From: an uncultured Nitrospiraceae bacterium
GTDB taxonomy: Bacteria; Nitrospirota; Thermodesulfovibrionia; Thermodesulfovibrionales; SM23-35
Length of the DNA: 64,000 nt
NCBI GenBank assembly: GCA_963727775.1
Contig: CAVSHB010000004.1
Coordinates: 128,001 to 192,000 of the forward strand
Direction of reading: 5' to 3'
Shown: piece by piece, positions 1-64,000 of the stretch
Position numbering within the stretch: position 1 is the stretch's first letter
How the letters are laid out: each line of letters begins with the position of its first letter
Program-made: the position numbers and the translations under genes
Notes under the pieces: generated by a model
Told to the model about the DNA's origin: nothing
Seen by the model: the letters and a program-made list of their open reading frames with translations, nothing else
The model's database searches: none

Positions 1-157
1 TTAGAAAAGAGACAAATAGCAGGGTTGCCACTACAATGGCTATCCCCTTCCATAAAAAACCAATCGCACTTAACCCGATTCTTGTAATCGTCTTTCCAAA
101 AAAAAACATGAGCACTACGATCCCTATCAATAGGGCGATTTTCTGATATTTATTCAT
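1..157 (-). CDS. Small hydrophobic membrane protein, partial (runs off window start)
   Basis: ATG at 157 opens MNKYQKIALLIGIVVLMFFFGKTITRIGLSAIGFLWKGIAIVVATLLFVSFL with no stop to position 1; co-oriented downstream of thiL. Confidence 0.5.
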   Translation of the reverse strand, partial: MNKYQKIALLIGIVVLMFFFGKTITRIGLSAIGFLWKGIAIVVATLLFVSFL

Positions 158-195
158 ATATCTTTTTACTGTCGGAACAGAACTTACTAATTATA

Positions 196-1242
196 CTATT
201 TCGAACCGCGAAAATGCTGATACCCTTCCGCAGTAAAGGGCTTCTCCCTCCCGGCTTTATCTACCAGAACCCTTTCAGATTTCGTTATCTCTCCGATATA
301 AATCCCCTTGACCTTTTTTCCAGCCTGCGCGGTAAACAAGAGCTCATAATCCTCCCCCCCCGATAAAGCCATTCTGACAGGTGGAATACCGATATGCGAA
401 GCGGCTTTCTTCAATTCATTAGAAAGCGGTATATTTTCGATATACACTCTCGCGCCCACATTACTTTCATTACAAAGTCTCGTCAGGTCTAACAAAAGAC
501 CGTCGCTGATATCGATCATTGATGTTGCTTTATGAGCAAACCCTTTCGGGTTTCTTGCTACAGGCATAAGATGCCGCCTTAGTAGGGGTTCGACTGCTGT
601 CCATAATAAGCCCTTCAAAGGCACATATCGCATGTGGTCATTACTTTGTGCTCCCTGCGCTTTATTCTTCGTTTTATTTTGTATAGGGACGGGCTTTTTA
701 ATCTTTCTCAGTAATTCAAGGCCGCAAGCCGAATCGCCAAGATTACCGGTCACATAAATACGATCGCCTGCTTTCGCCCCGCTGCGTCTTACAGGCTTGC
801 TTGCATATCCCACAAGCGTTGCCGATAAAGACATGCTTTTATGTGCAGATGATATGTCTCCTCCTATGAGTTTTATTTTATAGAAACTCATTGCCTCCTT
901 AATACCGAGAAAGAACATTTCAACAAATTTCATGTTCGTATCTTCCGGGAGGGCCATATTCAGCAGGATGTATGAGGGGGTACCGCCCATCGCGTAGATG
1001 TCGCTGACATTAACAGAGACTAATTTAAATCCAAGCTGATAAGGAGTGGTAAAGCTAAGATCAAAATGAACCTCTGCGACCATCATGTCGGTAGTCAGCA
1101 GGAGGTTGCCGGGCTCAGGTCTGATTACCGCAGCATCGTCTCCTATGCCGACGAGGATCTTTCCGGATCTTGTTGGAAAGTCCCGTCTTATCTTATCCAG
1201 GAGGGAAAGTTCGCCTATCCGGGAGAGCTTCTTTTCAGTCAT
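196..1242 (-). CDS. thiL: Thiamine-monophosphate kinase
   Basis: GIGDDAA, NVSDIYAMGG, LIGGD, DISDGL and GGEDYELLF motifs. Confidence 0.95.
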   Translation of the reverse strand: MTEKKLSRIGELSLLDKIRRDFPTRSGKILVGIGDDAAVIRPEPGNLLLTTDMMVAEVHFDLSFTTPYQLGFKLVSVNVSDIYAMGGTPSYILLNMALPEDTNMKFVEMFFLGIKEAMSFYKIKLIGGDISSAHKSMSLSATLVGYASKPVRRSGAKAGDRIYVTGNLGDSACGLELLRKIKKPVPIQNKTKNKAQGAQSNDHMRYVPLKGLLWTAVEPLLRRHLMPVARNPKGFAHKATSMIDISDGLLLDLTRLCNESNVGARVYIENIPLSNELKKAASHIGIPPVRMALSGGEDYELLFTAQAGKKVKGIYIGEITKSERVLVDKAGREKPFTAEGYQHFRGSK

Positions 1243-1261
1243 GAGCAGATGGGCATCCGCC

Positions 1262-3685
1262 TCATCTCTTTCTTTTCTTGCCGGCCTGCCCGTGATGTTC
1301 GATTTTCTTCTTTGGTTTGTTATTGCCGACCTTCTTTAAGGCGACTTTCAAAACATCATCCATCGTTTCCGCAAACACAAATTCCATATCTTTCTTGATG
1401 TATTTCGGAATGTCCTCAAGGTCTTTTTTGTTCCTCTTCGGGAGGATGATTTTATTAATTCCCATCCTCTTCGCCGCTAAGGTCTTTTCCTTCAGTCCCC
1501 CTATCGGGAGCACCCTGCCTCTCAGGGTGACCTCACCGGTCATAGCAATATTCTTGTTAACAGGCATTCCCGTAAGGGCCGATGCAATGGAAGTTGCCAT
1601 TGTAATGCCTGCTGACGGTCCATCCTTTGGGATAGCGCCTGCAGGGACATGGATATGGATGTCCGACTTTGAAAATATTTCATCATTTATTCCGAGTAGA
1701 CTTGATCTTGACCTCACATAGCTTAATGCCGCCTGGGCAGATTCCTTCATCACATCTCCAAGCTGTCCCGTAAGCGTAAGATGGCCCTTGCCTTTCATCG
1801 TCGTTGTCTCTATATAGATGATGTCTCCTCCGGTCTCCGTCCATGCAAGTCCGGTAGAAACACCGATCTCGTCTTTTTCTATTTCTTCTTCAGGAAGGTA
1901 TTTCGGGACTCCGAGATATCTGTTAATATTCTGCGTATTCACAACAAATATTTTTTCTTTGCCTTCGGCAATCTTTCTTGCAACTTTCCTGCAAAGGTGG
2001 GCTATCTCCCTTTCAAGGTTTCTTACCCCGGCTTCTCTTGTGTATTGAGAAATAAGAGTAAAAAGTCCCGGGTCCGTAATTTTCAATACCTTACCGTTGA
2101 TGCCGTGCTCATCCAACTGCTTTGGTATCAGGTAGTTCTTTGCAATCCCGAGTTTTTCTTCCGTTGTATAACCGGATAAATATAGGATCTCCATCCTGTC
2201 CCTGAGGGGTCCCGGAATCGTATCGACAAGATTGCCTGTGGTAATAAACATGACCTTTGACAGGTCAAAAGGTACCGCAAGATAGTGGTCGGCAAAGGTA
2301 TTGTTCTGTTCAGGATCAAGGACCTCAAGCAATGCCGATGACGGATCTCCCCTGAAATCCATTCCTATCTTATCTATCTCATCAAGCATGAATACCGGGT
2401 TATTTGTGCCGGCTGTTTTTATACCCTGGATTATCCTTCCGGGCAGCGAGCCGACATATGTCCTTCTATGCCCCCTGATCTCCGCCTCATCCCTGACCCC
2501 TCCTAAAGACATGCGGATAAATTCTCTTCCCAAGGCCCGCGCAATGGATTTTCCAAGCGAAGTCTTTCCCACACCCGGGGGGCCAATAAAACAAAGTATG
2601 GGGCCTTTCATTTTTTCTTTTAACTTGCGGACGCTGAGATACTCTAAAATCCGCTCCTTGACCTTTTCCAGGTCATAGTGATCTTCATTCAATACTTTTT
2701 CACCGGCCTTAATATCGAGATTATCAACTGTAGAGTTAGACCACGGCAGTTCAACCAGCCAGTCGAGATATGTGCGTACAGTTCCTGCTTCCGCACTGTC
2801 AGGATGCATCTTTTCGAGTCGTTTAAGCTGCTTCTCAGCCTCTTTCAAGACCTTCTCGGGCATCTTTGCATCTTCAATCTTTTTCCTGAATTCCTTTATC
2901 TCTTCCGCCCTTTCATCGATGTCGCCGAGCTCTTTCTGTATTGCCTTGAGCTGTTCTCTCAGGAAATATTCACGCTGGGTCTTGTCGATCTCACCTCTGG
3001 CCTCAGATTGTATCTTCTGCTGAACAGTCAGGAGTTCAATCTCTCTTGATAATATCTCACTGACCCTCTTCAGTCTCCGCATAGGTTCTGCTATTTCAAG
3101 CATTTCCTGAGACTGTTCTGCTTTTAGCCCGATATTTGAGGCTATAAGGTCAGCCAGCCTTCCAGGCTCTTCAATATTTTCTATGACCCCCATTATGTCC
3201 GGCAGGATAGACTTGCCGAGAGAAACAACTTTTTCCATTTGTCCCTTAGTAGTCCTAACCTGTGCCTCATCCTCTATAGTGAGCTTTTCGTGTTTTTTGT
3301 CCTCTATCTTTTCTATATTCGCTTTAAAAAACGGCTCGGTCTGAGAGTAATCCAATGCTTTTGCCTTACTTAAACCCTGTACAAGTATCTTTACCCTTCC
3401 GTCAGGCAGTTTCAGCATCCTCATTACCAAAGCAACCGTGCCGACAGAAAAAAGATCCGCAGGAGTTGGATTTTCGACATTCAGGTCCTTTTGTGTAAGA
3501 AGCAGGACCATGCGGTTCGAACTGAGGGAATACTCGATAGCTTTTATAGAAACCTCCCTTCCTACAAACAAAGGCAATATCATGTAAGGGAATACGACAA
3601 TGTCCCTCACCGGCAGTACGGGCAAGTTATCGGGTATTTCTATTTCCTTATCGATTTTCTGCTCTGCATCCATTACATCAACCAT
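1262..3685 (-). CDS. lon: ATP-dependent Lon protease
   Basis: LON N-domain, Walker A GPPGVGKTS, catalytic Ser motif PKDGPSAG, IGGLKEK. Confidence 0.97.
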   Translation of the reverse strand: MVDVMDAEQKIDKEIEIPDNLPVLPVRDIVVFPYMILPLFVGREVSIKAIEYSLSSNRMVLLLTQKDLNVENPTPADLFSVGTVALVMRMLKLPDGRVKILVQGLSKAKALDYSQTEPFFKANIEKIEDKKHEKLTIEDEAQVRTTKGQMEKVVSLGKSILPDIMGVIENIEEPGRLADLIASNIGLKAEQSQEMLEIAEPMRRLKRVSEILSREIELLTVQQKIQSEARGEIDKTQREYFLREQLKAIQKELGDIDERAEEIKEFRKKIEDAKMPEKVLKEAEKQLKRLEKMHPDSAEAGTVRTYLDWLVELPWSNSTVDNLDIKAGEKVLNEDHYDLEKVKERILEYLSVRKLKEKMKGPILCFIGPPGVGKTSLGKSIARALGREFIRMSLGGVRDEAEIRGHRRTYVGSLPGRIIQGIKTAGTNNPVFMLDEIDKIGMDFRGDPSSALLEVLDPEQNNTFADHYLAVPFDLSKVMFITTGNLVDTIPGPLRDRMEILYLSGYTTEEKLGIAKNYLIPKQLDEHGINGKVLKITDPGLFTLISQYTREAGVRNLEREIAHLCRKVARKIAEGKEKIFVVNTQNINRYLGVPKYLPEEEIEKDEIGVSTGLAWTETGGDIIYIETTTMKGKGHLTLTGQLGDVMKESAQAALSYVRSRSSLLGINDEIFSKSDIHIHVPAGAIPKDGPSAGITMATSIASALTGMPVNKNIAMTGEVTLRGRVLPIGGLKEKTLAAKRMGINKIILPKRNKKDLEDIPKYIKKDMEFVFAETMDDVLKVALKKVGNNKPKKKIEHHGQAGKKRKR

Positions 3686-3700
3686 CTTGACTCCCCTATT

Positions 3701-4579
3701 TTAATTTTTGATTTTTTTTGCAACTTCAATAATATATTCTTTAAACTGAGGTGAAACCTTCGGGTTCTTCAATGCCAAATCCACGGTTGCCTTGAGATAA
3801 CCCAATTTATCTCCGGCGTCATACCTTTTACCCGTAAAAAGATACCCATATATCTGACGCTTTTTCAGCAACCCTCTCAGCGCGTCCGTCAACTGTATCT
3901 CCCCGCCTTTGCCGGGCCCGACACCTTCAAGCGCCTCAAAGATGTCAGGTGTTAAAATATACCTGCCTATTATCGCCATATCCGATGGCGCGCTTTCCTG
4001 TGAAGGCTTTTCCACAAGATCGTTGATCCTGTAAACATTGTCCTTTTCTTTGGTCCCGTCGATCACACCGTATTTATGCACATCTTCCATAGGAACCTTT
4101 TCCAGTGCAAGGATAGGTGTATTCAATTCCTTATAAAGGCTGATCATTTCCCTGAGCAATGAAGTATCCGGGTCGATAATATCATCACTCAGAAGGACCG
4201 CAAAAGGCTCGTCTTTTACAAACGGCTTGGCGCAATATATTGCATGGCCGAGACCCAAAGCTTCTCTCTGCCTGATATAGGCAAAATTCAGTTTGTTCAG
4301 CCTGTTGATCTCTTCGAGAAGCAATTTCTTGCCTGACTTTTTCAGACTTTCCTCGAGTTTGAAAGCGGAATCGAAATGGTCTTCTATCGCCCTCTTGTTT
4401 TTTCCGGTGATTATGATAAATTCATCTATCCCGCACTCATGCGCCTCTTCGACAGCATACTGAATCATCGGCTTGTCGACGATAGGGAGCATCTCCTTCG
4501 GAGACGCCTTTGTAGCCGGAAGAAACCTTGTACCGAGACCCCCGGCAGGCAATATGGCTTTTCTGATTACTTTTCCCAT
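3701..4579 (-). CDS. galU: UTP--glucose-1-phosphate uridylyltransferase
   Basis: GGLGTRFLPATKASPKEMLPIVDKP, LGLGHA, VEKP, GGEIQLTDA. Confidence 0.96.
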   Translation of the reverse strand: MGKVIRKAILPAGGLGTRFLPATKASPKEMLPIVDKPMIQYAVEEAHECGIDEFIIITGKNKRAIEDHFDSAFKLEESLKKSGKKLLLEEINRLNKLNFAYIRQREALGLGHAIYCAKPFVKDEPFAVLLSDDIIDPDTSLLREMISLYKELNTPILALEKVPMEDVHKYGVIDGTKEKDNVYRINDLVEKPSQESAPSDMAIIGRYILTPDIFEALEGVGPGKGGEIQLTDALRGLLKKRQIYGYLFTGKRYDAGDKLGYLKATVDLALKNPKVSPQFKEYIIEVAKKIKN

Positions 4580-4657
4580 ACTATCATTTCATTTAATTAA
4601 GTTAATAATACATAAGTATCCCTGATAATTCAAGAAACGTTGAGGATGTGAGTAAAT

Positions 4658-4684
4658 TGGATACCCGCCTGCGCGGGAATGACA
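4658..4684. repeat. REP/dRS3-like palindromic half-element
   Basis: TGGATACCC-GCCTGCGC-GGGAATGACA resembles the ATTCCC-N8-GGGAATGAC repeat class; single copy in the window. Confidence 0.5.
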
Positions 4685-4777
4685 TACAAAGAACCAAGGA
4701 AATGGGGGAACTACCGTTCTTCCTTCAGGATTGACAATTTTACTCTGAACAGTTTAGACTTTTTCCGAAGGACAACT

Positions 4778-5074
4778 ATGCAATTACTGATTATTCTAAT
4801 TTGGCTCTCTGCGATCTTCGTAATTTTCTTTGCGTTCTATAAAGCTTTAACTTTGAGAAAAAAAATTCCCGGAGGACTTGTCAGGAAATCCTGGACACTT
4901 CTTTATTACCTTATAGGTCTTTTAGCGGTAGGATATCTCACCATACCGTTATTTCCCGATTTGCCGGAAACATCGAGAAACCTTATCGTCGGAATTATTT
5001 CATTGGCAGGGGCGATCTTCATCGTGAAAGTTCTCAATCTCTTTTATAAGATAATAAAAGAAGTAGGACTGTAA
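4778..5074 (+). CDS. Small three-TM membrane protein (hypothetical)
   Basis: AAGGA then ATG at 4778; three hydrophobic segments; 10 nt upstream of the PilZ gene. Confidence 0.65.
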   Translation: MQLLIILIWLSAIFVIFFAFYKALTLRKKIPGGLVRKSWTLLYYLIGLLAVGYLTIPLFPDLPETSRNLIVGIISLAGAIFIVKVLNLFYKIIKEVGL

Positions 5075-5084
5075 CTCATGTATT

Positions 5085-5645
5085 ATGAACGCCAAAGACC
5101 ATTTAAAAAAGATTATTAGTGAACGATTGGGCGAGAATGCCAGCACTATTTTCATAAATAGGACTTTGGAGATCATAAACGAAGCAGCTGAGAGTAAAGA
5201 GAGTTTGTTATCCGCTGCCGATAAGGTCAACAAAAGGATTGCCTTATTCATCGATGAAGATCTGTCAAAAAAGGTATTTGATATCCTCAATGCAGAGATT
5301 GCAAACATCTCCTCACCGTCAGGTACCAGAAGAAGATACGCGAGAGTTGTCTTATCAAACAAAGTATACGTAACCTATAAGGGTAACACTCATGAACTAT
5401 ACACCGGTAACCTCTCGGAAGGAGGGATGTATATCAAAACAACAACCCCTTTCCCCGTTGGTGCTGAAGTAGGAATAAGGCTGCTGCTGGAAACGGTAGG
5501 GGATATCCATATGAAAGGCGTCGTCATGAATATTCAACGTCCTGTCGATCATCGGGCCGGCATGGGAATCGCGTTCAAAGAAATCAAGAATGATGCTCAG
5601 GCGGCATTAAGGGACTTCATAAAGAAAGCGCTAACAATCTCCTAA
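5085..5645 (+). CDS. PilZ-domain (c-di-GMP receptor) protein
   Basis: RxxxR (RRRYAR) and NxSxGG (NLSEGG) motifs, C-terminal GMGIAF. Confidence 0.85.
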   Translation: MNAKDHLKKIISERLGENASTIFINRTLEIINEAAESKESLLSAADKVNKRIALFIDEDLSKKVFDILNAEIANISSPSGTRRRYARVVLSNKVYVTYKGNTHELYTGNLSEGGMYIKTTTPFPVGAEVGIRLLLETVGDIHMKGVVMNIQRPVDHRAGMGIAFKEIKNDAQAALRDFIKKALTIS

Positions 5646-5705
5646 CACCCTTTTCACTGGAAAAATCTTTCTAAATCAACCACTTAAAATAATCTCAGTT
5701 TTTCC

Positions 5706-5760
5706 TTGACATACACAATATATTGTGGTTTAATTTCATGGTAAATACTACTTATTGTTA
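5706..5760 (+). promoter_or_regulatory. Sigma70 promoter overlapped by tandem NrdR boxes
   Basis: TTGACA 5706-5711; ACACAATATATTGTGG 5713-5728 matches the NrdR consensus acaCwAtATaTwGtgt; weaker box ATACTACTTATTGTTA 5745-5760 lies 32 bp downstream; upstream of nrdJ. Confidence 0.8.
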
Positions 5761-5791
5761 CAATAGAGCAGGAAAAAGGAGAATATTTTTT

Positions 5792-5950
5792 ATGGAACAG
5801 TGCAAGGGCTTTGATGACTGGCTTGAATGTCTTAAATGTCCGAAGTTATGCACAAAAACCTGCCCCATAGAAGGAGAAGATGTTATTGAAAAAATGCAAA
5901 GACAACTGCGCATTCATTCTTTATGCTCAACAAAACAGAAAAAGGAATAA
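5792..5950 (+). CDS. Small Cys-rich protein (52 aa) upstream of nrdJ
   Basis: AGGAG RBS at 5777; MEQCKGFDDWLECLKCPKLCTKTCP... has a CxxCxxxCxxxCP pattern. Confidence 0.55.
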   Translation: MEQCKGFDDWLECLKCPKLCTKTCPIEGEDVIEKMQRQLRIHSLCSTKQKKE

Positions 5951-6012
5951 ATACATTTAAAATTTAAATAGACAAGAAACGTAATTTTACAAAAATTAAA
6001 AAAGGGGGAGAC

Positions 6013-8235
6013 ATGGAAGCAATAAGTAGTTTTAGCCTATCATCGAATGCCTTAAAGGTCCTTGAAAAGAGATATCTAAAAAAGGACGAGGAAGGCAAGG
6101 TGGTCGAGAGGCCCGAGGATCTCTTCACAAGAGTAGCAAGAAGCGTCGCCGCTGCAGATCTGCAATACGGAAAATCTCTTGAAGAAGTCGGGACATTGGA
6201 GAAAGATTTTAACCGGATGCTGACCTCTCTGGCATTTCTTCCTAATAGCCCCACTATCATGAATGCGGGAAGGAGACTCGGGCAGTTGAGCGCCTGCTTC
6301 GTCCTTCCGGTAGATGATTCCATGGAGTCCATATTCGACGCGGTAAAATATACCGCGATCATCCATAAATCCGGCGGTGGAACGGGGTTCAGTTTTTCCA
6401 GGCTGAGACCTAACGGGGATATCGTAGGTTCGACAAAGGGCATCTCATCGGGACCCGTATCTTTCATGACCGTCTTTGACACAGCCACGGAAGCCGTTAA
6501 ACAGGGCGGCACGAGAAGAGGCGCTAATATGGGAATGCTGAGGGTTGACCACCCCGACATCCTCAATTTCATTACATGCAAGGACGATAACACGAAATTC
6601 AACAACTTTAATATCTCTGTTGCGCTCACCGACGAGTTTATGCAGGCGGTCGAAGAAGACAAGTCCTATGACCTTATCAACCCGAGGACGAAGAAGGTGA
6701 CACAAACCTTAAAGGCAAAGGACGTCTTTCACCTTATTGTGGAGCACGCCTGGAGAAACGGCGAACCTGGAATCGTCTTTATCGACAGGGTCAATGCCTC
6801 AAACCCTACCCCTAAAATCGGAAAGATAGAATCAACCAACCCGTGCGGTGAACAGCCTTTGCTGCCCTATGAATCCTGCAACCTCGGTTCGATCAATCTC
6901 GCAAGGATGGTGAAGACCGAAACAAAAGAAATTGATTGGGAAAAGCTCAAAGACACGACGCGGAAAGCAGTGCATTTTCTCGATAATGTCATAGACATCA
7001 ATAAATACCCTTTGCCTAAAATAGAGGAAATGACAAAGTCAAACAGAAAGATCGGCCTGGGTGTGATGGGATGGGCGGATATGCTCATCCAGCTCGGAAT
7101 CCCCTACAATTCCGAAAAGGCGGTGAACCTCGCGGAAGATGTAATGGGGTTCATCCAGAAGGAGGGGAAAGAAGCCTCGTCCGCACTTGCCGGAGAACGC
7201 GGTGTCTTCCGGAATTATGCAGGGAGCATCTATGACGGGAAGACACCTCTGAGGAACGCGACCATCACGACTATCGCACCTACAGGCACCCTCTCGATCA
7301 TAGCGGGCTGTTCATCGGGGATAGAACCTCTCTTTGCGGTATCTTTTGTAAGAACCGTAATGGAAGGCACAAAACTTATAGAGATAAACCCTTATTTTGA
7401 AAAGGTCGCAAAAGAACGCGGGTTCTGGTCCAGGGAACTCATGGAGAGGATCGCGGACAGGGGATCTGTGCAGGACTTCGATGAAATCCCTTCCGATATT
7501 AAAGCCGTATTTGTAACAGCCCACGATATTACCCCCGCAGAGCATATAACCATGCAGGCCGCGTTCCAGAAATTCATTGACAACGCAGTCTCTAAGACCG
7601 TGAATTTCCCTCACAGGGCAACGCCGAAAGATGTAGAGGATGTCTATCTTCTCGCATACAAACTCGGATGCAAGGGAGTTACCGTTTACAGGGACGGATC
7701 GAGGGAACAGCAGGTACTTACGAGAGGCACAAAGACCGAAAAGCAACAGCCTTCTGATGCGAGGCAGAAGATCGTGCCTAAGAAAAGACCTGATGTCATA
7801 AAGGGGACAACAAGACTTATGATAACCGGCTGCGGCAGACTCTACGTTACTATCAATGAGGATGAACAGGGACATCTCTTTGAACTCTTCACTTCCATGG
7901 GAAAGGCGGGCGGATGCGCGGCAAGCCAGTCAGAGGCGATCGGGAGGCTCGCGTCTTTGGCATTCAGGTCGAATGTAGAACCCGAAGAAGTTATAAAACA
8001 ACTAAAGGGCATCTCATGCCACTCACCCATATGGCATGAGGGCGGAAGAATTCTATCCTGCTCCGATGCCATCGCAAGGGCACTCGAAAAATATCACACA
8101 AAAGGTGTCAAAGGCAACGGAGACAGCCATAAAGTCACCATGATCATGGGCGCATGCCCTGAATGCGGCGGCGCAGTCGAGCAGGAAGGCGGATGCGCGG
8201 TATGCCATAACTGCGGATTCACCCGGTGCGGTTAG
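6013..8235 (+). CDS. nrdJ: Class II (adenosylcobalamin-dependent) ribonucleotide reductase with C-terminal TSCPD/Zn-ribbon domain
   Basis: PNSPT, QLSACFV, TNPCGEQPL, IAPTGT, GVTVYRDGSR, SCSDAI and CPECG...CHNCG motifs; no N-terminal ATP cone. Confidence 0.95.
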   Translation: MEAISSFSLSSNALKVLEKRYLKKDEEGKVVERPEDLFTRVARSVAAADLQYGKSLEEVGTLEKDFNRMLTSLAFLPNSPTIMNAGRRLGQLSACFVLPVDDSMESIFDAVKYTAIIHKSGGGTGFSFSRLRPNGDIVGSTKGISSGPVSFMTVFDTATEAVKQGGTRRGANMGMLRVDHPDILNFITCKDDNTKFNNFNISVALTDEFMQAVEEDKSYDLINPRTKKVTQTLKAKDVFHLIVEHAWRNGEPGIVFIDRVNASNPTPKIGKIESTNPCGEQPLLPYESCNLGSINLARMVKTETKEIDWEKLKDTTRKAVHFLDNVIDINKYPLPKIEEMTKSNRKIGLGVMGWADMLIQLGIPYNSEKAVNLAEDVMGFIQKEGKEASSALAGERGVFRNYAGSIYDGKTPLRNATITTIAPTGTLSIIAGCSSGIEPLFAVSFVRTVMEGTKLIEINPYFEKVAKERGFWSRELMERIADRGSVQDFDEIPSDIKAVFVTAHDITPAEHITMQAAFQKFIDNAVSKTVNFPHRATPKDVEDVYLLAYKLGCKGVTVYRDGSREQQVLTRGTKTEKQQPSDARQKIVPKKRPDVIKGTTRLMITGCGRLYVTINEDEQGHLFELFTSMGKAGGCAASQSEAIGRLASLAFRSNVEPEEVIKQLKGISCHSPIWHEGGRILSCSDAIARALEKYHTKGVKGNGDSHKVTMIMGACPECGGAVEQEGGCAVCHNCGFTRCG

Positions 8236-8279
8236 TGGTATAAATATGTAAAGTTATAAGCAAGCCTTTCTTTATCCTC

Positions 8280-8314
8280 AGAACCCCCCAAGGAAATAAA
8301 TCTTAGGGGGTTCT
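8280..8314 (+). terminator. Hairpin after nrdJ (probable terminator)
   Basis: AGAACCCCC(C)AAG-loop-CTT(A)GGGGGTTCT followed by TGCTTT. Confidence 0.55.
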
Positions 8315-8375
8315 TGCTTTCGGCTTCTGTAAATAAATGGACTGAGGCCAAATCCAGCGATAGCAAATGTTTTAT

Positions 8376-8418
8376 ATATGTAAAATAAGTAACAAAATAT
8401 GTAATATGAGTAACAAAA
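8376..8418 (+). promoter_or_regulatory. 21-bp-period direct repeat, candidate activator site
   Basis: ATATGTAAAATAAGTAACAAAA / ATATGTAATATGAGTAACAAAA about 220 bp upstream of a sigma54 motif. Confidence 0.35.
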
Positions 8419-8629
8419 GAAGTCATAATAATTAACAAACTTATCGTAGCGGTGTCATAAAAAAAATCGTCAAGCCGATGAATAATAAAGGCAATAGGAT
8501 TTGAGCATCTGTTTTTTGTTCACAACTAATTGATTTAAATATGTTTTTCAGATTTACGCTTAAAATTGAATTTACTTACCTCAACAGACAAGAAAAATAC
8601 CGGCATCCGGCGTGATCTATCCAGATTTG

Positions 8630-8645
8630 GGGCATAATAATTGCA
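8630..8645 (+). promoter_or_regulatory. Sigma54 (-24/-12) promoter of the giant surface protein gene
   Basis: GGGCATAATAATTGCA: GG at 8631-32, N10, GC at 8643-44; close to the TGGCAC-N5-TTGC consensus. Confidence 0.65.
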
Positions 8646-8683
8646 TCATATAATAATGATGTATAGCATTAAGAATTTAAATT

Positions 8684-8717
8684 ATATATAATATATAATA
8701 TATAATATATAATATAT
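8684..8717 (+). repeat. (ATATATA)x~5 tandem repeat in the presumed 5' UTR
   Basis: Four full and one partial 7-bp units between the sigma54 motif and the AAGGGAG RBS. Confidence 0.85.
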
Positions 8718-8754
8718 CTTTCACCTAATATATAGATGAAAGAAGGGAGAATTT

Positions 8755-11700
8755 ATGAAGGTGACGAATATGAAAAATACTGATGGGTTGCCTCTGCATT
8801 GCCGATCCGCCCGCGTCAGGCTTATATACATGCTGTTGCTCGTTATCTTATTTGGCGTATTTGGTTGGACCGGGCACGCCTATGCTGAGGGCAGTCGATC
8901 TCTTTATCCTTCAAATTATCTGACGTTATATCCGCTGGGTTCCCGAGCGGACCTTGATCTTGAGCCCGGTGCCGTTGGCGCGCTAAATCAGTATGTTGGG
9001 AAGGTGACACGCAGCGGCTTTATATATGTTTATGCACAGCAAGGCGAATATATTGTGCTTGGATCGAGAAACCGCGTTTATCAAAGTGCCACTAACGGCA
9101 ACATTGCTGTTTATAATCCTACACAGAACTTCGGCATTCCCGGAGCTGAAAATTTCAATGCTGCCACTCCTGGCACCCCTGATTTCACCTGTTCGGGAGG
9201 GCTTCATACTGCTCCTCCGGGAGGAACTCCATCCAGCTACTACGACACAGGGGGGACAGTTTACGGACTGATAGCAACTCGTGCCCAGGAGTTAGCCGGA
9301 CCAAATAGCGCTGATAATTCTATACAAGTAACGAACGGATATCGGCCTTGTGCCTATTATGCGCAATCAACCGGTATCTATGGGGTGCTATTTTACCCGT
9401 CTACCAATGGCGCAGCCAATCCCGATGGCAGTATTGCCACTCCCATTGTCGAAAATCTAGGCGTTTCTGCATGGGACGTGACCGTACGCCCCACCAGTAC
9501 CTCTATCACCGATACCAACGGACGAGTCTTTACCTATGCCTTTATCGGTTATACCGGCGGCAACCAACTCCCCGTCTATACCAATCTCTATTACATTACT
9601 CAGGACGGCTATCGTTATTCCCAGTTCCTTAACGGACTGGATGGTAACGGGTATGCGCTATATGCGAATTCTCTCGGATTCATGGACAATGGGCAACCGT
9701 TATATAAAGACCTGCGCGGCAATGAGGCATTGGTGACCACACTGCCTTTGGGTGTTACAACTCAAACGGCTCAATATCCGACTTTTTTCAGCGACGTGAG
9801 CCCGTCAGGCTACAATGCTACCGAGATTAACCGCGTTCTTACAGCACTCAATATCCCGATCGCGCCTACTGCAGCGACAGTCTCCAACGTTCAATTTACC
9901 GGCACTGTATCCGGATCGACCTCGTACTTAGGAACAGGTGGGACGTTTTCATTTGATACGACTAATACCATTACGTACCAGATTGTCGTCAGCCTCGACG
10001 GGATCAATTATGATCCCTCGAATGCGAACAACGCTACGCTGACAGGGCTTGCTCCAAGCGGCAGTAACACCATTATCTGGAACGGCATGAACAATTCCAA
10101 CGTCAACTTCCCGTCAGGGGGACCGTATTACTACCAAGTTTACGGTCGTAACGGGGAAATCCATTTCCCAATTATCGATGCTGAGAATAATTATTACGGC
10201 GGTCCGGAAATTATCCGGCTCAACGGCGTTGGTGCGCCGTCTACTGCGGTCTATTATGACGACAGGGGTTATGTTCTGAGCACCGGCATCACCGTCGGGA
10301 CTCTCAACGGATACCTTTGCCCTACCGCAACCCCGGCGCAGCCTGTACCTGCATACAGTCTTACCGGCATTGATTCGTCGACCGCCTACCGGACCTGGGG
10401 TGTAAACACCGGGACCAGTAACACAAACTTCGATTGTACTTCTACCAATGCATGGGGTGATGCAAAAGCAGTTAATCTCTGGACTTATTATTCTTCTACC
10501 CCTACTCTTCAAACCTTGAATGTCATATCATTGCCTGTGGATGTGGCAACTTCAGTGAATGGGCCGGACACAGCAATTGCAGCCAGTACCGTACAAGGGA
10601 CTTTCACCTTTGCCAACAACGGGACTGCAATCGCCCATGGCGTAACCTATACCATGACACTGTCTGCCGGACTCACTAATGTAACTTTTGGCAATCTGCC
10701 CGTGGGAACGACAGCCACCTATAGCGCTGCTACTGGCATTGTAACCTTTGCGGGCACAGCCTTGCCGACAACGCTTACCGCAGGGCAGGCAGTGCTTGGC
10801 GCTACCACGACTGCGCCAATGACATACAGTTATACGGCTCCAGCGAGCGGCCCGGTAACAGTCAATACTACCATTGCAACTACGGACACGGACGGCTATC
10901 TTACAAATAATAGCGCGTCCATTACCACATACGTCGGTGCAGTCGATGTGCAGACGACTATAAACGTACTGCAAGAAGCTGAGCCATACGGTACAGTTAC
11001 CGGCAATATCCAGTTTACCAATAACGGGACAAGTGCTGCAGCTGGAGTAACCTATACGGCAACCATAGGAAATGGCAGTTATTATCCGACGTTGATTACC
11101 TTTACCAGTATTCCCACAGGGGTGACCCCGATCTATGACAATACAACCGGAGTGATTACATTTACCGGGTTACCTTCTACCCTTGGAAGCTCGGAAACTT
11201 TTAACATCGGTTTCAGTTATACCGCACCGGCGTCAGGTGTTATACCAGCCACTTCTGCCATCACCACCACCTCGACAGATCCCAATTCGGCCAATAATAT
11301 CTCCAGCGATAAGACATATGTAGGGCCGGATCTCACAGTAGCGAAGACCGACAACGGACCCTTTACCCCAGGGGGAACTGGGCAGTATACGATCACGGTC
11401 AGTAATATAGGCAATTTACCATCAACCGGTACGATAACGGTCACCGATACATTGCCGACAGGGTTGACCTATTCGTCGGGCACCACCGGTACGGGATGGA
11501 GTTGTGGTGCCGTAGGACAGGTAGTGACTTGCACATCTATTACAGCGATACCGGCAAACAGCGCAGGCAACACGATAACACTGATCGTTAACGTGTTAGC
11601 AACGGCTACGAGTCCGCTGGTCAATAACGTCAGTGTGAGCGGCGGTGGGGATGTCAACACGACAAATAATACAGCCTCTGATATAACAGTAGTAAATGCG

Positions 11701-14700
11701 TTGCAAGACCTGACGGTAACAAAGACCGACAACGGGCCATGGACTCAAGGTGGCACTGGGGCATATACAATCACGGTCAAAAACGTAGGGACAGCACAAA
11801 CAAACGGGGCAACAATAACAATTACCGATACGTTGCCGACGGGGTTAACCTATGTGTCCGGCACAGGTACAGGTTGGACCTGTAGTGCTGTGGGGCAGTT
11901 GGTAAACTGTACATCAAATGCAACCATACTACCGAACGGAACCAGCACAATAACGCTTAACGTCAACGTGTCGGCAACAGCTACGAGTCCGCTGGTCAAT
12001 ACTGTCACAGTCAGCGGAGGAGGAGAAACAAACACAAGCAACGATACAGCAACAGATTCAACAGTAGTAAACCAGCCTGACCTGACGGTAACGAAGACCG
12101 ACAACGGGCCATGGACTCGCAGTGGTACCGGAACATATACGATTACTGTCAAAAACGTAGGTACAGCAACGACAGCCAATACGATAACAGTAACAGATAC
12201 GTTGCCGACAGGCGTAACCTATGCGTCCCGCACAGGCACTAACTGGACCTGTAATGCTGTCGGTCAGGTAGTGACCTGCACCTCCAATACTGCGATAGGA
12301 GCAGGTGGTACCGCCCAACTGTTATTACTAAACGTCAATCTAACAGCAACAGCCACAGGTCCGCTGGTAAATAATGTCACCGTCAGTGTTGCCGGTGATA
12401 ACAATTCGTCCAATAATACAGGAACAGATTCAACGGCAGTAAACGGGGCTGACCTTACAGTAGCGAAGACCGACAACGGGTCATGGACTCAAGGGCAGAC
12501 CACAGCCCAGTATACAATCACAGTTAACAATATAGGTACGGCAACGACATCCGGGACAATAGCGGTAACCGATACCCTGCCGACAGGTGTAACCTATACA
12601 AGCCGCACTGGAAATCAATGGACCTGCACATACGCTGCGCCGGTGGTAACCTGCACTTACAATCGCGGTGGCACTTACACGATAGCGGCAGGCGGCACCG
12701 CCCAACTCTTATATCTAACTGTCACCGTGTCAGCAACAGCTACGAGTCCATTGGTCAATAATGTCACAGTTAGCGGTGGCAATGAAACGAATACGGCTAA
12801 CGATACAGCAACCGATTCGACAGTAGTAAACCAGCCTGACCTGATGATAACGAAGACTGACAACGGGCCATGGACTCTAGGTGGAACTGGCACATATACA
12901 ATCACTGTCAAAAACGTAGGGACAGCAACAACAGCCAATACGATAACAGTAACAGATACGTTGCCGACAGGCGTAACCTATGCGTCCCGCACAGGCACTA
13001 ACTGGACCTGTAATGCTGTCGGTCAGGTAGTGACCTGCACCTCCAATACTGCGATAGGAGCAGGTGGTACCGCCCAACTCTTATATCTAACTGTCACCGT
13101 GTCAGCAACAGCTACGAGTCCATTGGTCAATAATGTTACAGTTAGCGTTACCGGTGATAACAATGCGTTAAATAATGCGGCAACGGATACGACAATCGTA
13201 ACTCAACCCGACCTTACGGTAACAAAAAGTCATACGGGCAACTTTACTCAGAATGGAACTGGCACGTATACGATCACGGTCCAAAACATAGGCACAGCAA
13301 ATACGACCGCAGTAGCAACTGTGACCGATAACCTACCGACAGGATTAACCTTTGTGTCCGGCACTGGCGCAGGTTGGAACACCTGCACTGCTGCGGGGCA
13401 GGTAGTGACCTGCACACAGGTCACTGGGCAAAGCATAAACGCGGGGGCAGCCAGTAACCCTATTACGCTGACCGTCAACGTATTAGCAACAGCCACATCT
13501 CCGCTGGTTAATAGTGTAACCGTTAGCGGAGGCGGGGAAGTCAACACAAGCAATGATATGGCAACAGACTCGACAGTCATAAACCAGCCTGACCTGACAA
13601 TAACAAAAACTCATAATAATATAATCTTCTATCTGGGGCAGCCCGATGCGTATTATACGATCACGGTCAGTAACGCAGGTACGGCAGCTACAACCGGGAC
13701 AATTACGGTAACCGACACCTTGCCGACAGGTTTGACCTTTGTCTCTGGCATCGGAATGGGTTGGAGTTGCGGTGCTGCCGGGCAAGTAGTGACCTGCACA
13801 TCGAGCACCGCCATTGCAGCAAGCATCGCAGGCAACCCCAGCGCAGGCAACCCTATCACGTTGACGGTCAGTATTTCAATGAGTGCTCCCTATGCCTTGA
13901 CCAACAGCGCAACTGTGAGTCTTACAGGCCAGACCGAATCAAACCCCAATAACAATAACGCGTCAGATTCGACCACGATCATACCGACCCTTATCACTTT
14001 ATCCGACTTTCGCGCACACGAAGACAAAGGCAGCATGGTAATCGAATGGACAACCTCCTCAGAGGCGGGCACGGCAGGGTTTTATCTATTCAGGAAGGAC
14101 GCCTCAACCGGAGGGTACCAGCGCATAAACCGGAGGCTTTTGCCTGCATTGCTTACATCGTTACAGGGAGGCACCTACAGCCTTATCGACAAGGGCGCCT
14201 CACCGGGTCAAAGCTACACCTACTTACTCATGGAAGTAGAAGCCGGCGGCGCAAAGAACATACACGGACCGTTCACTGTTAGCACAACAGGTACCGCAAT
14301 AAACAATTTTGGGCTTTCTAATACGATAACCCCCGAGCTGCTGCTTAATCCTCCGAAGGTATCTACAAACACAGTAGTCAGGTCTTTTGCCTCAGACGGA
14401 AGTTCCAACATAAGCGTCCGTAACGACCCGTACAAAACAACCGTCGATTCAGGTCAGGACCTTTATTCCAACTATGTAAGGAAGGCCAAAGAGAACACAG
14501 TCCCCAAAGCAACCCAGGCAGTGCATATAAGAGCTTTAGCGGCAAGCACCGGAAGCGCTTCGATACAGACCGGGACATCGATAAAGATACCCGTAAGCAC
14601 AAATGGTCTTTATTCTCTGTCGTCCTCGACCATAGCAACACTATTGGGGATATCAGAGCAAAAAATAATACAGCTGATAAAAAACAATGGATTACAGCTA

Positions 14701-16629
14701 ACGAACAAAGACCAGGGAGTGGCCTATATGCCCGACACAGGAAACGCGGGCATACTGTTTTACGGCACAGGCATAAGCAATGATAACTATACAGACGAAA
14801 ACATCTACTGGTTAGCCGTGGGTAACGGAGTTCAGATGGTCAATATAAAAGGCAAAGGACCCCAGCCCGTTGCCGGAAATAACACCTTTACAGAGACTAT
14901 CCATGTGGAGCAGGACAACATCATCGTGCCGGTCATAACCACTGACCCTGAATCAGACTACTGGTTCTGGGACTATATTGTAGCCGGAGACCCTGACGAT
15001 GGCGTCAAGACCTTCACAATCCAGGCAAACGGTGTGGCCAATGCCTCAGGCAGCCTGAGTATAAACCTGCAGGGGTTCACCAATACCAAACACCATGCTT
15101 CATTCAAACTCAACGGCACACAGATAGCCGATACAGCAGATAAAGTATGGTACGGCCCGAACCCCAAAACAATCACCATTAATTACAGTCCCGGCCAGCT
15201 TTATGAAGGCAGCAATACAGTTGAAATCACAGGCTTGCTGGATAATCCGGACACGGATTACAGCATCTTCTATTTAAACTCATTCGACCTGACATACCAG
15301 AGGCTTTACCATGCCACAAACAACAGTCTGGTCTGCCACGACAATACAAACCCGGTGGTGACCATTACCGGGTTCACAGGACCTGACTTATCGCTTTTCG
15401 ATATCACAGACCCTCTGAACCCCAGGAACGTAACAGCCGCGAAGATAACCTCTACAGGCGGCGGTTATGCCCTAAGCTTCAATCCCGCATCGTCTGGTGC
15501 CGTTTATCTGGCCTTAAAGCAGGACGCTGTTATTCCTATTCCGACGGCAAATGTCAGGGCTGGCACAGTTCCCTGGCTCAAAGACAATAAAAACAAGGCA
15601 GACTATATCATCATTACCACGGCCGAGCTCAGTGACGCGGCAAATACACTGGCCGCCTACCGGAGCAACCAGGGGCTTACCGTTCAAACCGTATTGCTTG
15701 AAGAGATCCTCAATGAATTCAATTACGGCATATACAGTCCGGAGGCGATCAGAGACTTTCTCAGCTACGCCTATCATAGCTGGAAAAAAGCGCCCGGTTA
15801 CGTAGTTCTCGCAGGCAACGGCACATTTGACTACAAAAACAACCTTGGCAAGAATGATAACCTGATCCCGACGCTTATGACCTCCACACCATCTGGAGTT
15901 TATCCTTCGGACAACCTCTTTGCAGAGGTGGAAAACGATCATGTCCCGAGGATCGCCATAGGCAGGCTGCCTGTGCTGACAGCCTCGGACCTGACAAATG
16001 TAATCAACAAGATCGCCGTATACGAGGGCGCTACCGGCAATAAGGTCATCATGCTGGCCGATGTGCCCGATGACGCGGGGGCTTTCACGAAGGACAGCAA
16101 TGCTGTGTTAGCTCTATTACCTAAAAGCTACAGCGCAGAGACAATCTACCTGGCCGAACAGCCTGTCGGTACAGCTCACGACACGCTCATGGACTGGATA
16201 AATAATAAGGGGATCGTGTTCTTAAACTACATAGGGCACGGAGGGGTGGACCACCTTGCCATGCAACCCGTTCTCACAGAAGACGATGTTGTTTTCCACA
16301 TGACCAACAGCACGAAACTGCCTGTAATGGCGGCCATGACGTGTGTTGTGGGAGAGTATGGCATACCGGGTTATAACTCACTGAGCGAAGTGCTGGTGCT
16401 GCAAAACGGCGGCGGGGCGGCGGCTGTCTGGTCTCCCACGGGGATGTCATTCGACTCAGAGGCCCTGATACTCGATGAAGAGTTCTTCAAGGCGGGGTTC
16501 AAAGCCAAAAAAGCGGTGCTCGGCGACGTTATCCTTAAGGCGCTTAACGGCTTTAACAAAGCAGGCGGCCAGGACTTCATGATGGATATCTATAACCTCC
16601 TCGGCGACCCTGCTTTGAAACTCAGGTAA
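8755..16629 (+). CDS. Giant secreted surface protein: DUF11/conserved-repeat Ig-like domains plus C-terminal peptidase C25 (gingipain/PorU-like)
   Basis: Signal peptide (AYA|EG); about 7 repeats of DLTVTKT...YTITVxNxG...TVTDTLPTGLT plus 2 divergent ones; C25 motifs GNGTFDYK, SDNLF, IGRLPV, YIGHGG, MTC, LLGDPAL. Confidence 0.88.
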   Translation: MKVTNMKNTDGLPLHCRSARVRLIYMLLLVILFGVFGWTGHAYAEGSRSLYPSNYLTLYPLGSRADLDLEPGAVGALNQYVGKVTRSGFIYVYAQQGEYIVLGSRNRVYQSATNGNIAVYNPTQNFGIPGAENFNAATPGTPDFTCSGGLHTAPPGGTPSSYYDTGGTVYGLIATRAQELAGPNSADNSIQVTNGYRPCAYYAQSTGIYGVLFYPSTNGAANPDGSIATPIVENLGVSAWDVTVRPTSTSITDTNGRVFTYAFIGYTGGNQLPVYTNLYYITQDGYRYSQFLNGLDGNGYALYANSLGFMDNGQPLYKDLRGNEALVTTLPLGVTTQTAQYPTFFSDVSPSGYNATEINRVLTALNIPIAPTAATVSNVQFTGTVSGSTSYLGTGGTFSFDTTNTITYQIVVSLDGINYDPSNANNATLTGLAPSGSNTIIWNGMNNSNVNFPSGGPYYYQVYGRNGEIHFPIIDAENNYYGGPEIIRLNGVGAPSTAVYYDDRGYVLSTGITVGTLNGYLCPTATPAQPVPAYSLTGIDSSTAYRTWGVNTGTSNTNFDCTSTNAWGDAKAVNLWTYYSSTPTLQTLNVISLPVDVATSVNGPDTAIAASTVQGTFTFANNGTAIAHGVTYTMTLSAGLTNVTFGNLPVGTTATYSAATGIVTFAGTALPTTLTAGQAVLGATTTAPMTYSYTAPASGPVTVNTTIATTDTDGYLTNNSASITTYVGAVDVQTTINVLQEAEPYGTVTGNIQFTNNGTSAAAGVTYTATIGNGSYYPTLITFTSIPTGVTPIYDNTTGVITFTGLPSTLGSSETFNIGFSYTAPASGVIPATSAITTTSTDPNSANNISSDKTYVGPDLTVAKTDNGPFTPGGTGQYTITVSNIGNLPSTGTITVTDTLPTGLTYSSGTTGTGWSCGAVGQVVTCTSITAIPANSAGNTITLIVNVLATATSPLVNNVSVSGGGDVNTTNNTASDITVVNALQDLTVTKTDNGPWTQGGTGAYTITVKNVGTAQTNGATITITDTLPTGLTYVSGTGTGWTCSAVGQLVNCTSNATILPNGTSTITLNVNVSATATSPLVNTVTVSGGGETNTSNDTATDSTVVNQPDLTVTKTDNGPWTRSGTGTYTITVKNVGTATTANTITVTDTLPTGVTYASRTGTNWTCNAVGQVVTCTSNTAIGAGGTAQLLLLNVNLTATATGPLVNNVTVSVAGDNNSSNNTGTDSTAVNGADLTVAKTDNGSWTQGQTTAQYTITVNNIGTATTSGTIAVTDTLPTGVTYTSRTGNQWTCTYAAPVVTCTYNRGGTYTIAAGGTAQLLYLTVTVSATATSPLVNNVTVSGGNETNTANDTATDSTVVNQPDLMITKTDNGPWTLGGTGTYTITVKNVGTATTANTITVTDTLPTGVTYASRTGTNWTCNAVGQVVTCTSNTAIGAGGTAQLLYLTVTVSATATSPLVNNVTVSVTGDNNALNNAATDTTIVTQPDLTVTKSHTGNFTQNGTGTYTITVQNIGTANTTAVATVTDNLPTGLTFVSGTGAGWNTCTAAGQVVTCTQVTGQSINAGAASNPITLTVNVLATATSPLVNSVTVSGGGEVNTSNDMATDSTVINQPDLTITKTHNNIIFYLGQPDAYYTITVSNAGTAATTGTITVTDTLPTGLTFVSGIGMGWSCGAAGQVVTCTSSTAIAASIAGNPSAGNPITLTVSISMSAPYALTNSATVSLTGQTESNPNNNNASDSTTIIPTLITLSDFRAHEDKGSMVIEWTTSSEAGTAGFYLFRKDASTGGYQRINRRLLPALLTSLQGGTYSLIDKGASPGQSYTYLLMEVEAGGAKNIHGPFTVSTTGTAINNFGLSNTITPELLLNPPKVSTNTVVRSFASDGSSNISVRNDPYKTTVDSGQDLYSNYVRKAKENTVPKATQAVHIRALAASTGSASIQTGTSIKIPVSTNGLYSLSSSTIATLLGISEQKIIQLIKNNGLQLTNKDQGVAYMPDTGNAGILFYGTGISNDNYTDENIYWLAVGNGVQMVNIKGKGPQPVAGNNTFTETIHVEQDNIIVPVITTDPESDYWFWDYIVAGDPDDGVKTFTIQANGVANASGSLSINLQGFTNTKHHASFKLNGTQIADTADKVWYGPNPKTITINYSPGQLYEGSNTVEITGLLDNPDTDYSIFYLNSFDLTYQRLYHATNNSLVCHDNTNPVVTITGFTGPDLSLFDITDPLNPRNVTAAKITSTGGGYALSFNPASSGAVYLALKQDAVIPIPTANVRAGTVPWLKDNKNKADYIIITTAELSDAANTLAAYRSNQGLTVQTVLLEEILNEFNYGIYSPEAIRDFLSYAYHSWKKAPGYVVLAGNGTFDYKNNLGKNDNLIPTLMTSTPSGVYPSDNLFAEVENDHVPRIAIGRLPVLTASDLTNVINKIAVYEGATGNKVIMLADVPDDAGAFTKDSNAVLALLPKSYSAETIYLAEQPVGTAHDTLMDWINNKGIVFLNYIGHGGVDHLAMQPVLTEDDVVFHMTNSTKLPVMAAMTCVVGEYGIPGYNSLSEVLVLQNGGGAAAVWSPTGMSFDSEALILDEEFFKAGFKAKKAVLGDVILKALNGFNKAGGQDFMMDIYNLLGDPALKLR
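12172..13136 (+). repeat. Identical intragenic DNA blocks between DUF11 repeats
   Basis: 12172-12320 = 12931-13079 (149 bp); 12697-12764 = 13069-13136 (68 bp). Confidence 0.85.
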
Positions 16630-16666
16630 AGATACACGATAGAAAAGAATGTTCTGTCGTCAGGCT

Positions 16667-17773
16667 CTACTGACGTGCTTTGCTCCGTTTCTTGGCCATG
16701 GTTACGCAGTAGACGCCCTTGCCATCGGACGCGGGTGCAAAACATGCGTTGTCTGAGACACATTCAGCTGCGCGGCGGTCGCCCTTCCGCCAGCGCTTGA
16801 TTAGCGATGGTTCACAAATCAGCGGCCGACTCATTGAAATATAGTCGGCTATTCCATTTCGGACCAGTGCCTCTGCAACGCCATAAGAGCGAATGCCACC
16901 CACCAGCATCAACGGGATCGTGACCTTCTGTTTGTAGAGCATCGCAGCTTCCCGGTAATAAACCTCTTGTTCCGGAGTCTTCAGCTTGCCCGGGCGTACA
17001 GGCGTGAACTTTTCAGGTGAGGTAACCGTTCCGCCTGACAACTCAATAGCATTGACGGAAGCATTCCCAAGCATACCGGCAACCCGAACAGCCTCCTCGC
17101 GCGTCATGCCGCCCTCCAGAAAATCCTCGGAGTTTAGCTTGATGAGAACCGGATACTCCGGACCGACTGTCTCCCGGACGCTCCTTACCACCTCAAGTAC
17201 GAGCCGCGCACGGTTCTCGAGTTCGCCGCCATATTCATCCTTCCTCTTGTTAAATGCGGGCGACAGGAACTGACTGAGTAGAAAGCCATGGGCAGCGTGG
17301 ATCTGCACGGCGTCAAAGTCGGCTTGCTTCGCTCTACCGGCGGCGCGGGCGAAGGCGGATATTATGGCCGAGATATCCTCCCTGCCGGCCTGACGGCACT
17401 TTAACAGGACGGAAGGCCCGACAGACTCCAGGCTGCTCAGCTCGGGATTCGAGCTGCATCCACCGTGGACCAATTGCAAAGCCATCTTCCCCCCAGCCGA
17501 ATGTACCGCATGTGTCATGTCCCGAAGCCCCGGCAGCAAGCGGTCGTCGTAGACAGCCAGCTGGCTCGGACTGGACTGTCCCTCGGGGCTGACGAAAGCA
17601 TAACTGCTGATGATCAACCCCACCTCTCCCTTAGCCAACTCGATCATCATCTCTATAAGCCTGCTGGTGACTGAGCCATCCTTTCCAGCCAATCCCTCCC
17701 ACGTCGCAGAACGCACGAAGCGGTTCGGCAGACTCATGCTGCCTAAGGACGTATGTTCAAATAATTCAGCCAT
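16667..17773 (-). CDS. NADH:flavin oxidoreductase (Old Yellow Enzyme family)
   Basis: NRFVRSATWE, QIHAAHGFLLSQFLSP, NKRKDEYGG, VGGIRS. Confidence 0.92.
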   Translation of the reverse strand: MAELFEHTSLGSMSLPNRFVRSATWEGLAGKDGSVTSRLIEMMIELAKGEVGLIISSYAFVSPEGQSSPSQLAVYDDRLLPGLRDMTHAVHSAGGKMALQLVHGGCSSNPELSSLESVGPSVLLKCRQAGREDISAIISAFARAAGRAKQADFDAVQIHAAHGFLLSQFLSPAFNKRKDEYGGELENRARLVLEVVRSVRETVGPEYPVLIKLNSEDFLEGGMTREEAVRVAGMLGNASVNAIELSGGTVTSPEKFTPVRPGKLKTPEQEVYYREAAMLYKQKVTIPLMLVGGIRSYGVAEALVRNGIADYISMSRPLICEPSLIKRWRKGDRRAAECVSDNACFAPASDGKGVYCVTMAKKRSKARQ

Positions 17774-17883
17774 TGTGAATCTCCTTTTTTATCCTTCCGG
17801 ATTATTACACCAATAGATTAGAATCGACCTTTTCTCCGGTTTTCATCATATCAGACTTGCATCAAATATTATTAGATGCAATT

Positions 17884-18316
17884 TTAAAATACTACCTGAC
17901 AGGAAATCCCTTCCCTTTCAAATGCCCTCTTTAACTCCTCTCCTTTTTGCGAGAAGAAGCTGTCTTCCATGGCCCACTGCATCCCGTATCTTTCGTATGC
18001 CCAGTCCGCATAATGATAGTTCAGCCTGTCAAGGATCACGTACTCCACTTTACCCGTAAGCGCACTAACCAGCCCCTCGGCCCCCGGAAGAATCGGCGCT
18101 ATCATGGCAAAGGTTTTAATCCCTTCCGAGTGAAGCTTCGCCAAGGCCTCAATCCTTTTCTTTATTGGCGTCGCTTTTGGTTCAAATATCCTCCTTATCT
18201 TCTCATCCGCCGTGGTTATGGTGAATCCGACCTCGGCATCCTTTGATCTCTTAAGAGTCTCCATGTCCCTCAGGACAAGAGAGGATACTTTTTGCCTTTA
18301 TCTCCCTGATCTTCAT
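17884..18316 (-). pseudogene. SplB-like radical SAM gene with internal deletion
   Basis: ATG at 18316 gives the typical N-terminus MKIREIKAKSILS, joined out of frame to SSLVLRDMETL...VGFTITTAD...IFEP...APILPG; the CxxxCxxC region is missing. Confidence 0.7.
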
Positions 18317-18653
18317 GTCTTCAACTTTATCACGGTTCGATTAATTCTAAAAGCTGCCTTTGATATCATGCGCGCATAAGTTATAAGTGGAAGCCCATGA
18401 GGGGTTTAACGGACTTCATTCAACAGCTTCTTGCCTTCTTCCTCAAACATTTATCTGCCTTCTCTGCTAAAATAGTGAAGAGTACAAACAATAATTGAGC
18501 AGAGAGAGGCGGGGATTGTCCTTCTGTTTTTACAGGAATAATACGCATAATTTTTAAATGATTGTCTTCATATCCTTTTCATCGTTTCTTCGCAGGCAAG
18601 TTTCATATATAATATATGTATAGAAAATATCTATCTTAGAGGAGAATTTTATA

Positions 18654-19457
18654 ATGTCCATTATTACAATTTCGCGAGGTTCTTACAGCAAAGGAAAAGA
18701 GGTAGCAGAGAAGGTAGCACGAAAATTAGGCTATGAGTGTATTGCAAGAGATGCCATTCTTAACGCATCAAAAGAATTTAATATTCCTGAAATCAAACTA
18801 ATTCGTGCCATTCATGACGCCCCTTCTATTCTGGAAAGGTTCAACTATACAAAGGAAAAATATCTGGCCTATTTGCATGTTTCCATGTTGGAGCATTTTC
18901 AAAAGGATAATCAAGTCTACCATGGTCTCGCAGGCCATTTCTTCGTAAAGAATATCTCTCATGTACTTAAGATAAGAATCATCGCTGATATGGAGGACCG
19001 TGTGAAACTCGAGATGGAACGTGAGGGAATTTCAAAAAGAGAAGCTTTGCGTATTCTTACAAATGATGACAAAGAAAGACGCAAATGGTGCAAATATATT
19101 TATGGAATTGATAAATGGGATCCCAGTCTTTATGATTTAGTTATCCATATTAAGAAAATTACGGTAGATGATGCGGCAGATATTATTTGTCATGCTGTTG
19201 GGGTGAATCAATTCAAAGCAACTCCGGAATCACAAAAAGCCCTGGAGAGCCTGTTGCTTTGCGCAAGAGTTAAGCTTGCATTAATGGATGTGAAACCCGA
19301 TGCTGAAGTGTTTATTTCAAATGGGACTATTGTAATAAAAGCTACAACCTCGCAGTTTGAGGATGAACAATTGATTCATAAAATAGAGGAAATCGTAAAG
19401 AGCTTTCCAGGGGTAACAAATGTTAGAGTTGATTTAGTTTCATACACACATGGATGA
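18654..19457 (+). CDS. Cytidylate-kinase-like family protein with C-terminal BON-like domain
   Basis: IITISRGSYSKGKEVA, GLAGHF, DKERRKW, YDLVI; C-terminal PGVTNVRVDL. Confidence 0.85.
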   Translation: MSIITISRGSYSKGKEVAEKVARKLGYECIARDAILNASKEFNIPEIKLIRAIHDAPSILERFNYTKEKYLAYLHVSMLEHFQKDNQVYHGLAGHFFVKNISHVLKIRIIADMEDRVKLEMEREGISKREALRILTNDDKERRKWCKYIYGIDKWDPSLYDLVIHIKKITVDDAADIICHAVGVNQFKATPESQKALESLLLCARVKLALMDVKPDAEVFISNGTIVIKATTSQFEDEQLIHKIEEIVKSFPGVTNVRVDLVSYTHG

Positions 19458-19483
19458 AGGTTGAGTAATTTTAATACAGCAGA

Positions 19484-19509
19484 GGGCGAGTTAATACCTC
19501 GCCTTTTTT
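19484..19509 (+). terminator. Rho-independent terminator
   Basis: GGCGAG-TTAATAC-CTCGCC followed by a T run. Confidence 0.65.
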
Positions 19510-19703
19510 ATTATCAAGGCATCCTTCTTGTCTTTTTTTGTCTTGCGCAGAGACAGTCGCGCAAAATTAGTAATCAATAGAGGGTTAACTACCACACAGG
19601 CAACTCCCTCTGAAGAGACAAATGAAAAGAGATTTATGTGATAGCACCCTGTGGACTCCATGGCCAACCTTATCTCTGTTATGCCCTGAGCGTATTTCAT
19701 CAC
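19510..19703 (-). pseudogene. IS110-family transposase internal fragment
   Basis: LAMESTGCYH...VVNPLLITNFARLSLRKTKKDKKDALII matches the DEDD-domain ExTG and KTDxxDA motifs; both ends missing. Confidence 0.8.
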
Positions 19704-19704
19704 C

Positions 19705-20024
19705 GTGGACTCCTCAGACAGGGAATGCTGGAGATAGCTGCACTTTCTGACTATTTTGTGGCTTCTGAAGAATTTGTCTGTGATCTCAAATGGAGACTGA
19801 CTGCTGTATCACTGGAAAAAAGGAGGGAAGAACTGGGATGTAGAGTTCTGACGGTGACGCTCGGCGAACGGGGAAGTATCAGCGTTTCCGATAAAGGGAC
19901 TCTGCGCGTTCCGGCATTCACGGTTGAAACTATAGATACTACCGGCGCGGGCGACGTGTTTCACGGCGGATTCATATACGGTCTCCTGCAAAAATGGGAA
20001 CTTAAAGACATTATAGTATTCGCT
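19705..20024 (+). pseudogene. PfkB-family carbohydrate kinase fragment
   Basis: VTLGERGS and DTTGAGDVFHGGF (PfkB signature 2); no N-terminal half; runs into the 3' end of the nitroreductase. Confidence 0.8.
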
Positions 20025-20963
20025 TCACCCCTCGAAATATCTTGGCGTTACTTTCTTACGGCCTGTTATTCTCTGATAGACTTCGTCAGTGTATCCAAGA
20101 GAGATAACCGCGTAAACCTCCTCTTCCGCCGGAATTCCGATAGCCCGCCGGATCGAAGGATCTCTCTTCATTGCTTGAACAGCAAATCCGATGAGACAAG
20201 AGCCGAGCCCCATACTGTGGGCGGCGAGTAGGATATTTTGTGTCGCGAGTAAGGCATCCTCGGCAGGGCAGCTCGCTCCCGGCCTGGATCCAACAAGGAT
20301 AGCAGCCGTACCACCATGAAAAAGACGGTCTTTACCCGATGCACGCCATTCTTTAAGCCCATCCTTCACCCTCCGGTAATAACCGCGATAATAGGCATCG
20401 ACTTCTCCCTTACCGATCAGCTTGAGAAAAGAACGGAGCAGGGTCTTTTCTGCAGTAGCGTTCAGTCTTTCAAAAAAGGAGGCAACATGTCCGGCCAAAG
20501 ATACGACCGCCTTCCTCGTCGGCAGAATGGTAAAGGTCCAGGATTGACAGTTAGTTCCTGACGGTGCGGTAACACCGATCTTCATGAGGTCTTCGAGCAC
20601 GTCCCTTTCCAGTGGCCTATCGGAAAAGTGCCGGCAGGAGCGGCGCGAGGCCATCAGCTGCACTAATAGATATGTATTAAACTTTCCGGGAGGAAGCCAC
20701 TGTTTCTCTGCCGTGAAAGTCTTAAATTCCGACATTCCTTCGTCAAGCGTGGTGACACGTATCGCCTTTTGCGGACAGACTGCTTCACAATGTCCGCAGG
20801 AGATTGAATCCTCTCCCGAGGCTATGGCCTTCCCTTCCACAATTGAGAGGGTTTCCGTCGGGCAAACAGTAACGCATAAACCGCAACCGATGCAAAGATC
20901 TCTATCAATCTCTATTTTGTTTTCTTCCATTGAAGTCTCCTCGAAAAATTTCTTACATTCCAT
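20025..20963 (-). CDS. Nitroreductase with N-terminal 2x[4Fe-4S] domain (start may be 20930)
   Basis: CIGCGLCVTVCP, CGHCEAVCP, RRSCRHF, APSGTN, AHSMGLGSCLIG. Confidence 0.9.
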   Translation of the reverse strand: MECKKFFEETSMEENKIEIDRDLCIGCGLCVTVCPTETLSIVEGKAIASGEDSISCGHCEAVCPQKAIRVTTLDEGMSEFKTFTAEKQWLPPGKFNTYLLVQLMASRRSCRHFSDRPLERDVLEDLMKIGVTAPSGTNCQSWTFTILPTRKAVVSLAGHVASFFERLNATAEKTLLRSFLKLIGKGEVDAYYRGYYRRVKDGLKEWRASGKDRLFHGGTAAILVGSRPGASCPAEDALLATQNILLAAHSMGLGSCLIGFAVQAMKRDPSIRRAIGIPAEEEVYAVISLGYTDEVYQRITGRKKVTPRYFEG

Positions 20964-21145
20964 AATTATGATAACACGACATTAAATCCTTTCTAATCTT
21001 CGCTTAAGCAAATCCTAACCGGTGGTGCTCAATTATTTCTCCTTGCAATCGTGAAGAGCCCGCATAAAAAGTGATAATTTTTGTATAATAAAACTTATTT
21101 TGAAAATGCTTTTTCCCTAAGTAAATCTATCGGAGGTAAAATTAT

Positions 21146-22096
21146 ATGTTTCGTCCACAGATCAAAGTTCTCGATTGCACTATCCGCGACGGCGGGCTGA
21201 TCAACAAATGGCAGTTCAGCGATGAAATTGTACGCAAGGTTTTCCATGCATTGTCGGCTTCCGGCGTCGACTATATGGAAATAGGATATAAATCCTCCGA
21301 GAAATATTTTTCCAGGGCAGAGCACGGCGCCTGGAAATTCTGCACCGAGGAGGACATAAAACGAATCGTCGGTGATACCGATACGAACATGAAATTATCG
21401 GCCATGGCCGACATCGGCAGGATAGATTATGAAGATATTCCTCCAAAAAAGGACAGCATTCTCGATATGATCAGGGTAGCCTGTTATGCTAAAGAAACTG
21501 ATAAGGCAATAGCCCTGGCGCATGAGTGTCTGGACAAGGGCTACGAAGCGACCATCAACCTTATGGCTGTATCGAAGGTCCTAGAAAAAGATCTTGACGA
21601 AGCCCTCGATGATCTTTCGAAAAGCAGAGTTCCCGTGATATATCTTGTGGACAGTTTCGGATCATTATACTCCGAACAGATCCATTTCCTGGCAAAGAAG
21701 TATTTTGAAGCATTGCCGGGCAAAGAACTCGGCATTCACACCCACAATAACCAGCAGCTGGCTTTCGCAAACACGATAGAGGCTATTATCGCGGGAGTAA
21801 ACCGTCTGGACGCCACTCTTTACGGCATGGGGAGAGGAGCCGGCAACTGTCCGCTGGAACTCCTTCTGTCTTTCCTGAAGAATCCGAAATTCGATATCAG
21901 ACCCTTAATAGAGGTAATCCAGGAGATATTTGTTCCGATGAAAGCGGATATAGAATGGGGATACCACATCCCATATTTAATAACGGGCGTATTGAATGAG
22001 CACCCGAGAAGCGCAATGAAGATAATGGCGCAAAAGACTTTGCCTAACCTCAGACAATTTTATGATGAACTCAAGGACGGTACGGAACTGGATTAA
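21146..22096 (+). CDS. HMGL-like/DRE-TIM aldolase (4-hydroxy-2-oxovalerate aldolase-like)
   Basis: DCTIRDGG, DSFGS, GIHTHNNQQLAFAN, GMGRGAGN. Confidence 0.85.
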   Translation: MFRPQIKVLDCTIRDGGLINKWQFSDEIVRKVFHALSASGVDYMEIGYKSSEKYFSRAEHGAWKFCTEEDIKRIVGDTDTNMKLSAMADIGRIDYEDIPPKKDSILDMIRVACYAKETDKAIALAHECLDKGYEATINLMAVSKVLEKDLDEALDDLSKSRVPVIYLVDSFGSLYSEQIHFLAKKYFEALPGKELGIHTHNNQQLAFANTIEAIIAGVNRLDATLYGMGRGAGNCPLELLLSFLKNPKFDIRPLIEVIQEIFVPMKADIEWGYHIPYLITGVLNEHPRSAMKIMAQKTLPNLRQFYDELKDGTELD

Positions 22097-23370
22097 AAAA
22101 GCATTGTCTGTCCCTTAATCTCTGTTTTTTCCATTTTCTCAAAAATGCGCACCTTTCCGTATTCGCCGTCATATCCGGGCACAATGCCGACATCTCCTGA
22201 TCGCATCCTCTGTATGGCTTCCGCCGGCAATGGGAAGCCGGTCTTTTCTATCTCACTCAATGGGGCGTCAAGAAGAATTCTGAACTCTGGACCGAGTTTT
22301 TCAAGAAGATTCATATAGGCACCTGAGACCGCTTTACTGTTAACGCCGATTTTCATGGTATCAGCAAGAATCTCCGGGAGAGGAATCATGGAATAAAAAG
22401 GCAGCGCATCTTTCGGCCTGAACCCATTTTCACGGTCGGCGAGTTTTTCAACCCTGTGCATTACGCCGACTGTGACTCTTTGTCCGCAGACCGGGCAGAG
22501 ATAATTATGCTTTATCGTTTCCTGTGGAGAAAGGTTTACGCCGCATGTTCTGTGTCCGTCATAATAATATTTCCCTTCCTGAGGGAAAAATTCGATTGTC
22601 CCGAGAAAGCCTTTCTTTGTTTTGATCGATTCCATAATATTTTCATAAGAGGGCCTTTTATCAAAATCAAAAATATTTGCTTCACGTCCGAGTTTTAAGG
22701 GGGAGTGGGCATCTGAGTTTGAAATAAGAGTTATTTTGTCGAGAGCCGAAAGCCTCCAGTTCATGGCTGGATCAGATGATAGTCCTGTTTCAATTGCATG
22801 GATATAAGGCGTTAACTCTTCAAAACATTCTTCGATTGAATCAAATCCGGAGTTTGCGCCAAGGACGGAGAAGTGTGGCGTCCATACATGAGCGGGCACG
22901 AACATGGCCTCCTCTGTAACATCGAGAACAATTTTCAATAATGTCTTTGCATCAAGTCCGAGTATCGGCCTTCCATCAGATGAAAGGTTCCCTATTTTTG
23001 ATAAGGCATTGATAATTTTTAAAGCAGCCTGAAAATCAGGTACAAAAACGAGACTGTGTACCTTCCTCGTTTTTCCATTCTTTGAATAGATGCAGCTTAT
23101 TTCGGAAGTGAGTATGAAACGGACTTCCGACCTGCATGATAAAGGCACATTATTATCTTGGTATTTATATTTTAAACTTAATGTGTTACCATTATCAACA
23201 TGAAGTTTTTCTTTCAGTTCATGAAACCATTTTGGATGGGTAAAATCTCCTGTGCCGATGACACTGATTCCCTTTAATTGAGCCCATCTCCAAAGGCTTT
23301 CCAGGGACATGTCTCTGCTCGTCGCCCTGGAATATTTTGAATGGATATGCAGGTCTGCGATAAAGCGCAT
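22093..23370 (-). CDS. PHP-domain protein, endonuclease Q-like
   Basis: DLHIHSKYS, GTGDFTHP, PAHVWTP, ETGLSSD, SNSDAHS, GKYY, CPVCG, PGYDGEYG. Confidence 0.88.
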   Translation of the reverse strand: MRFIADLHIHSKYSRATSRDMSLESLWRWAQLKGISVIGTGDFTHPKWFHELKEKLHVDNGNTLSLKYKYQDNNVPLSCRSEVRFILTSEISCIYSKNGKTRKVHSLVFVPDFQAALKIINALSKIGNLSSDGRPILGLDAKTLLKIVLDVTEEAMFVPAHVWTPHFSVLGANSGFDSIEECFEELTPYIHAIETGLSSDPAMNWRLSALDKITLISNSDAHSPLKLGREANIFDFDKRPSYENIMESIKTKKGFLGTIEFFPQEGKYYYDGHRTCGVNLSPQETIKHNYLCPVCGQRVTVGVMHRVEKLADRENGFRPKDALPFYSMIPLPEILADTMKIGVNSKAVSGAYMNLLEKLGPEFRILLDAPLSEIEKTGFPLPAEAIQRMRSGDVGIVPGYDGEYGKVRIFEKMEKTEIKGQTMLF

Positions 23371-23437
23371 AAGCTTTATGGACTCTTATGAACCTTTTGG
23401 ATACGCAATCAAGACTGGACGATCTTTGACCAAAGAC

Positions 23438-24049
23438 CTATCGTAACGAAGCATTCTGTTTTCTCTTGTGCAAAATTATGTATACGGTGACCAATAATGC
23501 ACAACCGACAATAACGTATATACTCCACTGTCTGCTTACCGCCATAATTTTTTCTTTGTTGTGACCCACAAAATAACCGATAAAAGCAAGGACTACAACC
23601 CATATACCGGCGCCGAACGCGGTATAGAAGCAGAATTTCCCGAGGTTCATTCTGCAGAGGCCTGCAGGAAAAGATATATAATGTCTTACTCCCAATATAA
23701 GCCTTCCGATGAAGGTGCTGATATTCCCATGTATACGGAAAAATTCCTCTCCTTTTATGAAATGGTTATGTGAAACGCCAAAATATTTTCCGTATCTGAG
23801 GATAAACGGTCTCCCTAAAAATACTGCAATAGCGTAATTAAATAACGCGCCGAGAACGCTGCCGGCTGTGCCGGATATTAAAACGCCTGCCCAGTTCATC
23901 TGGTTCTGTGCGATGAGATATCCTGCCGGCGGTATTACAAGTTCAGAAGGCAAAGGGATGAACGTGCTTTCGATAAACATCAGGACCAAAATACCTGGAT
24001 AACCCATAGTGCCGACTGCCTCAACAAGCCAGTTCAAAAAAGCATGCAT
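23438..24049 (-). CDS. DedA family membrane protein
   Basis: ESTFIPLPSE, GRLILGVRHYISFPAG. Confidence 0.92.
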   Translation of the reverse strand: MHAFLNWLVEAVGTMGYPGILVLMFIESTFIPLPSELVIPPAGYLIAQNQMNWAGVLISGTAGSVLGALFNYAIAVFLGRPFILRYGKYFGVSHNHFIKGEEFFRIHGNISTFIGRLILGVRHYISFPAGLCRMNLGKFCFYTAFGAGIWVVVLAFIGYFVGHNKEKIMAVSRQWSIYVIVGCALLVTVYIILHKRKQNASLR

Positions 24050-24355
24050 TTCTTTAAATAATACCGTACTCAGTTGTTGTAATAAATTTATTCATGCTTG
24101 CCTATTGTACCTTATAATTGGTGATCTTTGAAAACTATTCATGTTTTTATATCGTTTCACATTTGATGCAGGCTGTTTAATTCCTTTTAAAAAACGCAAT
24201 GACTGCATCCTGAAAAATGCGGCTTCCATTCACTAACTTTTCAGACGTAGACCGGTTGAATTTTCTTCGGGCAAAATGTCCGCTCAAAAAGGTATTTTGC
24301 CGATGATTCCGTATATTTTATTTTAATATATAATATAAAATTAATAACTTATCTC

Positions 24356-24371
24356 TGGCATTGATTGTGCT
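24356..24371 (+). promoter_or_regulatory. Sigma54 (-24/-12) promoter candidate
   Basis: TGGCATTGATTGTGCT, GG-N10-GC, about 90 bp upstream of ATG 24460. Confidence 0.5.
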
Positions 24372-24459
24372 TGATATAAATAGAATATAAAAGTTGCAAG
24401 GGATTTAGTTAGATAAATATGATAATTTTGAAAGGGATGAAGAAAGGAGAAAGTAAGCT

Positions 24460-25491
24460 ATGAAACGGTCACTTTATTCAATAATCATGACATTCGTTAT
24501 CGGTCTGGTTTTAATGCCTGAAATGATTTATGCCCAGTCTCAGCAGACGACAACAAAAGCCCCTCCGATAGAGCAACCACTTGTCCGTGAAGGCAGCTTT
24601 GCGGTCAAACTTGTCTCCTCATTGTCTTTGGTAACGACTGAAGACGAAGTTGAGGCGGAAAATCTGTTAAGCGATGCCGGCATCACGCCACGAAATGGAT
24701 GGATTGCCGATTACCCTGTTACTCCGGATATAATGGGTGAGATACGGCAATCAGTAATTGATGCGGTGAATTCTAAAAAGTTATCAATGAATGAAGATGA
24801 GGCTTTGCAGAGGTTCCAGGAAGCTAAGGCTGATGTCGGGTTACAAATTAAGCCTTATGCATCCGGTGAACCCCATGAAGTTAATCCGGATTCAACCTAT
24901 CCCGAAACTTCCGTTATAAATAATTATTATTATAATCAGGGACCGCCGATAGTTACTTACTACGCTCCTCCTCCGGACTATTATTATCTTTATTCATGGG
25001 TCCCGTCTCCGTTCTGGTGGTATGATTTTTGGTTCCCCGGATTTTTTATCCTGAATGACTTCCACAGACCTTTTCACTTTCACAACAGGAATTTCTTCAT
25101 CTCGAATCATTTCAACGATTTCAGACATCACAGGGTTTTCAGAATCGACCCTGTAGATCGGTTCCATGGAAAAACATTTGCAGGTATAGGCGCGCCGAGA
25201 ACAGGACGTTTTATTTCCCATGGAATCAGAAACGGAGCTACATCTATTTTTAATCGTAACAGGATCAGTCCGCCTTCGGGTGGTAAAACTTTCAGATCCC
25301 CTTCAGGCAGCAGGTCGATCAGTCCGCCGCATTCAGGCGGTAGGTCATTCAAAACGCCTTCAGGTGGCAAGTCGTTCAGTCAACCTTCAGGCGGTAGATC
25401 ATTCAGAGCGCCTTCGGGTGGCAAGTCGTTTAGTCAGCCTTCAGGTGGTAGATCATCGGGTTCTTCCGGCGGCGGACACCAGAGAAGATAA
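24460..25491 (+). CDS. Secreted hypothetical protein with aromatic-rich middle and low-complexity PSGG(K/R)SF repeat tail
   Basis: AAGGAG RBS, signal peptide (IYA|Q), about 7 degenerate 27-bp repeats at 25273-25456. Confidence 0.75.
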   Translation: MKRSLYSIIMTFVIGLVLMPEMIYAQSQQTTTKAPPIEQPLVREGSFAVKLVSSLSLVTTEDEVEAENLLSDAGITPRNGWIADYPVTPDIMGEIRQSVIDAVNSKKLSMNEDEALQRFQEAKADVGLQIKPYASGEPHEVNPDSTYPETSVINNYYYNQGPPIVTYYAPPPDYYYLYSWVPSPFWWYDFWFPGFFILNDFHRPFHFHNRNFFISNHFNDFRHHRVFRIDPVDRFHGKTFAGIGAPRTGRFISHGIRNGATSIFNRNRISPPSGGKTFRSPSGSRSISPPHSGGRSFKTPSGGKSFSQPSGGRSFRAPSGGKSFSQPSGGRSSGSSGGGHQRR

Positions 25492-25524
25492 ATCCCTGCA
25501 GCAAGTCTGCAAATCCAAAATAAA

Positions 25525-25555
25525 AAAGGACTTACAGGATTCCTGTAAGTCCTTT
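25525..25555. terminator. Perfect hairpin, probably a bidirectional terminator
   Basis: AAAGGACTTACAGGA-T-TCCTGTAAGTCCTTT. Confidence 0.75.
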
Positions 25556-25559
25556 CCCG

Positions 25560-25710
25560 GCACTGAAAAATATATCTGTCCCTTTGTCCATATATAGATA
25601 GGATATATTTTATAGTTTTTTATCCACGGTTGTCTTATAGTAAAATCCGTTCTGTGCCATAAAAAAACCCATGGGGCATCGGCAACTATAATTTCCTCGG
25701 CCTTTTTGAG
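25560..25710 (-). pseudogene. C-terminal remnant of an ABC peptide/nickel (family 5) substrate-binding protein
   Basis: Minus strand reads LKKAEEIIVADAPWVFLWHRTDFTIRQPWIKNYKIYPIY, typical of an SBP5 C-terminus; no start or N-terminal part. Confidence 0.6.
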
Positions 25711-25853
25711 CAGAGGAGTTTCATCTTATCATCCAACGCGCTTTGGCCCTTTTCTATAGTTTGTCTCATAAACTCGAAGAACATTTCGCTACATTTTCGC
25801 CACATAAACAAAAAAGGACCTAAAGCTAAAAAGCACTAAGTCCGTGATTTTAT

Positions 25854-25933
<80 letters not shown>

Positions 25934-25942
25934 TTTAGTTTT

Positions 25943-26335
25943 TTAATGAAGTTGACTCAGTATTTCCCTGAGCCTTTTCTTGATATGCTCAATGGCCCGG
26001 GCAGATTGACGGATTTCTTTTTTCTGTAAATCCTGCTCAGTTCTCGGTTCAGCATTGGCTATACCGACTCCGAGTTTTTTTCTGACACCTTCTATGGTAA
26101 ATCTCTCCTGATATAAAAGCTTCTTGATATTAAGGAGAAGCTCCACATCCTTCTTTATATAAACGCGCTGTCCGGATTTATTTTTCCTCGGCTTCAGAAA
26201 AGAAAATTCCGTCTCCCAATACCTGAGGACATAAGGTTCAACCCCCACAATCCTGCTCACTTCTCCTATTTTGTAAAAAAGTTTATCAGGGAAAGACGCA
26301 TATGGCACAAGTCTTTCAGGCGCGGATTTATACAT
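25943..26335 (-). CDS. MerR-family HTH regulator (ihfA-linked)
   Basis: YKIGEVS...[11 protein letters not shown]...GQRVY; conserved ihfA-merR-tRNAPro synteny. Confidence 0.9.
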
Positions 26336-26612
26336 CCTGTTTCTCCAGTACTCCCTTCAATTGATTGCTGGCCCTGAATGTGATTACCTTTCTCGGCGTT
26401 ATCTCAAGATCATCTCCTGTCTTGGGATTGCGGCCTCTCCTCGCTGTTTTTTGTCTGACATTAAAAGTCCCGAACCCCGATATCTTCACTGATTCGCCTT
26501 CGACAAACGTCTGTTTCATAGTATCAAATAATATCTCGATAATTTCCTGTGCCTCTTTTTTTGAAAGTCCTATCTTCTCAAATATTCTTTCTACTAAGTC
26601 TGCCTTTGTCAT
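26328..26612 (-). CDS. ihfA: Integration host factor alpha
   Basis: [37 protein letters not shown]. Confidence 0.9.
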
Positions 26613-26773
26613 AATACCCCTATCTCAATTTTTTTAAATTATATTAAGGACATAGATAGTTGTCAAGAAGATTTTAGTTTAATATATTATCTGACTTTGT
26701 ATTTTTTGTCAAAAGATATTGTAATAACTGAAATTTCTTGGGCCGCTTCATGATATAATTTGTTTCTAATTAT

Positions 26774-27145
26774 ATGATTTATGGAGTCGGGATAGACATC
26801 GTCAGGATAGATCGGATTCAAACGGTTGTAGAGAAATGGGGGCAGAGGTTTCTCAAGAAAATATTTACCGATAATGAGATTTCCTACTGTTATACGAAAA
26901 AAATGCCGCATCTGTCACTGGCAGTCCGTTTCGCGGCAAAGGAGGCATTGATAAAAGCGATAGCCTCTGAAATCCCTGTGGCTTTCACTGACATTGAAAT
27001 AATAAGCAGACATAACGGGAAACCTTTTCTTAATGTTAAAGGAAAACTTGAGGATTTTTTTCAAGAGAAACTCATAAGAAAAGCTCATGTGAGTCTTAGC
27101 CATGAACGTGATTATGGAGTTGCATGTGTTGTCCTTGAGCAATAG
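26774..27145 (+). CDS. acpS: Holo-ACP synthase
   Basis: GVGIDIV, RFAAKEALIKA, VSLSHE. Confidence 0.95.
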   Translation: MIYGVGIDIVRIDRIQTVVEKWGQRFLKKIFTDNEISYCYTKKMPHLSLAVRFAAKEALIKAIASEIPVAFTDIEIISRHNGKPFLNVKGKLEDFFQEKLIRKAHVSLSHERDYGVACVVLEQ

Positions 27146-27151
27146 TATCGT

Positions 27152-27970
27152 TTACTGATTTTGAGGCGCCTGCGTTTGAGGGGAAACAATAGGTAGTCCC
27201 TCAGACGGTCTCTGTATCGATTTATCCTCTTTATTGCCTTCTTCTATCACCTCTTCATACTCAGGCACAACAATACCTCTCCTGACCATGATGCTATAGA
27301 TAAGATTAGACCTGTGCGTTACGTATCTGCTGTTCCCAAGCGGGTTGAATTTTCTCGGATTCGGCAGAACGGAGGCGAGCCTTGCAGCTTCTTCAGGGCT
27401 GATTTCAGCGGCTGATTTCCCATAATACCGCCTTGCAGCCGTCTCGATACCGAATATGCCGCCCTCACCCCACTCAGCGATATTTAGGTAGAGTTCAAGA
27501 ATCCGTTTTTTTGTCAAAACCCTCTCCATCCTCCATGTTATTATCGCCTCCCTGATTTTTCTCAGAGGATTTTTGGAAGGTGAAAGGTAGAGGTTTTTTG
27601 CAACCTGCTGGCTTATTGTACTTCCACCCAATTTAAACTGTTTCGCCTTAATGTCCTTTTCAATGGCCTTCTGCATTGCTTCGTAATCAAAACCTTCATG
27701 TTTCCAGAACTTATCGTCTTCAGCAATAAGCACAGCTTTAATGAGATAAGGAGACACCCTGGACAACGGCACCCATTTCTGCCGGATCCTGTATTTCTTG
27801 CCCTCCCGTTGCCACTCTCTTTCGCGGTACTCCATAAAAGAGGTTTTCTTCGGGTTTTCTTTTTTTAGTTTTGAAACATCAGGGAATAAAAACAGATAGA
27901 GCACCAGCATGCCCGACAGAATTAGGAACGCAGAGATCCAAAGGGACCTATGCCTGGATCTCCGTGCCAA
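27152..27970 (-). CDS. mtgA: Monofunctional peptidoglycan transglycosylase
   Basis: AEDDKFWKHEGFD, GGSTISQQVAKNL, RKIREA, YLNIAEWG. Confidence 0.92.
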   Translation of the reverse strand: MARRSRHRSLWISAFLILSGMLVLYLFLFPDVSKLKKENPKKTSFMEYREREWQREGKKYRIRQKWVPLSRVSPYLIKAVLIAEDDKFWKHEGFDYEAMQKAIEKDIKAKQFKLGGSTISQQVAKNLYLSPSKNPLRKIREAIITWRMERVLTKKRILELYLNIAEWGEGGIFGIETAARRYYGKSAAEISPEEAARLASVLPNPRKFNPLGNSRYVTHRSNLIYSIMVRRGIVVPEYEEVIEEGNKEDKSIQRPSEGLPIVSPQTQAPQNQ

Positions 27971-28838
27971 TTCCCTCTTTTGTGAATATCTCGAGAAGCA
28001 GGCAGTGAGGCACCCTGCCGTCTATGATATGAGTCTTGGAAACGCCGCCCTCAATCGCCTTAAGACATGCCTGGACCTTCGGCAACATCCCGCCCGTGAT
28101 TGTCCCGTCCTTAGTCAGTTTTTTTATCTGCTCTTTCTTGAGCGCTGAGATTATTTTATTATTCTTATGCATAATTCCCAGCACATCGGTAAGGAGTATA
28201 AGCTTTTCAGCCTTCAGAGCTGACGCGACGGACGCAGCTACATAATCGGCATTAATATTCAATGTCTCGCCGTTGGGACCGACGCCGATGGGTGATATAA
28301 CGGGGATAAACCCTTCTTTTTCGAGACTGATTATTATGTGCGGATCGATGGATGTAACTTCACCGACAAGACCGATATCTATTATCTCGTCGACACCTGT
28401 TTCAGCGTGTTTATTTAACATTTTCTTCTTTGCCTTTATTAGTCCGCCGTCTTTACCGCTCAACCCAACTGCCTTTCCGCCGTGGTTATTGATCAGAGAT
28501 ACAATCTCTTTATTTACAAGCCCGCCAAGGACCATCTCAACAATATCCATTGTCTCCTTATCGGTAACACGCTGACCCTGAACAAATTGAGGTTTCTTAC
28601 CCATCTTCTCCATAGTAGCAGATATCTTAGGACCCCCGCCGTGAACGATTGCGGTCCTTATACCGATGAAGTTAAGCATAATTATGTCTTTCGCAAACGA
28701 GCCTTTAAGCTCCTCCTTCACCTGCGCAGCGCCGCCATATTTTATAACAAACGTCTTCCCGTAAAAATTCCTGATATAAGGGAGAGCCTCGATCAGTATC
28801 TCGGCTTTTGTAATTATGTCTTTCATATTCGTCCCCAT
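27948..28838 (-). CDS. argB: Acetylglutamate kinase
   Basis: VIKYGG, VHGGG, NINAD, LLTDV, GGMLPKV, GIGT. Confidence 0.96.
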   Translation of the reverse strand: MGTNMKDIITKAEILIEALPYIRNFYGKTFVIKYGGAAQVKEELKGSFAKDIIMLNFIGIRTAIVHGGGPKISATMEKMGKKPQFVQGQRVTDKETMDIVEMVLGGLVNKEIVSLINNHGGKAVGLSGKDGGLIKAKKKMLNKHAETGVDEIIDIGLVGEVTSIDPHIIISLEKEGFIPVISPIGVGPNGETLNINADYVAASVASALKAEKLILLTDVLGIMHKNNKIISALKKEQIKKLTKDGTITGGMLPKVQACLKAIEGGVSKTHIIDGRVPHCLLLEIFTKEGIGTEIQA

Positions 28839-28910
28839 TTGACTATTTTATATTAATCCAAGAACTGCAATTAGAAAAATGTCCCGATGAATACCGGGAT
28901 TGTGAAAAAA

Positions 28911-29522
28911 TTATTTTTCGATACCGCTCTCGAAACACGGAATACACACAATCTCTCCATCTTTGACCCTTGCTCTCGGCTCCATCATCTTTTCTGAGCA
29001 AAACGTACAGCTCAGACTCGGATAAATCTTCGCCACTGCCGGCAGATCCATTTTTACTTTCTTAACCTTTAAAAGTTCTGCATCTCCGGCGTTCATTATC
29101 GTATCAAGCTTCTTTGCTTTTCTGTCATGGACAGTTTTTAAGACTTCTTCGGAATGGTCTCCTTTTATATACCGGTCCCAGGCATTTTTTTCTTCCTGAG
29201 TCTCTACCGGAGAGTTCCAGTCAACTGAAATCCTTATACCAGTGCCGGTTGTCGCAGCCCGGCCCTCAGAATTTCTCTTTATAAACGTATAGACCTGCTT
29301 GCCGTAATCCTTAAAAATCAGATTGCCCTTCCCGAACGTACACCCGGTAATTACCTGAACCGCATCAACAGCGCAGGAGTTATTCTCAACAATTGCAATA
29401 AGCTCCTCATCAGCTGCCCTTTCTCCAAGTACTTTCATAACATAAACGGCAACCCTGTATCCCAGGGCAAGCCCCGGGCATATATGGCCGTGGAAATCTA
29501 CAACATCTTCAAATGATTTCAT
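28911..29522 (-). CDS. FmdE family protein with C-terminal Zn finger
   Basis: FHGHICPGLALG, CAVDAVQ...GCTFGKGN, CTFC...CIPC. Confidence 0.9.
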   Translation of the reverse strand: MKSFEDVVDFHGHICPGLALGYRVAVYVMKVLGERAADEELIAIVENNSCAVDAVQVITGCTFGKGNLIFKDYGKQVYTFIKRNSEGRAATTGTGIRISVDWNSPVETQEEKNAWDRYIKGDHSEEVLKTVHDRKAKKLDTIMNAGDAELLKVKKVKMDLPAVAKIYPSLSCTFCSEKMMEPRARVKDGEIVCIPCFESGIEK

Positions 29523-29673
29523 CTGAAAATGATTTTACATCAAAACAAGTAATTTTTGTAATGGTTCAAGTGGGAAATGTATGGGCAGATGACGATTATA
29601 GATTGTAAATAGTCTTGACAGATAACACGGGAAAAGTATATTTTTATAAAAATTACTTTAGGAGGGGTCCAAT

Positions 29674-30114
29674 ATGAAAAGCTTCATTGTATCGGTATTT
29701 ATTCTCACAATCTGTACATTTCTCGGAGGTTGCACTTGTGTGCAGAGCATCAAAGTAACTCCAGAAGCTACTGGAGGAAATATTAAAAAGATGACTGCTG
29801 CTTCGATTAAAGCACCGGTTGAAATTGAACTGAAAGATTGTTGTCCCGGTAAAGAAGAAAGAAAAATTGCTTGCCGATATAATAAGGACATTTATGATCT
29901 GTGGACAAAGGCAAGAGATAAAAAAATATCAATAAAAAGATACTATAAGCTCGTCAAGGCCGCTGAGACTGCACTTCAGAAAATTAATTACTACTGTCCC
30001 ATTTCCAACATGCCTAAACCTGCTGTCAAAATAAAGACTAAAACTACCCAAGAAGGAGCATGGAAATCACTAAAGAAGGTTAATGAAGAAATCGAAAAGG
30101 AACTAAAAAAATAA
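29674..30114 (+). CDS. Hypothetical lipoprotein
   Basis: AGGAGG RBS; lipobox-like LGG|C; lysine-rich. Confidence 0.6.
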   Translation: MKSFIVSVFILTICTFLGGCTCVQSIKVTPEATGGNIKKMTAASIKAPVEIELKDCCPGKEERKIACRYNKDIYDLWTKARDKKISIKRYYKLVKAAETALQKINYYCPISNMPKPAVKIKTKTTQEGAWKSLKKVNEEIEKELKK

Positions 30115-30133
30115 ATTTCCATCCTAACGCTTA

Positions 30134-30170
30134 AAAAGCGGACAACTGGCTATTTTGGTTGTCCGCTTTT
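30134..30170. terminator. Bidirectional terminator between convergent genes
   Basis: AAAAGCGGACAAC...GTTGTCCGCTTTT 13-bp inverted repeat. Confidence 0.75.
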
Positions 30171-32058
30171 ATTTCGTCTCAGTCTTTAGTTCATTTAACA
30201 GTATGCTTATCTGCGCCTTTATTTTGTTTCTTGTCTCCGGCGACATGTCGCCGGATGTTTTACATGAAAATTTCTTTGATATTGGCTTCAAAACCATATA
30301 TCCGTTCCCAGACCATACTACGCCTACTTCGTTATCCCGTAAAATTTCGACCTTTTCCCTTACCCATTCCTGGAGTTCCTGAATTCCCGTTACAGAAAAC
30401 TTTGCAATATCGGGATATAATTTATTAATATCTTCGAAAGACATCCCATTTTTTGCATACGTTTGAATCTCAGTTGACAACACTGTTTTTTTATACTTAT
30501 CACCGTCACTATATATGATGGTCAGAGACTCGACTACTTTTTCTTCGGGCATGTCCTTCAGTTTCATAACAATAAAATCACAAATAGAAAAATATCTGTA
30601 CAGGAAATCTGTCTCTTCTCTCGTCAGTCCGTATTTCTCAATAACTTCCTTGTACGGGTAGACGTCGAAAACTTTACTCAGTTTAGTTGTCTCATCAAAC
30701 AGGATTTGCTCATTAATAAAATCCTCATAAATATTTCCTGTCCTCCACAAAGCTTCCTTAATCCCCAATTTATTCATTAAGGATTGCGAATTCATTATAT
30801 ATTCGGTCACCTCAGTTAATAAGTACATCCTGTTTTTTACCTTTATGTCAAACCCCTCATATCTTTCCTTTTTGTTTCCGAGGTTCTTTACAGGAAACAG
30901 TACCTCTTCAGCAGCCTTTTCCATAGACTGCTTTTCTGGTTCCTTCACCGGTGTTTGTACCTCTGCTATCTTCTCTGGTACCTGTACCTCTGCTATCTTC
31001 TCCGGTACCTGTACCTCTGCCGTCTTCTCCGGTGCCTGTACCTCTGCCGTCTTCTCCGGTGCCTGTACCTCTGCCGTCTTCTCCGGTGCCTGTACCTCTG
31101 CCGTCTTCTCCGGTGCCTGTACCTCTGCCGTCTTCTCCGGTGCCTGTACCTCTGCCGTCTTCTCCGGTGCTTCCGCTTTCTCAATTGTCTCAAACATAGT
31201 CACTATCGTTTTCAGTTTGTGTGTTCTCTCAACCTTAAGAGCCAGTGACTCAGCTTCTTTTCTGGATGCAAACTCTCCTATCATCACTTTATAGAGATAT
31301 ACTCCTCTGGATATCATTTTTGTAACCTGAACCGGATACCCTGCCCTTTTGAATTGTAGCCTCAATTCATTCGCGCTATTCTGTTTCTTGAAAACTCCTA
31401 TCTGCACCGAATACTTAACCTTCTTTTTTGATAAAGATACAGCCCGTAATGAGTTTTCAGGCTTATCCCTGTCAACAAAACTGTCTGCTGTTTCATTTGT
31501 TCCGACCGTATTTCGCAGCTCTCCGTCTGTCGACGGCGTTGTCTGTCTTTTATCCTCCACTGTCTTTTGCGGTTCTATTTCTTGAATCTTTTCTTCATTG
31601 AACACCCCTGCCTGATTCCCGACGACATTATCAACCGCCTTCGTCTCGCCGATACGGCCGCTCTCGGTTTTATACAAATCGCTCTTCGCATTTATCATCT
31701 CGGCTTCCTTCTTCGCATATGTTATGAAAGGACTCTCCGGAAACTGCTGTTTGATCTCCGAAAAAATCTTTTTTGCCTCTTCAACAGACTTTATCTGCAC
31801 TAAGGATTTCCCAAGCCAGAACAGTACAGCATCTTTTGCGGAGCTGTCCGGGAATTCTTTAAGGAATATTCTGAACTCTTCTACGGCCTTTTCAGGCTGA
31901 TAGGAAAGATAATATTTATAAGCCTCATCAAAGAGTTGAAATTCCCTACTGGAAGCTTGAGAATCAAAGACAGCAAACAGCAAAACGGAGAGAACTATGA
32001 CTATTCTCAGTCCTGTTTTATTGTTACGGAAGCCCTTTCCCATAGTACTTTCATCCAT
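30169..32058 (-). CDS. Exported TPR (CpoB/YbgF-like) + SPOR domain protein with repeat linker
   Basis: Signal peptide; AVEEFRIFLKEFPDS...FWLGKS (TPR); YSVQIGVF...YKVMIGEFASRKEA (SPOR). Confidence 0.8.
   Translation of the reverse strand: MDESTMGKGFRNNKTGLRIVIVLSVLLFAVFDSQASSREFQLFDEAYKYYLSYQPEKAVEEFRIFLKEFPDSSAKDAVLFWLGKSLVQIKSVEEAKKIFSEIKQQFPESPFITYAKKEAEMINAKSDLYKTESGRIGETKAVDNVVGNQAGVFNEEKIQEIEPQKTVEDKRQTTPSTDGELRNTVGTNETADSFVDRDKPENSLRAVSLSKKKVKYSVQIGVFKKQNSANELRLQFKRAGYPVQVTKMISRGVYLYKVMIGEFASRKEAESLALKVERTHKLKTIVTMFETIEKAEAPEKTAEVQAPEKTAEVQAPEKTAEVQAPEKTAEVQAPEKTAEVQAPEKTAEVQVPEKIAEVQVPEKIAEVQTPVKEPEKQSMEKAAEEVLFPVKNLGNKKERYEGFDIKVKNRMYLLTEVTEYIMNSQSLMNKLGIKEALWRTGNIYEDFINEQILFDETTKLSKVFDVYPYKEVIEKYGLTREETDFLYRYFSICDFIVMKLKDMPEEKVVESLTIIYSDGDKYKKTVLSTEIQTYAKNGMSFEDINKLYPDIAKFSVTGIQELQEWVREKVEILRDNEVGVVWSGNGYMVLKPISKKFSCKTSGDMSPETRNKIKAQISILLNELKTETK
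30950..31170 (-). repeat. 27-bp coding tandem repeat x8 (APEKTAEVQ)
   Basis: Five identical GGTGCCTGTACCTCTGCCGTCTTCTCC units (31031-31165) and three variant units; no spacers. Confidence 0.95.
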
Positions 32059-32948
32059 TCATTGAACATTTTTTCTCTTTTCCGGGTATATAAATTACTT
32101 TTTATCTCACCCCGCACTTCATCAAACGGCTTAATAATCTCGGGGCTTCTGCCGATGCGCTTAAGAATATAGACCCCTTCGCTCACCCAAACAGGTTCGC
32201 TTATCTCGCCTTCTTTCATCGAAAAAGCTTTATTATCCAGGGTCGGCACCAGAGCCCCTTTCGCAAAGCTGCCCAATAACCCTCCGTGGCTTCTCAACGG
32301 CTCATCTGAAATTTCTTCTGCGAGGATGTCGAAATTATCGACCTCATGCAATTGAGCGGCCATTTTCAAAGCTCTTAACTTGAGGTCCGTTATTTCAGTT
32401 AACGAGGCTTCTTCGCGTAATCTGATGAAAATGGCTTTCAGTTCCAACTTTTCCGGACTGCTCAGGAATTCCTTTTGGTTCGCCTTGTAATAATCACTGA
32501 TTTCTTTATCGATCACAACAACCTTTGAATCAATATTTTCATCCACAAGTTTTGACGATATTACTTCATCTTTTATTCTCGCTCTGTAATTCTTGATGTC
32601 CATACCCTCTTCTTTGAGGAGCCTTTCGACATCCTCCTGCGACACCCTGTTTTTTTCTTTGAACTCATCGATCTTTTTGTCAACTTCTGCGGCGCTCGCC
32701 TCTATGCCCTTTCTTTTGGCCTCCTGAAAAATTATTCTGCTCTCGATTAACCTTTTCAGTAGTTTCTCATTAACCGTCTCACTGTTTTCACCCTCATCGG
32801 CAGCAACTTTTACAAACTGCCGATAATCTGCAAAAGTAATTACTTCATCACCAACGGTTGCAAGAATCCGGTCCATAGTGCGTCCGTGGGATATGCCGGT
32901 TGAAAGCAGGAAAGTTATGAAGACAAAAAGCTTTAAAGCCTGTTTCAT
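32007..32948 (-). CDS. SurA/PrsA-like parvulin peptidyl-prolyl isomerase
   Basis: DRILATVGDEVIT, GGLLG...GEISEPV. Confidence 0.88.
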   Translation of the reverse strand: MKQALKLFVFITFLLSTGISHGRTMDRILATVGDEVITFADYRQFVKVAADEGENSETVNEKLLKRLIESRIIFQEAKRKGIEASAAEVDKKIDEFKEKNRVSQEDVERLLKEEGMDIKNYRARIKDEVISSKLVDENIDSKVVVIDKEISDYYKANQKEFLSSPEKLELKAIFIRLREEASLTEITDLKLRALKMAAQLHEVDNFDILAEEISDEPLRSHGGLLGSFAKGALVPTLDNKAFSMKEGEISEPVWVSEGVYILKRIGRSPEIIKPFDEVRGEIKSNLYTRKREKMFNEWMKVLWERASVTIKQD

Positions 32949-33008
32949 GGTATGTATTTTAGTGTACCGTATAAATGATACAGATAGTCAAGGAGGATGC
33001 ATACCGAA

Positions 33009-33758
33009 CTATGAGGGTCTGTCCTTATTTCCGAGGAGTTCCAGCGCCTTCTGTGCGTCACTCCATGTCAGCCATTTGTCTTTAGGGTTCCTTATCAAAT
33101 AGGCAGGATGAAACGTAGGCACCAGATGAATACCTCTGTAATCAAAGAGCTTGCCTCGTATTGCGGTTATTTTTTTTGTTGTGTCCTCTATGAGCGTGAA
33201 AGTGGAAATCCTACCCAAGGACATTATCACATCCGGATTTATGATCTCGATCTGTTTCTCCACAAACCCCCTGCATTTTTCTATCTCATCAATCTCAGGA
33301 TCACGGTTCATCGGGGGTCTGCACTTCACTATATTGGCGATATAAACATCCTCTCTTTTAAAACCCATTTTTTCTATAAGCTTTGTAAGGAGAATACCAG
33401 CGTCTCCCACAAACGGCCTTGCCTTCAGGTCCTCCTCCCTACCGGGGGCTTCACCAATGAACATAAGCCGGGCATCCGGATTTCCCTCGCCAAACACAAT
33501 ATTGGTTCTTTTGCCCCAAAGTTTACATCTTCTGCAATCTCCGATATCTGCTCTCAAAGCCTTTAATGCTTCGTCCTTTTCTTGTGCCGTGCGATCGCTC
33601 ACAAGTCTTAATGCCTGGACCCTATTGGATTTCCTGCCGGAACTTTTCCCCCTGACTGCGTGCCGGCTCCGACTTTTTAATTTTATCGGGAGCCTTTCAA
33701 ACCCAAGTGCCCGGTAGAACTCGAGAGCATTTTTTATGTCCTCTACAATATTTGCCAT
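33009..33758 (-). CDS. Family 4 uracil-DNA glycosylase
   Basis: CRRCKL, GEAPG, PFVG, KCRPPMNR, TFHPAY. Confidence 0.93.
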   Translation of the reverse strand: MANIVEDIKNALEFYRALGFERLPIKLKSRSRHAVRGKSSGRKSNRVQALRLVSDRTAQEKDEALKALRADIGDCRRCKLWGKRTNIVFGEGNPDARLMFIGEAPGREEDLKARPFVGDAGILLTKLIEKMGFKREDVYIANIVKCRPPMNRDPEIDEIEKCRGFVEKQIEIINPDVIMSLGRISTFTLIEDTTKKITAIRGKLFDYRGIHLVPTFHPAYLIRNPKDKWLTWSDAQKALELLGNKDRPS

Positions 33759-33790
33759 TTTATCTTTTCATATTTATTTTTAATTTATAA

Positions 33791-34645
33791 TTATCGTTCT
33801 CCCCATTTCAATTTTGTCCTGAGGATCTCGAAATAGTCTCTTTCACACGGGGTGAAAAATTTAGCCTTAAAGCCGGCTTTTTTAACTTCGACGATGTCAT
33901 TCTGTTTTAAAGAAAAACCGACCTGACCGTCGATTGTAAGAAAAACGTCTTCATTCTCCGATTTCAAGACGATTTCCACCAGGACGCTGTCAGGCAATAC
34001 AATCGGTCTGTTTGTAAGTGTGTGAGGACATATCGGGGCAAGCACGATGTTGTTTAAGGTCGGATAAAGAATCGGGCCGCCTGCAGACAAGGCATACGCC
34101 GTGGAACCTGTGGGAGTGGACACAATCAGCCCGTCCGCTTTAAAAGTTGCAACGTAACTGCGGTCTATATACGTTTCAAGGTCTATTATTCTCGCTAAAG
34201 CTCCTTTGTTCACTACAACATCGTTCACAACAGAATACTCTGAAATACATTCACTATGCCTGAATACACATGCTGAAAGCATAATCCGCTCTTCCACGGG
34301 ACACTTTCCGGTAAGCACTTTTTCAAGAACTTCATAAATCTCATCCTTATGGACAGCAGTCAGAAATCCGAGGCCACCGATGTTCACCCCGAGTATCGGA
34401 ATTTCCTTATCTCCCACAAGCCTTGATACGCTGAGCATTGTACCATCTCCGCCAAGCACAAGTATAATCTCCACTAAGGAAGGTATCTGTGAACGCGGAG
34501 AACCTTCTATACTCAGCAATGAGGCAGTTTCCTTGTCAACATAAACCTCGCAACCTTTTCGCTTCAACCAGGGTAATAGCCCTTTAGCCAATTCAGCGGG
34601 TTCAGGTTTCCCAGTCTTACTGATTATCCCTATTTTTTTCATCAA
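33791..34645 (-). CDS. nadK: NAD kinase
   Basis: GGDGT, GLGFL, DGLIVSTPTGSTAYALSAGGP. Confidence 0.96.
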   Translation of the reverse strand: MMKKIGIISKTGKPEPAELAKGLLPWLKRKGCEVYVDKETASLLSIEGSPRSQIPSLVEIILVLGGDGTMLSVSRLVGDKEIPILGVNIGGLGFLTAVHKDEIYEVLEKVLTGKCPVEERIMLSACVFRHSECISEYSVVNDVVVNKGALARIIDLETYIDRSYVATFKADGLIVSTPTGSTAYALSAGGPILYPTLNNIVLAPICPHTLTNRPIVLPDSVLVEIVLKSENEDVFLTIDGQVGFSLKQNDIVEVKKAGFKAKFFTPCERDYFEILRTKLKWGER

Positions 34646-35060
34646 TACCCTCTATATTTATTTCTCTTCTATTTTCATCGACAGGTTTTATCTTGACCTT
34701 AATCGCGCCGTCCGGGAATTCTCCTTCCGCCTTTTCAGCCCATTCAATAACCGAAATATTGTCGTTTTCTGTCTGGTCCCATAGTCCGAGTTCGGCAAGC
34801 TCGGCATCATTTTCAATCCTGTATAAATCTATATGGACAAAAGGAGGTGTTGTATTATAACCTGAAATGATCGTAAAACTGGCGCTTACAACATCTCTCT
34901 CAGCAATCCCGAATGCACCCGCAATCCCTTTTACCAGGGTAGTTTTCCCGGCGCCTAATTCGCCGTACAGTCCGACGACATTTCCCGGTTTTAAAAGTTT
35001 TCCCAGCCTGAAGCCTATATCCTTGGTTTCGTCAGGTCCGTTACTTATATATTTTATCAT
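34617..35060 (-). CDS. tsaE: tRNA t6A biosynthesis ATPase
   Basis: GELGAGKT, HIDLYR, IEWAE. Confidence 0.94.
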   Translation of the reverse strand: MIKYISNGPDETKDIGFRLGKLLKPGNVVGLYGELGAGKTTLVKGIAGAFGIAERDVVSASFTIISGYNTTPPFVHIDLYRIENDAELAELGLWDQTENDNISVIEWAEKAEGEFPDGAIKVKIKPVDENRREINIEGIDEKNRDNQ

Positions 35061-35740
35061 TTTAATATTCCGATAAACCCTCCCTGCCTGCCTGCGTGGT
35101 CCTTATGATACCTGTACGAATGATACGCATGCGGATTACAATGTGTACATTCCGTTGAACTCCATATGTTCTTTGCAGAGACACCCAAAGACAGCGCCTG
35201 AAGCATATTTGCGGAAGGAAGGTCTATGCAGTACTTCCCATTTTTCAATGCATAATAATAATCTCCATCGCCTGTAGCCCTGAGCACAGCCTCCTTAACT
35301 TCGTCGTCAACGTAATAGCAGTCCCCCTTAATACTCGGCCCCTGGGCCATCAGTATGTCTCCCGGCAATGAATTAAAATGTTCCATCATTATTTTAATGG
35401 TTTTTTTTACTATCTTTGCCGCAGTGCCCCGCCATCCCGCATGCACGGCGCCAAGAACGCCTTTTTGTTTATCATAAAGCAGCACCGGGACACAATCAGC
35501 AACCTGGACGCCGATTACTATCCCCTTTCTTTTTGTAACAACAGCATCAGCTATTTTCGGACCGCGATCCGAATCGAGTATCAGGACATTGTCCGTATGT
35601 CTCTGTATCGGGAGATAGATGTTCTCCCTCCGAATAGATAACATGGCGCAGATCTTCTCAATCTCCGCGCCTAAGGTCTTCCCGGTAAAAAAGGCCGTCA
35701 CATCATTGTTAAATATTCCGGGATAAATCAGTTTATCCAT
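35057..35740 (-). CDS. pgeF: Peptidoglycan editing factor/polyphenol oxidase family (YfiH)
   Basis: QRH, VADCVPV, AVHAGWRG, GPSI, CT...SYR. Confidence 0.9.
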   Translation of the reverse strand: MDKLIYPGIFNNDVTAFFTGKTLGAEIEKICAMLSIRRENIYLPIQRHTDNVLILDSDRGPKIADAVVTKRKGIVIGVQVADCVPVLLYDKQKGVLGAVHAGWRGTAAKIVKKTIKIMMEHFNSLPGDILMAQGPSIKGDCYYVDDEVKEAVLRATGDGDYYYALKNGKYCIDLPSANMLQALSLGVSAKNIWSSTECTHCNPHAYHSYRYHKDHAGRQGGFIGILK

Positions 35741-35759
35741 CCACTCACGATGCTTAGGT

Positions 35760-35881
35760 TATGTAATGGCGGACACAGTATTTTCGCGGATTTAAATTCT
35801 GTGAAGATTTATCGAAACAGAATTTACCTCGGAGGGCGATAGCCCGAGAATGAGCGAAAATACTGTGTCCGCCATTACATA
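35760..35881. mobile_element. 122-bp MITE-like structured element
   Basis: Perfect 28-bp terminal inverted repeat TATGTAATGGCGGACACAGTATTTTCGC (35760-35787 / 35854-35881) enclosing two internal hairpins. Confidence 0.6.
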
Positions 35882-35901
35882 GGAGCGCGTCAAATAAATT
35901 T

Positions 35902-37467
35902 TCAAACAATGTCTTTATCGTCCTGTTGCAAATAATGGAAAGCAGCCGGTATCTTGTCGATTATATCCGTTGCGATCAGCCCATGTTCCCCTTTTTCGGT
36001 TTTTGCGATATCCCCTGCAAGGCCGTGCAGATATACTCCCAGTATACTCGCATCAAGCGGATTGCGATTCTGTCCCAGCAATCCTGAAATAATTCCGGTA
36101 AGCACGTCCCCTGTTCCGCCAGTAGCCATTCCCGGATTTCCTGTGGGATTGATAAAAGCCCTTCCATCAGGCGCTGCGATGACACTCGGAACACCCTTCA
36201 GCGCCAGAAAGGTCCCTGTTTCTTCTGCAAAGCGCAGAGCCGCATGGATCCTATCTTTTTCGATATCCTTGACAGTTAATCCTTTATCCATGCATAATCC
36301 CGCCATTTCGCCGGGATGCGGCGTAAGGACTACAGGCGACTTCGACTTTGCAAATATACCTGTATCTCCATTGATTGAATTTATTCCATCCGCATCAATA
36401 AGCAGCGGCTTTGTTGAATGCTTGATGAGATTTCTTAAGAGTTTTTTAATATCAGCGGTTACACCCAAGCCAGGGCCGACAGCGAGAAGATCGGCCTTTT
36501 CATGTAAAAAGTCAAGTATCATGTCTGAAGCTTTCCCCGATAGGGTGCCGTCTCCTTTATCCGGCAGGATTAAGGTCATCTCCTCGGTCACGCGTGACTG
36601 AAATATGCCGGCCAGGGATTCGGGAACACCTAAAGTAACAAGACCCGCCCCTGATCTCAGGCAAGCTTTTGCGGCCATGAATGCAGCGCCTGTTTTTCCC
36701 CTTGACCCTGCAACAATAAGCACGTGGCCGTAATTGCCTTTATGCGAATACCTGGGCCTCCCCGGTATTAAAGCGGAAACATAACTCTTATCAAGAAGTT
36801 CAACCTTTATTTTTTCAGAGCCCATCAAATCAGGAGGGAACCCGATATCTTCGATAAAAAGTTTTCCGCAAAATCCTGCTCCGGGGAACAAAAGGTGCCC
36901 CTTTTTGGGCAAGCCGAAAGTAATGGTATAATCCGCCCTTACGGCAGTTCCCATTACCTGCCCATTGTCAGAAGAAATGCCGGATGGGATGTCTACCGAT
37001 ACTATCGGTAATCTTGAATTATTAAGCAAGGTAACGATCTCTGAAAGCCTCCCCGAAATCTCTGTGTTCAGGCCGGTACCGAAAATAGCGTCTACAATAA
37101 GAGAATGCCTGCCGAAGCCTGATGTCCGGTGGACAAAAAGTTCTTCTATCGGTTTTATCTGCACCCCGGATTTTACGGCAGTATTATATTCAGATAAGGC
37201 ATCTCCTTTAAGTTTTTCAGGGTTTGCGGCCAAAAACACTTTGACTTCCCAGCCTTCATTGTGGAGATTCCTTGCAATAACCAGACCGTCCCCGCCGTTA
37301 TTTCCGGTACTGGATACAACAATGATTTTCTTACGACCGAACACTTCTTTTATCTTAGAAACAACTGCAAGCCCGGCCCTCTCCATTAGTACAAGGCCGG
37401 AGATACCGAATTCCTCGATAGTCCTCTTATCAATCTCCTGCATCTCGGCAGCAGTAACGACCTTCAC
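35902..37467 (-). CDS. nnr: Bifunctional NAD(P)H-hydrate epimerase/dehydratase
   Basis: GNNGGDG, DAIFGTG, DIPSG, GPGLG, TPHPGE, GGTGDVLTG. Confidence 0.95.
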   Translation of the reverse strand: MKVVTAAEMQEIDKRTIEEFGISGLVLMERAGLAVVSKIKEVFGRKKIIVVSSTGNNGGDGLVIARNLHNEGWEVKVFLAANPEKLKGDALSEYNTAVKSGVQIKPIEELFVHRTSGFGRHSLIVDAIFGTGLNTEISGRLSEIVTLLNNSRLPIVSVDIPSGISSDNGQVMGTAVRADYTITFGLPKKGHLLFPGAGFCGKLFIEDIGFPPDLMGSEKIKVELLDKSYVSALIPGRPRYSHKGNYGHVLIVAGSRGKTGAAFMAAKACLRSGAGLVTLGVPESLAGIFQSRVTEEMTLILPDKGDGTLSGKASDMILDFLHEKADLLAVGPGLGVTADIKKLLRNLIKHSTKPLLIDADGINSINGDTGIFAKSKSPVVLTPHPGEMAGLCMDKGLTVKDIEKDRIHAALRFAEETGTFLALKGVPSVIAAPDGRAFINPTGNPGMATGGTGDVLTGIISGLLGQNRNPLDASILGVYLHGLAGDIAKTEKGEHGLIATDIIDKIPAAFHYLQQDDKDIV

Positions 37468-37678
37468 GCCTTTCTCAACCTCCGGGTTACAAACTACGTG
37501 GGACTAAGACAGCACCCACATGCTTAAAAGTCAAGCACCGCATAATCCGTCATATGAAAAAATAACCATAATAAAATTATAGCATCGCTTTAATAATTAT
37601 TCATATTTTGCTTATAAGATTACAGGTTATTCGCCTTAAGATGTTTGACAAAAACAAAAAAACGTGTTAGATAATAGC

Positions 37679-39241
37679 ATGCCGGTTATTGGTAAAAAGA
37701 AGCAGCGTCTCGGTGAACTTCTTGTTGAACACGGCCTGATAAATACGAACCAACTGAAAGAAGCGCTGAAAAGACAGGCCCAGGTTGGCGGACAGTTAGG
37801 GTCTATCCTGGTTGAAATGGGAATTATCACCAATGAGGACCTATTGATTTTTCTCAGCCAACAGCTCGGAATCCCCGCAACAAATCTCTTCAAACTGAAT
37901 ATAGAACCGGATATCCTGAAGCTTTTGCCCATAGAGAAGATTAAGGCAATGAAAGTTATCCCTGTCAGCATCGACGAAAGCACAGTCACCCTGGCAATGG
38001 TAAACCCGAAGGATATGCTTTCGATCAGGGATATTGAGTTTTCTCTCGGAAAAAAAGTAAAGCCGGTTGTGGTCCCCGCCTCACAGATGGACGCTGCCAT
38101 TCAAAGCCTCCTATCAAACCCTGAAATCGGTCTTACAGGAGAAAATGTTGAAAAGGAGGCGCATAAAGTTGAACCGACAAAAGCGCCTCCTTTAATGTCC
38201 TTACTGAAATATCTGATAACCTCTCCTGCTACGGATATGCTGCTTACCGCAGGGGTAGCGCCTTCAATAAAGCTGAGCAATGATATTAAAAGGGCTTCCA
38301 TGAACACTCTGACACCTTTTGATTGCGAAAGATATGCGCGGGAGCTGGTTTCCGAAAAGGACTGGGAAATATTTATAAAAAAAGGCGACTATGATTTTGC
38401 GGTAACATATCCCGAATTCGGCCGGTTTAGGGTGAATCTGTACAGGCAGCGAAATTCAGTTTCGATCACGATACGTCATATTCAGGATATACTGCCGTCT
38501 TTGGAAGAACTCAACCTGCCTGAATGGATAGGAGAACTTGTGTTGTCGCCGCAGGGACTTATCATTGTTTCCGGACCCGCTGGTCATGGAAAAACTACAA
38601 CCCTTGCTGCCATGGTCGACATTATAAACTCCAATAAGAAATGCAATGTTATAACCCTCGAAGACCCGATCGAATACCTGCACAAGCATAAAAAAAGCAA
38701 TGTGAACCAAAGGGACATCGGGATAGATACAGAGTCCTTCTATGAAGGGCTGAAGCACATTTTCAGACAGGACCCAGATGTAATCGTGATTGGGGAGATG
38801 AGGGATGCCGACAGCTGCGCTATTGCCCTGCAGGCTGCGGACACCGGACATCTTGTGATAACTACTGTGCATGCAAGCACTTCGGCTTCAACGATAGAGA
38901 GGATAATTAATATGTTTCCTCCTCATCAGCAAGGGCTGATCAGGACACGGATTGCGGACAGCCTGCTATTTGTCTTTGCGCAGAGGCTGATACCTATGAA
39001 GAGCGGCGAAGGAAGGCTACTTGCCTATGAGAAGATCATAAACAGCCACAGCATAAAGAATCTTATCAGAGAGGGTAAAACCTTTCAGATTAAATCGCAG
39101 ATGTTGAGCGGTTCAGAGGATTTCACCTCCCTGGAAGCATCACTGGCAAAGCTCTATTTATCAGGCCTGATTAATTTCGAAGCCGGTCTTCTTTATTCGG
39201 AAAACAAACAATTTTACAAAGAACTTACAAAAGGCGCGTAG
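37679..39241 (+). CDS. PilT/PilU-type retraction ATPase with N-terminal MshEN (c-di-GMP-binding) and GSPII-E N domains
   Basis: RLGELLVEHGLINTNQLKEALKRQ...QLGSILVEMGII; Walker A GPAGHGKT; EDPIE; GEMRD; SIKNLIRE (AIRNLIRE-like). Confidence 0.85.
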   Translation: MPVIGKKKQRLGELLVEHGLINTNQLKEALKRQAQVGGQLGSILVEMGIITNEDLLIFLSQQLGIPATNLFKLNIEPDILKLLPIEKIKAMKVIPVSIDESTVTLAMVNPKDMLSIRDIEFSLGKKVKPVVVPASQMDAAIQSLLSNPEIGLTGENVEKEAHKVEPTKAPPLMSLLKYLITSPATDMLLTAGVAPSIKLSNDIKRASMNTLTPFDCERYARELVSEKDWEIFIKKGDYDFAVTYPEFGRFRVNLYRQRNSVSITIRHIQDILPSLEELNLPEWIGELVLSPQGLIIVSGPAGHGKTTTLAAMVDIINSNKKCNVITLEDPIEYLHKHKKSNVNQRDIGIDTESFYEGLKHIFRQDPDVIVIGEMRDADSCAIALQAADTGHLVITTVHASTSASTIERIINMFPPHQQGLIRTRIADSLLFVFAQRLIPMKSGEGRLLAYEKIINSHSIKNLIREGKTFQIKSQMLSGSEDFTSLEASLAKLYLSGLINFEAGLLYSENKQFYKELTKGA

Positions 39242-39393
39242 GACCGGATATTTCAATACTTAAGTTCCGTCAATTAATTTCCTGTTTAAACCTGATTCAT
39301 GCCTGCAGACTATTTACCCTTACAATAACCCTGAACCTTGTCTTATCGTCAGGAAAATATTAGAATAATATTAGATTAACGAGGAGATATAAA

Positions 39394-40824
39394 TTGGAGC
39401 AGGAGAAAAACAAGACATATGCAGATAAACTCTGGGACTTTTTAGCGTCCGTAAGACTCGCTATTATTATCTTTGCATTAATTTCCCTTACATCGATTGT
39501 CGGAACAATTATAGAACAAAGGGCTGAACCGGCTAAAAATATTCAGGTATTAAGCAGACTATTCAGCGAATCTCTGGCCCCAAGCTTGTATACCGTATTC
39601 GATAACCTCGGGTTTATGGATATGTACAATTCATGGTGGTTCACGGCTCTACTGATCCTTTTTTCAGTCAATCTTATCGTTTGCTCTTTAGAGAGGCTGC
39701 CGAAGATATGGAAGCTCATCAAAGACCCGATGGTACCCATGTCTGAAGAAAGACTTAAGAAATTTTCCATTAATCGGGAGATTGTCCTGAAAGGGAAACC
39801 TGACGCAGTCAAAAACACCGTTACAGGTGCAATAAAAACTGCACGATTCGATTATTCTGAGGCACGGGAAGAGAAGGGATATCAGTTCTATTCCCAGAAA
39901 GGCAATTACAGCAGGATCGGCGTATATTTGACCCATTTCAGCATACTTATAATACTGATAGGTGCGATTATAGGAGTCCGCCTTGGATTTAAAGGTTTCC
40001 TGAACCTGCCGGAAGGCGACGTATCAAATGCCTTTATTTCGAACTTAGATAAAGAAATACCCCTGGGCTTTGACATAAGGTGCGATAATTTTAACGTTGA
40101 TTTTTACGGCGGTTCCGATATGCCTAAGGAATACAGGAGCAGGCTTACCATACTAAAAAACGGCAGGGAAGTCCTGACAAAATCGATAGTAGTGAACGAT
40201 CCTTTGACCTATGAAGGCATTACATTTTATCAGGCAAGCTTTGGTATGATGCCGGATGCCGCAACCAGAGCAGTATTTAAATTTAATGTAATTTCAGCCG
40301 GCGGGAATAAGGCGACTCTTAATCTTAAGTTGGGAGACACCTTTCAGATACCGGATACGAATATCTCCGGAAAGGTCCTGGATTTCAGCCCGGCCTTAAG
40401 AATAGACGAAAACGGACAGGCTTCTACTTATTCGAATCAAATGACCAATCCCGCGGTCTTTATTGATCTTTCAGCGTCGGGCGCGCATAAGGTTTCAGGA
40501 TGGATATTGAAAAGACATCCGGAGACTTGGCAACTGCCCGGCGGGCAGAGAGTCGAATTTATTGATACTTGGGGAATTCAATATACCGGATTGCAGGTTA
40601 GAAAAGACCCTGGTGTATGGGTTGTATACTTCGGATGTATTGCCATGAGCATAGGCCTTTTTATCGCTTTCTTCATGAGTCATCGAAGGATATGGGTAAA
40701 AATGGTCGAAGAAAAAAACAATACGAGGGTAATTATCGGAGCGACATCCAATAAAAACAGGGCAGCTTTTGAAAGAACTATAGACAAAATAGTCTTCGTC
40801 CTCAATAAAAAACAGGAAGGGTAA
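39394..40824 (+). CDS. resB: Cytochrome c biogenesis protein ResB/Ccs1 (system II)
   Basis: GTIIEQ, YNSWWF, THFSI, VNDPL, GLQVRKDPG. Confidence 0.9.
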   Translation: MEQEKNKTYADKLWDFLASVRLAIIIFALISLTSIVGTIIEQRAEPAKNIQVLSRLFSESLAPSLYTVFDNLGFMDMYNSWWFTALLILFSVNLIVCSLERLPKIWKLIKDPMVPMSEERLKKFSINREIVLKGKPDAVKNTVTGAIKTARFDYSEAREEKGYQFYSQKGNYSRIGVYLTHFSILIILIGAIIGVRLGFKGFLNLPEGDVSNAFISNLDKEIPLGFDIRCDNFNVDFYGGSDMPKEYRSRLTILKNGREVLTKSIVVNDPLTYEGITFYQASFGMMPDAATRAVFKFNVISAGGNKATLNLKLGDTFQIPDTNISGKVLDFSPALRIDENGQASTYSNQMTNPAVFIDLSASGAHKVSGWILKRHPETWQLPGGQRVEFIDTWGIQYTGLQVRKDPGVWVVYFGCIAMSIGLFIAFFMSHRRIWVKMVEEKNNTRVIIGATSNKNRAAFERTIDKIVFVLNKKQEG

Positions 40825-40829
40825 AATAA

Positions 40830-41912
40830 ATGAACAGTTCATTTTTCTTCGGTTTATCAACAATGGCTTACATCCTCGCCATGATAACCTACATTACATA
40901 TATAGCCTTTAGAAAAAACCAGGTCGGCATAATGGCTACGACAATAACAATCATGGGGTTTGTATCCCAGACATTCGCAATTTTCATGAGATGGAAGGAA
41001 TTCTCCAACTTGAGCGGCATGGGGTTTTTAAGGTCGGTCCCCCTTACAAATCTTTATGAATCCCTCATATTCTTTGTATGGTGTCTGATATTGGGCTATC
41101 TGATCATCGAGTTTAGATTCAAAAACCGGTCCTTCGGAGCATTTATCACTCCTATCGCAGGTCTTGTATTGGCATTCATCGATTTGACAGGGGTGTCGAA
41201 AGAGATTCAACCCTTAGTCCCTGCTTTGAAAAGCAATTGGCTACTGGCCCATGTGACGATGAGTTTTATAGCTTACGCGGCCTTTTCCGTATCTTTCAGC
41301 ACAGGCCTTATGTACCTTATCATGAAATCGGAACAAAGGAACGAGTTGTCATATTTGTTTTGGACAATCACCTTCGGTGTCTTTGTAATACTTTTCGTCA
41401 CGATGGGGATCGATTTTCTTTCTTTCAAAGTCGCGGTGAGACCTGAAGTATTCATTAAAAGCTACCTGTTTAAGACCTCGTTCCTGAACCCGTCCGCAGG
41501 TATCAAAATCCTGAGCTGGACAGCGGCATTCATCGCCCTATTTATCATCTGGCGGTATGGACATATACTGAAGACCGTGATAGAAAAATTTAACGTCACT
41601 GCCGATATGTTGGATGAAATCACTTATAAGAGTATTGCCATAGGGTTTCCCATCTTCACCCTCGGCGGCCTGATCTTCGGTGCTATCTGGGCCAATCAGG
41701 CCTGGGGCGTTTACTGGAGCTGGGACCCGAAAGAGACATGGTCGCTGATAACATGGTTCATTTATGCCTTCTATCTTCACAGTCGGATGATGAGGGGATG
41801 GAGAGGAAAAAAGGTGGCGATGGTCGCCGTAATAGGTTTCATGGCGGTGATATTCACTTATCTTGGCGTCAACCTACTGCTCTCGGGTCTGCACGCATAT
41901 GGTTCGCAGTAA
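40830..41912 (+). CDS. ccsB: Cytochrome c biogenesis protein CcsB/ResC (system II)
   Basis: NLYES, PALKSNWLLAH, WWD domain WANQAWGVYWSWDPKETW, GLHAY. Confidence 0.93.
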   Translation: MNSSFFFGLSTMAYILAMITYITYIAFRKNQVGIMATTITIMGFVSQTFAIFMRWKEFSNLSGMGFLRSVPLTNLYESLIFFVWCLILGYLIIEFRFKNRSFGAFITPIAGLVLAFIDLTGVSKEIQPLVPALKSNWLLAHVTMSFIAYAAFSVSFSTGLMYLIMKSEQRNELSYLFWTITFGVFVILFVTMGIDFLSFKVAVRPEVFIKSYLFKTSFLNPSAGIKILSWTAAFIALFIIWRYGHILKTVIEKFNVTADMLDEITYKSIAIGFPIFTLGGLIFGAIWANQAWGVYWSWDPKETWSLITWFIYAFYLHSRMMRGWRGKKVAMVAVIGFMAVIFTYLGVNLLLSGLHAYGSQ

Positions 41913-41991
41913 AGTCATGAAACCGGTTTTTTTTAGAAATAAGATTAGAAACAATAAGAACTGAACAACATACGGAGGAAAAAATAATCCT

Positions 41992-42834
41992 ATGAATAAT
42001 GTAAAAACACTTGTTCTGCTCGTGACATTAACTCTTGTTCTTGTCTGGGCAGGGGCTGCTTTAGGCGGCAAACAAGGGATGACAATAGCCTTGATATTTG
42101 CGCTTGGGATGAACTTTTTCGCATACTGGTTCAGCGATAAGATAGTCCTCAGGATGTATGGCGCCAAGGAAATCAGTGAGTCTGAAGCACCGCAGCTTTA
42201 CGGCATTATACGGAGGCTGGCCCAAAAAGCGGAACTTCCCATGCCGAAGGTTTACATGATAGATGAGGAACAACCTAACGCGTTTGCAACGGGTAGAAAC
42301 CCTGAGCATGCTGCAGTTGCCGTAACTACCGGTATTCTGCGGCTTCTAAGCCCCGAAGAGCTGCAGGGCGTTATCGGCCACGAGCTTGCGCATGTCAAAC
42401 ACAGAGACATTCTGATCAGCACCATCGCCGCGACTATTGCAGGCGCGATCAGTTACCTTGCGCAGATGGCGCAATGGGCAATGATATTCGGCGGTCACAG
42501 GGGGGACGACGATGAAGGAGGGAGTCCTGTTGCCGCCATCGTGATGATGATCGTCGGACCGATCGCTGCAATGATTATTCAGATGGCAATATCAAGGTCA
42601 CGGGAATATTCCGCGGATCAGGGCGGAGCCCGCATTACCGGCAACCCGAGGTACCTTGCCGGGGCGCTCAGAAAACTCCAATTGGCGTCGCAGAAAATTC
42701 CTATGGACGCAAACCCGGCAACTTCGCATATGTTTATCGTTAACCCATTATCAGGGGGAGGCATATTGAAACTCTTCAGCACACACCCGCCGATTGAGGA
42801 AAGGATATCAAGGCTCGAGTCCATGAGCCTTTAA
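41992..42834 (+). CDS. htpX: Zinc metalloprotease HtpX
   Basis: [27 protein letters not shown]. Confidence 0.95.
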
Positions 42835-42901
42835 TCAGACCGGAGCAGATTAATTTGGACTTGACTCTAATTACACTCATTCCTCAAAATATTGCCATCC
42901 C

Positions 42902-43864
42902 ATGAATGCTCTGGTAACAGGAGCTACAGGCTTTATAGGAAGCCATCTATGCGAAGCACTCATTCAGAGAGGTTACAAGGTTACCTGTCTGTCCAGAACT
43001 ACCTCCAACCTCAAATGGATCGAAAACCTCGATGTCAGGTTATGCAAAGGCGACTGCACCGATAGTAATTCGTTGCTCAGCGCAGTCGAGGACGCCGATT
43101 ACATCTTCCACCTCGCCGGACTTACAAAGGCGACTTCAGAGCATGATTTTTTCTGCATCAATGCAAAGGGCACGGAGAACCTGGTTAAGGCCGTCTCCGA
43201 CAGAAATCCGGGACTGAAAAGGTTTGTCTACTTGAGCAGTCTCGCCGCAGCAGGACCCAGCAGAGACGGATCACCCATACGTGAGGACACAAACCCCGCT
43301 CCGGTATCGAGCTACGGCAACAGCAAACTGGAAGGTGAAAAAGCGGTCTTGAGTTTTAAGAATTCGATCCCCGTGACCATACTCAGACCCCCGGCTGTAT
43401 ACGGGCCGAGAGACAGGGACATGCTTGTCATGTTCAGGATGATCAAAAAAGGGGTTTTCTTTGATCTGGGGAAATGTTATTATTCATTGCTTTATGTTGA
43501 TGACCTCATTCAGGGTATAATATTGTGTGCAGAAAACAAGAAGGCCGAAGGTAAGGTATACTTTTTATCGGACGCCAAATTTTATACAGGAGAGCAGATA
43601 GCGATGGAAATATGCTCCGCGCTTGATGTAAAAGCGCTGCCGCTGAAGGTTCCTAAATTCGCTATGCCCTTTTTTGCGTTTATAGGAGAAATAATCAACA
43701 AAAAGGGGATTATCAACAGAGACAGGATTAAAGATTTTAGACACTCGCGCTGGATATGCGATCCCCAAAAGGTGAGAGAGGAAATCGGCTTTATTCCAAA
43801 AGTTGGACTAAAGGAAGGGATAAAATGGACGGCAGATTGGTACAGGATTCACAGATGGCTGTAA
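42902..43864 (+). CDS. NAD-dependent epimerase/SDR, candidate ceramide reductase (CerR-like)
   Basis: [21 protein letters not shown]; overlaps the spt start. Confidence 0.8.
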
Positions 43865-45054
43865 ACAAATCAACAGACTTATTTGATAAGTGTTTAAAAT
43901 TCCATAAGGCTAAGGACCTTATTTCCCATGGTTTGTATCCTTATTTCAGGACTATCGAAAGCGCCCAGGACCCGGAGATAGTCATGAACGGGCGCAAAAT
44001 GATTATGGTCGGATCGAACAATTACCTAGGACTTACGAGTCATCCGAAAGTCAAAGAGGCCGCGATTGAGGCAATAAAAAAATACGGTACCGGCTGCGCC
44101 GGTTCCAGGTTTCTCAACGGCACACTCGACATACACGTGCAGCTTGAAGAAAAGCTCGCCCGCTTTATGCGCAAAGAAGCCGCGCTTATCTTTTCCACCG
44201 GCTTCCAGGTCAACCTGGGCGTCATATCTTCCATTATCGGCAAAGACGACATTGCCGTAATCGACAAGATGGACCATGCGAGTATTATCGATGGCTGCAG
44301 GCTGTCCTTCGGCGATATCAAGAAATACCGGCACAACGACATGGGAGACCTCGAAAGACTTCTGAGTGAATACGAAGACAAAGACAAACTGGTAGTCGTC
44401 GACGGCGTTTTCAGTATGGAAGGCGACATCGCTCCCCTGCCGGAGATAATCACCCTTTCCAAAAAATACGGAGCGCGGTTGATGGTCGATGACGCTCACG
44501 GCATAGGGGTCCTCGGAAACACAGGGAGGGGCACGGCGGAGCATTTCGGGCTTGAAGACGAGGTAGATCTGATAATGGGTACGTACAGCAAATCCCTCGC
44601 TTCCATCGGAGGTTTTATTTCCGGATCCGCGGATGTTATCCATTATATAAAACATACCGCAAGGCCCTTGATATTCAGCGCAAGCCCTCCTCCGGCATCC
44701 GTCGCTTCTGTAAGCGCCGCCTTAGACATCATCGAGAATGAACCGGAAAGAAGAGAGCAACTGTGGAAAAACACTACAAAGATGCTGAACGGCTTTAAGG
44801 CACTAGGCTTTCAGACCGGCCACAGTGAGACCCCGATCATTCCCGTTATCGTAGGTGAAGATGAGAAGGCTTTTGTTATGGCCATAATGCTTCAGGACGA
44901 GGGAGTATTTGCCAATGCAACGGTCACCCCCGCAGTGCCTACCGGCATGGCCCTCATAAGGACGAGTTATATGGCTACCCATACTGATGAACATCTCGAT
45001 ATCGTGCTCAGCGCATTCGAGAAGATCGGGAGGAGACTGGGCATCATCGGATGA
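43855..45054 (+). CDS. PLP-dependent alpha-oxoamine synthase, probable serine palmitoyltransferase
   Basis: [38 protein letters not shown] (Spt-like PLP-Lys motif); ATG 43855 overlaps the upstream stop. Confidence 0.75.
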
Positions 45055-46157
45055 TTGAGGTTGTTGAGGTTAAAACCCGTAAAGACCTCGAAGCCTTTAT
45101 TAAAGTGCCCTTCTCTCTCTATGCAAAGGACAGGTTCTACGTACCTCCTCTCATAAAAGAGCTGCGCAAACACTTTTCAGATGAGAACCCCTTCTTTCAC
45201 CACTCAAAGGTAAGATATTTCCTCGCAAAAAAAGGCGGCAAGATCGAGGGAAGAATCGTATCGATAGTCAATCAACAGCATATCGAGTTTCATAAGGAAA
45301 AGGCCGGGTTCTTCGGCTTCTTCGAAACGTCAAATGATTATGAAATCGCCTCAGCCCTTCTTGACACGGCTTCTAAAGCGCTCAGAGAAGAAGGTATGGA
45401 TATCATGCGGGGACCTATGAATTTCTCTACAAACGAGGAGTGTGGTTTTCTGATAGAAGGTTCTGATAGTCCTCCCATGCTCATGATGCCCTATAATCCT
45501 ATCTATTACAATACCCTTATGGAAAGATGCGGGATGGAGAAGGCAAAAGACCTATATGCATATATCCTTGACATGCCTGAAGAACCCCCGAAAAAAATCC
45601 TCAGGGTCGCGGGAATAGCAGAAAAAACCGGGATAAGCGCCAGACCGCTCGACAAGAAGAATTTCGATTCCGACATGAAAGTATTTCAGGCGGTATATAA
45701 TTCGGCTTGGGGAAAAAACTGGGGTTTTATACCGCTGGATAACGACGAACTCGCCTATATGGGCAAAAACTTAAAGCCCGTTATAGTCCCGGAGCTGACA
45801 TGGATTGCGGAAAAAGACGGTACCCCCGTAGGCTTCCTCGGATTATTGCCTGATTTCAACTTCGTTCTGAAACACATGAACGGTAAGATAAACCCTTTAA
45901 GTTTGATTAAAGCGCTTTACTATTCAAAAAGTATAAAAGACCTCAGACTCCTCCTTCTCGGCATTAAAGCCGAATACAGAAACAAAGGCGTTGACGCCCT
46001 ACTCTTCCGTGAAGGGTTCTATAAAGTGAAAAAAGGGGGATACAAACGGGTCGAATTCTCCTGGATACTCGAAGACAATATCCCGACCCAGAGGCTCGTT
46101 GAGATGATCGGCGGAAAGCTATACAAGAAATACCGGATTTATGAAAAGAGTTTATGA
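45051..46157 (+). CDS. GNAT-fold acyltransferase, candidate bacterial ceramide synthase (bCerS-like)
   Basis: [46 protein letters not shown] overlap with spt. Confidence 0.75.
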
Positions 46158-46188
46158 AAGATCCCCTGTCTGAGTTTTTTCAGGTCTG

Positions 46189-46401
46189 CTAAGCCGCTCT
46201 CTTTTTATTCATGCCTCTGGTGCTGAACTCGAGTTTTGATGATTTGGACTTTTCAACGGGGTCGATTCCAGTGCACGCCAGGCAGATTTCATCAATATTG
46301 TTTTCAGCCCTTTTCTTGCAGAAATCCGGGTTATTGAATTTGCATTCATATTTTATGCACAAGAAACCCGACGGGATTTTCTCTCTGAACTTATGTGTCA
46401 T
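46189..46401 (-). CDS. Small Cys-rich hypothetical protein (70 aa)
   Basis: AAGAGG RBS; five Cys including CxxC. Confidence 0.45.
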   Translation of the reverse strand: MTHKFREKIPSGFLCIKYECKFNNPDFCKKRAENNIDEICLACTGIDPVEKSKSSKLEFSTRGMNKKRAA

Positions 46402-46566
46402 GGTCTACCTCTTAATTTATTCAATAATTTTATGATTTATTATAAATAACTTTTTCTGGTTATTTCAAGGTCATTTTGTATTCTGTCAAGTTGCATTCCT
46501 GGCATCCGCACTTATGATATACTTTCAGATTGAATATTTTAAATTACATAGTGGGAGAGGCAAACA

Positions 46567-47247
46567 ATGACCGGACTTAAAACTGAAAAAGCGCTTTTTA
46601 CGTGGAGCGGCGGCAAAGACAGTACTATGGCCCTGCATGACCTGCAGATAAGTCATGGCTATGAGATAGCAGCATTATTGACAACAATAACAGAGGATTA
46701 TGACAGAGTCAGCATGCACGGTGTGCGTCGGGTTTTACTGGAACAGCAGGCGGAATCTTTAGGAATCCCTCTTGAGAAAGTTTTTATCTCGAGAAACGCT
46801 TCTAATGAAGAATTTGAGAATAAAATAGAAGTTGTCCTTGGAAAATATCTGGCGCTTGGGGTATCCTCCGTGGTTTTTGGCGACATCTTTTTAGAAGATT
46901 TAAGAAGGTATCGTGAGAACAATCTTTTGAAGTCGGGGATGAAGCCACTTTTTCCTGTTTGGAAAAGGGACACCGCTGAACTTGCCCGGACATTCATAGG
47001 TTTAGGATTTAAAGCTGTTATTACCTGTGTTGATTCGAATGTCCTTGGAAAGAATTTTGTCGGCAGGGAATTTAACGAGCAATTTTTAGCCGAACTCCCT
47101 TCACCAACAGATCCCTGCGGTGAAAATGGAGAATTTCATTCATTTGTATATGACGGACCTTTATTTCATCAAAGGATATCACATAAAAAGGGGGATGTTA
47201 TTTTGAGGGACAACCGTTTTTTCTATTGTGATTTGATCCCCGCCTGA
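46567..47247 (+). CDS. Diphthine-ammonia-ligase-like PP-loop ATPase (MJ0570 family)
   Basis: WSGGKDS, FGDIFL, DPCGENGEFHSFVYDGP. Confidence 0.9.
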   Translation: MTGLKTEKALFTWSGGKDSTMALHDLQISHGYEIAALLTTITEDYDRVSMHGVRRVLLEQQAESLGIPLEKVFISRNASNEEFENKIEVVLGKYLALGVSSVVFGDIFLEDLRRYRENNLLKSGMKPLFPVWKRDTAELARTFIGLGFKAVITCVDSNVLGKNFVGREFNEQFLAELPSPTDPCGENGEFHSFVYDGPLFHQRISHKKGDVILRDNRFFYCDLIPA

Positions 47248-47518
47248 TATAAGACTTCCTGCATGTCCTGCACCCTGTGCATATTCCGGTGAAACCTGCC
47301 ACCTATTCCGGGAAATCTGCCACCATTTCCGACGAGAGCCTGCATAGAGGCCGGGGATATCTTGACACCGCGAATTATGTTTGGTCCGCCCCGTAATACG
47401 CACAGCTCGTTTGTGGATATCATCTACTTATCCGCACTTTCAAAACATTGCAATTCCATGAAGAGTACGTTCGGAAATTAAGCCCGTTGGAAAAACCTGA
47501 GGACATTTGTTTCAGCCA

Positions 47519-49079
47519 TTATGTAGAGTTCCCCGTTATGTGAAGTAGTAACCTTAACTCCTCATTAAATAAGTATTCTGCCAAAATTTACTCCACATAA
47601 TAATAAGTTGATAATAGATATACTCCTCACTGAAATATCTAAATTAATGAGGAGGTGCATATGGTTGTGTCTCAAGAGCAAAAGGAATGTATCTGCGTTG
47701 GGGCGTACCAATCGAAGCTGCTCAGTGAGTATCTGGATTTCTTGTTCAAGCATCGGGGCATTTCAGAAAAGACCATCCGTTTTCGAAGGAATGATGTTGG
47801 GCCTTTTCTGAGATCACTGAGACTACAAAATGATTCGGAAGATATCGGGAAGATATCAGGAAAGGAGATTCACGATTACGTTATCAAGACGGCTAAACAC
47901 ATGAACCGTCCAAGTCAAAAACATGTTGTTACATCAATTCGAAGCTTCTTAAAGTTTTGCCATTTCAAAGGATATGTCCATCAAAACCTTACAGACGCTG
48001 TCCCAGTTATTGTAACCCCCAAATTAGGGAGAGTTCCTCGCAGTATCCCATGGGAGTCTGTCGAAAAACTTCTTGATAGTACCGATCGTGAAACTCATCG
48101 TGGCAGAAGGACTTATGCAGTATTACAACTATTGGCGACATATGGGGTGCGAATAGGTCAGGTAGTAAAACTCCTGTTGCAGGACATAAACTGGCGTAAA
48201 GGCTTAATCCATATTCAGCCGAGCAAGGGCGGTAACCCTTTAACTTTCCCTCTTTACCCAAAGGTTGCAGATGCGCTGCTTGCCTATATACGGGAAACAC
48301 GTGGTAAGGCTACCTATCCAGAAGTGTTTCTTACTATTGATAACCTTATGCCTCTGAGGGCCGTTGCTCTTTCGGTCTTAATGCAGAGATTTTTCCGTAG
48401 TGCAGGTATCGCTGCGAGTGCACATGCCATACGGCATGCCTTTGCGACACGACTGATGGAACATGAAACCCCTATCAAGACGATAGCTGATTTGTTGGGG
48501 CATAAATCTATAAACACCACCTTCATCTATACAAAAGTCGATCTCAAACACCTTCGTCTTGTGGCGTGTGAATGGCTGGAGGTTTTGTCATGAAAAAACT
48601 ATCAAACGGACCATTCAGTATTTTTATTAACCAATATCTGCAGCTGCGCCGGTCACTTGGCCGTATTCTTAAAGACGCCGAGTACACCCTGAATAAATTC
48701 AATTTCTATTTAGCCCGATACTTTCCAGATGCGAAAACTGTGACGAAGCCAATGATAGTCAGCTACCTTCAAGCGGCCAAACACCTGCATGCATCTACCT
48801 TATATCTTCGGTTTATACATTTGCGCCAGTTCTGCCGGTTCCTATTTCAGCTCAACCCGGATAATTACGTTCCAGAATCAAGATTGATTAAACGAGGGCC
48901 AACTATCAGACCGCCCCATATCTATACGACTGAAGAGGCAATGAAATTGATCAGGTTGGCAAGAATGCTTAATCCTCGTGGTTCATTGCGCCCCCACACC
49001 TATAGCACATTGATTTCGCTTTTGTGGGTATCCGGCCTGCGGATTAGAGAAGCTCTGAAGCTGAATTTAGAAGACGTTT
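47519..49079 (+). mobile_element. Truncated RIT (recombinase-in-trio) element, left part
   Basis: TTATGT direct repeats (47519, 47536) and inverted ACATAA (47595); two overlapping tyrosine recombinase genes; third gene and right end absent. Confidence 0.7.
47661..48593 (+). CDS. Tyrosine recombinase (RitA-like)
   Basis: GAGGAGG RBS; catalytic R (YGVRIG), HxxRH (HAIRH), LGH and Y (FIYTK). Confidence 0.9.
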   Translation: MVVSQEQKECICVGAYQSKLLSEYLDFLFKHRGISEKTIRFRRNDVGPFLRSLRLQNDSEDIGKISGKEIHDYVIKTAKHMNRPSQKHVVTSIRSFLKFCHFKGYVHQNLTDAVPVIVTPKLGRVPRSIPWESVEKLLDSTDRETHRGRRTYAVLQLLATYGVRIGQVVKLLLQDINWRKGLIHIQPSKGGNPLTFPLYPKVADALLAYIRETRGKATYPEVFLTIDNLMPLRAVALSVLMQRFFRSAGIAASAHAIRHAFATRLMEHETPIKTIADLLGHKSINTTFIYTKVDLKHLRLVACEWLEVLS

Positions 49080-49087
49080 TGTGCTAA
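48590..49087 (+). pseudogene. Tyrosine recombinase (RitB-like), truncated by IS insertion
   Basis: ATGA overlap with ritA; PHIY...GLRIREALKL, then interrupted at 49080. Confidence 0.8.
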
Positions 49088-49164
49088 CGACCAGATAATG
49101 ATACCAAAGATTTGAGGAAATAGGGTGACACTCCAAGTTTAGGTTAACGAAAGGAGTGTCATAG

Positions 49165-50727
49165 ATGGAACCAGCAGAGGGTGTACAAAAGAGCAGTACA
49201 AAGAGGAAGTTTCCGAAGCGAAGCAATCGTTACGGGCCCGATTTCAAGCTTCAAATAGTCAAGAAGTACGTTGAGGAGAGCGTTCCCGTTCCGGTGATCC
49301 GGCAGGAATGCGGAGTGAGCAGTAATTCGGTAAGACGCTGGGTACGTGCCTATCGTCGTGAGGGCGAAGCCGGACTATCGATGAGGTACACCGGTAAGGG
49401 ACGCAGCCTTCCCACTCCAGTGAAAGAGAAGATCGTCGAAATCAAAGAAGGCAACCCGCTTTTCGGTATCAAGCGCATTTCGCAACTATTAAAGAGAGTG
49501 TTTTTCCTTTCCGCCAGCCCTGAGACGGTCCGTAAGACACTGCATGAATCATCCCTCATGACGGCCCCACCCAAGAAGCGGCAGCGTAATATTACCCGTC
49601 CCCGGTTTTTCGAGCGATCAACACCGAACCAGCTTTGGCAGACGGATATCTTTACGTTTCGACTTGGGGGCCGCTATGCGTTTCTGATCGGCTATATAGA
49701 CGATTATTCCCGCTACATAACGGGGCTTGAGCTTTTCCGCAGCCAAACGGCGCAGAATGTTATAGAGGTATACCGTCGGGCGGCCTCCGAGTACAACCCG
49801 CCCAAAGAGATGCTTACGGATAATGGGCGGCAGTATACGAGCTGGCGCGGCAACAGCCGCTTCGAACTGGAGTTAAAGAAAGACAAAATCCACCACATCA
49901 AATCGCAGCCTCACCACCCGATGACATTAGGGAAGATAGAGCGATTCTGGAAGACGATTTTTCTGGAGTTCCTAAGCCGAGCCCAGTTCGGTAGCTTTGA
50001 AGATGCGGTTGAGCGGATACGTCAGTGGGTGAAGTATTACAACCATAAAAGGCCGCATCAGGGTATCGGCGGCTTGTGTCCCGCAGACCGGTATTTTGAG
50101 ATCCAGAGCGAGCTTAGAAAGACCATCGAGCAGGGCATCCAGGACAACCTCCTTGAGATGGCGCTAAGGGGCAAGCCGCGCCTGCCGTTTTACATGGTGG
50201 GCCGGATGGAGGGGCAGTCGGTGGTGCTGCGTGCGGAAAAGGGCAGGCTGAGGTTGTCGGTTGACGCCGAAAACGACGACATTACGCAGGAAGTAGTTTA
50301 CAATCTAAATGAGAAAGGACATGACAATGGAGAAGACGGAGAAGATAAAGAGCGAGAAGAAGCGGCAGCCGATGAACTACGGGGCAATGGAAAAGTGCAA
50401 GGCGGTACTGTCTGTATGGACGGAGAGGCGCAGACCGGCGGAGATATGCCGGGAGCTGTCGATCCCCTGGATGGCGCTTGCGCACTGGCAGAGGCGGGCG
50501 ATGGAGGGGATGCTCCAGGCGCTGGAGCCGAGGGTGAGCCTGGACAGGGGGCCAGCGCTTTCTCCCCGCTTGCAGGCGTTGCTGGAGAAGAAGCGTCTGA
50601 CGCTCTTGACGAGCACAGTGCAGGGCAGACTGGAAAGGACGCTATCAAAGGCACAGGAAGCAAGGAAAGCGGAGACGCCTCAGTCGAAGGAGATAAAACC
50701 CTCCGGCGAAGCCTTGCGGAAAACTGA
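49165..50727 (+). CDS. IS481-like DDE transposase (HTH + rve) with long acidic tail
   Basis: AAGGAG RBS; WQTDI, LTDNG, GKIERF (DDE); YNHKRPHQGI. Confidence 0.88.
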   Translation: MEPAEGVQKSSTKRKFPKRSNRYGPDFKLQIVKKYVEESVPVPVIRQECGVSSNSVRRWVRAYRREGEAGLSMRYTGKGRSLPTPVKEKIVEIKEGNPLFGIKRISQLLKRVFFLSASPETVRKTLHESSLMTAPPKKRQRNITRPRFFERSTPNQLWQTDIFTFRLGGRYAFLIGYIDDYSRYITGLELFRSQTAQNVIEVYRRAASEYNPPKEMLTDNGRQYTSWRGNSRFELELKKDKIHHIKSQPHHPMTLGKIERFWKTIFLEFLSRAQFGSFEDAVERIRQWVKYYNHKRPHQGIGGLCPADRYFEIQSELRKTIEQGIQDNLLEMALRGKPRLPFYMVGRMEGQSVVLRAEKGRLRLSVDAENDDITQEVVYNLNEKGHDNGEDGEDKEREEAAADELRGNGKVQGGTVCMDGEAQTGGDMPGAVDPLDGACALAEAGDGGDAPGAGAEGEPGQGASAFSPLAGVAGEEASDALDEHSAGQTGKDAIKGTGSKESGDASVEGDKTLRRSLAEN

Positions 50728-50737
50728 GAAACCGTAG
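50321..50737 (+). CDS. HTH protein encoded in an alternative frame of the transposase tail
   Basis: GAAAGGA RBS; KCKAVLSVWTERRRPAEICRELSIPWMALAHWQRRA; similar to the next ORF (W-x-x-RA-x-x-x-M-x-x-A-x-E). Confidence 0.7.
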   Translation: MTMEKTEKIKSEKKRQPMNYGAMEKCKAVLSVWTERRRPAEICRELSIPWMALAHWQRRAMEGMLQALEPRVSLDRGPALSPRLQALLEKKRLTLLTSTVQGRLERTLSKAQEARKAETPQSKEIKPSGEALRKTEKP

Positions 50738-50881
50738 CGTAGAGACATCCTAATAATGGGGCAAGGCAGAAAACGGGTGATGGTTAAATATGGACCGAGT
50801 TGAGAAAATCGATTGTAGGGCTTCTGAGGAAGGCGATTTTCTCTCAATCCGAAGATTTTTAGTTGTTAAAGGGAGTGTGCT

Positions 50882-51268
50882 ATGAGCGACTCAAAGGATA
50901 AGGAGCGTGCCCGCCAAAGAGCAGCGGTGGTGTTTGCCGTGCGCAGCGGCCAGATAACAGCCGAGGAGGGTGCGCGCCGACTGGGCGTGTCCCGCAAGAC
51001 CTACTACGAATGGGAAAGCCGGGCATTACAGGCGATGACAGAAGCCATGGAAAACAAATCTGCCGGCAGACCGAACATGCCGCAGGACGAGGAGAAGCAG
51101 CGTTTACAGGAGGAGGTTACCGAACTCCGGAAGAAGTTGTTTGTCGCTGAAAAGACGGTAGAAGTGCGGGATATGTTGCATGCGTATGAGTTGCAGAATG
51201 CCGGTGATAAGAAAAGCGTCCCGACAAATCGGGAGGAAAAAAAACGAAAGCAAAGGAAGAAACGATAA
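50882..51268 (+). CDS. HTH protein (OrfA-like)
   Basis: AAGGGAG RBS; ITAEEGARRLGVSRKTYYEW followed by a coiled coil. Confidence 0.8.
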   Translation: MSDSKDKERARQRAAVVFAVRSGQITAEEGARRLGVSRKTYYEWESRALQAMTEAMENKSAGRPNMPQDEEKQRLQEEVTELRKKLFVAEKTVEVRDMLHAYELQNAGDKKSVPTNREEKKRKQRKKR

Positions 51269-51273
51269 CTCGT

Positions 51274-52317
51274 ATGCTTGCCATGATTGACCAGATCAGG
51301 GAGAGGACCGGGATGCCCTACAGAGCGATCTGCTATGCCGTAAGACTGCCCTACCCGAGTTTTATGCGGTGGCGCATACGGCGCAAAAAAGATACGCCCT
51401 TGGTGCGGCAACCTGGTCCTCCCAAGGTCAAGCCACCGGATTTTGGCAAGATTGAGCAGGATATAGCACAGTTATCTCACGGGCACAATCGCACGCAGGG
51501 AACCGGGGCGTTATATGTTCGCTACGGATCCACCGTATCAAGGCGGAAGCTGCATACAATGGTAGCAATGGCGCGGCACGATCTCAATACCTACCATCGT
51601 CAGAATCTGCGGCGCATCCGCTGGAACGTGCCGAACGTCGCCTGGTCCATGGACCCCTGCGAATACGAACAGCGTGACGCAACTGGTGCAAAGGTATACC
51701 TGAACCAGATGCAAGATCTCGCGTCACGCTATAAGTTTAATCCCATGACGGGAGAAGTTCCCTGCGGCGAAGAGATATCCGGCTATCTTGCGGCAACCTT
51801 CAATCGGTTTGGAGCACCCCTGTTCCTAAAACGGGACAATGGAGGTAACCTCAATCATGCAGCTGTCAATGACGTGCTTGCCGATTATTTTGTCCTACCG
51901 GTGAATAGCCCGGTCCATTATCCGCCTTATAACGGTGCGATCGAAGAGGCGCAAACCGAGCTGAAAAATGGGCTTGCCGCTAAGCTCTCGTACAGGCCCT
52001 TTTGCCCACGAGAACACATAGAGGCATACGCCTCGACGGTTGAGCATGATCTTAATCACCAACCTCGTCCGTGCTTGAACGGTAACAACGCCTGCAGGGT
52101 GTACTTCATCGGAAAAAGAGCTTTTTCCAAATGGGAAAGGAGGGATGCCTATGTTTGGATAACGACCTTGCAGAGTGATATACTTTGCAGTGAAGGGGTT
52201 CAGCCCCAGGCGGCTTGGCGCATCGCCGTGGAGGCATGGCTGAACATGAAAGGCTTTATTACGATTACGATTAATGGAAAAGTGTTACCCAATTTTTTCT
52301 CATTTCGGTATCATTAA
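51274..52317 (+). CDS. Second DDE integrase-core transposase
   Basis: WSMD, QDLASRY, KRDNGG, PPYNGAIEE; stop codon inside the right inverted repeat. Confidence 0.8.
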   Translation: MLAMIDQIRERTGMPYRAICYAVRLPYPSFMRWRIRRKKDTPLVRQPGPPKVKPPDFGKIEQDIAQLSHGHNRTQGTGALYVRYGSTVSRRKLHTMVAMARHDLNTYHRQNLRRIRWNVPNVAWSMDPCEYEQRDATGAKVYLNQMQDLASRYKFNPMTGEVPCGEEISGYLAATFNRFGAPLFLKRDNGGNLNHAAVNDVLADYFVLPVNSPVHYPPYNGAIEEAQTELKNGLAAKLSYRPFCPREHIEAYASTVEHDLNHQPRPCLNGNNACRVYFIGKRAFSKWERRDAYVWITTLQSDILCSEGVQPQAAWRIAVEAWLNMKGFITITINGKVLPNFFSFRYH

Positions 52318-52332
52318 CTCTTGGCGTGCACA

Positions 52333-52479
52333 AGTACTACGAAGAACGATATCGGCAGCGTGTAGTCTATAACTTGAACAAAAAAGCTGCCGCCATGGGT
52401 TTCGTTCTCATGCCAGCGGGAGAAAGGACTGTTGAAATATAATCGACATCTGCTGCTACAAGAGTTTGTTTCTTGAGAG
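52333..52479 (+). pseudogene. IS110-family 3' remnant
   Basis: YYEERYRQRVVYNLNKKAAAMGFVL-type C-terminus (stop 52442) and end motif GTTTCTTGAGAG. Confidence 0.65.
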
Positions 52480-52758
52480 GTGCATGAAGCATTTCAGGTG
52501 ATCTGTTTAGTATATCAAGTATAGGGAGAACTAAACGCCACTTTTAAATTCTCGAATCCGTTTGTTAGGAATGGCTATACTCCTCAGATATCAAGAAGTG
52601 AAACTCGCGTTGATTACAGGGAGTACATCTCCGTGCATGTTTAGGATCGAAGTCGAGACTTTCCCCTGCAGAGTGGCAGGTTTGTTTCGGAACAGGTGGC
52701 AGGATTGGATCGGAATCTGCACCCTGCAGTTAAGCTGTGATATTAATATAAAGCAGTG

Positions 52759-53634
52759 TTATTTATGAACTTCCTGATGATTAGTTCTTTTCTTTCTCTT
52801 TAAATGATAACCAGACCCAAGCGCTGCAAGCAGTACAACAATTATTATGACCCATTCCGTTATTGTCAGATCAGGTACTATGCTTGCAAAAAATATATAT
52901 GCCGAACCCTTGCTGATATTTTTACCTATGTTGCTTTCAGGCAACCCAACCAAGAACGTTTTTCCAACCTTGCTGATTGAAACAGACCACCCTAAACGGT
53001 CAAATGTCCTGCCCCCCGAAGCGACCAGTTTCCGCTGTTGAGCCCATTTCCCGTTGCTTCTTGAAAATACATATGCTGAACCCTGTTCGGTCCTGTTGTT
53101 GATTTTAGAGTTAGGCGCCCCGACAACTATAGTGTTTCCGTCTTTGCTGATTGAGGCGGACCATCCGAAGTGATCAATCGTTGCGCCGTCCGAAGCGACA
53201 AGTTTCTGCTGCTGGACCCATTTCCCATCGCTCCTTTCAAACACATATGCCGAACCCTGTTCGGTCCTGTTGTTGATTTTAGAGTAAGGTGATCCAATTA
53301 CTAAGGTACTGCCATCGTCGCTGGATGAAACAGACCATCCGAACCGATCAAATGAGGCTCCGTCTGAAGAAGTCAGCTTTTGCTGCTGAGTCCATTCTCC
53401 ATTTTTCCTCACAAATACATCTGCCGAACCTTGGTCGATATTGCCGTTTATATCGCCATAAGGCGTTCCAACCAATGAAGTATTCCCGGCGCCGCTGATT
53501 GATACAGACCATCCTGAACGGTCAAATGAACCTCCGTCTGAGGGAGTCAGTTTCTGCTGTTGTACAGATCCAACGGCAATCGCCTGCCCTAGCGCTAATG
53601 ACACCAAAATAAAAAAAACTGCTTTCTTAACCAT
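52759..53634 (-). CDS. FG-GAP repeat protein with IPTL-CTERM-like sorting signal
   Basis: Signal peptide; four repeats QQKLxxSDGxxFDxFGWSVSIS...GSAY; C-terminus VPDLTITEW + TM + KRKKR. Confidence 0.82.
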   Translation of the reverse strand: MVKKAVFFILVSLALGQAIAVGSVQQQKLTPSDGGSFDRSGWSVSISGAGNTSLVGTPYGDINGNIDQGSADVFVRKNGEWTQQQKLTSSDGASFDRFGWSVSSSDDGSTLVIGSPYSKINNRTEQGSAYVFERSDGKWVQQQKLVASDGATIDHFGWSASISKDGNTIVVGAPNSKINNRTEQGSAYVFSRSNGKWAQQRKLVASGGRTFDRLGWSVSISKVGKTFLVGLPESNIGKNISKGSAYIFFASIVPDLTITEWVIIIVVLLAALGSGYHLKRKKRTNHQEVHK

Positions 53635-53642
53635 TTTTCCTT

Positions 53643-54764
53643 TTATTCAAAAATCACGTAGTCCTTAATCTTACCGAGTCTTTGCCCCTTTATGCCGAGT
53701 TCTTCAAGACGCGCGATCCTCTTTTCTTTTCGCAGTTTCAAAATTCTGCTTGCCGTATCCAGACCGAGACCGGGCACTCTTAATAACACCTTTGAGTCCG
53801 ATGTGTTGATTCTGACCGGAAAATATTCCGGATGGCTGTCAGCCCATATTTCTTTGGGGTCTTTGTCCAGCCTCAGATTACCTGTTGCCTCAAGCGGAAT
53901 ATCTTCACTGTTAAAGCCGTATTTTCGGATAAGAAAATCTACCTGGTACAGGCGGTGTTCACGCATGAAAGGTCCGGCATGATTTGAAAGAAAGCGCCTC
54001 TCACCCGGGATGTCAGGATGTCCGAGGCCTTTCTGATAAGCAGAAAAATAGACCCTTTTAAAATTCAGGCGCTTATAAAGTCCGAACATGTAATGTATAA
54101 TCTCGGAGTCTTTCTCGTCGGATGCTCCGACAATAAATTGGGTAGTGCATTTGACCCTGGAAAACCTCATGCCTTTCCCTGTGAGTCTGCCGATCAGTTT
54201 CAGCGGATGCAAAATATCTTTATCGTAATCCTTTTCCCTTGAAAGGACGGAGAAATGTTCTTTGCCCGGCGTTTCGATATTGAGAGACACCGCTGTAGCC
54301 AGAGACATAGCATCTTCTACAGCTGCATCCGACGCACCGGGGATGATCTTCAAGTGTATGTACCCCCTAAAATTATGTTTGTATCTGAGAATACGGGCAG
54401 CCGTATTGATCTTGTTCATGGTGTAATCAGCATTATTGATCACAGCGGAACTCAGGAACAGGCCAAATACCTTTTTCCTTCTCTGATATTCCATGAAAAT
54501 ACGGGCGACCTCCTCAGGTTGCAGTGTACAGCGCCGCACATTCGTTTCGGAGCGGAGTGGACAATATTTGCAGTCGTTTGCACAGGCGTTGGAGAGCAAC
54601 GTCTTAAGAAGTACGGTATAGCCTCCCTGCGGAAGGGCAACCGGATAAAGCCATTTTCCGTCAGGTCCTCTCTTGCGATGTTCTTCCTTTCGGGTACCGC
54701 ATGCACAGGCCAGATCATACTGGGAATCTTCGGAAAGCAATTTTAATTTTTCGATAGTGTCCAT
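53643..54764 (-). CDS. Putative DNA modification/repair radical SAM protein with HhH
   Basis: CANDCKYC, YIHLKIIPG, TQFIVGA, RVYFSAY, REHRLYQVDFL, LRVPGLG. Confidence 0.88.
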   Translation of the reverse strand: MDTIEKLKLLSEDSQYDLACACGTRKEEHRKRGPDGKWLYPVALPQGGYTVLLKTLLSNACANDCKYCPLRSETNVRRCTLQPEEVARIFMEYQRRKKVFGLFLSSAVINNADYTMNKINTAARILRYKHNFRGYIHLKIIPGASDAAVEDAMSLATAVSLNIETPGKEHFSVLSREKDYDKDILHPLKLIGRLTGKGMRFSRVKCTTQFIVGASDEKDSEIIHYMFGLYKRLNFKRVYFSAYQKGLGHPDIPGERRFLSNHAGPFMREHRLYQVDFLIRKYGFNSEDIPLEATGNLRLDKDPKEIWADSHPEYFPVRINTSDSKVLLRVPGLGLDTASRILKLRKEKRIARLEELGIKGQRLGKIKDYVIFE

Positions 54765-54904
54765 GAGAAAGCTTTAAGAATTATATCATAGACATGACGT
54801 AATGTTTGAACAGCAGATAAGTCGGGGGACCCTATATCCTCACCCCAACGGGAACAATGCCTCACCGACAGGGAATATCGCCCCAATCAGCCACAGGTTC
54901 GCTC

Positions 54905-55642
54905 TCAGGCTTGAGGCAAAGCCGCGGACTGTTTGGCGGGATTTATCACCCAAATATTCCCGAACTCTTTGTCCTGATACGCCCTGGCAAGCCCGAGCCT
55001 GATGAGTTCAAGCAGGGCGACAAACGTAACGACTAACTGCATTTTTGTTATACCGTCTCTGAAAAGATCTTCAAACCTGACAGTCTCCTGCCCTTCGATT
55101 ATTTCCATTATCACGGACATCCTGTCCTTCACCGTCAGGGTTTCTTTTGTTATTGAAGCAATTTCAGGAGGCGCCTTATCGAGAATTTTTTTGAACGCGT
55201 CAATAAGGTCAAACAGGCTGATGTCAAAAAGGGAAAGCTCTGCATCGTCTTCATCCGGTGAGAAAGGTTCCCGGCGGAATACATTCATCCAGTTCTCCTC
55301 TCTATTTCTGAAGTCGCCTGCCGCTTCCTTAAACCTCTGATATTCGAGCAGCCTCTGGACGAGTTCAAGCCTCGGGTCTTCCTGTTCCTCTGAAGGCGCC
55401 TCTTCATCAGGCGGGATCAACATCCTTGATTTGATATGGATCAAGGTCGCGGCCATAACGATGAATTCGCCGGCTATCTCAAGGTTGAGTTCCTTCATCA
55501 TTTCGATATATTGAAGGTACCGGCCCGTAATCTCGGCAATAGGGATGTCGTAGATATCAACCTTATTGTCCCTAATAAGATGCAGTAGAAGATCAAACGG
55601 CCCCTCAAATACAGGAACCTTTATATTTATAATATCTTCCAT
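54905..55642 (-). CDS. scpA: Segregation and condensation protein A
   Basis: FEGPFDLLLHLI, IKSRML, DPRLELV, VTFVALLEL. Confidence 0.93.
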   Translation of the reverse strand: MEDIINIKVPVFEGPFDLLLHLIRDNKVDIYDIPIAEITGRYLQYIEMMKELNLEIAGEFIVMAATLIHIKSRMLIPPDEEAPSEEQEDPRLELVQRLLEYQRFKEAAGDFRNREENWMNVFRREPFSPDEDDAELSLFDISLFDLIDAFKKILDKAPPEIASITKETLTVKDRMSVIMEIIEGQETVRFEDLFRDGITKMQLVVTFVALLELIRLGLARAYQDKEFGNIWVINPAKQSAALPQA

Positions 55643-55718
55643 CTGTTCCGTTATTATACATCAAAGGATGGATCCGGCGGCGATCCAAAGACAGTATTCC
55701 GAATATGATTGCAGCGCC

Positions 55719-55747
55719 TTGACAAAATTATAAAATATGCTTATATT
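55719..55747 (+). promoter_or_regulatory. Sigma70 promoter with overlapping palindrome (candidate ArsR operator)
   Basis: TTGACA-17-TATATT; AATAT-GCTT-ATATT (55734-55747) overlaps the -10. Confidence 0.6.
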
Positions 55748-55782
55748 CGAAAGTAAGAATGTATTTCAATAGGAGGAATGAC

Positions 55783-56124
55783 ATGCTTTCTATGGGTCAA
55801 AGAATAGAACTCTTGAAAATTATTGCTCATCCCGTGAGAATCCGTATCCTTGAAGAACTTTCAAAGGGTGTCAAATGCGTGAGCGATTTCGAGGAGTTCC
55901 TTGACATAAGACAACCTAATGTATCGCAGCATCTTTCGCTTCTGAGACATTACGGCATAGTGGATTACTATATGGACGGAAGGCTTAGGTGCTATTTTCT
56001 TATTAACCCGATCATACCTGATCTTCTCGAACTGCTCAGAAAGGATTACCGCGAATCACTTCCGCGTCCTGCGTGTTGTCCAATAACCAAGAAGGGCGTG
56101 TATCCGGGGAACAGGGCAAGATAA
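55783..56124 (+). CDS. ArsR/SmtB-family repressor with Cys-Cys tail
   Basis: AGGAGG RBS; AHPVRIRIL, KCVSD, QPNVSQHL; C-terminal ACCP. Confidence 0.9.
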   Translation: MLSMGQRIELLKIIAHPVRIRILEELSKGVKCVSDFEEFLDIRQPNVSQHLSLLRHYGIVDYYMDGRLRCYFLINPIIPDLLELLRKDYRESLPRPACCPITKKGVYPGNRAR

Positions 56125-56174
56125 TAATATCAGCAAGATAGTTTCAAGATTTAAAGGATACAAGGAGGCAAAAG

Positions 56175-56501
56175 ATGAAAATTGGGATTCTTATTTCAAC
56201 AGGTGACGCAGAGACGGTCTGGAATGCCTTCCGTTTTGCGAACCTCTGTCTGAACACAGACGTGACCAACGAAGTGTCGATTTTTATGCATGCAAAGGCA
56301 GTCGAATACGAAAGCTGCAACTCTGAGAAGTTCAACATCAAAGAGCTTGCAAAAATGTTTGTCCTGAGTGACGGAAAATTGCTCGCATGCGGCAAATGTT
56401 TGGGCTTCAGGGGATTAGAAGATAATGATATCTGCCGTAAGGGCAGTCAGAAAGATCTGTACGAAATGGTCACCACGAGCGACAAGCTTGTCTGCTTCTG
56501 A
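56175..56501 (+). CDS. DsrE/DsrF-like sulfur-relay protein
   Basis: MKIGILI...WNAFRFAN, LLACGKCLGFRG, SDKLVCF. Confidence 0.85.
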   Translation: MKIGILISTGDAETVWNAFRFANLCLNTDVTNEVSIFMHAKAVEYESCNSEKFNIKELAKMFVLSDGKLLACGKCLGFRGLEDNDICRKGSQKDLYEMVTTSDKLVCF

Positions 56502-56545
56502 GATGTCATTGGAATGTCAGCTCTGAGAAAGGGAGGTGAATTATT

Positions 56546-56797
56546 TTGGTAAAAATAACAATCTATTCCAATCGACCCGCCGGAAAGCGGTGAACCAATC
56601 TCTGTGCTTTGGCCGGGAAAGTCAAAGAAAAATATCCCAAAGATGTAGAAGTGGAAACGGTCTATTCCGGTTTCCTTGGTCTTGGTCATAAAGGAGATGC
56701 CGTCAAGCCCCCTAACATAGCCGTTGACGACACAATACTTGGAGGCGAAGCCACTTTTGAAGACATTGAAAAAGCTGTTATGGGAAAACTGTCTTAG
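56546..56797 (+). CDS. Small thioredoxin-like selenoprotein (83 aa, Sec16, UxxxC)
   Basis: GGAGGT RBS, TTG start; MVKITIYSNRPAGKR-TGA(56591)-TNLCALAG continues in frame into ORF 56609-56797; cis-Pro-like PPNIAVDD; SECIS-like hairpin 56607-56627. Confidence 0.75.
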
Positions 56798-56822
56798 AGA
56801 AGACGATGGAGGTGCGGATGTT

Positions 56823-58559
56823 ATGAAAAGAATAATATATGCGGGAGTCCTGTTTTTAGTCTTTGTGAGTTGTGTCTCTCTGGCGCAGGCAGAAATCCAA
56901 AATGCAGACCGCGTTCGGGGCCAGATTGTCGCTGAGGCAAAAAAGGGAGGATATCAGCTCATCACACCTGAGGAACTCAAAAAGGAATATCTAAAAGATT
57001 CATCCGCGTTTCTTCTTGTAGATACAAGGCAGGAGTGGTCGTATCAGATGCAGCATATCAAGGGGTCCTTACATATTGACTTTGCTCCGACCTGGTGGAA
57101 TCAATACTCACCTATGATGCGGTCGGAGATGAAAGCCCTTCTCGGTACTGAAAAAAATAAGAAAATTGTCTTTTATTGAGACGGTTTAACGTGAGTGCGA
57201 AGTCACGGTGCGGCCAGTTTGGCTGTAAAACTTGGATATAAGAATATATACCGTTTCGCTGAGGGCCTTCCGACATGGAAAGAGATGGGATTGCCTCTTG
57301 AGGCGGGTCGCGCATCTTATGGAGCGTCCGGAGGACAGAAAGGTATTTCGACTGTTATTGGCACGGGCTTGATCCTGACACTTCTCGGAGTATTTATAGG
57401 GGGAATAGCCCTTAATCTTACTCCCTGTGTTTATCCTCTGATCCCAATTACAGCTTCCTATTTTGGCGGTAGGAGTGAAACAGGTGAACGTCAGGGATAT
57501 CTTCTTCTCCACGGCCTTCTCTATATTCTCGGGCTATCTGTCATGAATTCTGCCATTGGAGTTTCAGCAGCATTCACTGGCAGGCTCATGGGCTCATTTC
57601 TTCAGCATCCTGCTGTGCTTATTTTTGTCTCATCTGTATTGCTCCTAATGGCGCTTAACTTCTTTGGCTTATGGGAACTCCGGCTGCCAAGCTTCCTGAG
57701 TTCCGTTGTATCAAAATCCCACACCGGTTATGTCCAGTCACTCTTCATGGGACTGACACTCGGTATAATTGCTGCTCCCTGTATCGGTCCGTTTATTATA
57801 GGGCTTCTGACCATGGTTGCCCAGAGGGGTGATCCCTGGTACGGTTTTCTCATATTCTTTACTCTGAGCATCGGCCTCGGATTACCGCTATTTATTCTAT
57901 CGATATTTGCCGGAAATGTAAGCAAGCTCCCCCGATCAGGTGAATGGTTGATATGGATCAGGAATCTTTTCGGATGGATCATGCTTGCCATGGCTGTATA
58001 TTTTGTAAAACCATTGTTACCGTGGCATGATGCCGGAACTTACATGCTGGCATTAATTGCTTTGGCTTCAGGAGTTCATCTGGGCTTCGTTAGTAAGACA
58101 GGTAAAAATTTGAGAACTTTCACTATTATCAAAAGAAGCATAGGTATTCTTGTGATAGGATTATCTATCTTTCTTGCAGGCTCCGTCCTCTTACGGGGAC
58201 CAGGGGTATCCTGGCGGCCATATTCTCAAGACACGTTCTCAAAAGCGATGGCTTCAAATAAACCGATAATCATTGACTTCTATGCGGATTGGTGTACACC
58301 GTGCGGTCAGTTGGACAAAAAAACATTTCATGACAAGGAAGTTGTTAAGGAATCCGCTAAATTCAGCATGATCAAAGTTGATCTGACGAAGGAAGCTAAT
58401 CCCGATGTTCTGCAACTGTTGAAAAAATATGATGTCAAGGGTGTGCCGACGGTTATATTCCTTGATCCTCGCGGTCAGGAAATAAAGGAATTGGAGATTG
58501 TGGACTACATCCCCGGTAATGAATTTTTGCCGAGAATGAAAAAGGCATTAGGAGAATAA
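56823..58559 (+). CDS. Double-selenocysteine rhodanese-DsbD(beta)-thioredoxin fusion (578 aa)
   Basis: GGAGGT RBS and signal peptide; ORFs 56724-57179 and 57195-58559 share a frame, joined by FY-TGA(57177)-DGLT-TGA(57192)-VRS at the rhodanese CxGxxCxRS loop; then LTPCVYP, AAPCIGP and WCTPC. Confidence 0.85.
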
Positions 58560-58566
58560 CCGAGTA

Positions 58567-59277
58567 ATGAAACTAAAAAAAATAGTCGTCTTGATCGTTA
58601 TTTCCGCCTTAATCGTGGCAGTTAAGGTATTTCACCTCGACCAGTTCCTCACTCTTTCATATCTGAAGGGATCATTGGATAAGCTGAAAGCCCTCTATGA
58701 AAACCACAGGGTGCTGGTCATTGCAGGCTATTTTGTCATTTACGTTCTTACAACCTCTATTTCCTTGCCCGGAGCTTCTCCGTTAGGTATCGCTGGAGGA
58801 GCGCTGTTCGGTTTCTGGACAGCGACAATCGTGGTCTCTTTCGCAAGCTCTATCGGCGCCACACTGGCATGTTTAGTTTCCCGCTATCTACTAAGGGACT
58901 GGATACAAAGTAAATTCGGTGACAAGATTGCAAAGATCAACGAAGGTATCGAAAAAGAAGGCGCGTTCTATTTATTCACCCTGCGGTTGATTCCGGTATT
59001 CCCTTTCTGGATGATCAACCTCACTATGGGTCTGACAAAAATGTCCCTTATTAAATTCTATTGGGTATCACAGATAGGAATGCTTCCCGGAACTATGGTT
59101 TTTGTTAACGCCGGAAAGGAACTTGCAAAGATTGATTCTCTCAAGGGAATTTCCTCTCCAGGCCTGATCATTTCATTTGCACTCATCGGCATATTTCCCA
59201 TAGCGGTAAAGAAACTGGTGGCTTTATACCGTTCCAGGATGAAGAAGACCGCTGGCGATGCCGGAAATATTTCCTGA
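58567..59277 (+). CDS. TVP38/TMEM64 (VTT/DedA superfamily) membrane protein
   Basis: SLPGA, GGALFG, LRLIPVFPF, GMLPGT. Confidence 0.9.
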   Translation: MKLKKIVVLIVISALIVAVKVFHLDQFLTLSYLKGSLDKLKALYENHRVLVIAGYFVIYVLTTSISLPGASPLGIAGGALFGFWTATIVVSFASSIGATLACLVSRYLLRDWIQSKFGDKIAKINEGIEKEGAFYLFTLRLIPVFPFWMINLTMGLTKMSLIKFYWVSQIGMLPGTMVFVNAGKELAKIDSLKGISSPGLIISFALIGIFPIAVKKLVALYRSRMKKTAGDAGNIS

Positions 59278-59285
59278 GGGCATCC

Positions 59286-59603
59286 ATGGGAAGGTATGAA
59301 GAAATAACAGACGCGCTACAAATCCTCGGATTATATGAATCCGCAACAGTAAAGGAAATCAAGAACAAGTATCGGGAATTGCTCAAAGAATGGCACCCTG
59401 ACTTATGTAAGGAAAATGAACATATTAGAAAAGAAAGAACTATTGAGATCATCAATGCGCACAGAACAATAATGGATTATTGTGAGCAATATAGATTTTC
59501 GTTCTCCAGGGAAGAAGTTGAAAAATATGTATCTCCTGAAGAACTTTGGGCAAAACAATTTGGAAAAGACCCAATATGGGGAAACTATCAAGATGATGGA
59601 TAA
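59286..59603 (+). CDS. Small J-domain protein
   Basis: ILGL...EIKNKYR...WHPD. Confidence 0.85.
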   Translation: MGRYEEITDALQILGLYESATVKEIKNKYRELLKEWHPDLCKENEHIRKERTIEIINAHRTIMDYCEQYRFSFSREEVEKYVSPEELWAKQFGKDPIWGNYQDDG

Positions 59604-60237
59604 GATAACTATATTTGATAAATATGCCGAAGAATATGATAGATGGTTTGATACGAATTCATTGGTGTATCAATCAGAAGTGCGGGCAGTGAGAATGCTG
59701 CTGCCTCAAAATGGCCAGGGGGTTGAAATAGGAGCTGGTACAGGAAGGTTTTCAGTTCCATTGGGAATAACACTCGGCGTTGAACCTTCAAGAGCAATGG
59801 CCGAAATTGCAAGAAGCAGAGGAATGACGGTATATGATTCAAAAGCAGAGAATCTACCATTTGATGATAATACATTTGATTTTGTATTAATGGTCACAAC
59901 AATCTGCTTTCTTGAAGATCCGTTGCAAGCAATAAAGGAAATCAGAAGGATTCTTTGTCCTTCGGGAAAGCTCATCATCGGTATGCTTGACAAAGATAGT
60001 CCTCCTGGAAAGGAGTCTCTCTCTAAAAAGAAGAACAGCAAGTTTTATCAGTATGCCAATTTTTATTCGGTCAACCGTGTCTTGAACTGGCTTAAGATAT
60101 CAGGATACAATCATATTCATGTTCTCCAAACAATCTTTAAGAAACCGGAAGAAATAATTGTCTTAGAGCCGATAAGAGAGGGATATGGAGAGGGATTGTT
60201 TGTTGTAATTTCTGCTCAAAAAGGAAAGACAATTTGA
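59593..60237 (+). CDS. Class I SAM-dependent methyltransferase
   Basis: FDKYAEEYDRWF, EIGAGTG, AENLPF...FD, TICF. Confidence 0.88.
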   Translation: MMDKITIFDKYAEEYDRWFDTNSLVYQSEVRAVRMLLPQNGQGVEIGAGTGRFSVPLGITLGVEPSRAMAEIARSRGMTVYDSKAENLPFDDNTFDFVLMVTTICFLEDPLQAIKEIRRILCPSGKLIIGMLDKDSPPGKESLSKKKNSKFYQYANFYSVNRVLNWLKISGYNHIHVLQTIFKKPEEIIVLEPIREGYGEGLFVVISAQKGKTI

Positions 60238-60331
60238 AAAGGTTAGTTCAGTTGGTAAGGTACCGTCATCGCTTAATCGTCAGATGGCCTACCCGTCATC
60301 GAAGAAATCAATTAATATCTCGAAGAACTTT

Positions 60332-61381
60332 CTACAAAATCCTGATACAGGGAGTTGGATTTGATATCGCGTTCCCAATTATTGAGGCAGTTTCCATCCC
60401 TGCAGTTTTCAATTCATTAACTAATTGGTCCGCCTGGGATTCAGGAACCGACAGGAGAAGACCCCCCGATGTCTGTGGATCAAAGAGTAATTCCGCCTCT
60501 TTCTCTGACAACTTTGTAATTATTTCCAGACGTCCTTCTGATAATTTCCTGTTTGCCTTATTGCTGCCGGTGGTTTCACCTTTACGATACATCTCAAGAG
60601 AATGAGGATAAAACGGCAGTTCATTATAGAAAAGATCTATTTGTACTCCACTTCCCGTTGCCATCTCCAATGAATGTCCAACAATGCCGAACCCCGTTAT
60701 ATCGGTACATGCATGGATGTCGAAACTCAGTGCTGTATCAAGAGCCTTTTTATTAAGGGCTGCTACGCGAGGCAGGATAACTTCCAGTTCTTTGAAGGAT
60801 AGTTTCCCCGATCTACACGCATTAAACAATACACCGGTGCCCAAAGGTTTTGTGAGGACCAAGACATCCCCTTCCTGAACTGCGCAGTTTGTCAGTATTT
60901 TATCGGGATGAACGACTCCCGTAACCGCAAGGCCGTACTTGGGCTCATTGTCATCTACAGAATGTCCGCCGGCCATAGAAGCACCGGCTTCGTTGACTTT
61001 GTCATTCCCGCCACGGAGTATTTCTTTCAAAACACTCTTGTCAAGTTTCTTGGGGGGAAACATGACGAGGTTCAAGGCAGTGAGAGGTTTGCCCCCCATG
61101 GCATAGATGTCCGAGAGAGAATTCGCTGCAGCGATTTGTCCAAACCAATACGGATCATCCACCGGCGGTGTAATAAAATCGACGGTACTGATAAAGGCCA
61201 TCTCGTCTGATAGGCGGTACACTGCCGCATCGTCACAAGTATTGAACCCGACAAGCAGGTTCGGATCGTTAGAAGCGCTTAGTGCCTTGAGTGCTTCCGC
61301 CAGATCTGACGGACCTATTTTAGCTGCTCAGCCGCATGTCCGGGAGAGTCCTGTAAGAGTTCTTTTCTTGAAGAGACGCAT
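60332..61381 (-). CDS. selD: Selenide, water dikinase, selenocysteine-containing (349 aa, Sec18)
   Basis: ATG 61381; CG-TGA(61330-61328)-AAK; DDAAVY, DFITP, NSLSDIYAMGG, GGHS, TDITGFG, DPQTSGGLL; SECIS-like hairpin 61296-61313. Confidence 0.93.
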
Positions 61382-61650
61382 TTTCTTTTTTTACTTTGGG
61401 CTTTCAGTCGCTTTGATGTCCAATATTTCTTTTCTATCGATGCCCTATGATATATAGAAAATATCTATTTATAGCATTGCATTCAAGAAAAGGATATATT
61501 GCCAGTTGGGCAGCCAATATTGACTGCAATGGAAGGTCTTAAGCTACAATCACACAATTTCGAGAATTTCTGAAGGTACACCGCACCTCTCAAAGCATGT
61601 CCGATGTGCAAACTTGATGAGGGATTCGATATATTTTCAGCGCCCCAAAT

Positions 61651-63705
61651 TTATGCCGAAACTGCCTTTTCCGTCTCTTTTAGCCACAAAATCCTTGACC
61701 CGTTGATTACTGAGGCATTGACGGATTCAATCAATTCGTTGGGAGATATGTGAAACTTCTCTTTTTCAACAAACGGGCTGAATGACAATTTTGTCTTTGC
61801 CTTTGCCGCCTTATTGATTTCAGATTCCGTAGGTCTTTTTATAACAGCTCCCATGGCCTTTGCCAATGCGATGAAAATATCCCTGTGGCTCTTTGATTCT
61901 CCCTGAGGTTCAATAACTTTCGGAAGATATTTCAGCCTTCCGGCATAATCTATTATCGTGCCGGCGGACTCAAGGAAGGTTGCCGAAGGCAGGACAACAT
62001 CCGCCTGTTTTGCGAGCTCTGTAAGATGTGAATTCTGCACTATCAGAAATTCAACTCCAGCCGGTCTTTTCTTTAACGGAACCTCACCAACGGCATACAG
62101 AAGCTTTACAGCGCCCGGTACGCTTTGCCCTTTACTCAAGGCAGAGCCGGTCATCTCCAGATAAGTTTTCCCTTCCGTTGTCAGCCCCATTAAGGAAACA
62201 CCCCTCGCATTGCTTTCAAGCCCGACGGATATTACTTTCCCCTTAATTAATGCTATATTGGCTGACGCGTCAAACAATGAAGGAGAAGTGAAAAAGAGCG
62301 CTTCTTTGGCGCCGGCAATGATGGTAGCTGCCTTTTCGCTTTCTTCAGCGATCTCGACGTCTTTTACGGCAGCGGCAATTTTACTTTCAGCCTTAAGCCC
62401 TTTTGATATCAAAGCCTTGGCAATTTGTTTAAGAATCGATATCTCATCACCTTTAAGATTTAAAGCTGCAACATCCGCAATCTTTGTATCAGCAATGTTT
62501 ATGACAATAAGCTTGGCCCCCCTGTTCACCCTTCTTCTTATAGCGGCGTCGAGGGCTGGCAAGACCCTCTCCCACTGTGACGGATTCAGATCAACAAGGA
62601 CAAACAGGTCGGCCTTATCGATCTCCGCTTTCTGAGAGTTCTTTAATGAATGCGCGTCTGAATAGAGGCTCGCGGTCGTATCATAATTTTCCGTTTTTAC
62701 AATATCCCTTGCAAGCTTTTTCAGAGCCAATGCATCCTCATTCTCTATTCCCGCGACACTTATAAAACCTGCGTTCTTGCCGGCCTGCTTAAGCCTATCG
62801 GCAATTATGCCGAGCGCGTCTTCCCAGGTCGTTTCTTTGAGTCCGCCGTCTGTTCTTTTCATCGGAGACGTAAGACGCGCCTCCGCCTCAATGCAGTCAA
62901 AACCGAATCTGCCGTAAGCGCAAAGATACTTCTCAGCCGAGCCCGCATCCGCCCCCGAATTGATCTTTTGTATCCTGCCATCTTTTGTGCTCACGGTAAT
63001 GTCACAGCCGTTTCCGCACAAAAGACAGACCGATTTTGTTTTCTCGTACTCCCATTCACGGCCCTTGCGGTACCTGTCCGACTCAAGCAATGCGTTTACA
63101 GGACATGCATCGACGCAGCTCCCGCAGAACGTACATCCGGATTCCTGGAGAGGTTTGTCGTTTGCAGTCAGGACCTTTGATTCAATCCCCCTTCCCATGA
63201 ATTCAAGTACATTCGTGCCCTGTTCCTTGCAGACCCTCACACACCGTCCGCACAGGATGCAGTATTCAGGATCCCTCTTTATAAAAGGGTTCGCCTCATC
63301 GGTCGGGTAACCAAACTGCTTCCTTGTAAAGGTTGATTCCTTAAGCCCGAAATCGTACGCGTATTGCTGGAGGTTGCACATTCCGGCCTTTGTGCATGTC
63401 ATACAGTCAAGCGGGTGCATGGACAGGATAAGGTCTATGACGAACTTTCTGACTTCCTGCAACTTCTCAGTCTTCGTGTTGACGTTCATGCCGTCTTTAA
63501 CTTTCGTATTGCATGCTATTACAGGTGCCTTCAGTCCCTGGATTTCAACAAGGCAAAGTCTGCATGCCCCAACGCCTTTCATGCCTTTGAGATAACAGAG
63601 GTTAGGGATATGAACACCGGCAAGCTCTGCGGCGTCTATAAGATTCGTACCGGCCGGGACCTCAATCTCTTTTCCGTCTATTTTAAGTTCAACCAATTCC
63701 TCCAT
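61651..63705 (-). CDS. NuoG/FdhA-like iron-sulfur oxidoreductase subunit
   Basis: [2Fe-2S] CY...ACRLC...C; HPLDCMTC...C; CILCGRCVRVC; CTFCGSCVDACP; CLLCGNGC; degenerate molybdopterin domain. Confidence 0.85.
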   Translation of the reverse strand: MEELVELKIDGKEIEVPAGTNLIDAAELAGVHIPNLCYLKGMKGVGACRLCLVEIQGLKAPVIACNTKVKDGMNVNTKTEKLQEVRKFVIDLILSMHPLDCMTCTKAGMCNLQQYAYDFGLKESTFTRKQFGYPTDEANPFIKRDPEYCILCGRCVRVCKEQGTNVLEFMGRGIESKVLTANDKPLQESGCTFCGSCVDACPVNALLESDRYRKGREWEYEKTKSVCLLCGNGCDITVSTKDGRIQKINSGADAGSAEKYLCAYGRFGFDCIEAEARLTSPMKRTDGGLKETTWEDALGIIADRLKQAGKNAGFISVAGIENEDALALKKLARDIVKTENYDTTASLYSDAHSLKNSQKAEIDKADLFVLVDLNPSQWERVLPALDAAIRRRVNRGAKLIVINIADTKIADVAALNLKGDEISILKQIAKALISKGLKAESKIAAAVKDVEIAEESEKAATIIAGAKEALFFTSPSLFDASANIALIKGKVISVGLESNARGVSLMGLTTEGKTYLEMTGSALSKGQSVPGAVKLLYAVGEVPLKKRPAGVEFLIVQNSHLTELAKQADVVLPSATFLESAGTIIDYAGRLKYLPKVIEPQGESKSHRDIFIALAKAMGAVIKRPTESEINKAAKAKTKLSFSPFVEKEKFHISPNELIESVNASVINGSRILWLKETEKAVSA

Positions 63706-63730
63706 CCAAAGCCTCCTATATATTCTGAAG

Positions 63731-64000
63731 TTATTCTTTGCCTACCAATTCTTCTTTATGTTTCCTTATGACCTCTATCGCCCCTTCAGGACAGACCTTA
63801 AGGCACTCCCCGCATTTTGTACATCTCCTTTGCCTGATCTCGAAGGGCAAATACCCGGAAAGATAGAGTTGTTTCTTTTCACCTATTATTGCGCCGTATT
63901 TACATACCTCCGAACATTTGCCGCACATTGAGCAGAGTCCGGGGTTGATTGTATATTCTACAAGACTGATACATTCCTTTTTAGAGCATATGCCGGACAA
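63731..64000 (-). CDS. C-terminal 2x[4Fe-4S] end of a NuoF/HydB-like subunit (partial, starts beyond the window)
   Basis: CSMCGKCSEVC and CTKCGECLKVCP; directly upstream of the NuoG-like gene. Confidence 0.7.
   Translation of the reverse strand: MSGICSKKECISLVEYTINPGLCSMCGKCSEVCKYGAIIGEKKQLYLSGYLPFEIRQRRCTKCGECLKVCPEGAIEVIRKHKEELVGKE

Follow-up and report, generated by a model that had tools for sequence, protein, structure and literature searches.

Seven genes on the plus strand of a 64,000-nucleotide stretch of contig from an uncultured Nitrospiraceae bacterium (the window) form a genuine operon that encodes two predicted selenocysteine (Sec) proteins. The operon itself is a rediscovery of Tso, the "three selenoprotein operon" catalogued by Haft & Tolstoy 2025 (as cited in PMC13188914, with the members TsoR NF045707, TsoA NF045695, TsoB NF045694, and TsoC NF045708, plus TsoX/TsoY). 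As judged by comparison with NCBIfam models and that citing paper, it is a lineage-specific Nitrospirota variant of Tso. The original prediction presented the system as a candidate undescribed one, and named a match to an already characterised operon as a refutation of novelty. The core of the system proved to be TsoB, which scored 838.6 bits against NF045694 (cut-off, 805), and novelty is thereby refuted. A literature search, which did not extend to the primary 2025 paper, found no functional work on the Tso families. We put at about even the chance that TsoB passes electrons from a cytoplasmic TsoC-like selenoredoxin across the membrane to its own periplasmic rhodanese, which would probably reduce sulfane sulfur or selenium present in excess. 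The features of the locus are as follows.

55719..55747, plus strand: sigma-70-type promoter TTGACA-17-TATATT (11/12 matches; top site of the scan)
55743..55762, palindrome: predicted ArsR operator ATATTC-N8-GAATGT, overlapping the −10 box (14.6 bits)
55783..56124, plus strand: arsR, ArsR/SmtB repressor, from a four-Cys subfamily found across the class (NF033788, 69.1 bits; cut-off, 55)
56175..56501, plus strand: dsrE, DsrE/DsrF-like protein with C72-x-x-C75, predicted sulfur carrier (PF02635, 43.1 bits)
56546..56797, plus strand: divergent TsoC-like Sec redoxin, 83 aa, TTG start, motif NRPAGKR-U16-TNL-C20
56591..56593, plus strand: redoxin UGA, predicted Sec16 (Cys in the same column in 6/39 aligned homologues)
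56607..56627, plus strand: candidate redoxin SECIS hairpin, kept in 11 sequences without compensatory change
56823..58559, plus strand: tsoB, rhodanese-DsbD-Trx protein, 578 aa
57177..57179 and 57192..57194, plus strand: TsoB UGAs, predicted Sec119 and Sec124, five codons apart
57210..57226, plus strand: SECIS-like hairpin after the second TsoB UGA, with compensatory changes
58567..59277, plus strand: DedA/TVP38 membrane protein, VTT domain (PF09335, 90.1 bits)
59286..59603, plus strand: small J-domain protein, accessory (PF00226)
59593..60237, plus strand: class I SAM methyltransferase, accessory (PF08241)
60332..61381, minus strand: selD, Sec-containing, a separate convergent gene (TIGR00476, 376.8 bits)
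61328..61330, minus strand: in-frame UGA of selD

The genes were all found where the original prediction had placed them, with selD convergent. The seven genes follow one upstream promoter with intergenic gaps of 50, 44, 25, 7, 8, and −11 nt, and the ends of the operon and selD are separated by 94 nt. Promoter-like sites overall numbered 12 versus 11.9, a total at the chance level of the scan, and of 56 arsR homologues, 44 had a TTGAC/TTGAA-anchored site with the same spacing in their upstream region. The symmetric operator motif ATATnnnAATATTnnnATAT was built from 56 arsR upstream regions. The window site ranked 10 among the sites listed in a genome scan with this motif, which is AT-rich and therefore unspecific in such a scan, so that further targets are not nameable.

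Reading of the UGA codons as Sec beyond chance is indicated indirectly by TGA retention, Cys-containing homologues, a covarying TsoB hairpin, and the insertion machinery of the host. Both TsoB TGAs were retained in 15/15 family loci, which had been collected by protein search with no TGA pattern, and both positions were occupied by Cys in all nine stand-alone rhodanese homologues. The TsoB hairpin, 16 nt past the second UGA, was 100% paired in 37 sequences. Its pair 36–48 occurred as GC (24), AU (9), CG (2), and GU (2), compensatory changes that fall at third codon positions. The covariation score of the two TsoB helices taken jointly was reached by 0 of 500 shuffles, which is not a p-value because the sequences share ancestry. 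A weaker helix farther upstream might act for the first TsoB UGA. The check on the Sec machinery proposed at the outset had a positive result, selA, selB, and tRNA-Sec all being present in the host genome. Four Sec-type UGAs within 5 kb had been predicted; all four exist at the predicted positions, but only three lie inside the operon.

TsoB matched NF045694 over model positions 2–571 of 572, its full length, and fell below the cut-off of the DsbD model NF001419 (235.7 bits; cut-off, 330). Pfam searches revealed an N-terminal rhodanese domain (PF00581), DsbD-beta, and Trx. A signal peptide is predicted at residues ∼1–23 and eight helices within DsbD-beta, from which hydropathy analysis (positive-inside count, 12 versus 2) predicts that both soluble domains lie outside. 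The rhodanese motif, U119-DGLT-U124, contains both Sec codons, and UxxxxU is tabulated as the TsoB motif in PMC13188914. Redox cysteines are contained in LTPC202VYP and AAPC320IGP of DsbD-beta and in WC491TPC494 of Trx. These three motifs were kept in 71, 70, and 71 of 71 dereplicated TsoB homologues, most of which had been collected by a pattern demanding both TGAs, making the set uninformative on Sec conservation.

The redoxin has no signal peptide, and its motif is not CxxU, as originally read, but GxxU, in which Sec takes the second Trx-motif position and an extra Cys follows at +4. Its score against TsoC NF045708 was 26.1 bits (cut-off, 45) and involved the N-terminal 37 positions only; identity to canonical TsoC was 23–26% (alignment A1). 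The NEPxGxxU region reads N-R-P-A-G-K-R-U, in which N, P, G, and U are invariant in 39 aligned sequences and E is replaced by R. The UxxxC redoxins form their own clade (support, 99/97), present in 9 of 57 family genomes with tsoB adjoining in each and in none of the 41 family genomes without tsoB. A TsoC-type gene accompanied tsoB in 15 of 16 family genomes (nine UxxxC and six canonical NEPxGxxU), the contig of the sixteenth stopping short of the relevant slot. A DedA/TVP38 gene was as tightly linked, lying 3′ of tsoB at 16/16 family loci. The AlphaFold model of the redoxin (pLDDT, 89.5) has a thioredoxin fold; Foldseek retrieved only thioredoxins, at E ∼0.01 with a probability of ∼1, and no match of any kind at E 0.001, and the top solved match of the redoxin profile was the MTH895 thioredoxin-like protein. 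Model, motifs, and hydropathy thus sustain the anatomy first proposed, namely a thioredoxin-fold Sec-redoxin, a DsbD-beta domain with both cysteines, and a periplasmic Trx and double-Sec rhodanese.

The window DsrE matched no NCBIfam family and no solved structure at E 0.01, and genes of its type were found at 10/16 family tsoB loci. The J-domain gene was present at 7/16 of these loci and also at the Desulfobacterota locus L028; its GC content is 36%, compared with 45% for the genome. The methyltransferase, whose nearest solved structure is 1vlm (E 1e-65), was full length at 5/16 and was rejected as ArsM (NF008823, 15.9 bits; cut-off, 263). A methylation helper had been part of the original prediction, but at these frequencies both genes are accessory.

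The cysteines of the window ArsR are C32 (alpha3), C70 (wing), and C98-C99 (tail), with no others. They were conserved 15/15, and among 40 homologues the alpha3 and wing cysteines were found in all and the tail CCP in 39. The protein fell below the cut-offs for TsoR (NF045707, 31.9 bits; cut-off, 115), against which the genuine TsoR of L028, a Desulfobacterota tso locus, scored 157.8 bits, and for BigR (48.1 bits; cut-off, 155). This four-Cys subfamily was detected in 202 of 301 genomes of the host's class and is near-core there. Forty loci headed by it were hand-picked from the 202 genomes and are mutually related, which weakens the support they lend; 39 contained at least one sulfur or selenium relay gene. 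The genes included DsrE/F-like (24), DsrH (23), SQR-like (18), TauE (12), DsrE2 (9), SelD (7), window-type DsrE (6), YedF (2), and TsoB (2), with YedE and rhodanese genes likewise among those headed, and in several genomes the ArsR gene lay immediately 5′ of selD, TauE, and YedF. In read-through DsrE copies at these loci, the site was UxxC in 19/20. No ArsM, ArsS, or Acr3 was found at the 40 loci, and a scan of 31 additional neighbours detected no family for resistance to arsenic or mercury. Given that relay genes follow in 39/40 loci, sulfane sulfur or selenium is favored as the signal.

The sensing site itself counts against a sulfur signal. All known persulfide-sensing ArsRs carry an alpha2/alpha5 Cys pair, and the sites of As(III) sensors lie in alpha3 or consist of a C-terminal CC (both from PMC11672702). 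The pair is absent from the window ArsR, only 1/40 homologues having the alpha2 Cys, and its alpha3 and tail cysteines are closer in kind to sites for As(III) or soft metals. They do not reproduce the AfArsR-type CCx5C of alpha5, the window CC having no third Cys after it and lying in a proline-rich stretch ∼10 residues beyond the predicted helix.

On the model of DsbD biology, electrons would flow from the redoxin (U16) to DsbD-beta (C202/C320), to Trx (C491/C494), and on to the rhodanese (U119/U124), which would occupy the place of the DsbD alpha domain. Less securely, U119 might attack polysulfide, persulfide, or a selenium equivalent, and U124 might resolve the adduct to a diselenide that the relay would then re-reduce. 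DsrE would act as a cytoplasmic sulfur carrier or buffer, and the four-Cys ArsR would let go of its operator once reactive sulfur or selenium modified or bridged its cysteines. The TsoB score, the conserved redox motifs, the predicted topology, and the TsoC-type linkage support such a relay, in agreement with the logic of the original prediction. The sulfur substrate is additionally favored by ArsR-rhodanese fusions at 7/35 tsoB loci and by the host genome (96.8% complete), in which dsrA was present and acr3 was not found. Conversely, the redoxin is without an N-terminal attacking Cys, so that its chemistry differs from that of a standard thioredoxin, which counts against this explanation. The host also encodes an ordinary TrxA, which could feed DsbD-beta instead and thus counts against the redoxin as donor. 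The notion that TsoB replaces an SQR/DsrEFH module was discarded: SQR-like proteins occurred in 2/57 family genomes whether or not tsoB was present, 39 genomes having neither, which leaves TsoB/SQR exclusivity unsupported. Searches of the host genome for DsrF, DsrH, SQR-like, ArsR-locus-type TauE, and DsrE2 homologues were negative.

The same relay might instead serve an arsenic or organometalloid target, with ArsR sensing As(III) or methylarsenite via the tail CC and alpha3 Cys and TsoB reducing or stripping periplasmic arsenicals with ArsS/ArsM-type enzymes, a rival that we rate as unlikely but substantial. ArsS(-ArsM), ArsM, TIGR04282, or Acr3 was found by seeded searches near 7/35 tsoB loci (not dereplicated; chosen out of 161 for having no less than 1.5 kb of sequence on the upstream side and 3 kb on the downstream side) versus 1/55 control DsbD loci, which keeps arsenic in contention and counts against the sulfur explanation; the contrast is inflated, since the seeds were drawn from tsoB loci and the controls from other phyla. 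Arsenic-linked genes also lay near 5/16 family tsoB loci, TIGR00412 ('MTH895/ArsE family') was matched by 12 of 39 TsoC-superfamily members, and, beyond the likeness of the Cys sites, ArsEFG reportedly offers an ars-operon precedent for pairing a small redoxin with a DsbD-beta-like protein. However, the window-type ArsR precedes sulfur-relay rather than ars genes at the 40 sampled loci, its tail CC differs from CCx5C, and the window methyltransferase is not ArsM. The ArsM- and ArsS-like genes of the host sit on a different contig, and ArsS is often itself a selenoprotein, the genes for which tend to cluster. Among the substrates first listed, polysulfide and sulfane sulfur or selenium are therefore backed by the usual regulon of the ArsR and arsenic to some extent by neighbours; nothing was found for mercury or tellurium.

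It is also improbable that the system provides general envelope thiol repair or oxidant defence in the manner of ScsB/DsbD, whereby the diselenide rhodanese would reduce peroxides or periplasmic proteins that have become oxidised or persulfidated. DedA and the J-domain protein would then help against envelope stress, and no small molecule would serve as a dedicated substrate. DsbD and ScsB feed PprX, DsbC, and PilB (PMC5403849), U-x4-U resembles a dithiol redox site more than a single-Cys sulfurtransferase, DedA invariably follows tsoB in the family, and OsmC and C-GCAxxG-C-C proteins lie near single loci. Nevertheless, this would explain neither the sulfur-relay bias of the ArsR regulon nor why ArsR is fused to rhodanese at other tsoB loci. 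Least probable by far is a selenium-acquisition module, in which the periplasmic rhodanese would take up or reduce selenium species and DsrE/DedA would hand selenium to the neighbouring SelD, for although selD lies near tsoB at 7/16 family loci (in both orientations) and the same ArsR can directly precede selD, TauE, and YedF, the window selD is encoded on the other strand and has an upstream region of its own, another selD copy lies elsewhere in the genome with yedF and a C-x4-C rhodanese, and three Sec residues would be a costly outlay for gaining selenium.

Returning to sulfane sulfur and selenium, a fuller proposal is tentative and probably wrong in some part: that Tso is a trans-envelope sulfane-sulfur/selenium reductase, placed here behind an undescribed class-wide ArsR (four-Cys sensing site; Sec-DsrEFH/SQR/TauE/SelD regulon) and with an uncatalogued U-x3-C selenoredoxin as donor. 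The regulon of the four-Cys ArsR suggests that the signal is reactive sulfur or selenium, and this near-core regulator, which lacks the Cys pair of known persulfide sensors, is followed by sulfur-relay genes. If the proposal is true, Tso gains a first substrate handle, and the four-Cys ArsR adds a new kind of persulfide sensor. That two redoxin clades are interchangeable beside tsoB and that TsoA is dispensable suggests that TsoB and a TsoC-type protein constitute the minimal machine.

Compared with the known Tso, the window operon has a TsoB above cut-off with U-x4-U, an ArsR-family gene at its head, and a TsoC-superfamily redoxin adjoining tsoB, and DedA and J-domain genes occur at some Desulfobacterota tso loci too. 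It differs in having two selenoproteins rather than three, and TsoA was not found. This LULAxC protein was detected in neither the host genome nor any of five family relatives by a model that detected it in 3/5 Desulfobacterota genomes as positive control, TsoA counts at tsoB loci resting on the L028 seed; the TsoX/TsoY models matched neither the host genome nor any positive control. The window regulator also comes from another ArsR subfamily, and a Cys-type DsrE is added. The redoxin, placed upstream of tsoB, belongs to a clade of its own and carries an additional Cys. As in the SqrR/BigR/HlyU regulons, an ArsR repressor stands ahead of SQR-like, DsrE, TauE, YedE, and rhodanese genes at loci of the four-Cys subfamily, but with four other conserved cysteines in place of the alpha2/alpha5 pair. 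ArsEFG of Shewanella reportedly combines, in an operon with ArsR, a small redoxin of the MTH895 type and a membrane protein resembling DsbD-beta; it is not known to contain Sec or a rhodanese, both of which the window has. With DsbD/ScsB/CcdA, finally, TsoB shares the DsbD-beta core with its two PC motifs and likewise ends in a Trx domain, whereas its N terminus is a rhodanese with U-x4-U and that of DsbD is an immunoglobulin-like alpha domain.

The original prediction had placed seven co-oriented genes, encoding ArsR, DsrE, a small selenocysteine (Sec) redoxin, a rhodanese-DsbD-Trx protein, DedA/TVP38, a J-domain protein and a methyltransferase, against a convergent selD, and each was found where it had been placed. 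Intergenic gaps across the seven genes are 50, 44, 25, 7, 8, and -11 nt, and ribosome-binding sites of the AGGAG/GGAGG type are clear before the first five. When TGA was read as Sec, two frames became one, encoding a rhodanese-DsbD-Trx protein of 578 aa with U119 and U124; the redoxin frame lengthened to 83 aa with U16, and the SelD frame was complete. The Sec machinery that was to be checked (selA, selB, and tRNA-Sec) is all present in the window's own genome (3.43 Mb, 96.8% complete). Both TGA codons of the large gene were retained in 15/15 family loci collected by protein search, and the aligned positions are Cys in all nine stand-alone rhodaneses; the redoxin TGA column is Cys in 6 of 39 homologues. 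In 37 sequences a hairpin at 57210-57226 pairs fully, and third codon positions show compensatory changes; the redoxin hairpin is kept in 11 close sequences, among which no covariation was found. The observation as a whole was confirmed.

The view that the system is undescribed fails for its core. When searched against NCBIfam, the large protein scored 838.6 bits with TsoB (NF045694; cut-off 805), making it a member of a known family, and the redoxin and ArsR gave weak matches to TsoC (NF045708; 26.1 bits; cut-off 45) and TsoR (NF045707; 31.9 bits; cut-off 115), respectively. The Tso operon and its proteins TsoA, B, C, X, and Y are catalogued in a 2026 review (PMC13188914), which cites Haft & Tolstoy 2025 (mSystems 10:e0141724). 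The nearest named TsoB relatives are from Nitrospirota metagenome-assembled genomes (75-82% identity), DsrE hits labelled Thermodesulfovibrio stand at 62-64% identity, and dsrA is present in the window's own genome; the host is therefore likely to be a sulfate-reducing member of Thermodesulfovibrionia. The abstract of the Haft and Tolstoy study reportedly places tso loci in Thermodesulfobacteriota.

From hydropathy, TsoB is predicted to have a signal peptide followed by eight helices; Lys/Arg residues number 12 in the loops predicted to be inside and 2 in those outside, so that both soluble domains are predicted to lie on the periplasmic side. Of 71 homologues (<92% identity), 71 and 70 have the first and second cysteine motifs of DsbD-beta, respectively, and 71 have WCxxC. 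PMC5403849 describes how DsbD and ScsB take electrons from thioredoxin in the cytoplasm to targets in the periplasm. In TsoB, by contrast with DsbD, the place of the alpha-domain is taken by a rhodanese with U-x4-U, and for this reason the simplest electron route would run from donor to beta, to Trx, and then to the rhodanese. The relay originally proposed is reasonable.

The U-x3-C redoxin was found in 9/57 family genomes, every one of which was tsoB-positive, and because of this strict linkage it is the likely, predicted donor to TsoB; possible alternatives in the same genome are TrxA and a TrxB-like gene product that scored under its cut-off. The protein has no predicted signal peptide, and its model adopts a thioredoxin fold (pLDDT 89.5), with thioredoxins as Foldseek matches and MTH895 as the best solved sequence match (E 0.002). 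Sec occupies the second motif position, and C20 lies one helical turn further. The redoxin forms a separate clade (support 99/97) on a long branch, its exact superfamily placement being unsure, and no NCBIfam model besides TsoC matched it. UxxxC is absent from the table of PMC13188914, and the order of dsrE and the redoxin gene is exchanged between genomes. A wide TsoC-like superfamily with N-D-P-x-G-x-R-U, Cys forms included, was seen in stretches L108-L136; 50/251 Nitrospirota genomes match it, 12 over cut-off. Some copies are in tandem, and some lie directly 3' of a four-Cys ArsR gene or 5' of TauE.

The regulator is the most useful clue to the substrate. This ArsR has four conserved cysteines and a conserved palindrome across the -10 box, and the four-Cys form was found in 202/301 class genomes (E 1e-30 or better). 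Approximately 6 kb downstream was inspected at 40 of the 202, picked for long contigs and spread over families. DsrE/F-like genes were present in 24 loci (of 20 copies read through, 19 have UxxC), DsrH in 23, a flavoprotein resembling SQR type III but scoring below its NCBIfam cut-off in 18, an MMPL transporter in 15, TauE in 12, DsrE2 in 9, SelD in 7, window-type DsrE in 6, and YedF and TsoB in 2 each; at least one sulfur/selenium relay gene occurred in 39/40. Stretches L326-L362 from class relatives carry a recurrent operon, seen in many Thermodesulfovibrionia-type genomes, in the order arsR, Sec-DsrE (UxxC), DsrF, DsrH, SQR type III-like, second ArsR, DsrE2, MMPL transporter, LolA-like; a search found no paper on it. 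A literature search with a scope outside Haft & Tolstoy 2025 and its supplements likewise found none on the four-Cys ArsR subfamily, its regulon, or the U-x3-C redoxin.

Since this ArsR, in the loci sampled, heads relay genes rather than arsenic genes, sulfane sulfur or selenium is favored, and its reduction as the function of this Tso variant is given an even chance. Against it, the window ArsR lacks the alpha2/alpha5 pair found in all known persulfide-sensing ArsRs according to PMC11672702. Arsenic or an organometalloid as the target is rather unlikely. ArsS, ArsM, TIGR04282, or Acr3 did occur near 7/35 tsoB loci versus 1/55 other DsbD loci, a contrast in which the seeds were drawn from those same tsoB loci and the controls come from other phyla, and arsenic-linked genes lie near 5/16 family tsoB loci. 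However, ArsM, ArsS, and Acr3 seeds matched nothing in the 40 ArsR loci, TIGR04282 matched once, in a tsoB locus, and 31 further neighbors scanned included no arsenic or mercury resistance families. General envelope thiol repair is unlikely, and selenium acquisition very unlikely. That TsoB replaces SQR-like genes is unsupported, such genes being rare in the family (2/57) regardless of tsoB.

Further features were seen in the window and elsewhere in its own genome (G000, contig C1; L-numbers denote single stretches):

Window 8755-16626: an ORF of 2624 aa whose start resembles a signal peptide; the product is probably a large surface protein
Window 49165-52317: a transposase/integrase-like ORF cluster; downstream of it come genes for an FG-GAP repeat protein and a radical SAM protein, and scpA
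Window 61651-64000, minus strand: two genes upstream of selD, one for a ferredoxin and one for an Fe-S subunit resembling NuoG/formate dehydrogenase
G000:C1:811131-813200 (L291:5051-7223): two Msr-like genes, a DedA sharing 68% identity with that of the window, then a flavoprotein resembling mercuric reductase, its frame interrupted by a TAG stop, all named by sequence appearance
G000:C1:1534000-1553999 (L289): a second selD accompanied by yedF, by what is probably a cysteine desulfurase gene, and by a gene for an exported rhodanese with C-x4-C that shares 43% identity with the TsoB domain
G000:C1:1561763-1566859 (L290:7768-12860), minus strand: a second SelB-like gene (TIGR00475, 350 bits, above cut-off) lying between two tRNAs that resemble tRNA-Sec but have a GCA (Cys) anticodon; one of these tRNAs sits immediately 5' of the gene

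The last arrangement matches the selC* tRNA-Cys/selB* arrangement of PMC5389517, which reports selC* in Nitrospirae and selB* only in Syntrophobacterales and Desulfobacterales.

Within the family, tsoB is patchy (16/57 genomes; 14/26 genera). DedA lies 3' of tsoB in all 16 loci, and 15 of them carry a TsoC-type gene (nine of the NRPAGKRU-TNL-C clade and six canonical), the other contig being cut. Four-Cys ArsR occurs in 14/16, window-type DsrE in 10, selD and the J-domain gene in 7 each, and a full methyltransferase in 5. In the locus of one relative (L103; G006:C5), selD and dedA both look frameshifted and the methyltransferase is reduced to its first 43 residues, changes that appear to be assembly error or decay. 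No TsoA was found in the window's own genome or in five family relatives (positive control, 3/5). Across tsoB loci with enough flank (n = 35), TsoC was found in 25, TsoA and TsoR in 14 each, and ArsR-rhodanese in 7. Desulfobacterota-type Tso loci, by comparison, mostly have the order tsoR-tsoA-tsoB-tsoC or carry an ArsR-rhodanese fusion. With its TsoR and TsoC scores under cut-off and no TsoA found, the present operon is one that lies outside canonical Tso and is predicted to work in a Tso-like manner.

Follow-up and report, generated by a model that had tools for sequence, protein, structure and literature searches.

How is a bacterial gene with two in-frame TGA codons 15 nt apart read, and what does its product do? 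These questions are raised by positions 56823–58559 (+ strand) of a 64,000-nt stretch of DNA from an uncultured Nitrospiraceae bacterium (the window). An initial annotation, made from the sequence alone, had noted here two same-frame ORFs split by TGA-GAC-GGT-TTA-ACG-TGA, and had proposed that read-through restores an exported rhodanese fused to DsbD domains. The arrangement was confirmed: once TGA is taken as selenocysteine (Sec, U), sequence and translation give a single frame of 578 codons, interrupted solely by TGA 57177–57179 (U119) and TGA 57192–57194 (U124), with GAC-GGT-TTA-ACG (DGLT) between them. Translation table 11 splits this frame into a first ORF ending at 57179 and a second beginning at GTG 57195.

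The tsoB reading frame and its two UGA codons

The gene is tsoB, a member of the already catalogued TsoB family (named in 2025). Its product matches the TsoB model NF045694 with 838.6 bits (cut-off 805) over residues 3–575, corresponding to profile positions 2–571 of 572, and scores 826.4 bits when the stops are left as stops. Since TsoB is already named and curated, the novelty implied by the initial annotation does not hold. A literature search on TsoB and the other Tso names found one review alone, from 2026 (PMC13188914); there, TsoB stands after the header 'Predicted with high confidence' as a UxxxxU protein with 2 Sec, Haft & Tolstoy 2025 (mSystems 10:e0141724) is cited for it, and a Tso 'three selenoprotein operon' is mentioned. 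The window copy shares with this family the full-length match above the cut-off, the UxxxxU spacing, the two predicted Sec and the domain order. It differs from TsoB elsewhere in belonging to a Nitrospirota-type branch with the loop U-DGLT-U-VRSHG and a cleavable-looking signal; its nearest homologs, at 75% and 82% identity, belong to Nitrospirota, and identity to the Desulfobacterota copies is ~50%.

The predicted product is a 578-aa inner-membrane fusion of a rhodanese with the β and γ domains of DsbD. A hydropathy scan gave an N-terminal hydrophobic signal (residues 4–22; the N-termini of the homologs are hydrophobic too) and 8 membrane segments, and the putative export signal (56823–56891) reads as having either a cleavage site between AQA and E or a weak lipobox at C17. 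Read-through does restore a rhodanese domain (56964–57284; residues 48–154; PF00581, 55.5 bits), whose motifs VDTRQ.W and RS are invariant in the TsoB alignment. The β domain (57354–58193; 8 predicted membrane segments; PF02683, 154 bits; Pfam DsbD_TM match at residues 184–398) contains C202 (57426–57428) and C320 (57780–57782). It is followed by the γ thioredoxin domain (58224–58529) with WCTPC at 58290–58304, where thioredoxin-like Pfam domains cover residues ~468–569 and the best PDB matches, by sequence and by fold, are DsbD-γ. The only cysteines of the protein are C17, C202, C320, C491 and C494, and the last four are invariant across 20 aligned sequences, so that the β pair and the WCTPC motif are intact, as had been stated. 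With 8 membrane segments, the rhodanese and γ should lie on the same side of the membrane, and these features suggest that the idea of an exported protein with its own electron conduit is sound. The β domain with TPC and APC cysteines, the 8 membrane segments and the γ domain with WCxxC are as in DsbD of the E. coli type and ScsB; unlike these proteins, however, TsoB lacks the Ig-like α domain (no match to PF11412) and carries the two-Sec rhodanese instead, and it scores 235.7 bits against the DsbD model PRK00293, below 330.

When homologs were aligned for Cys/Sec interchange, as the initial annotation had suggested, TGA proved recurrent at both sites. Seven of 79 genome loci carry the rhodanese fusion, and all seven have TGA at both sites. 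In metagenomes, at least 119 loci were listed, and 118 of these 119 have TGA/TGA and one TGA/TGC; the search pattern allowed TGA, TGC or TGT at both sites but fixed the flanking residues, so that divergent Cys forms would be missed. An HMM search free of this pattern bias was run on 401 genomes from another phylum and placed TsoB above the cut-off in 26 of them, where 30 of the 31 matches listed have two TGA and the 31st spans the DsbD part alone; in its own phylum, TsoB exceeded the cut-off in 1 of 301 sampled genomes, i.e., in this genome alone. Cysteine occurs at the aligned sites in P0002, a natural full-length fusion with C-AGPD-C at the Sec positions (913 bits to the TsoB model), and in a standalone paralog encoded in this genome, whose C-GFTK-C aligns to the Sec positions of TsoB. 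Two chance nonsense mutations are indeed unlikely in view of this conservation, and TsoB is predicted, with near certainty, to hold two Sec in one fusion protein. The single TGA/TGC locus (L111:184-243, – strand) is the sole U/C form seen; it lies on a short contig and could be an error.

If the two TGAs were instead real stops, the locus would be a pseudogene or a split gene, with a β–γ product started at the GTG past the second TGA. The databases seem to speak for this, as 51 of 52 database matches are pieces of 446–461 aa, many of them labelled DsbD, and the 3 of these 51 short pieces that were inspected begin past both UGAs. However, the TGAs are kept across phyla at Cys-aligned columns, the SECIS described below shows covariation, and the codon after UGA2 is GTC, which is no start, in 101 of 119 listed loci. 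We therefore regard the short pieces as gene-caller artefacts and have rejected both a pseudogene or split gene, which is extremely improbable, and re-initiation at the GTG.

The genome encodes SelA, SelB and SelD and has a tRNA-Sec. The tRNA-Sec gene (C3:290654-290751) has a neighbour that is, as we take it, integrase-like, and may thus be an integration site. Two further tRNAs with a tRNA-Sec fold and a GCA anticodon lie on either side of a second selB copy at C1:1561763-1566859 (– strand), next to two multiheme cytochrome genes. This matches the selC* tRNA-Cys/selB* arrangement of PMC5389517, which, in the portion available, assigns selC* to Nitrospirae and selB* to Syntrophobacterales and Desulfobacterales. 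As readers of the tsoB UGAs, these two selC*-type tRNAs were rejected on account of their anticodon.

Two hairpins and the decoding of two UGAs

Of 127 segments of 60 nt, we aligned 120 distinct ones, leaving out duplicates, short segments and two that seemed frameshifted, and RNAalifold predicted two hairpins from this alignment. The two-helix structure has 94.9% pairing against 22–54% in slid controls, and two-sided changes in 54 of its cells where shuffles give 11.7, although these controls either take no account of relatedness or are biased towards the structure that was chosen. In single folds, a longer alternative stem joined the bases just past UGA1 to the 5' arm of hairpin 2; the consensus fold lacked it.

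Hairpin 2 (57209–57227, + strand, –9.4 kcal/mol) has its loop 21–22 nt past UGA2 and 36–37 nt past UGA1. It is 99.6% paired, with synonymous two-sided changes at two pairs (G-C/A-U/C-G and C-G/U-A), and all 29 distinct HMM-selected segments retain it. The bacterial SECIS model, as given in the Fig. 2 legend of PMC13188914, has a loop of 3–9 nt with G in one of the first two places, a stem of 4–16 bp, a spacing of 16–37 nt and an energy of at most –7.5 kcal/mol. Hairpin 2 agrees with every element of this model in the window and in 115 of 119 listed homologs, and its identification as a SECIS is well supported.

Hairpin 1 (57190–57207, + strand, –5.7 kcal/mol) begins ~11 nt past UGA1, contains UGA2 in its 5' stem, and is a candidate SECIS for UGA1. 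Over the 120 sequences, 90.3% of its cells are paired, with two-sided changes at one pair, and its core pairs are present in 29 of 29 HMM-selected segments; the stem is partly fixed by the search pattern and by the encoded protein. Its geometry accords with the SECIS model in 115 of 119 listed loci and its energy in 60 of 119; the window copy has a shifted register and, at –5.7 kcal/mol, misses the energy limit. In our assessment, hairpin 1 is the weaker of the two and has moderate support as a candidate SECIS for UGA1.

Does each UGA then have its own hairpin? A single SECIS, hairpin 2, might serve both codons, with hairpin 1 as a by-product or a modulator. The loop of hairpin 2 lies 36–37 nt past UGA1 in 118 of 119 listed loci, which is just inside the 16–37 nt range, and the weak energies of hairpin 1, at –7.5 kcal/mol or better in just 60 of 119 listed loci and –5.7 kcal/mol here, point in the same direction. 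So do L111, where UGA is followed by Cys and hairpin 2 is kept without hairpin 1, and two loci (L098 and L141) whose hairpin 1 falls outside the model geometry. On the other hand, the hairpin 1 codons show strong synonymous bias (GTC 85% against a background of 27%, GAC 94 against 44, TCG 76 against 12), the hairpin has a z of –1.33 against synonymous shuffles where control windows gave –0.15 and +0.10, and one of its pairs flips from C-G to G-C in 10 sequences. A weak folding energy is also less telling in this genome, whose other probable SECIS reach just –5.0 to –8.6 kcal/mol with loops 20–24 nt from the UGA. These comparators are the few recognisable cases from a motif-plus-hairpin selenoproteome scan, which was noisy (206 candidates). 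We give tandem SECIS hairpins slightly better than an even chance, and decoding by hairpin 2 on its own a chance a little short of even. If the tandem reading is true, the codon that is read second belongs to the signal for reading the first. Our literature search listed no bacterial study of such nested decoding, which may nevertheless already stand in the original TsoB paper.

Origin of the fusion and its neighbouring genes

The initial annotation had described the rhodanese as standing in place of the DsbD α domain, and two observations agree with this. The closest non-fused relatives carry at their N-terminus an α-type domain with Q-x-C-x4-C. In a β–γ tree of 43 rows, built from a hand-picked subset of loci and midpoint-rooted, the 17 TsoB rows make up one side of a branch (84/68). 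They join an alpha-bearing DsbD of the Desulfobacteraceae at 100/99, and further alpha-bearing rows surround this group; this nesting of TsoB among alpha-bearing DsbDs supports the swap. The Cys/Cys protein P0002 lies within the Sec group of the tree, which suggests a reversion from Sec to Cys.

With regard to the claim that both UGAs fall exactly at the Cys positions of the CxGxxCxRS loop, U119 does align to the catalytic Cys of solved rhodaneses, but U124 sits in a two-residue insertion of the loop relative to them. A single-sequence structure model had a pLDDT of 42.7, and a model from 20 sequences, with U modelled as C, was used instead (pLDDT 73.8; pTM 0.49; domain arrangement unreliable). 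In this model, a strand (114–118) leads into the loop with both U (119–125) and a helix (126–136), and a linker (163–180) is of low confidence, as expected of a flexible tether; the best structure matches of the TsoB domains were DsbD-γ and a rhodanese. The periplasmic single-domain rhodanese PspE, with which we would place Sud, resembles TsoB in its fold, its export and the position of its first redox residue at the catalytic site. TsoB departs from such rhodaneses in a loop longer by two residues, a second redox residue, Sec at both places, and a covalent tie to a membrane electron conduit; the GlpE model scored far below its cut-off on TsoB. Closer at hand is the standalone exported paralog (C1:1539241-1539738), which belongs to the TsoB rhodanese subfamily, scoring 111.5 bits against the N-terminal stretch of the TsoB profile, and has a signal-like N-terminus, but is unfused and has Cys in its CGFTKC loop. 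It lies in a run of genes (C1:1538653-1541764, + strand) for a MauE/DoxX protein, the C-x4-C rhodanese, an HGD-D protein and a BadF/BcrA-type ATPase. This is a second case of a TsoB-type rhodanese next to a membrane redox protein; the HGD-D protein and the ATPase presumably resemble a double-cubane protein and its activator.

On the + strand of the window, genes for an ArsR regulator (from 55759), a DsrE-like protein (from 56175), a small TGA-containing ORF, tsoB, a DedA/VTT protein, a DnaJ-domain protein and a methyltransferase follow one another with short gaps. A sigma-70-like promoter candidate (TTGACA-17-TATATT, 55719–55747, the best site with 11/12 matches) precedes the ArsR gene, though promoter-like sites in the region number 12 against 11.5 in shuffles, and terminator counts likewise show no excess. 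The regulator (55759–56124; probable start ATG 55783) is a general ArsR/SmtB member with a C-terminal CC pair (NF033788, 68.9 bits, cut-off 55) and scores 31.7 bits against TsoR NF045707 (cut-off 115). The DsrE/DsrF-like gene (56175–56501) matches PF02635 with 43.1 bits (cut-off 22.7), and the DedA/VTT membrane protein gene (58567–59277) begins 7 nt past tsoB (PF09335, 90.1 bits).

The small ORF (56546–56797, + strand) encodes 83 aa with NRPAGKR-U-TNLC (U-x3-C), the in-frame TGA being at 56591–56593. It scores 26.1 bits against TsoC NF045708, whose cut-off is 45; this model had no match in the genome search, and the gene slips under the current cut-off; a profile–profile comparison nevertheless gave a match to TsoC of 96.4% over 80 columns. 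The TGA is kept in 6 of 7 homologs, the seventh (L009) being frameshifted with ambiguous bases. A SECIS-like hairpin (56607–56627, 7-bp stem, loop G at +24 from U, –5.0 kcal/mol) has the same fold in 7 of 7 copies, and the gene occupies the position that TsoC has in L008 and L098. Judged by its sequence, the ORF is a divergent, previously unannotated TsoC homolog. A thioredoxin fold would, if true, make TsoC a cytoplasmic donor; Thioredoxin_3 matched 2 of 13 members (E 0.0055) below its cut-off, and no meaningful PDB match was found.

The window operon is like the TsoB system in having ArsR at its head and a small, TsoC-like predicted selenoprotein; it differs from the Tso operon in a regulator below the TsoR cut-off, in a TsoC-like gene that is below the TsoC cut-off and lies upstream, and in the added DsrE. 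TsoA (NF045695), TsoX and TsoY models had no match in the genome, in a search run without a positive control, and no gene of TsoA size lies between the ArsR gene and tsoB; from the lack of TsoA matches we take this to be a TsoA-less variant. In a survey of 126 homologous loci, 48 extended 1.8 kb or more upstream and 41 reached 1.2 kb or more beyond the gene, many loci ending before a neighbour could appear; TsoC was found near tsoB at 50, TsoA at 36, TsoR at 34, DedA at 12 and DsrE at 7, and what we take to be a TauE-like gene at 3; ArsR-rhodanese matches lay near 27, which includes cross-matches among the ArsR queries. The counts come from targeted searches, ORF clustering having been swamped by shadow frames.

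Further downstream, selD (60332–61381, – strand) itself encodes a selenoprotein (TGA 61330–61328, CG-U-AAK; TIGR00476, 376.8 bits read through, cut-off 125) and carries a SECIS-like hairpin. The table-11 ORF call drops its first 53 codons, and L105 and L141 have selD in the matching position downstream of tsoB. Upstream, 52759–54764 (– strand) holds genes for two proteins: one with FG-GAP repeats, a signal-like segment at its N-terminus and a hydrophobic one at its C-terminus, and a radical SAM protein that resembles TIGR03916, below its cut-off. A pair of presumed tyrosine-recombinase genes followed by transposase-like genes, as we read their translations, makes 47655–52317 a probable mobile element, 4 kb upstream.

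Possible functions of the two-selenium loop

In the DsbD relay, a cytoplasmic thioredoxin-type donor reduces the β cysteines, which reduce the γ cysteines outside. In TsoB, electrons would pass from such a donor to C202/C320 and on to C491/C494, and γ would then re-reduce the rhodanese loop, which is probably the outer end of the relay. Sec119 would act as the nucleophile on sulfane sulfur, whether in polysulfide, thiosulfate or a persulfide, or on a selenium analogue; Sec124 would then resolve the adduct, so that the product departs reduced and the loop stays behind in an oxidised state, as Se-Se or as a mixed species, until γ recharges it. The outcome would be an ArsR-controlled sulfane-sulfur reductase or detoxifier in the envelope of a dissimilatory sulfur metaboliser. 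Diselenides are usually far more reducing than DsbD-γ, and a stable diselenide could therefore be a dead end except in a strained loop, which may count against the wording 'diselenide enzyme' in the initial annotation.

The sulfur context consists of the DsrE gene adjoining the TsoC-like/tsoB run, of dsrA in the genome and, around homologs, of the ArsR-rhodanese matches and the TauE-like gene counted above, and the accessible part of PMC5403849 offers a precedent in PspE, a periplasmic rhodanese that acts with DsbC. Against sulfane sulfur speaks that neighbours other than TsoA, TsoC and ArsR vary, DsrE being beside just 7 of 126 loci, and that the genome has no detectable DsbD-α, which fits a housekeeping role equally. 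That the substrate is sulfane sulfur or its selenium analogue, attacked by Sec119 and resolved by Sec124, is the reading we favour, though its chance is a little short of even; the full picture, in which tandem SECIS hairpins decode a DsbD with a γ-recharged, catalytic two-selenium rhodanese reducing envelope sulfane sulfur, is a tentative one and rather unlikely to hold in its entirety.

The housekeeping role would be that of a general substitute for DsbD-α, with U-x4-U as a dithiol-like adaptor to exported DsbC/DsbG-type or other envelope proteins and no sulfur transfer. In this genome, tsoB encodes the only three-domain DsbD-type conduit found; it is the only long DsbD match, next to a CcdA-sized protein, and PF11412 (DsbD_N) is absent from the 96.8% complete genome while three control genomes match. 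Moreover, the replaced α domains share the C-x4-C spacing in 21 of 22 tree rows, and two DsbC-like UxxC selenoproteins with signal-like N-termini could be clients. A general role is harder to reconcile with another long DsbD-like frame in 2 of 4 TsoB genomes checked, with the patchy occurrence of tsoB (26 of 401 and 1 of 301 genomes), with its place behind ArsR in a dedicated operon, and with the invariant rhodanese motifs VDTRQ.W and RS; we consider it unlikely, though a serious candidate. The two DsbC-like proteins (DPE-U-PYC) and a thioredoxin-like U-AG-C protein are encoded at C1:447925 (+), C1:1193287 (–) and C2:286556 (–), each with a SECIS-like hairpin.

Slightly less likely again is a role in metal or metalloid handling, where the selenolates would bind or reduce As, Hg, Cu or Se species and the DsbD part would keep them reduced. 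For this speak the ArsR/SmtB regulator (C-terminal CC pair) at the head of the operon and the methyltransferase genes found close to some tsoB copies; in addition, one homologous locus (L014) has genes that we take, from their sequences, to be ACR3-like and ArsM-like. The rhodanese/Cdc25 fold also includes the ACR2 arsenate reductases. Yet the Cdc25/ACR2 motif is C-x5-R and the TsoB loop is U-x6-R, ArsR-family members sense sulfur species too (BigR is among the weak matches of the window regulator), and arsenic-type genes were seen near few loci, without a systematic count.

As a discovery, the locus adds little, since an NCBI model already names TsoB, even if most of the database copies returned are truncated and mislabelled as plain DsbD. 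Its TsoA-less Nitrospirota operon narrows the conserved core to a regulator, a TsoC-type protein and TsoB. TsoB itself is a compact system for studying how a bacterial ribosome reads two UGAs in such close succession, and for testing whether a two-selenium active site outside the cytoplasm can be turned over by a thiol relay.
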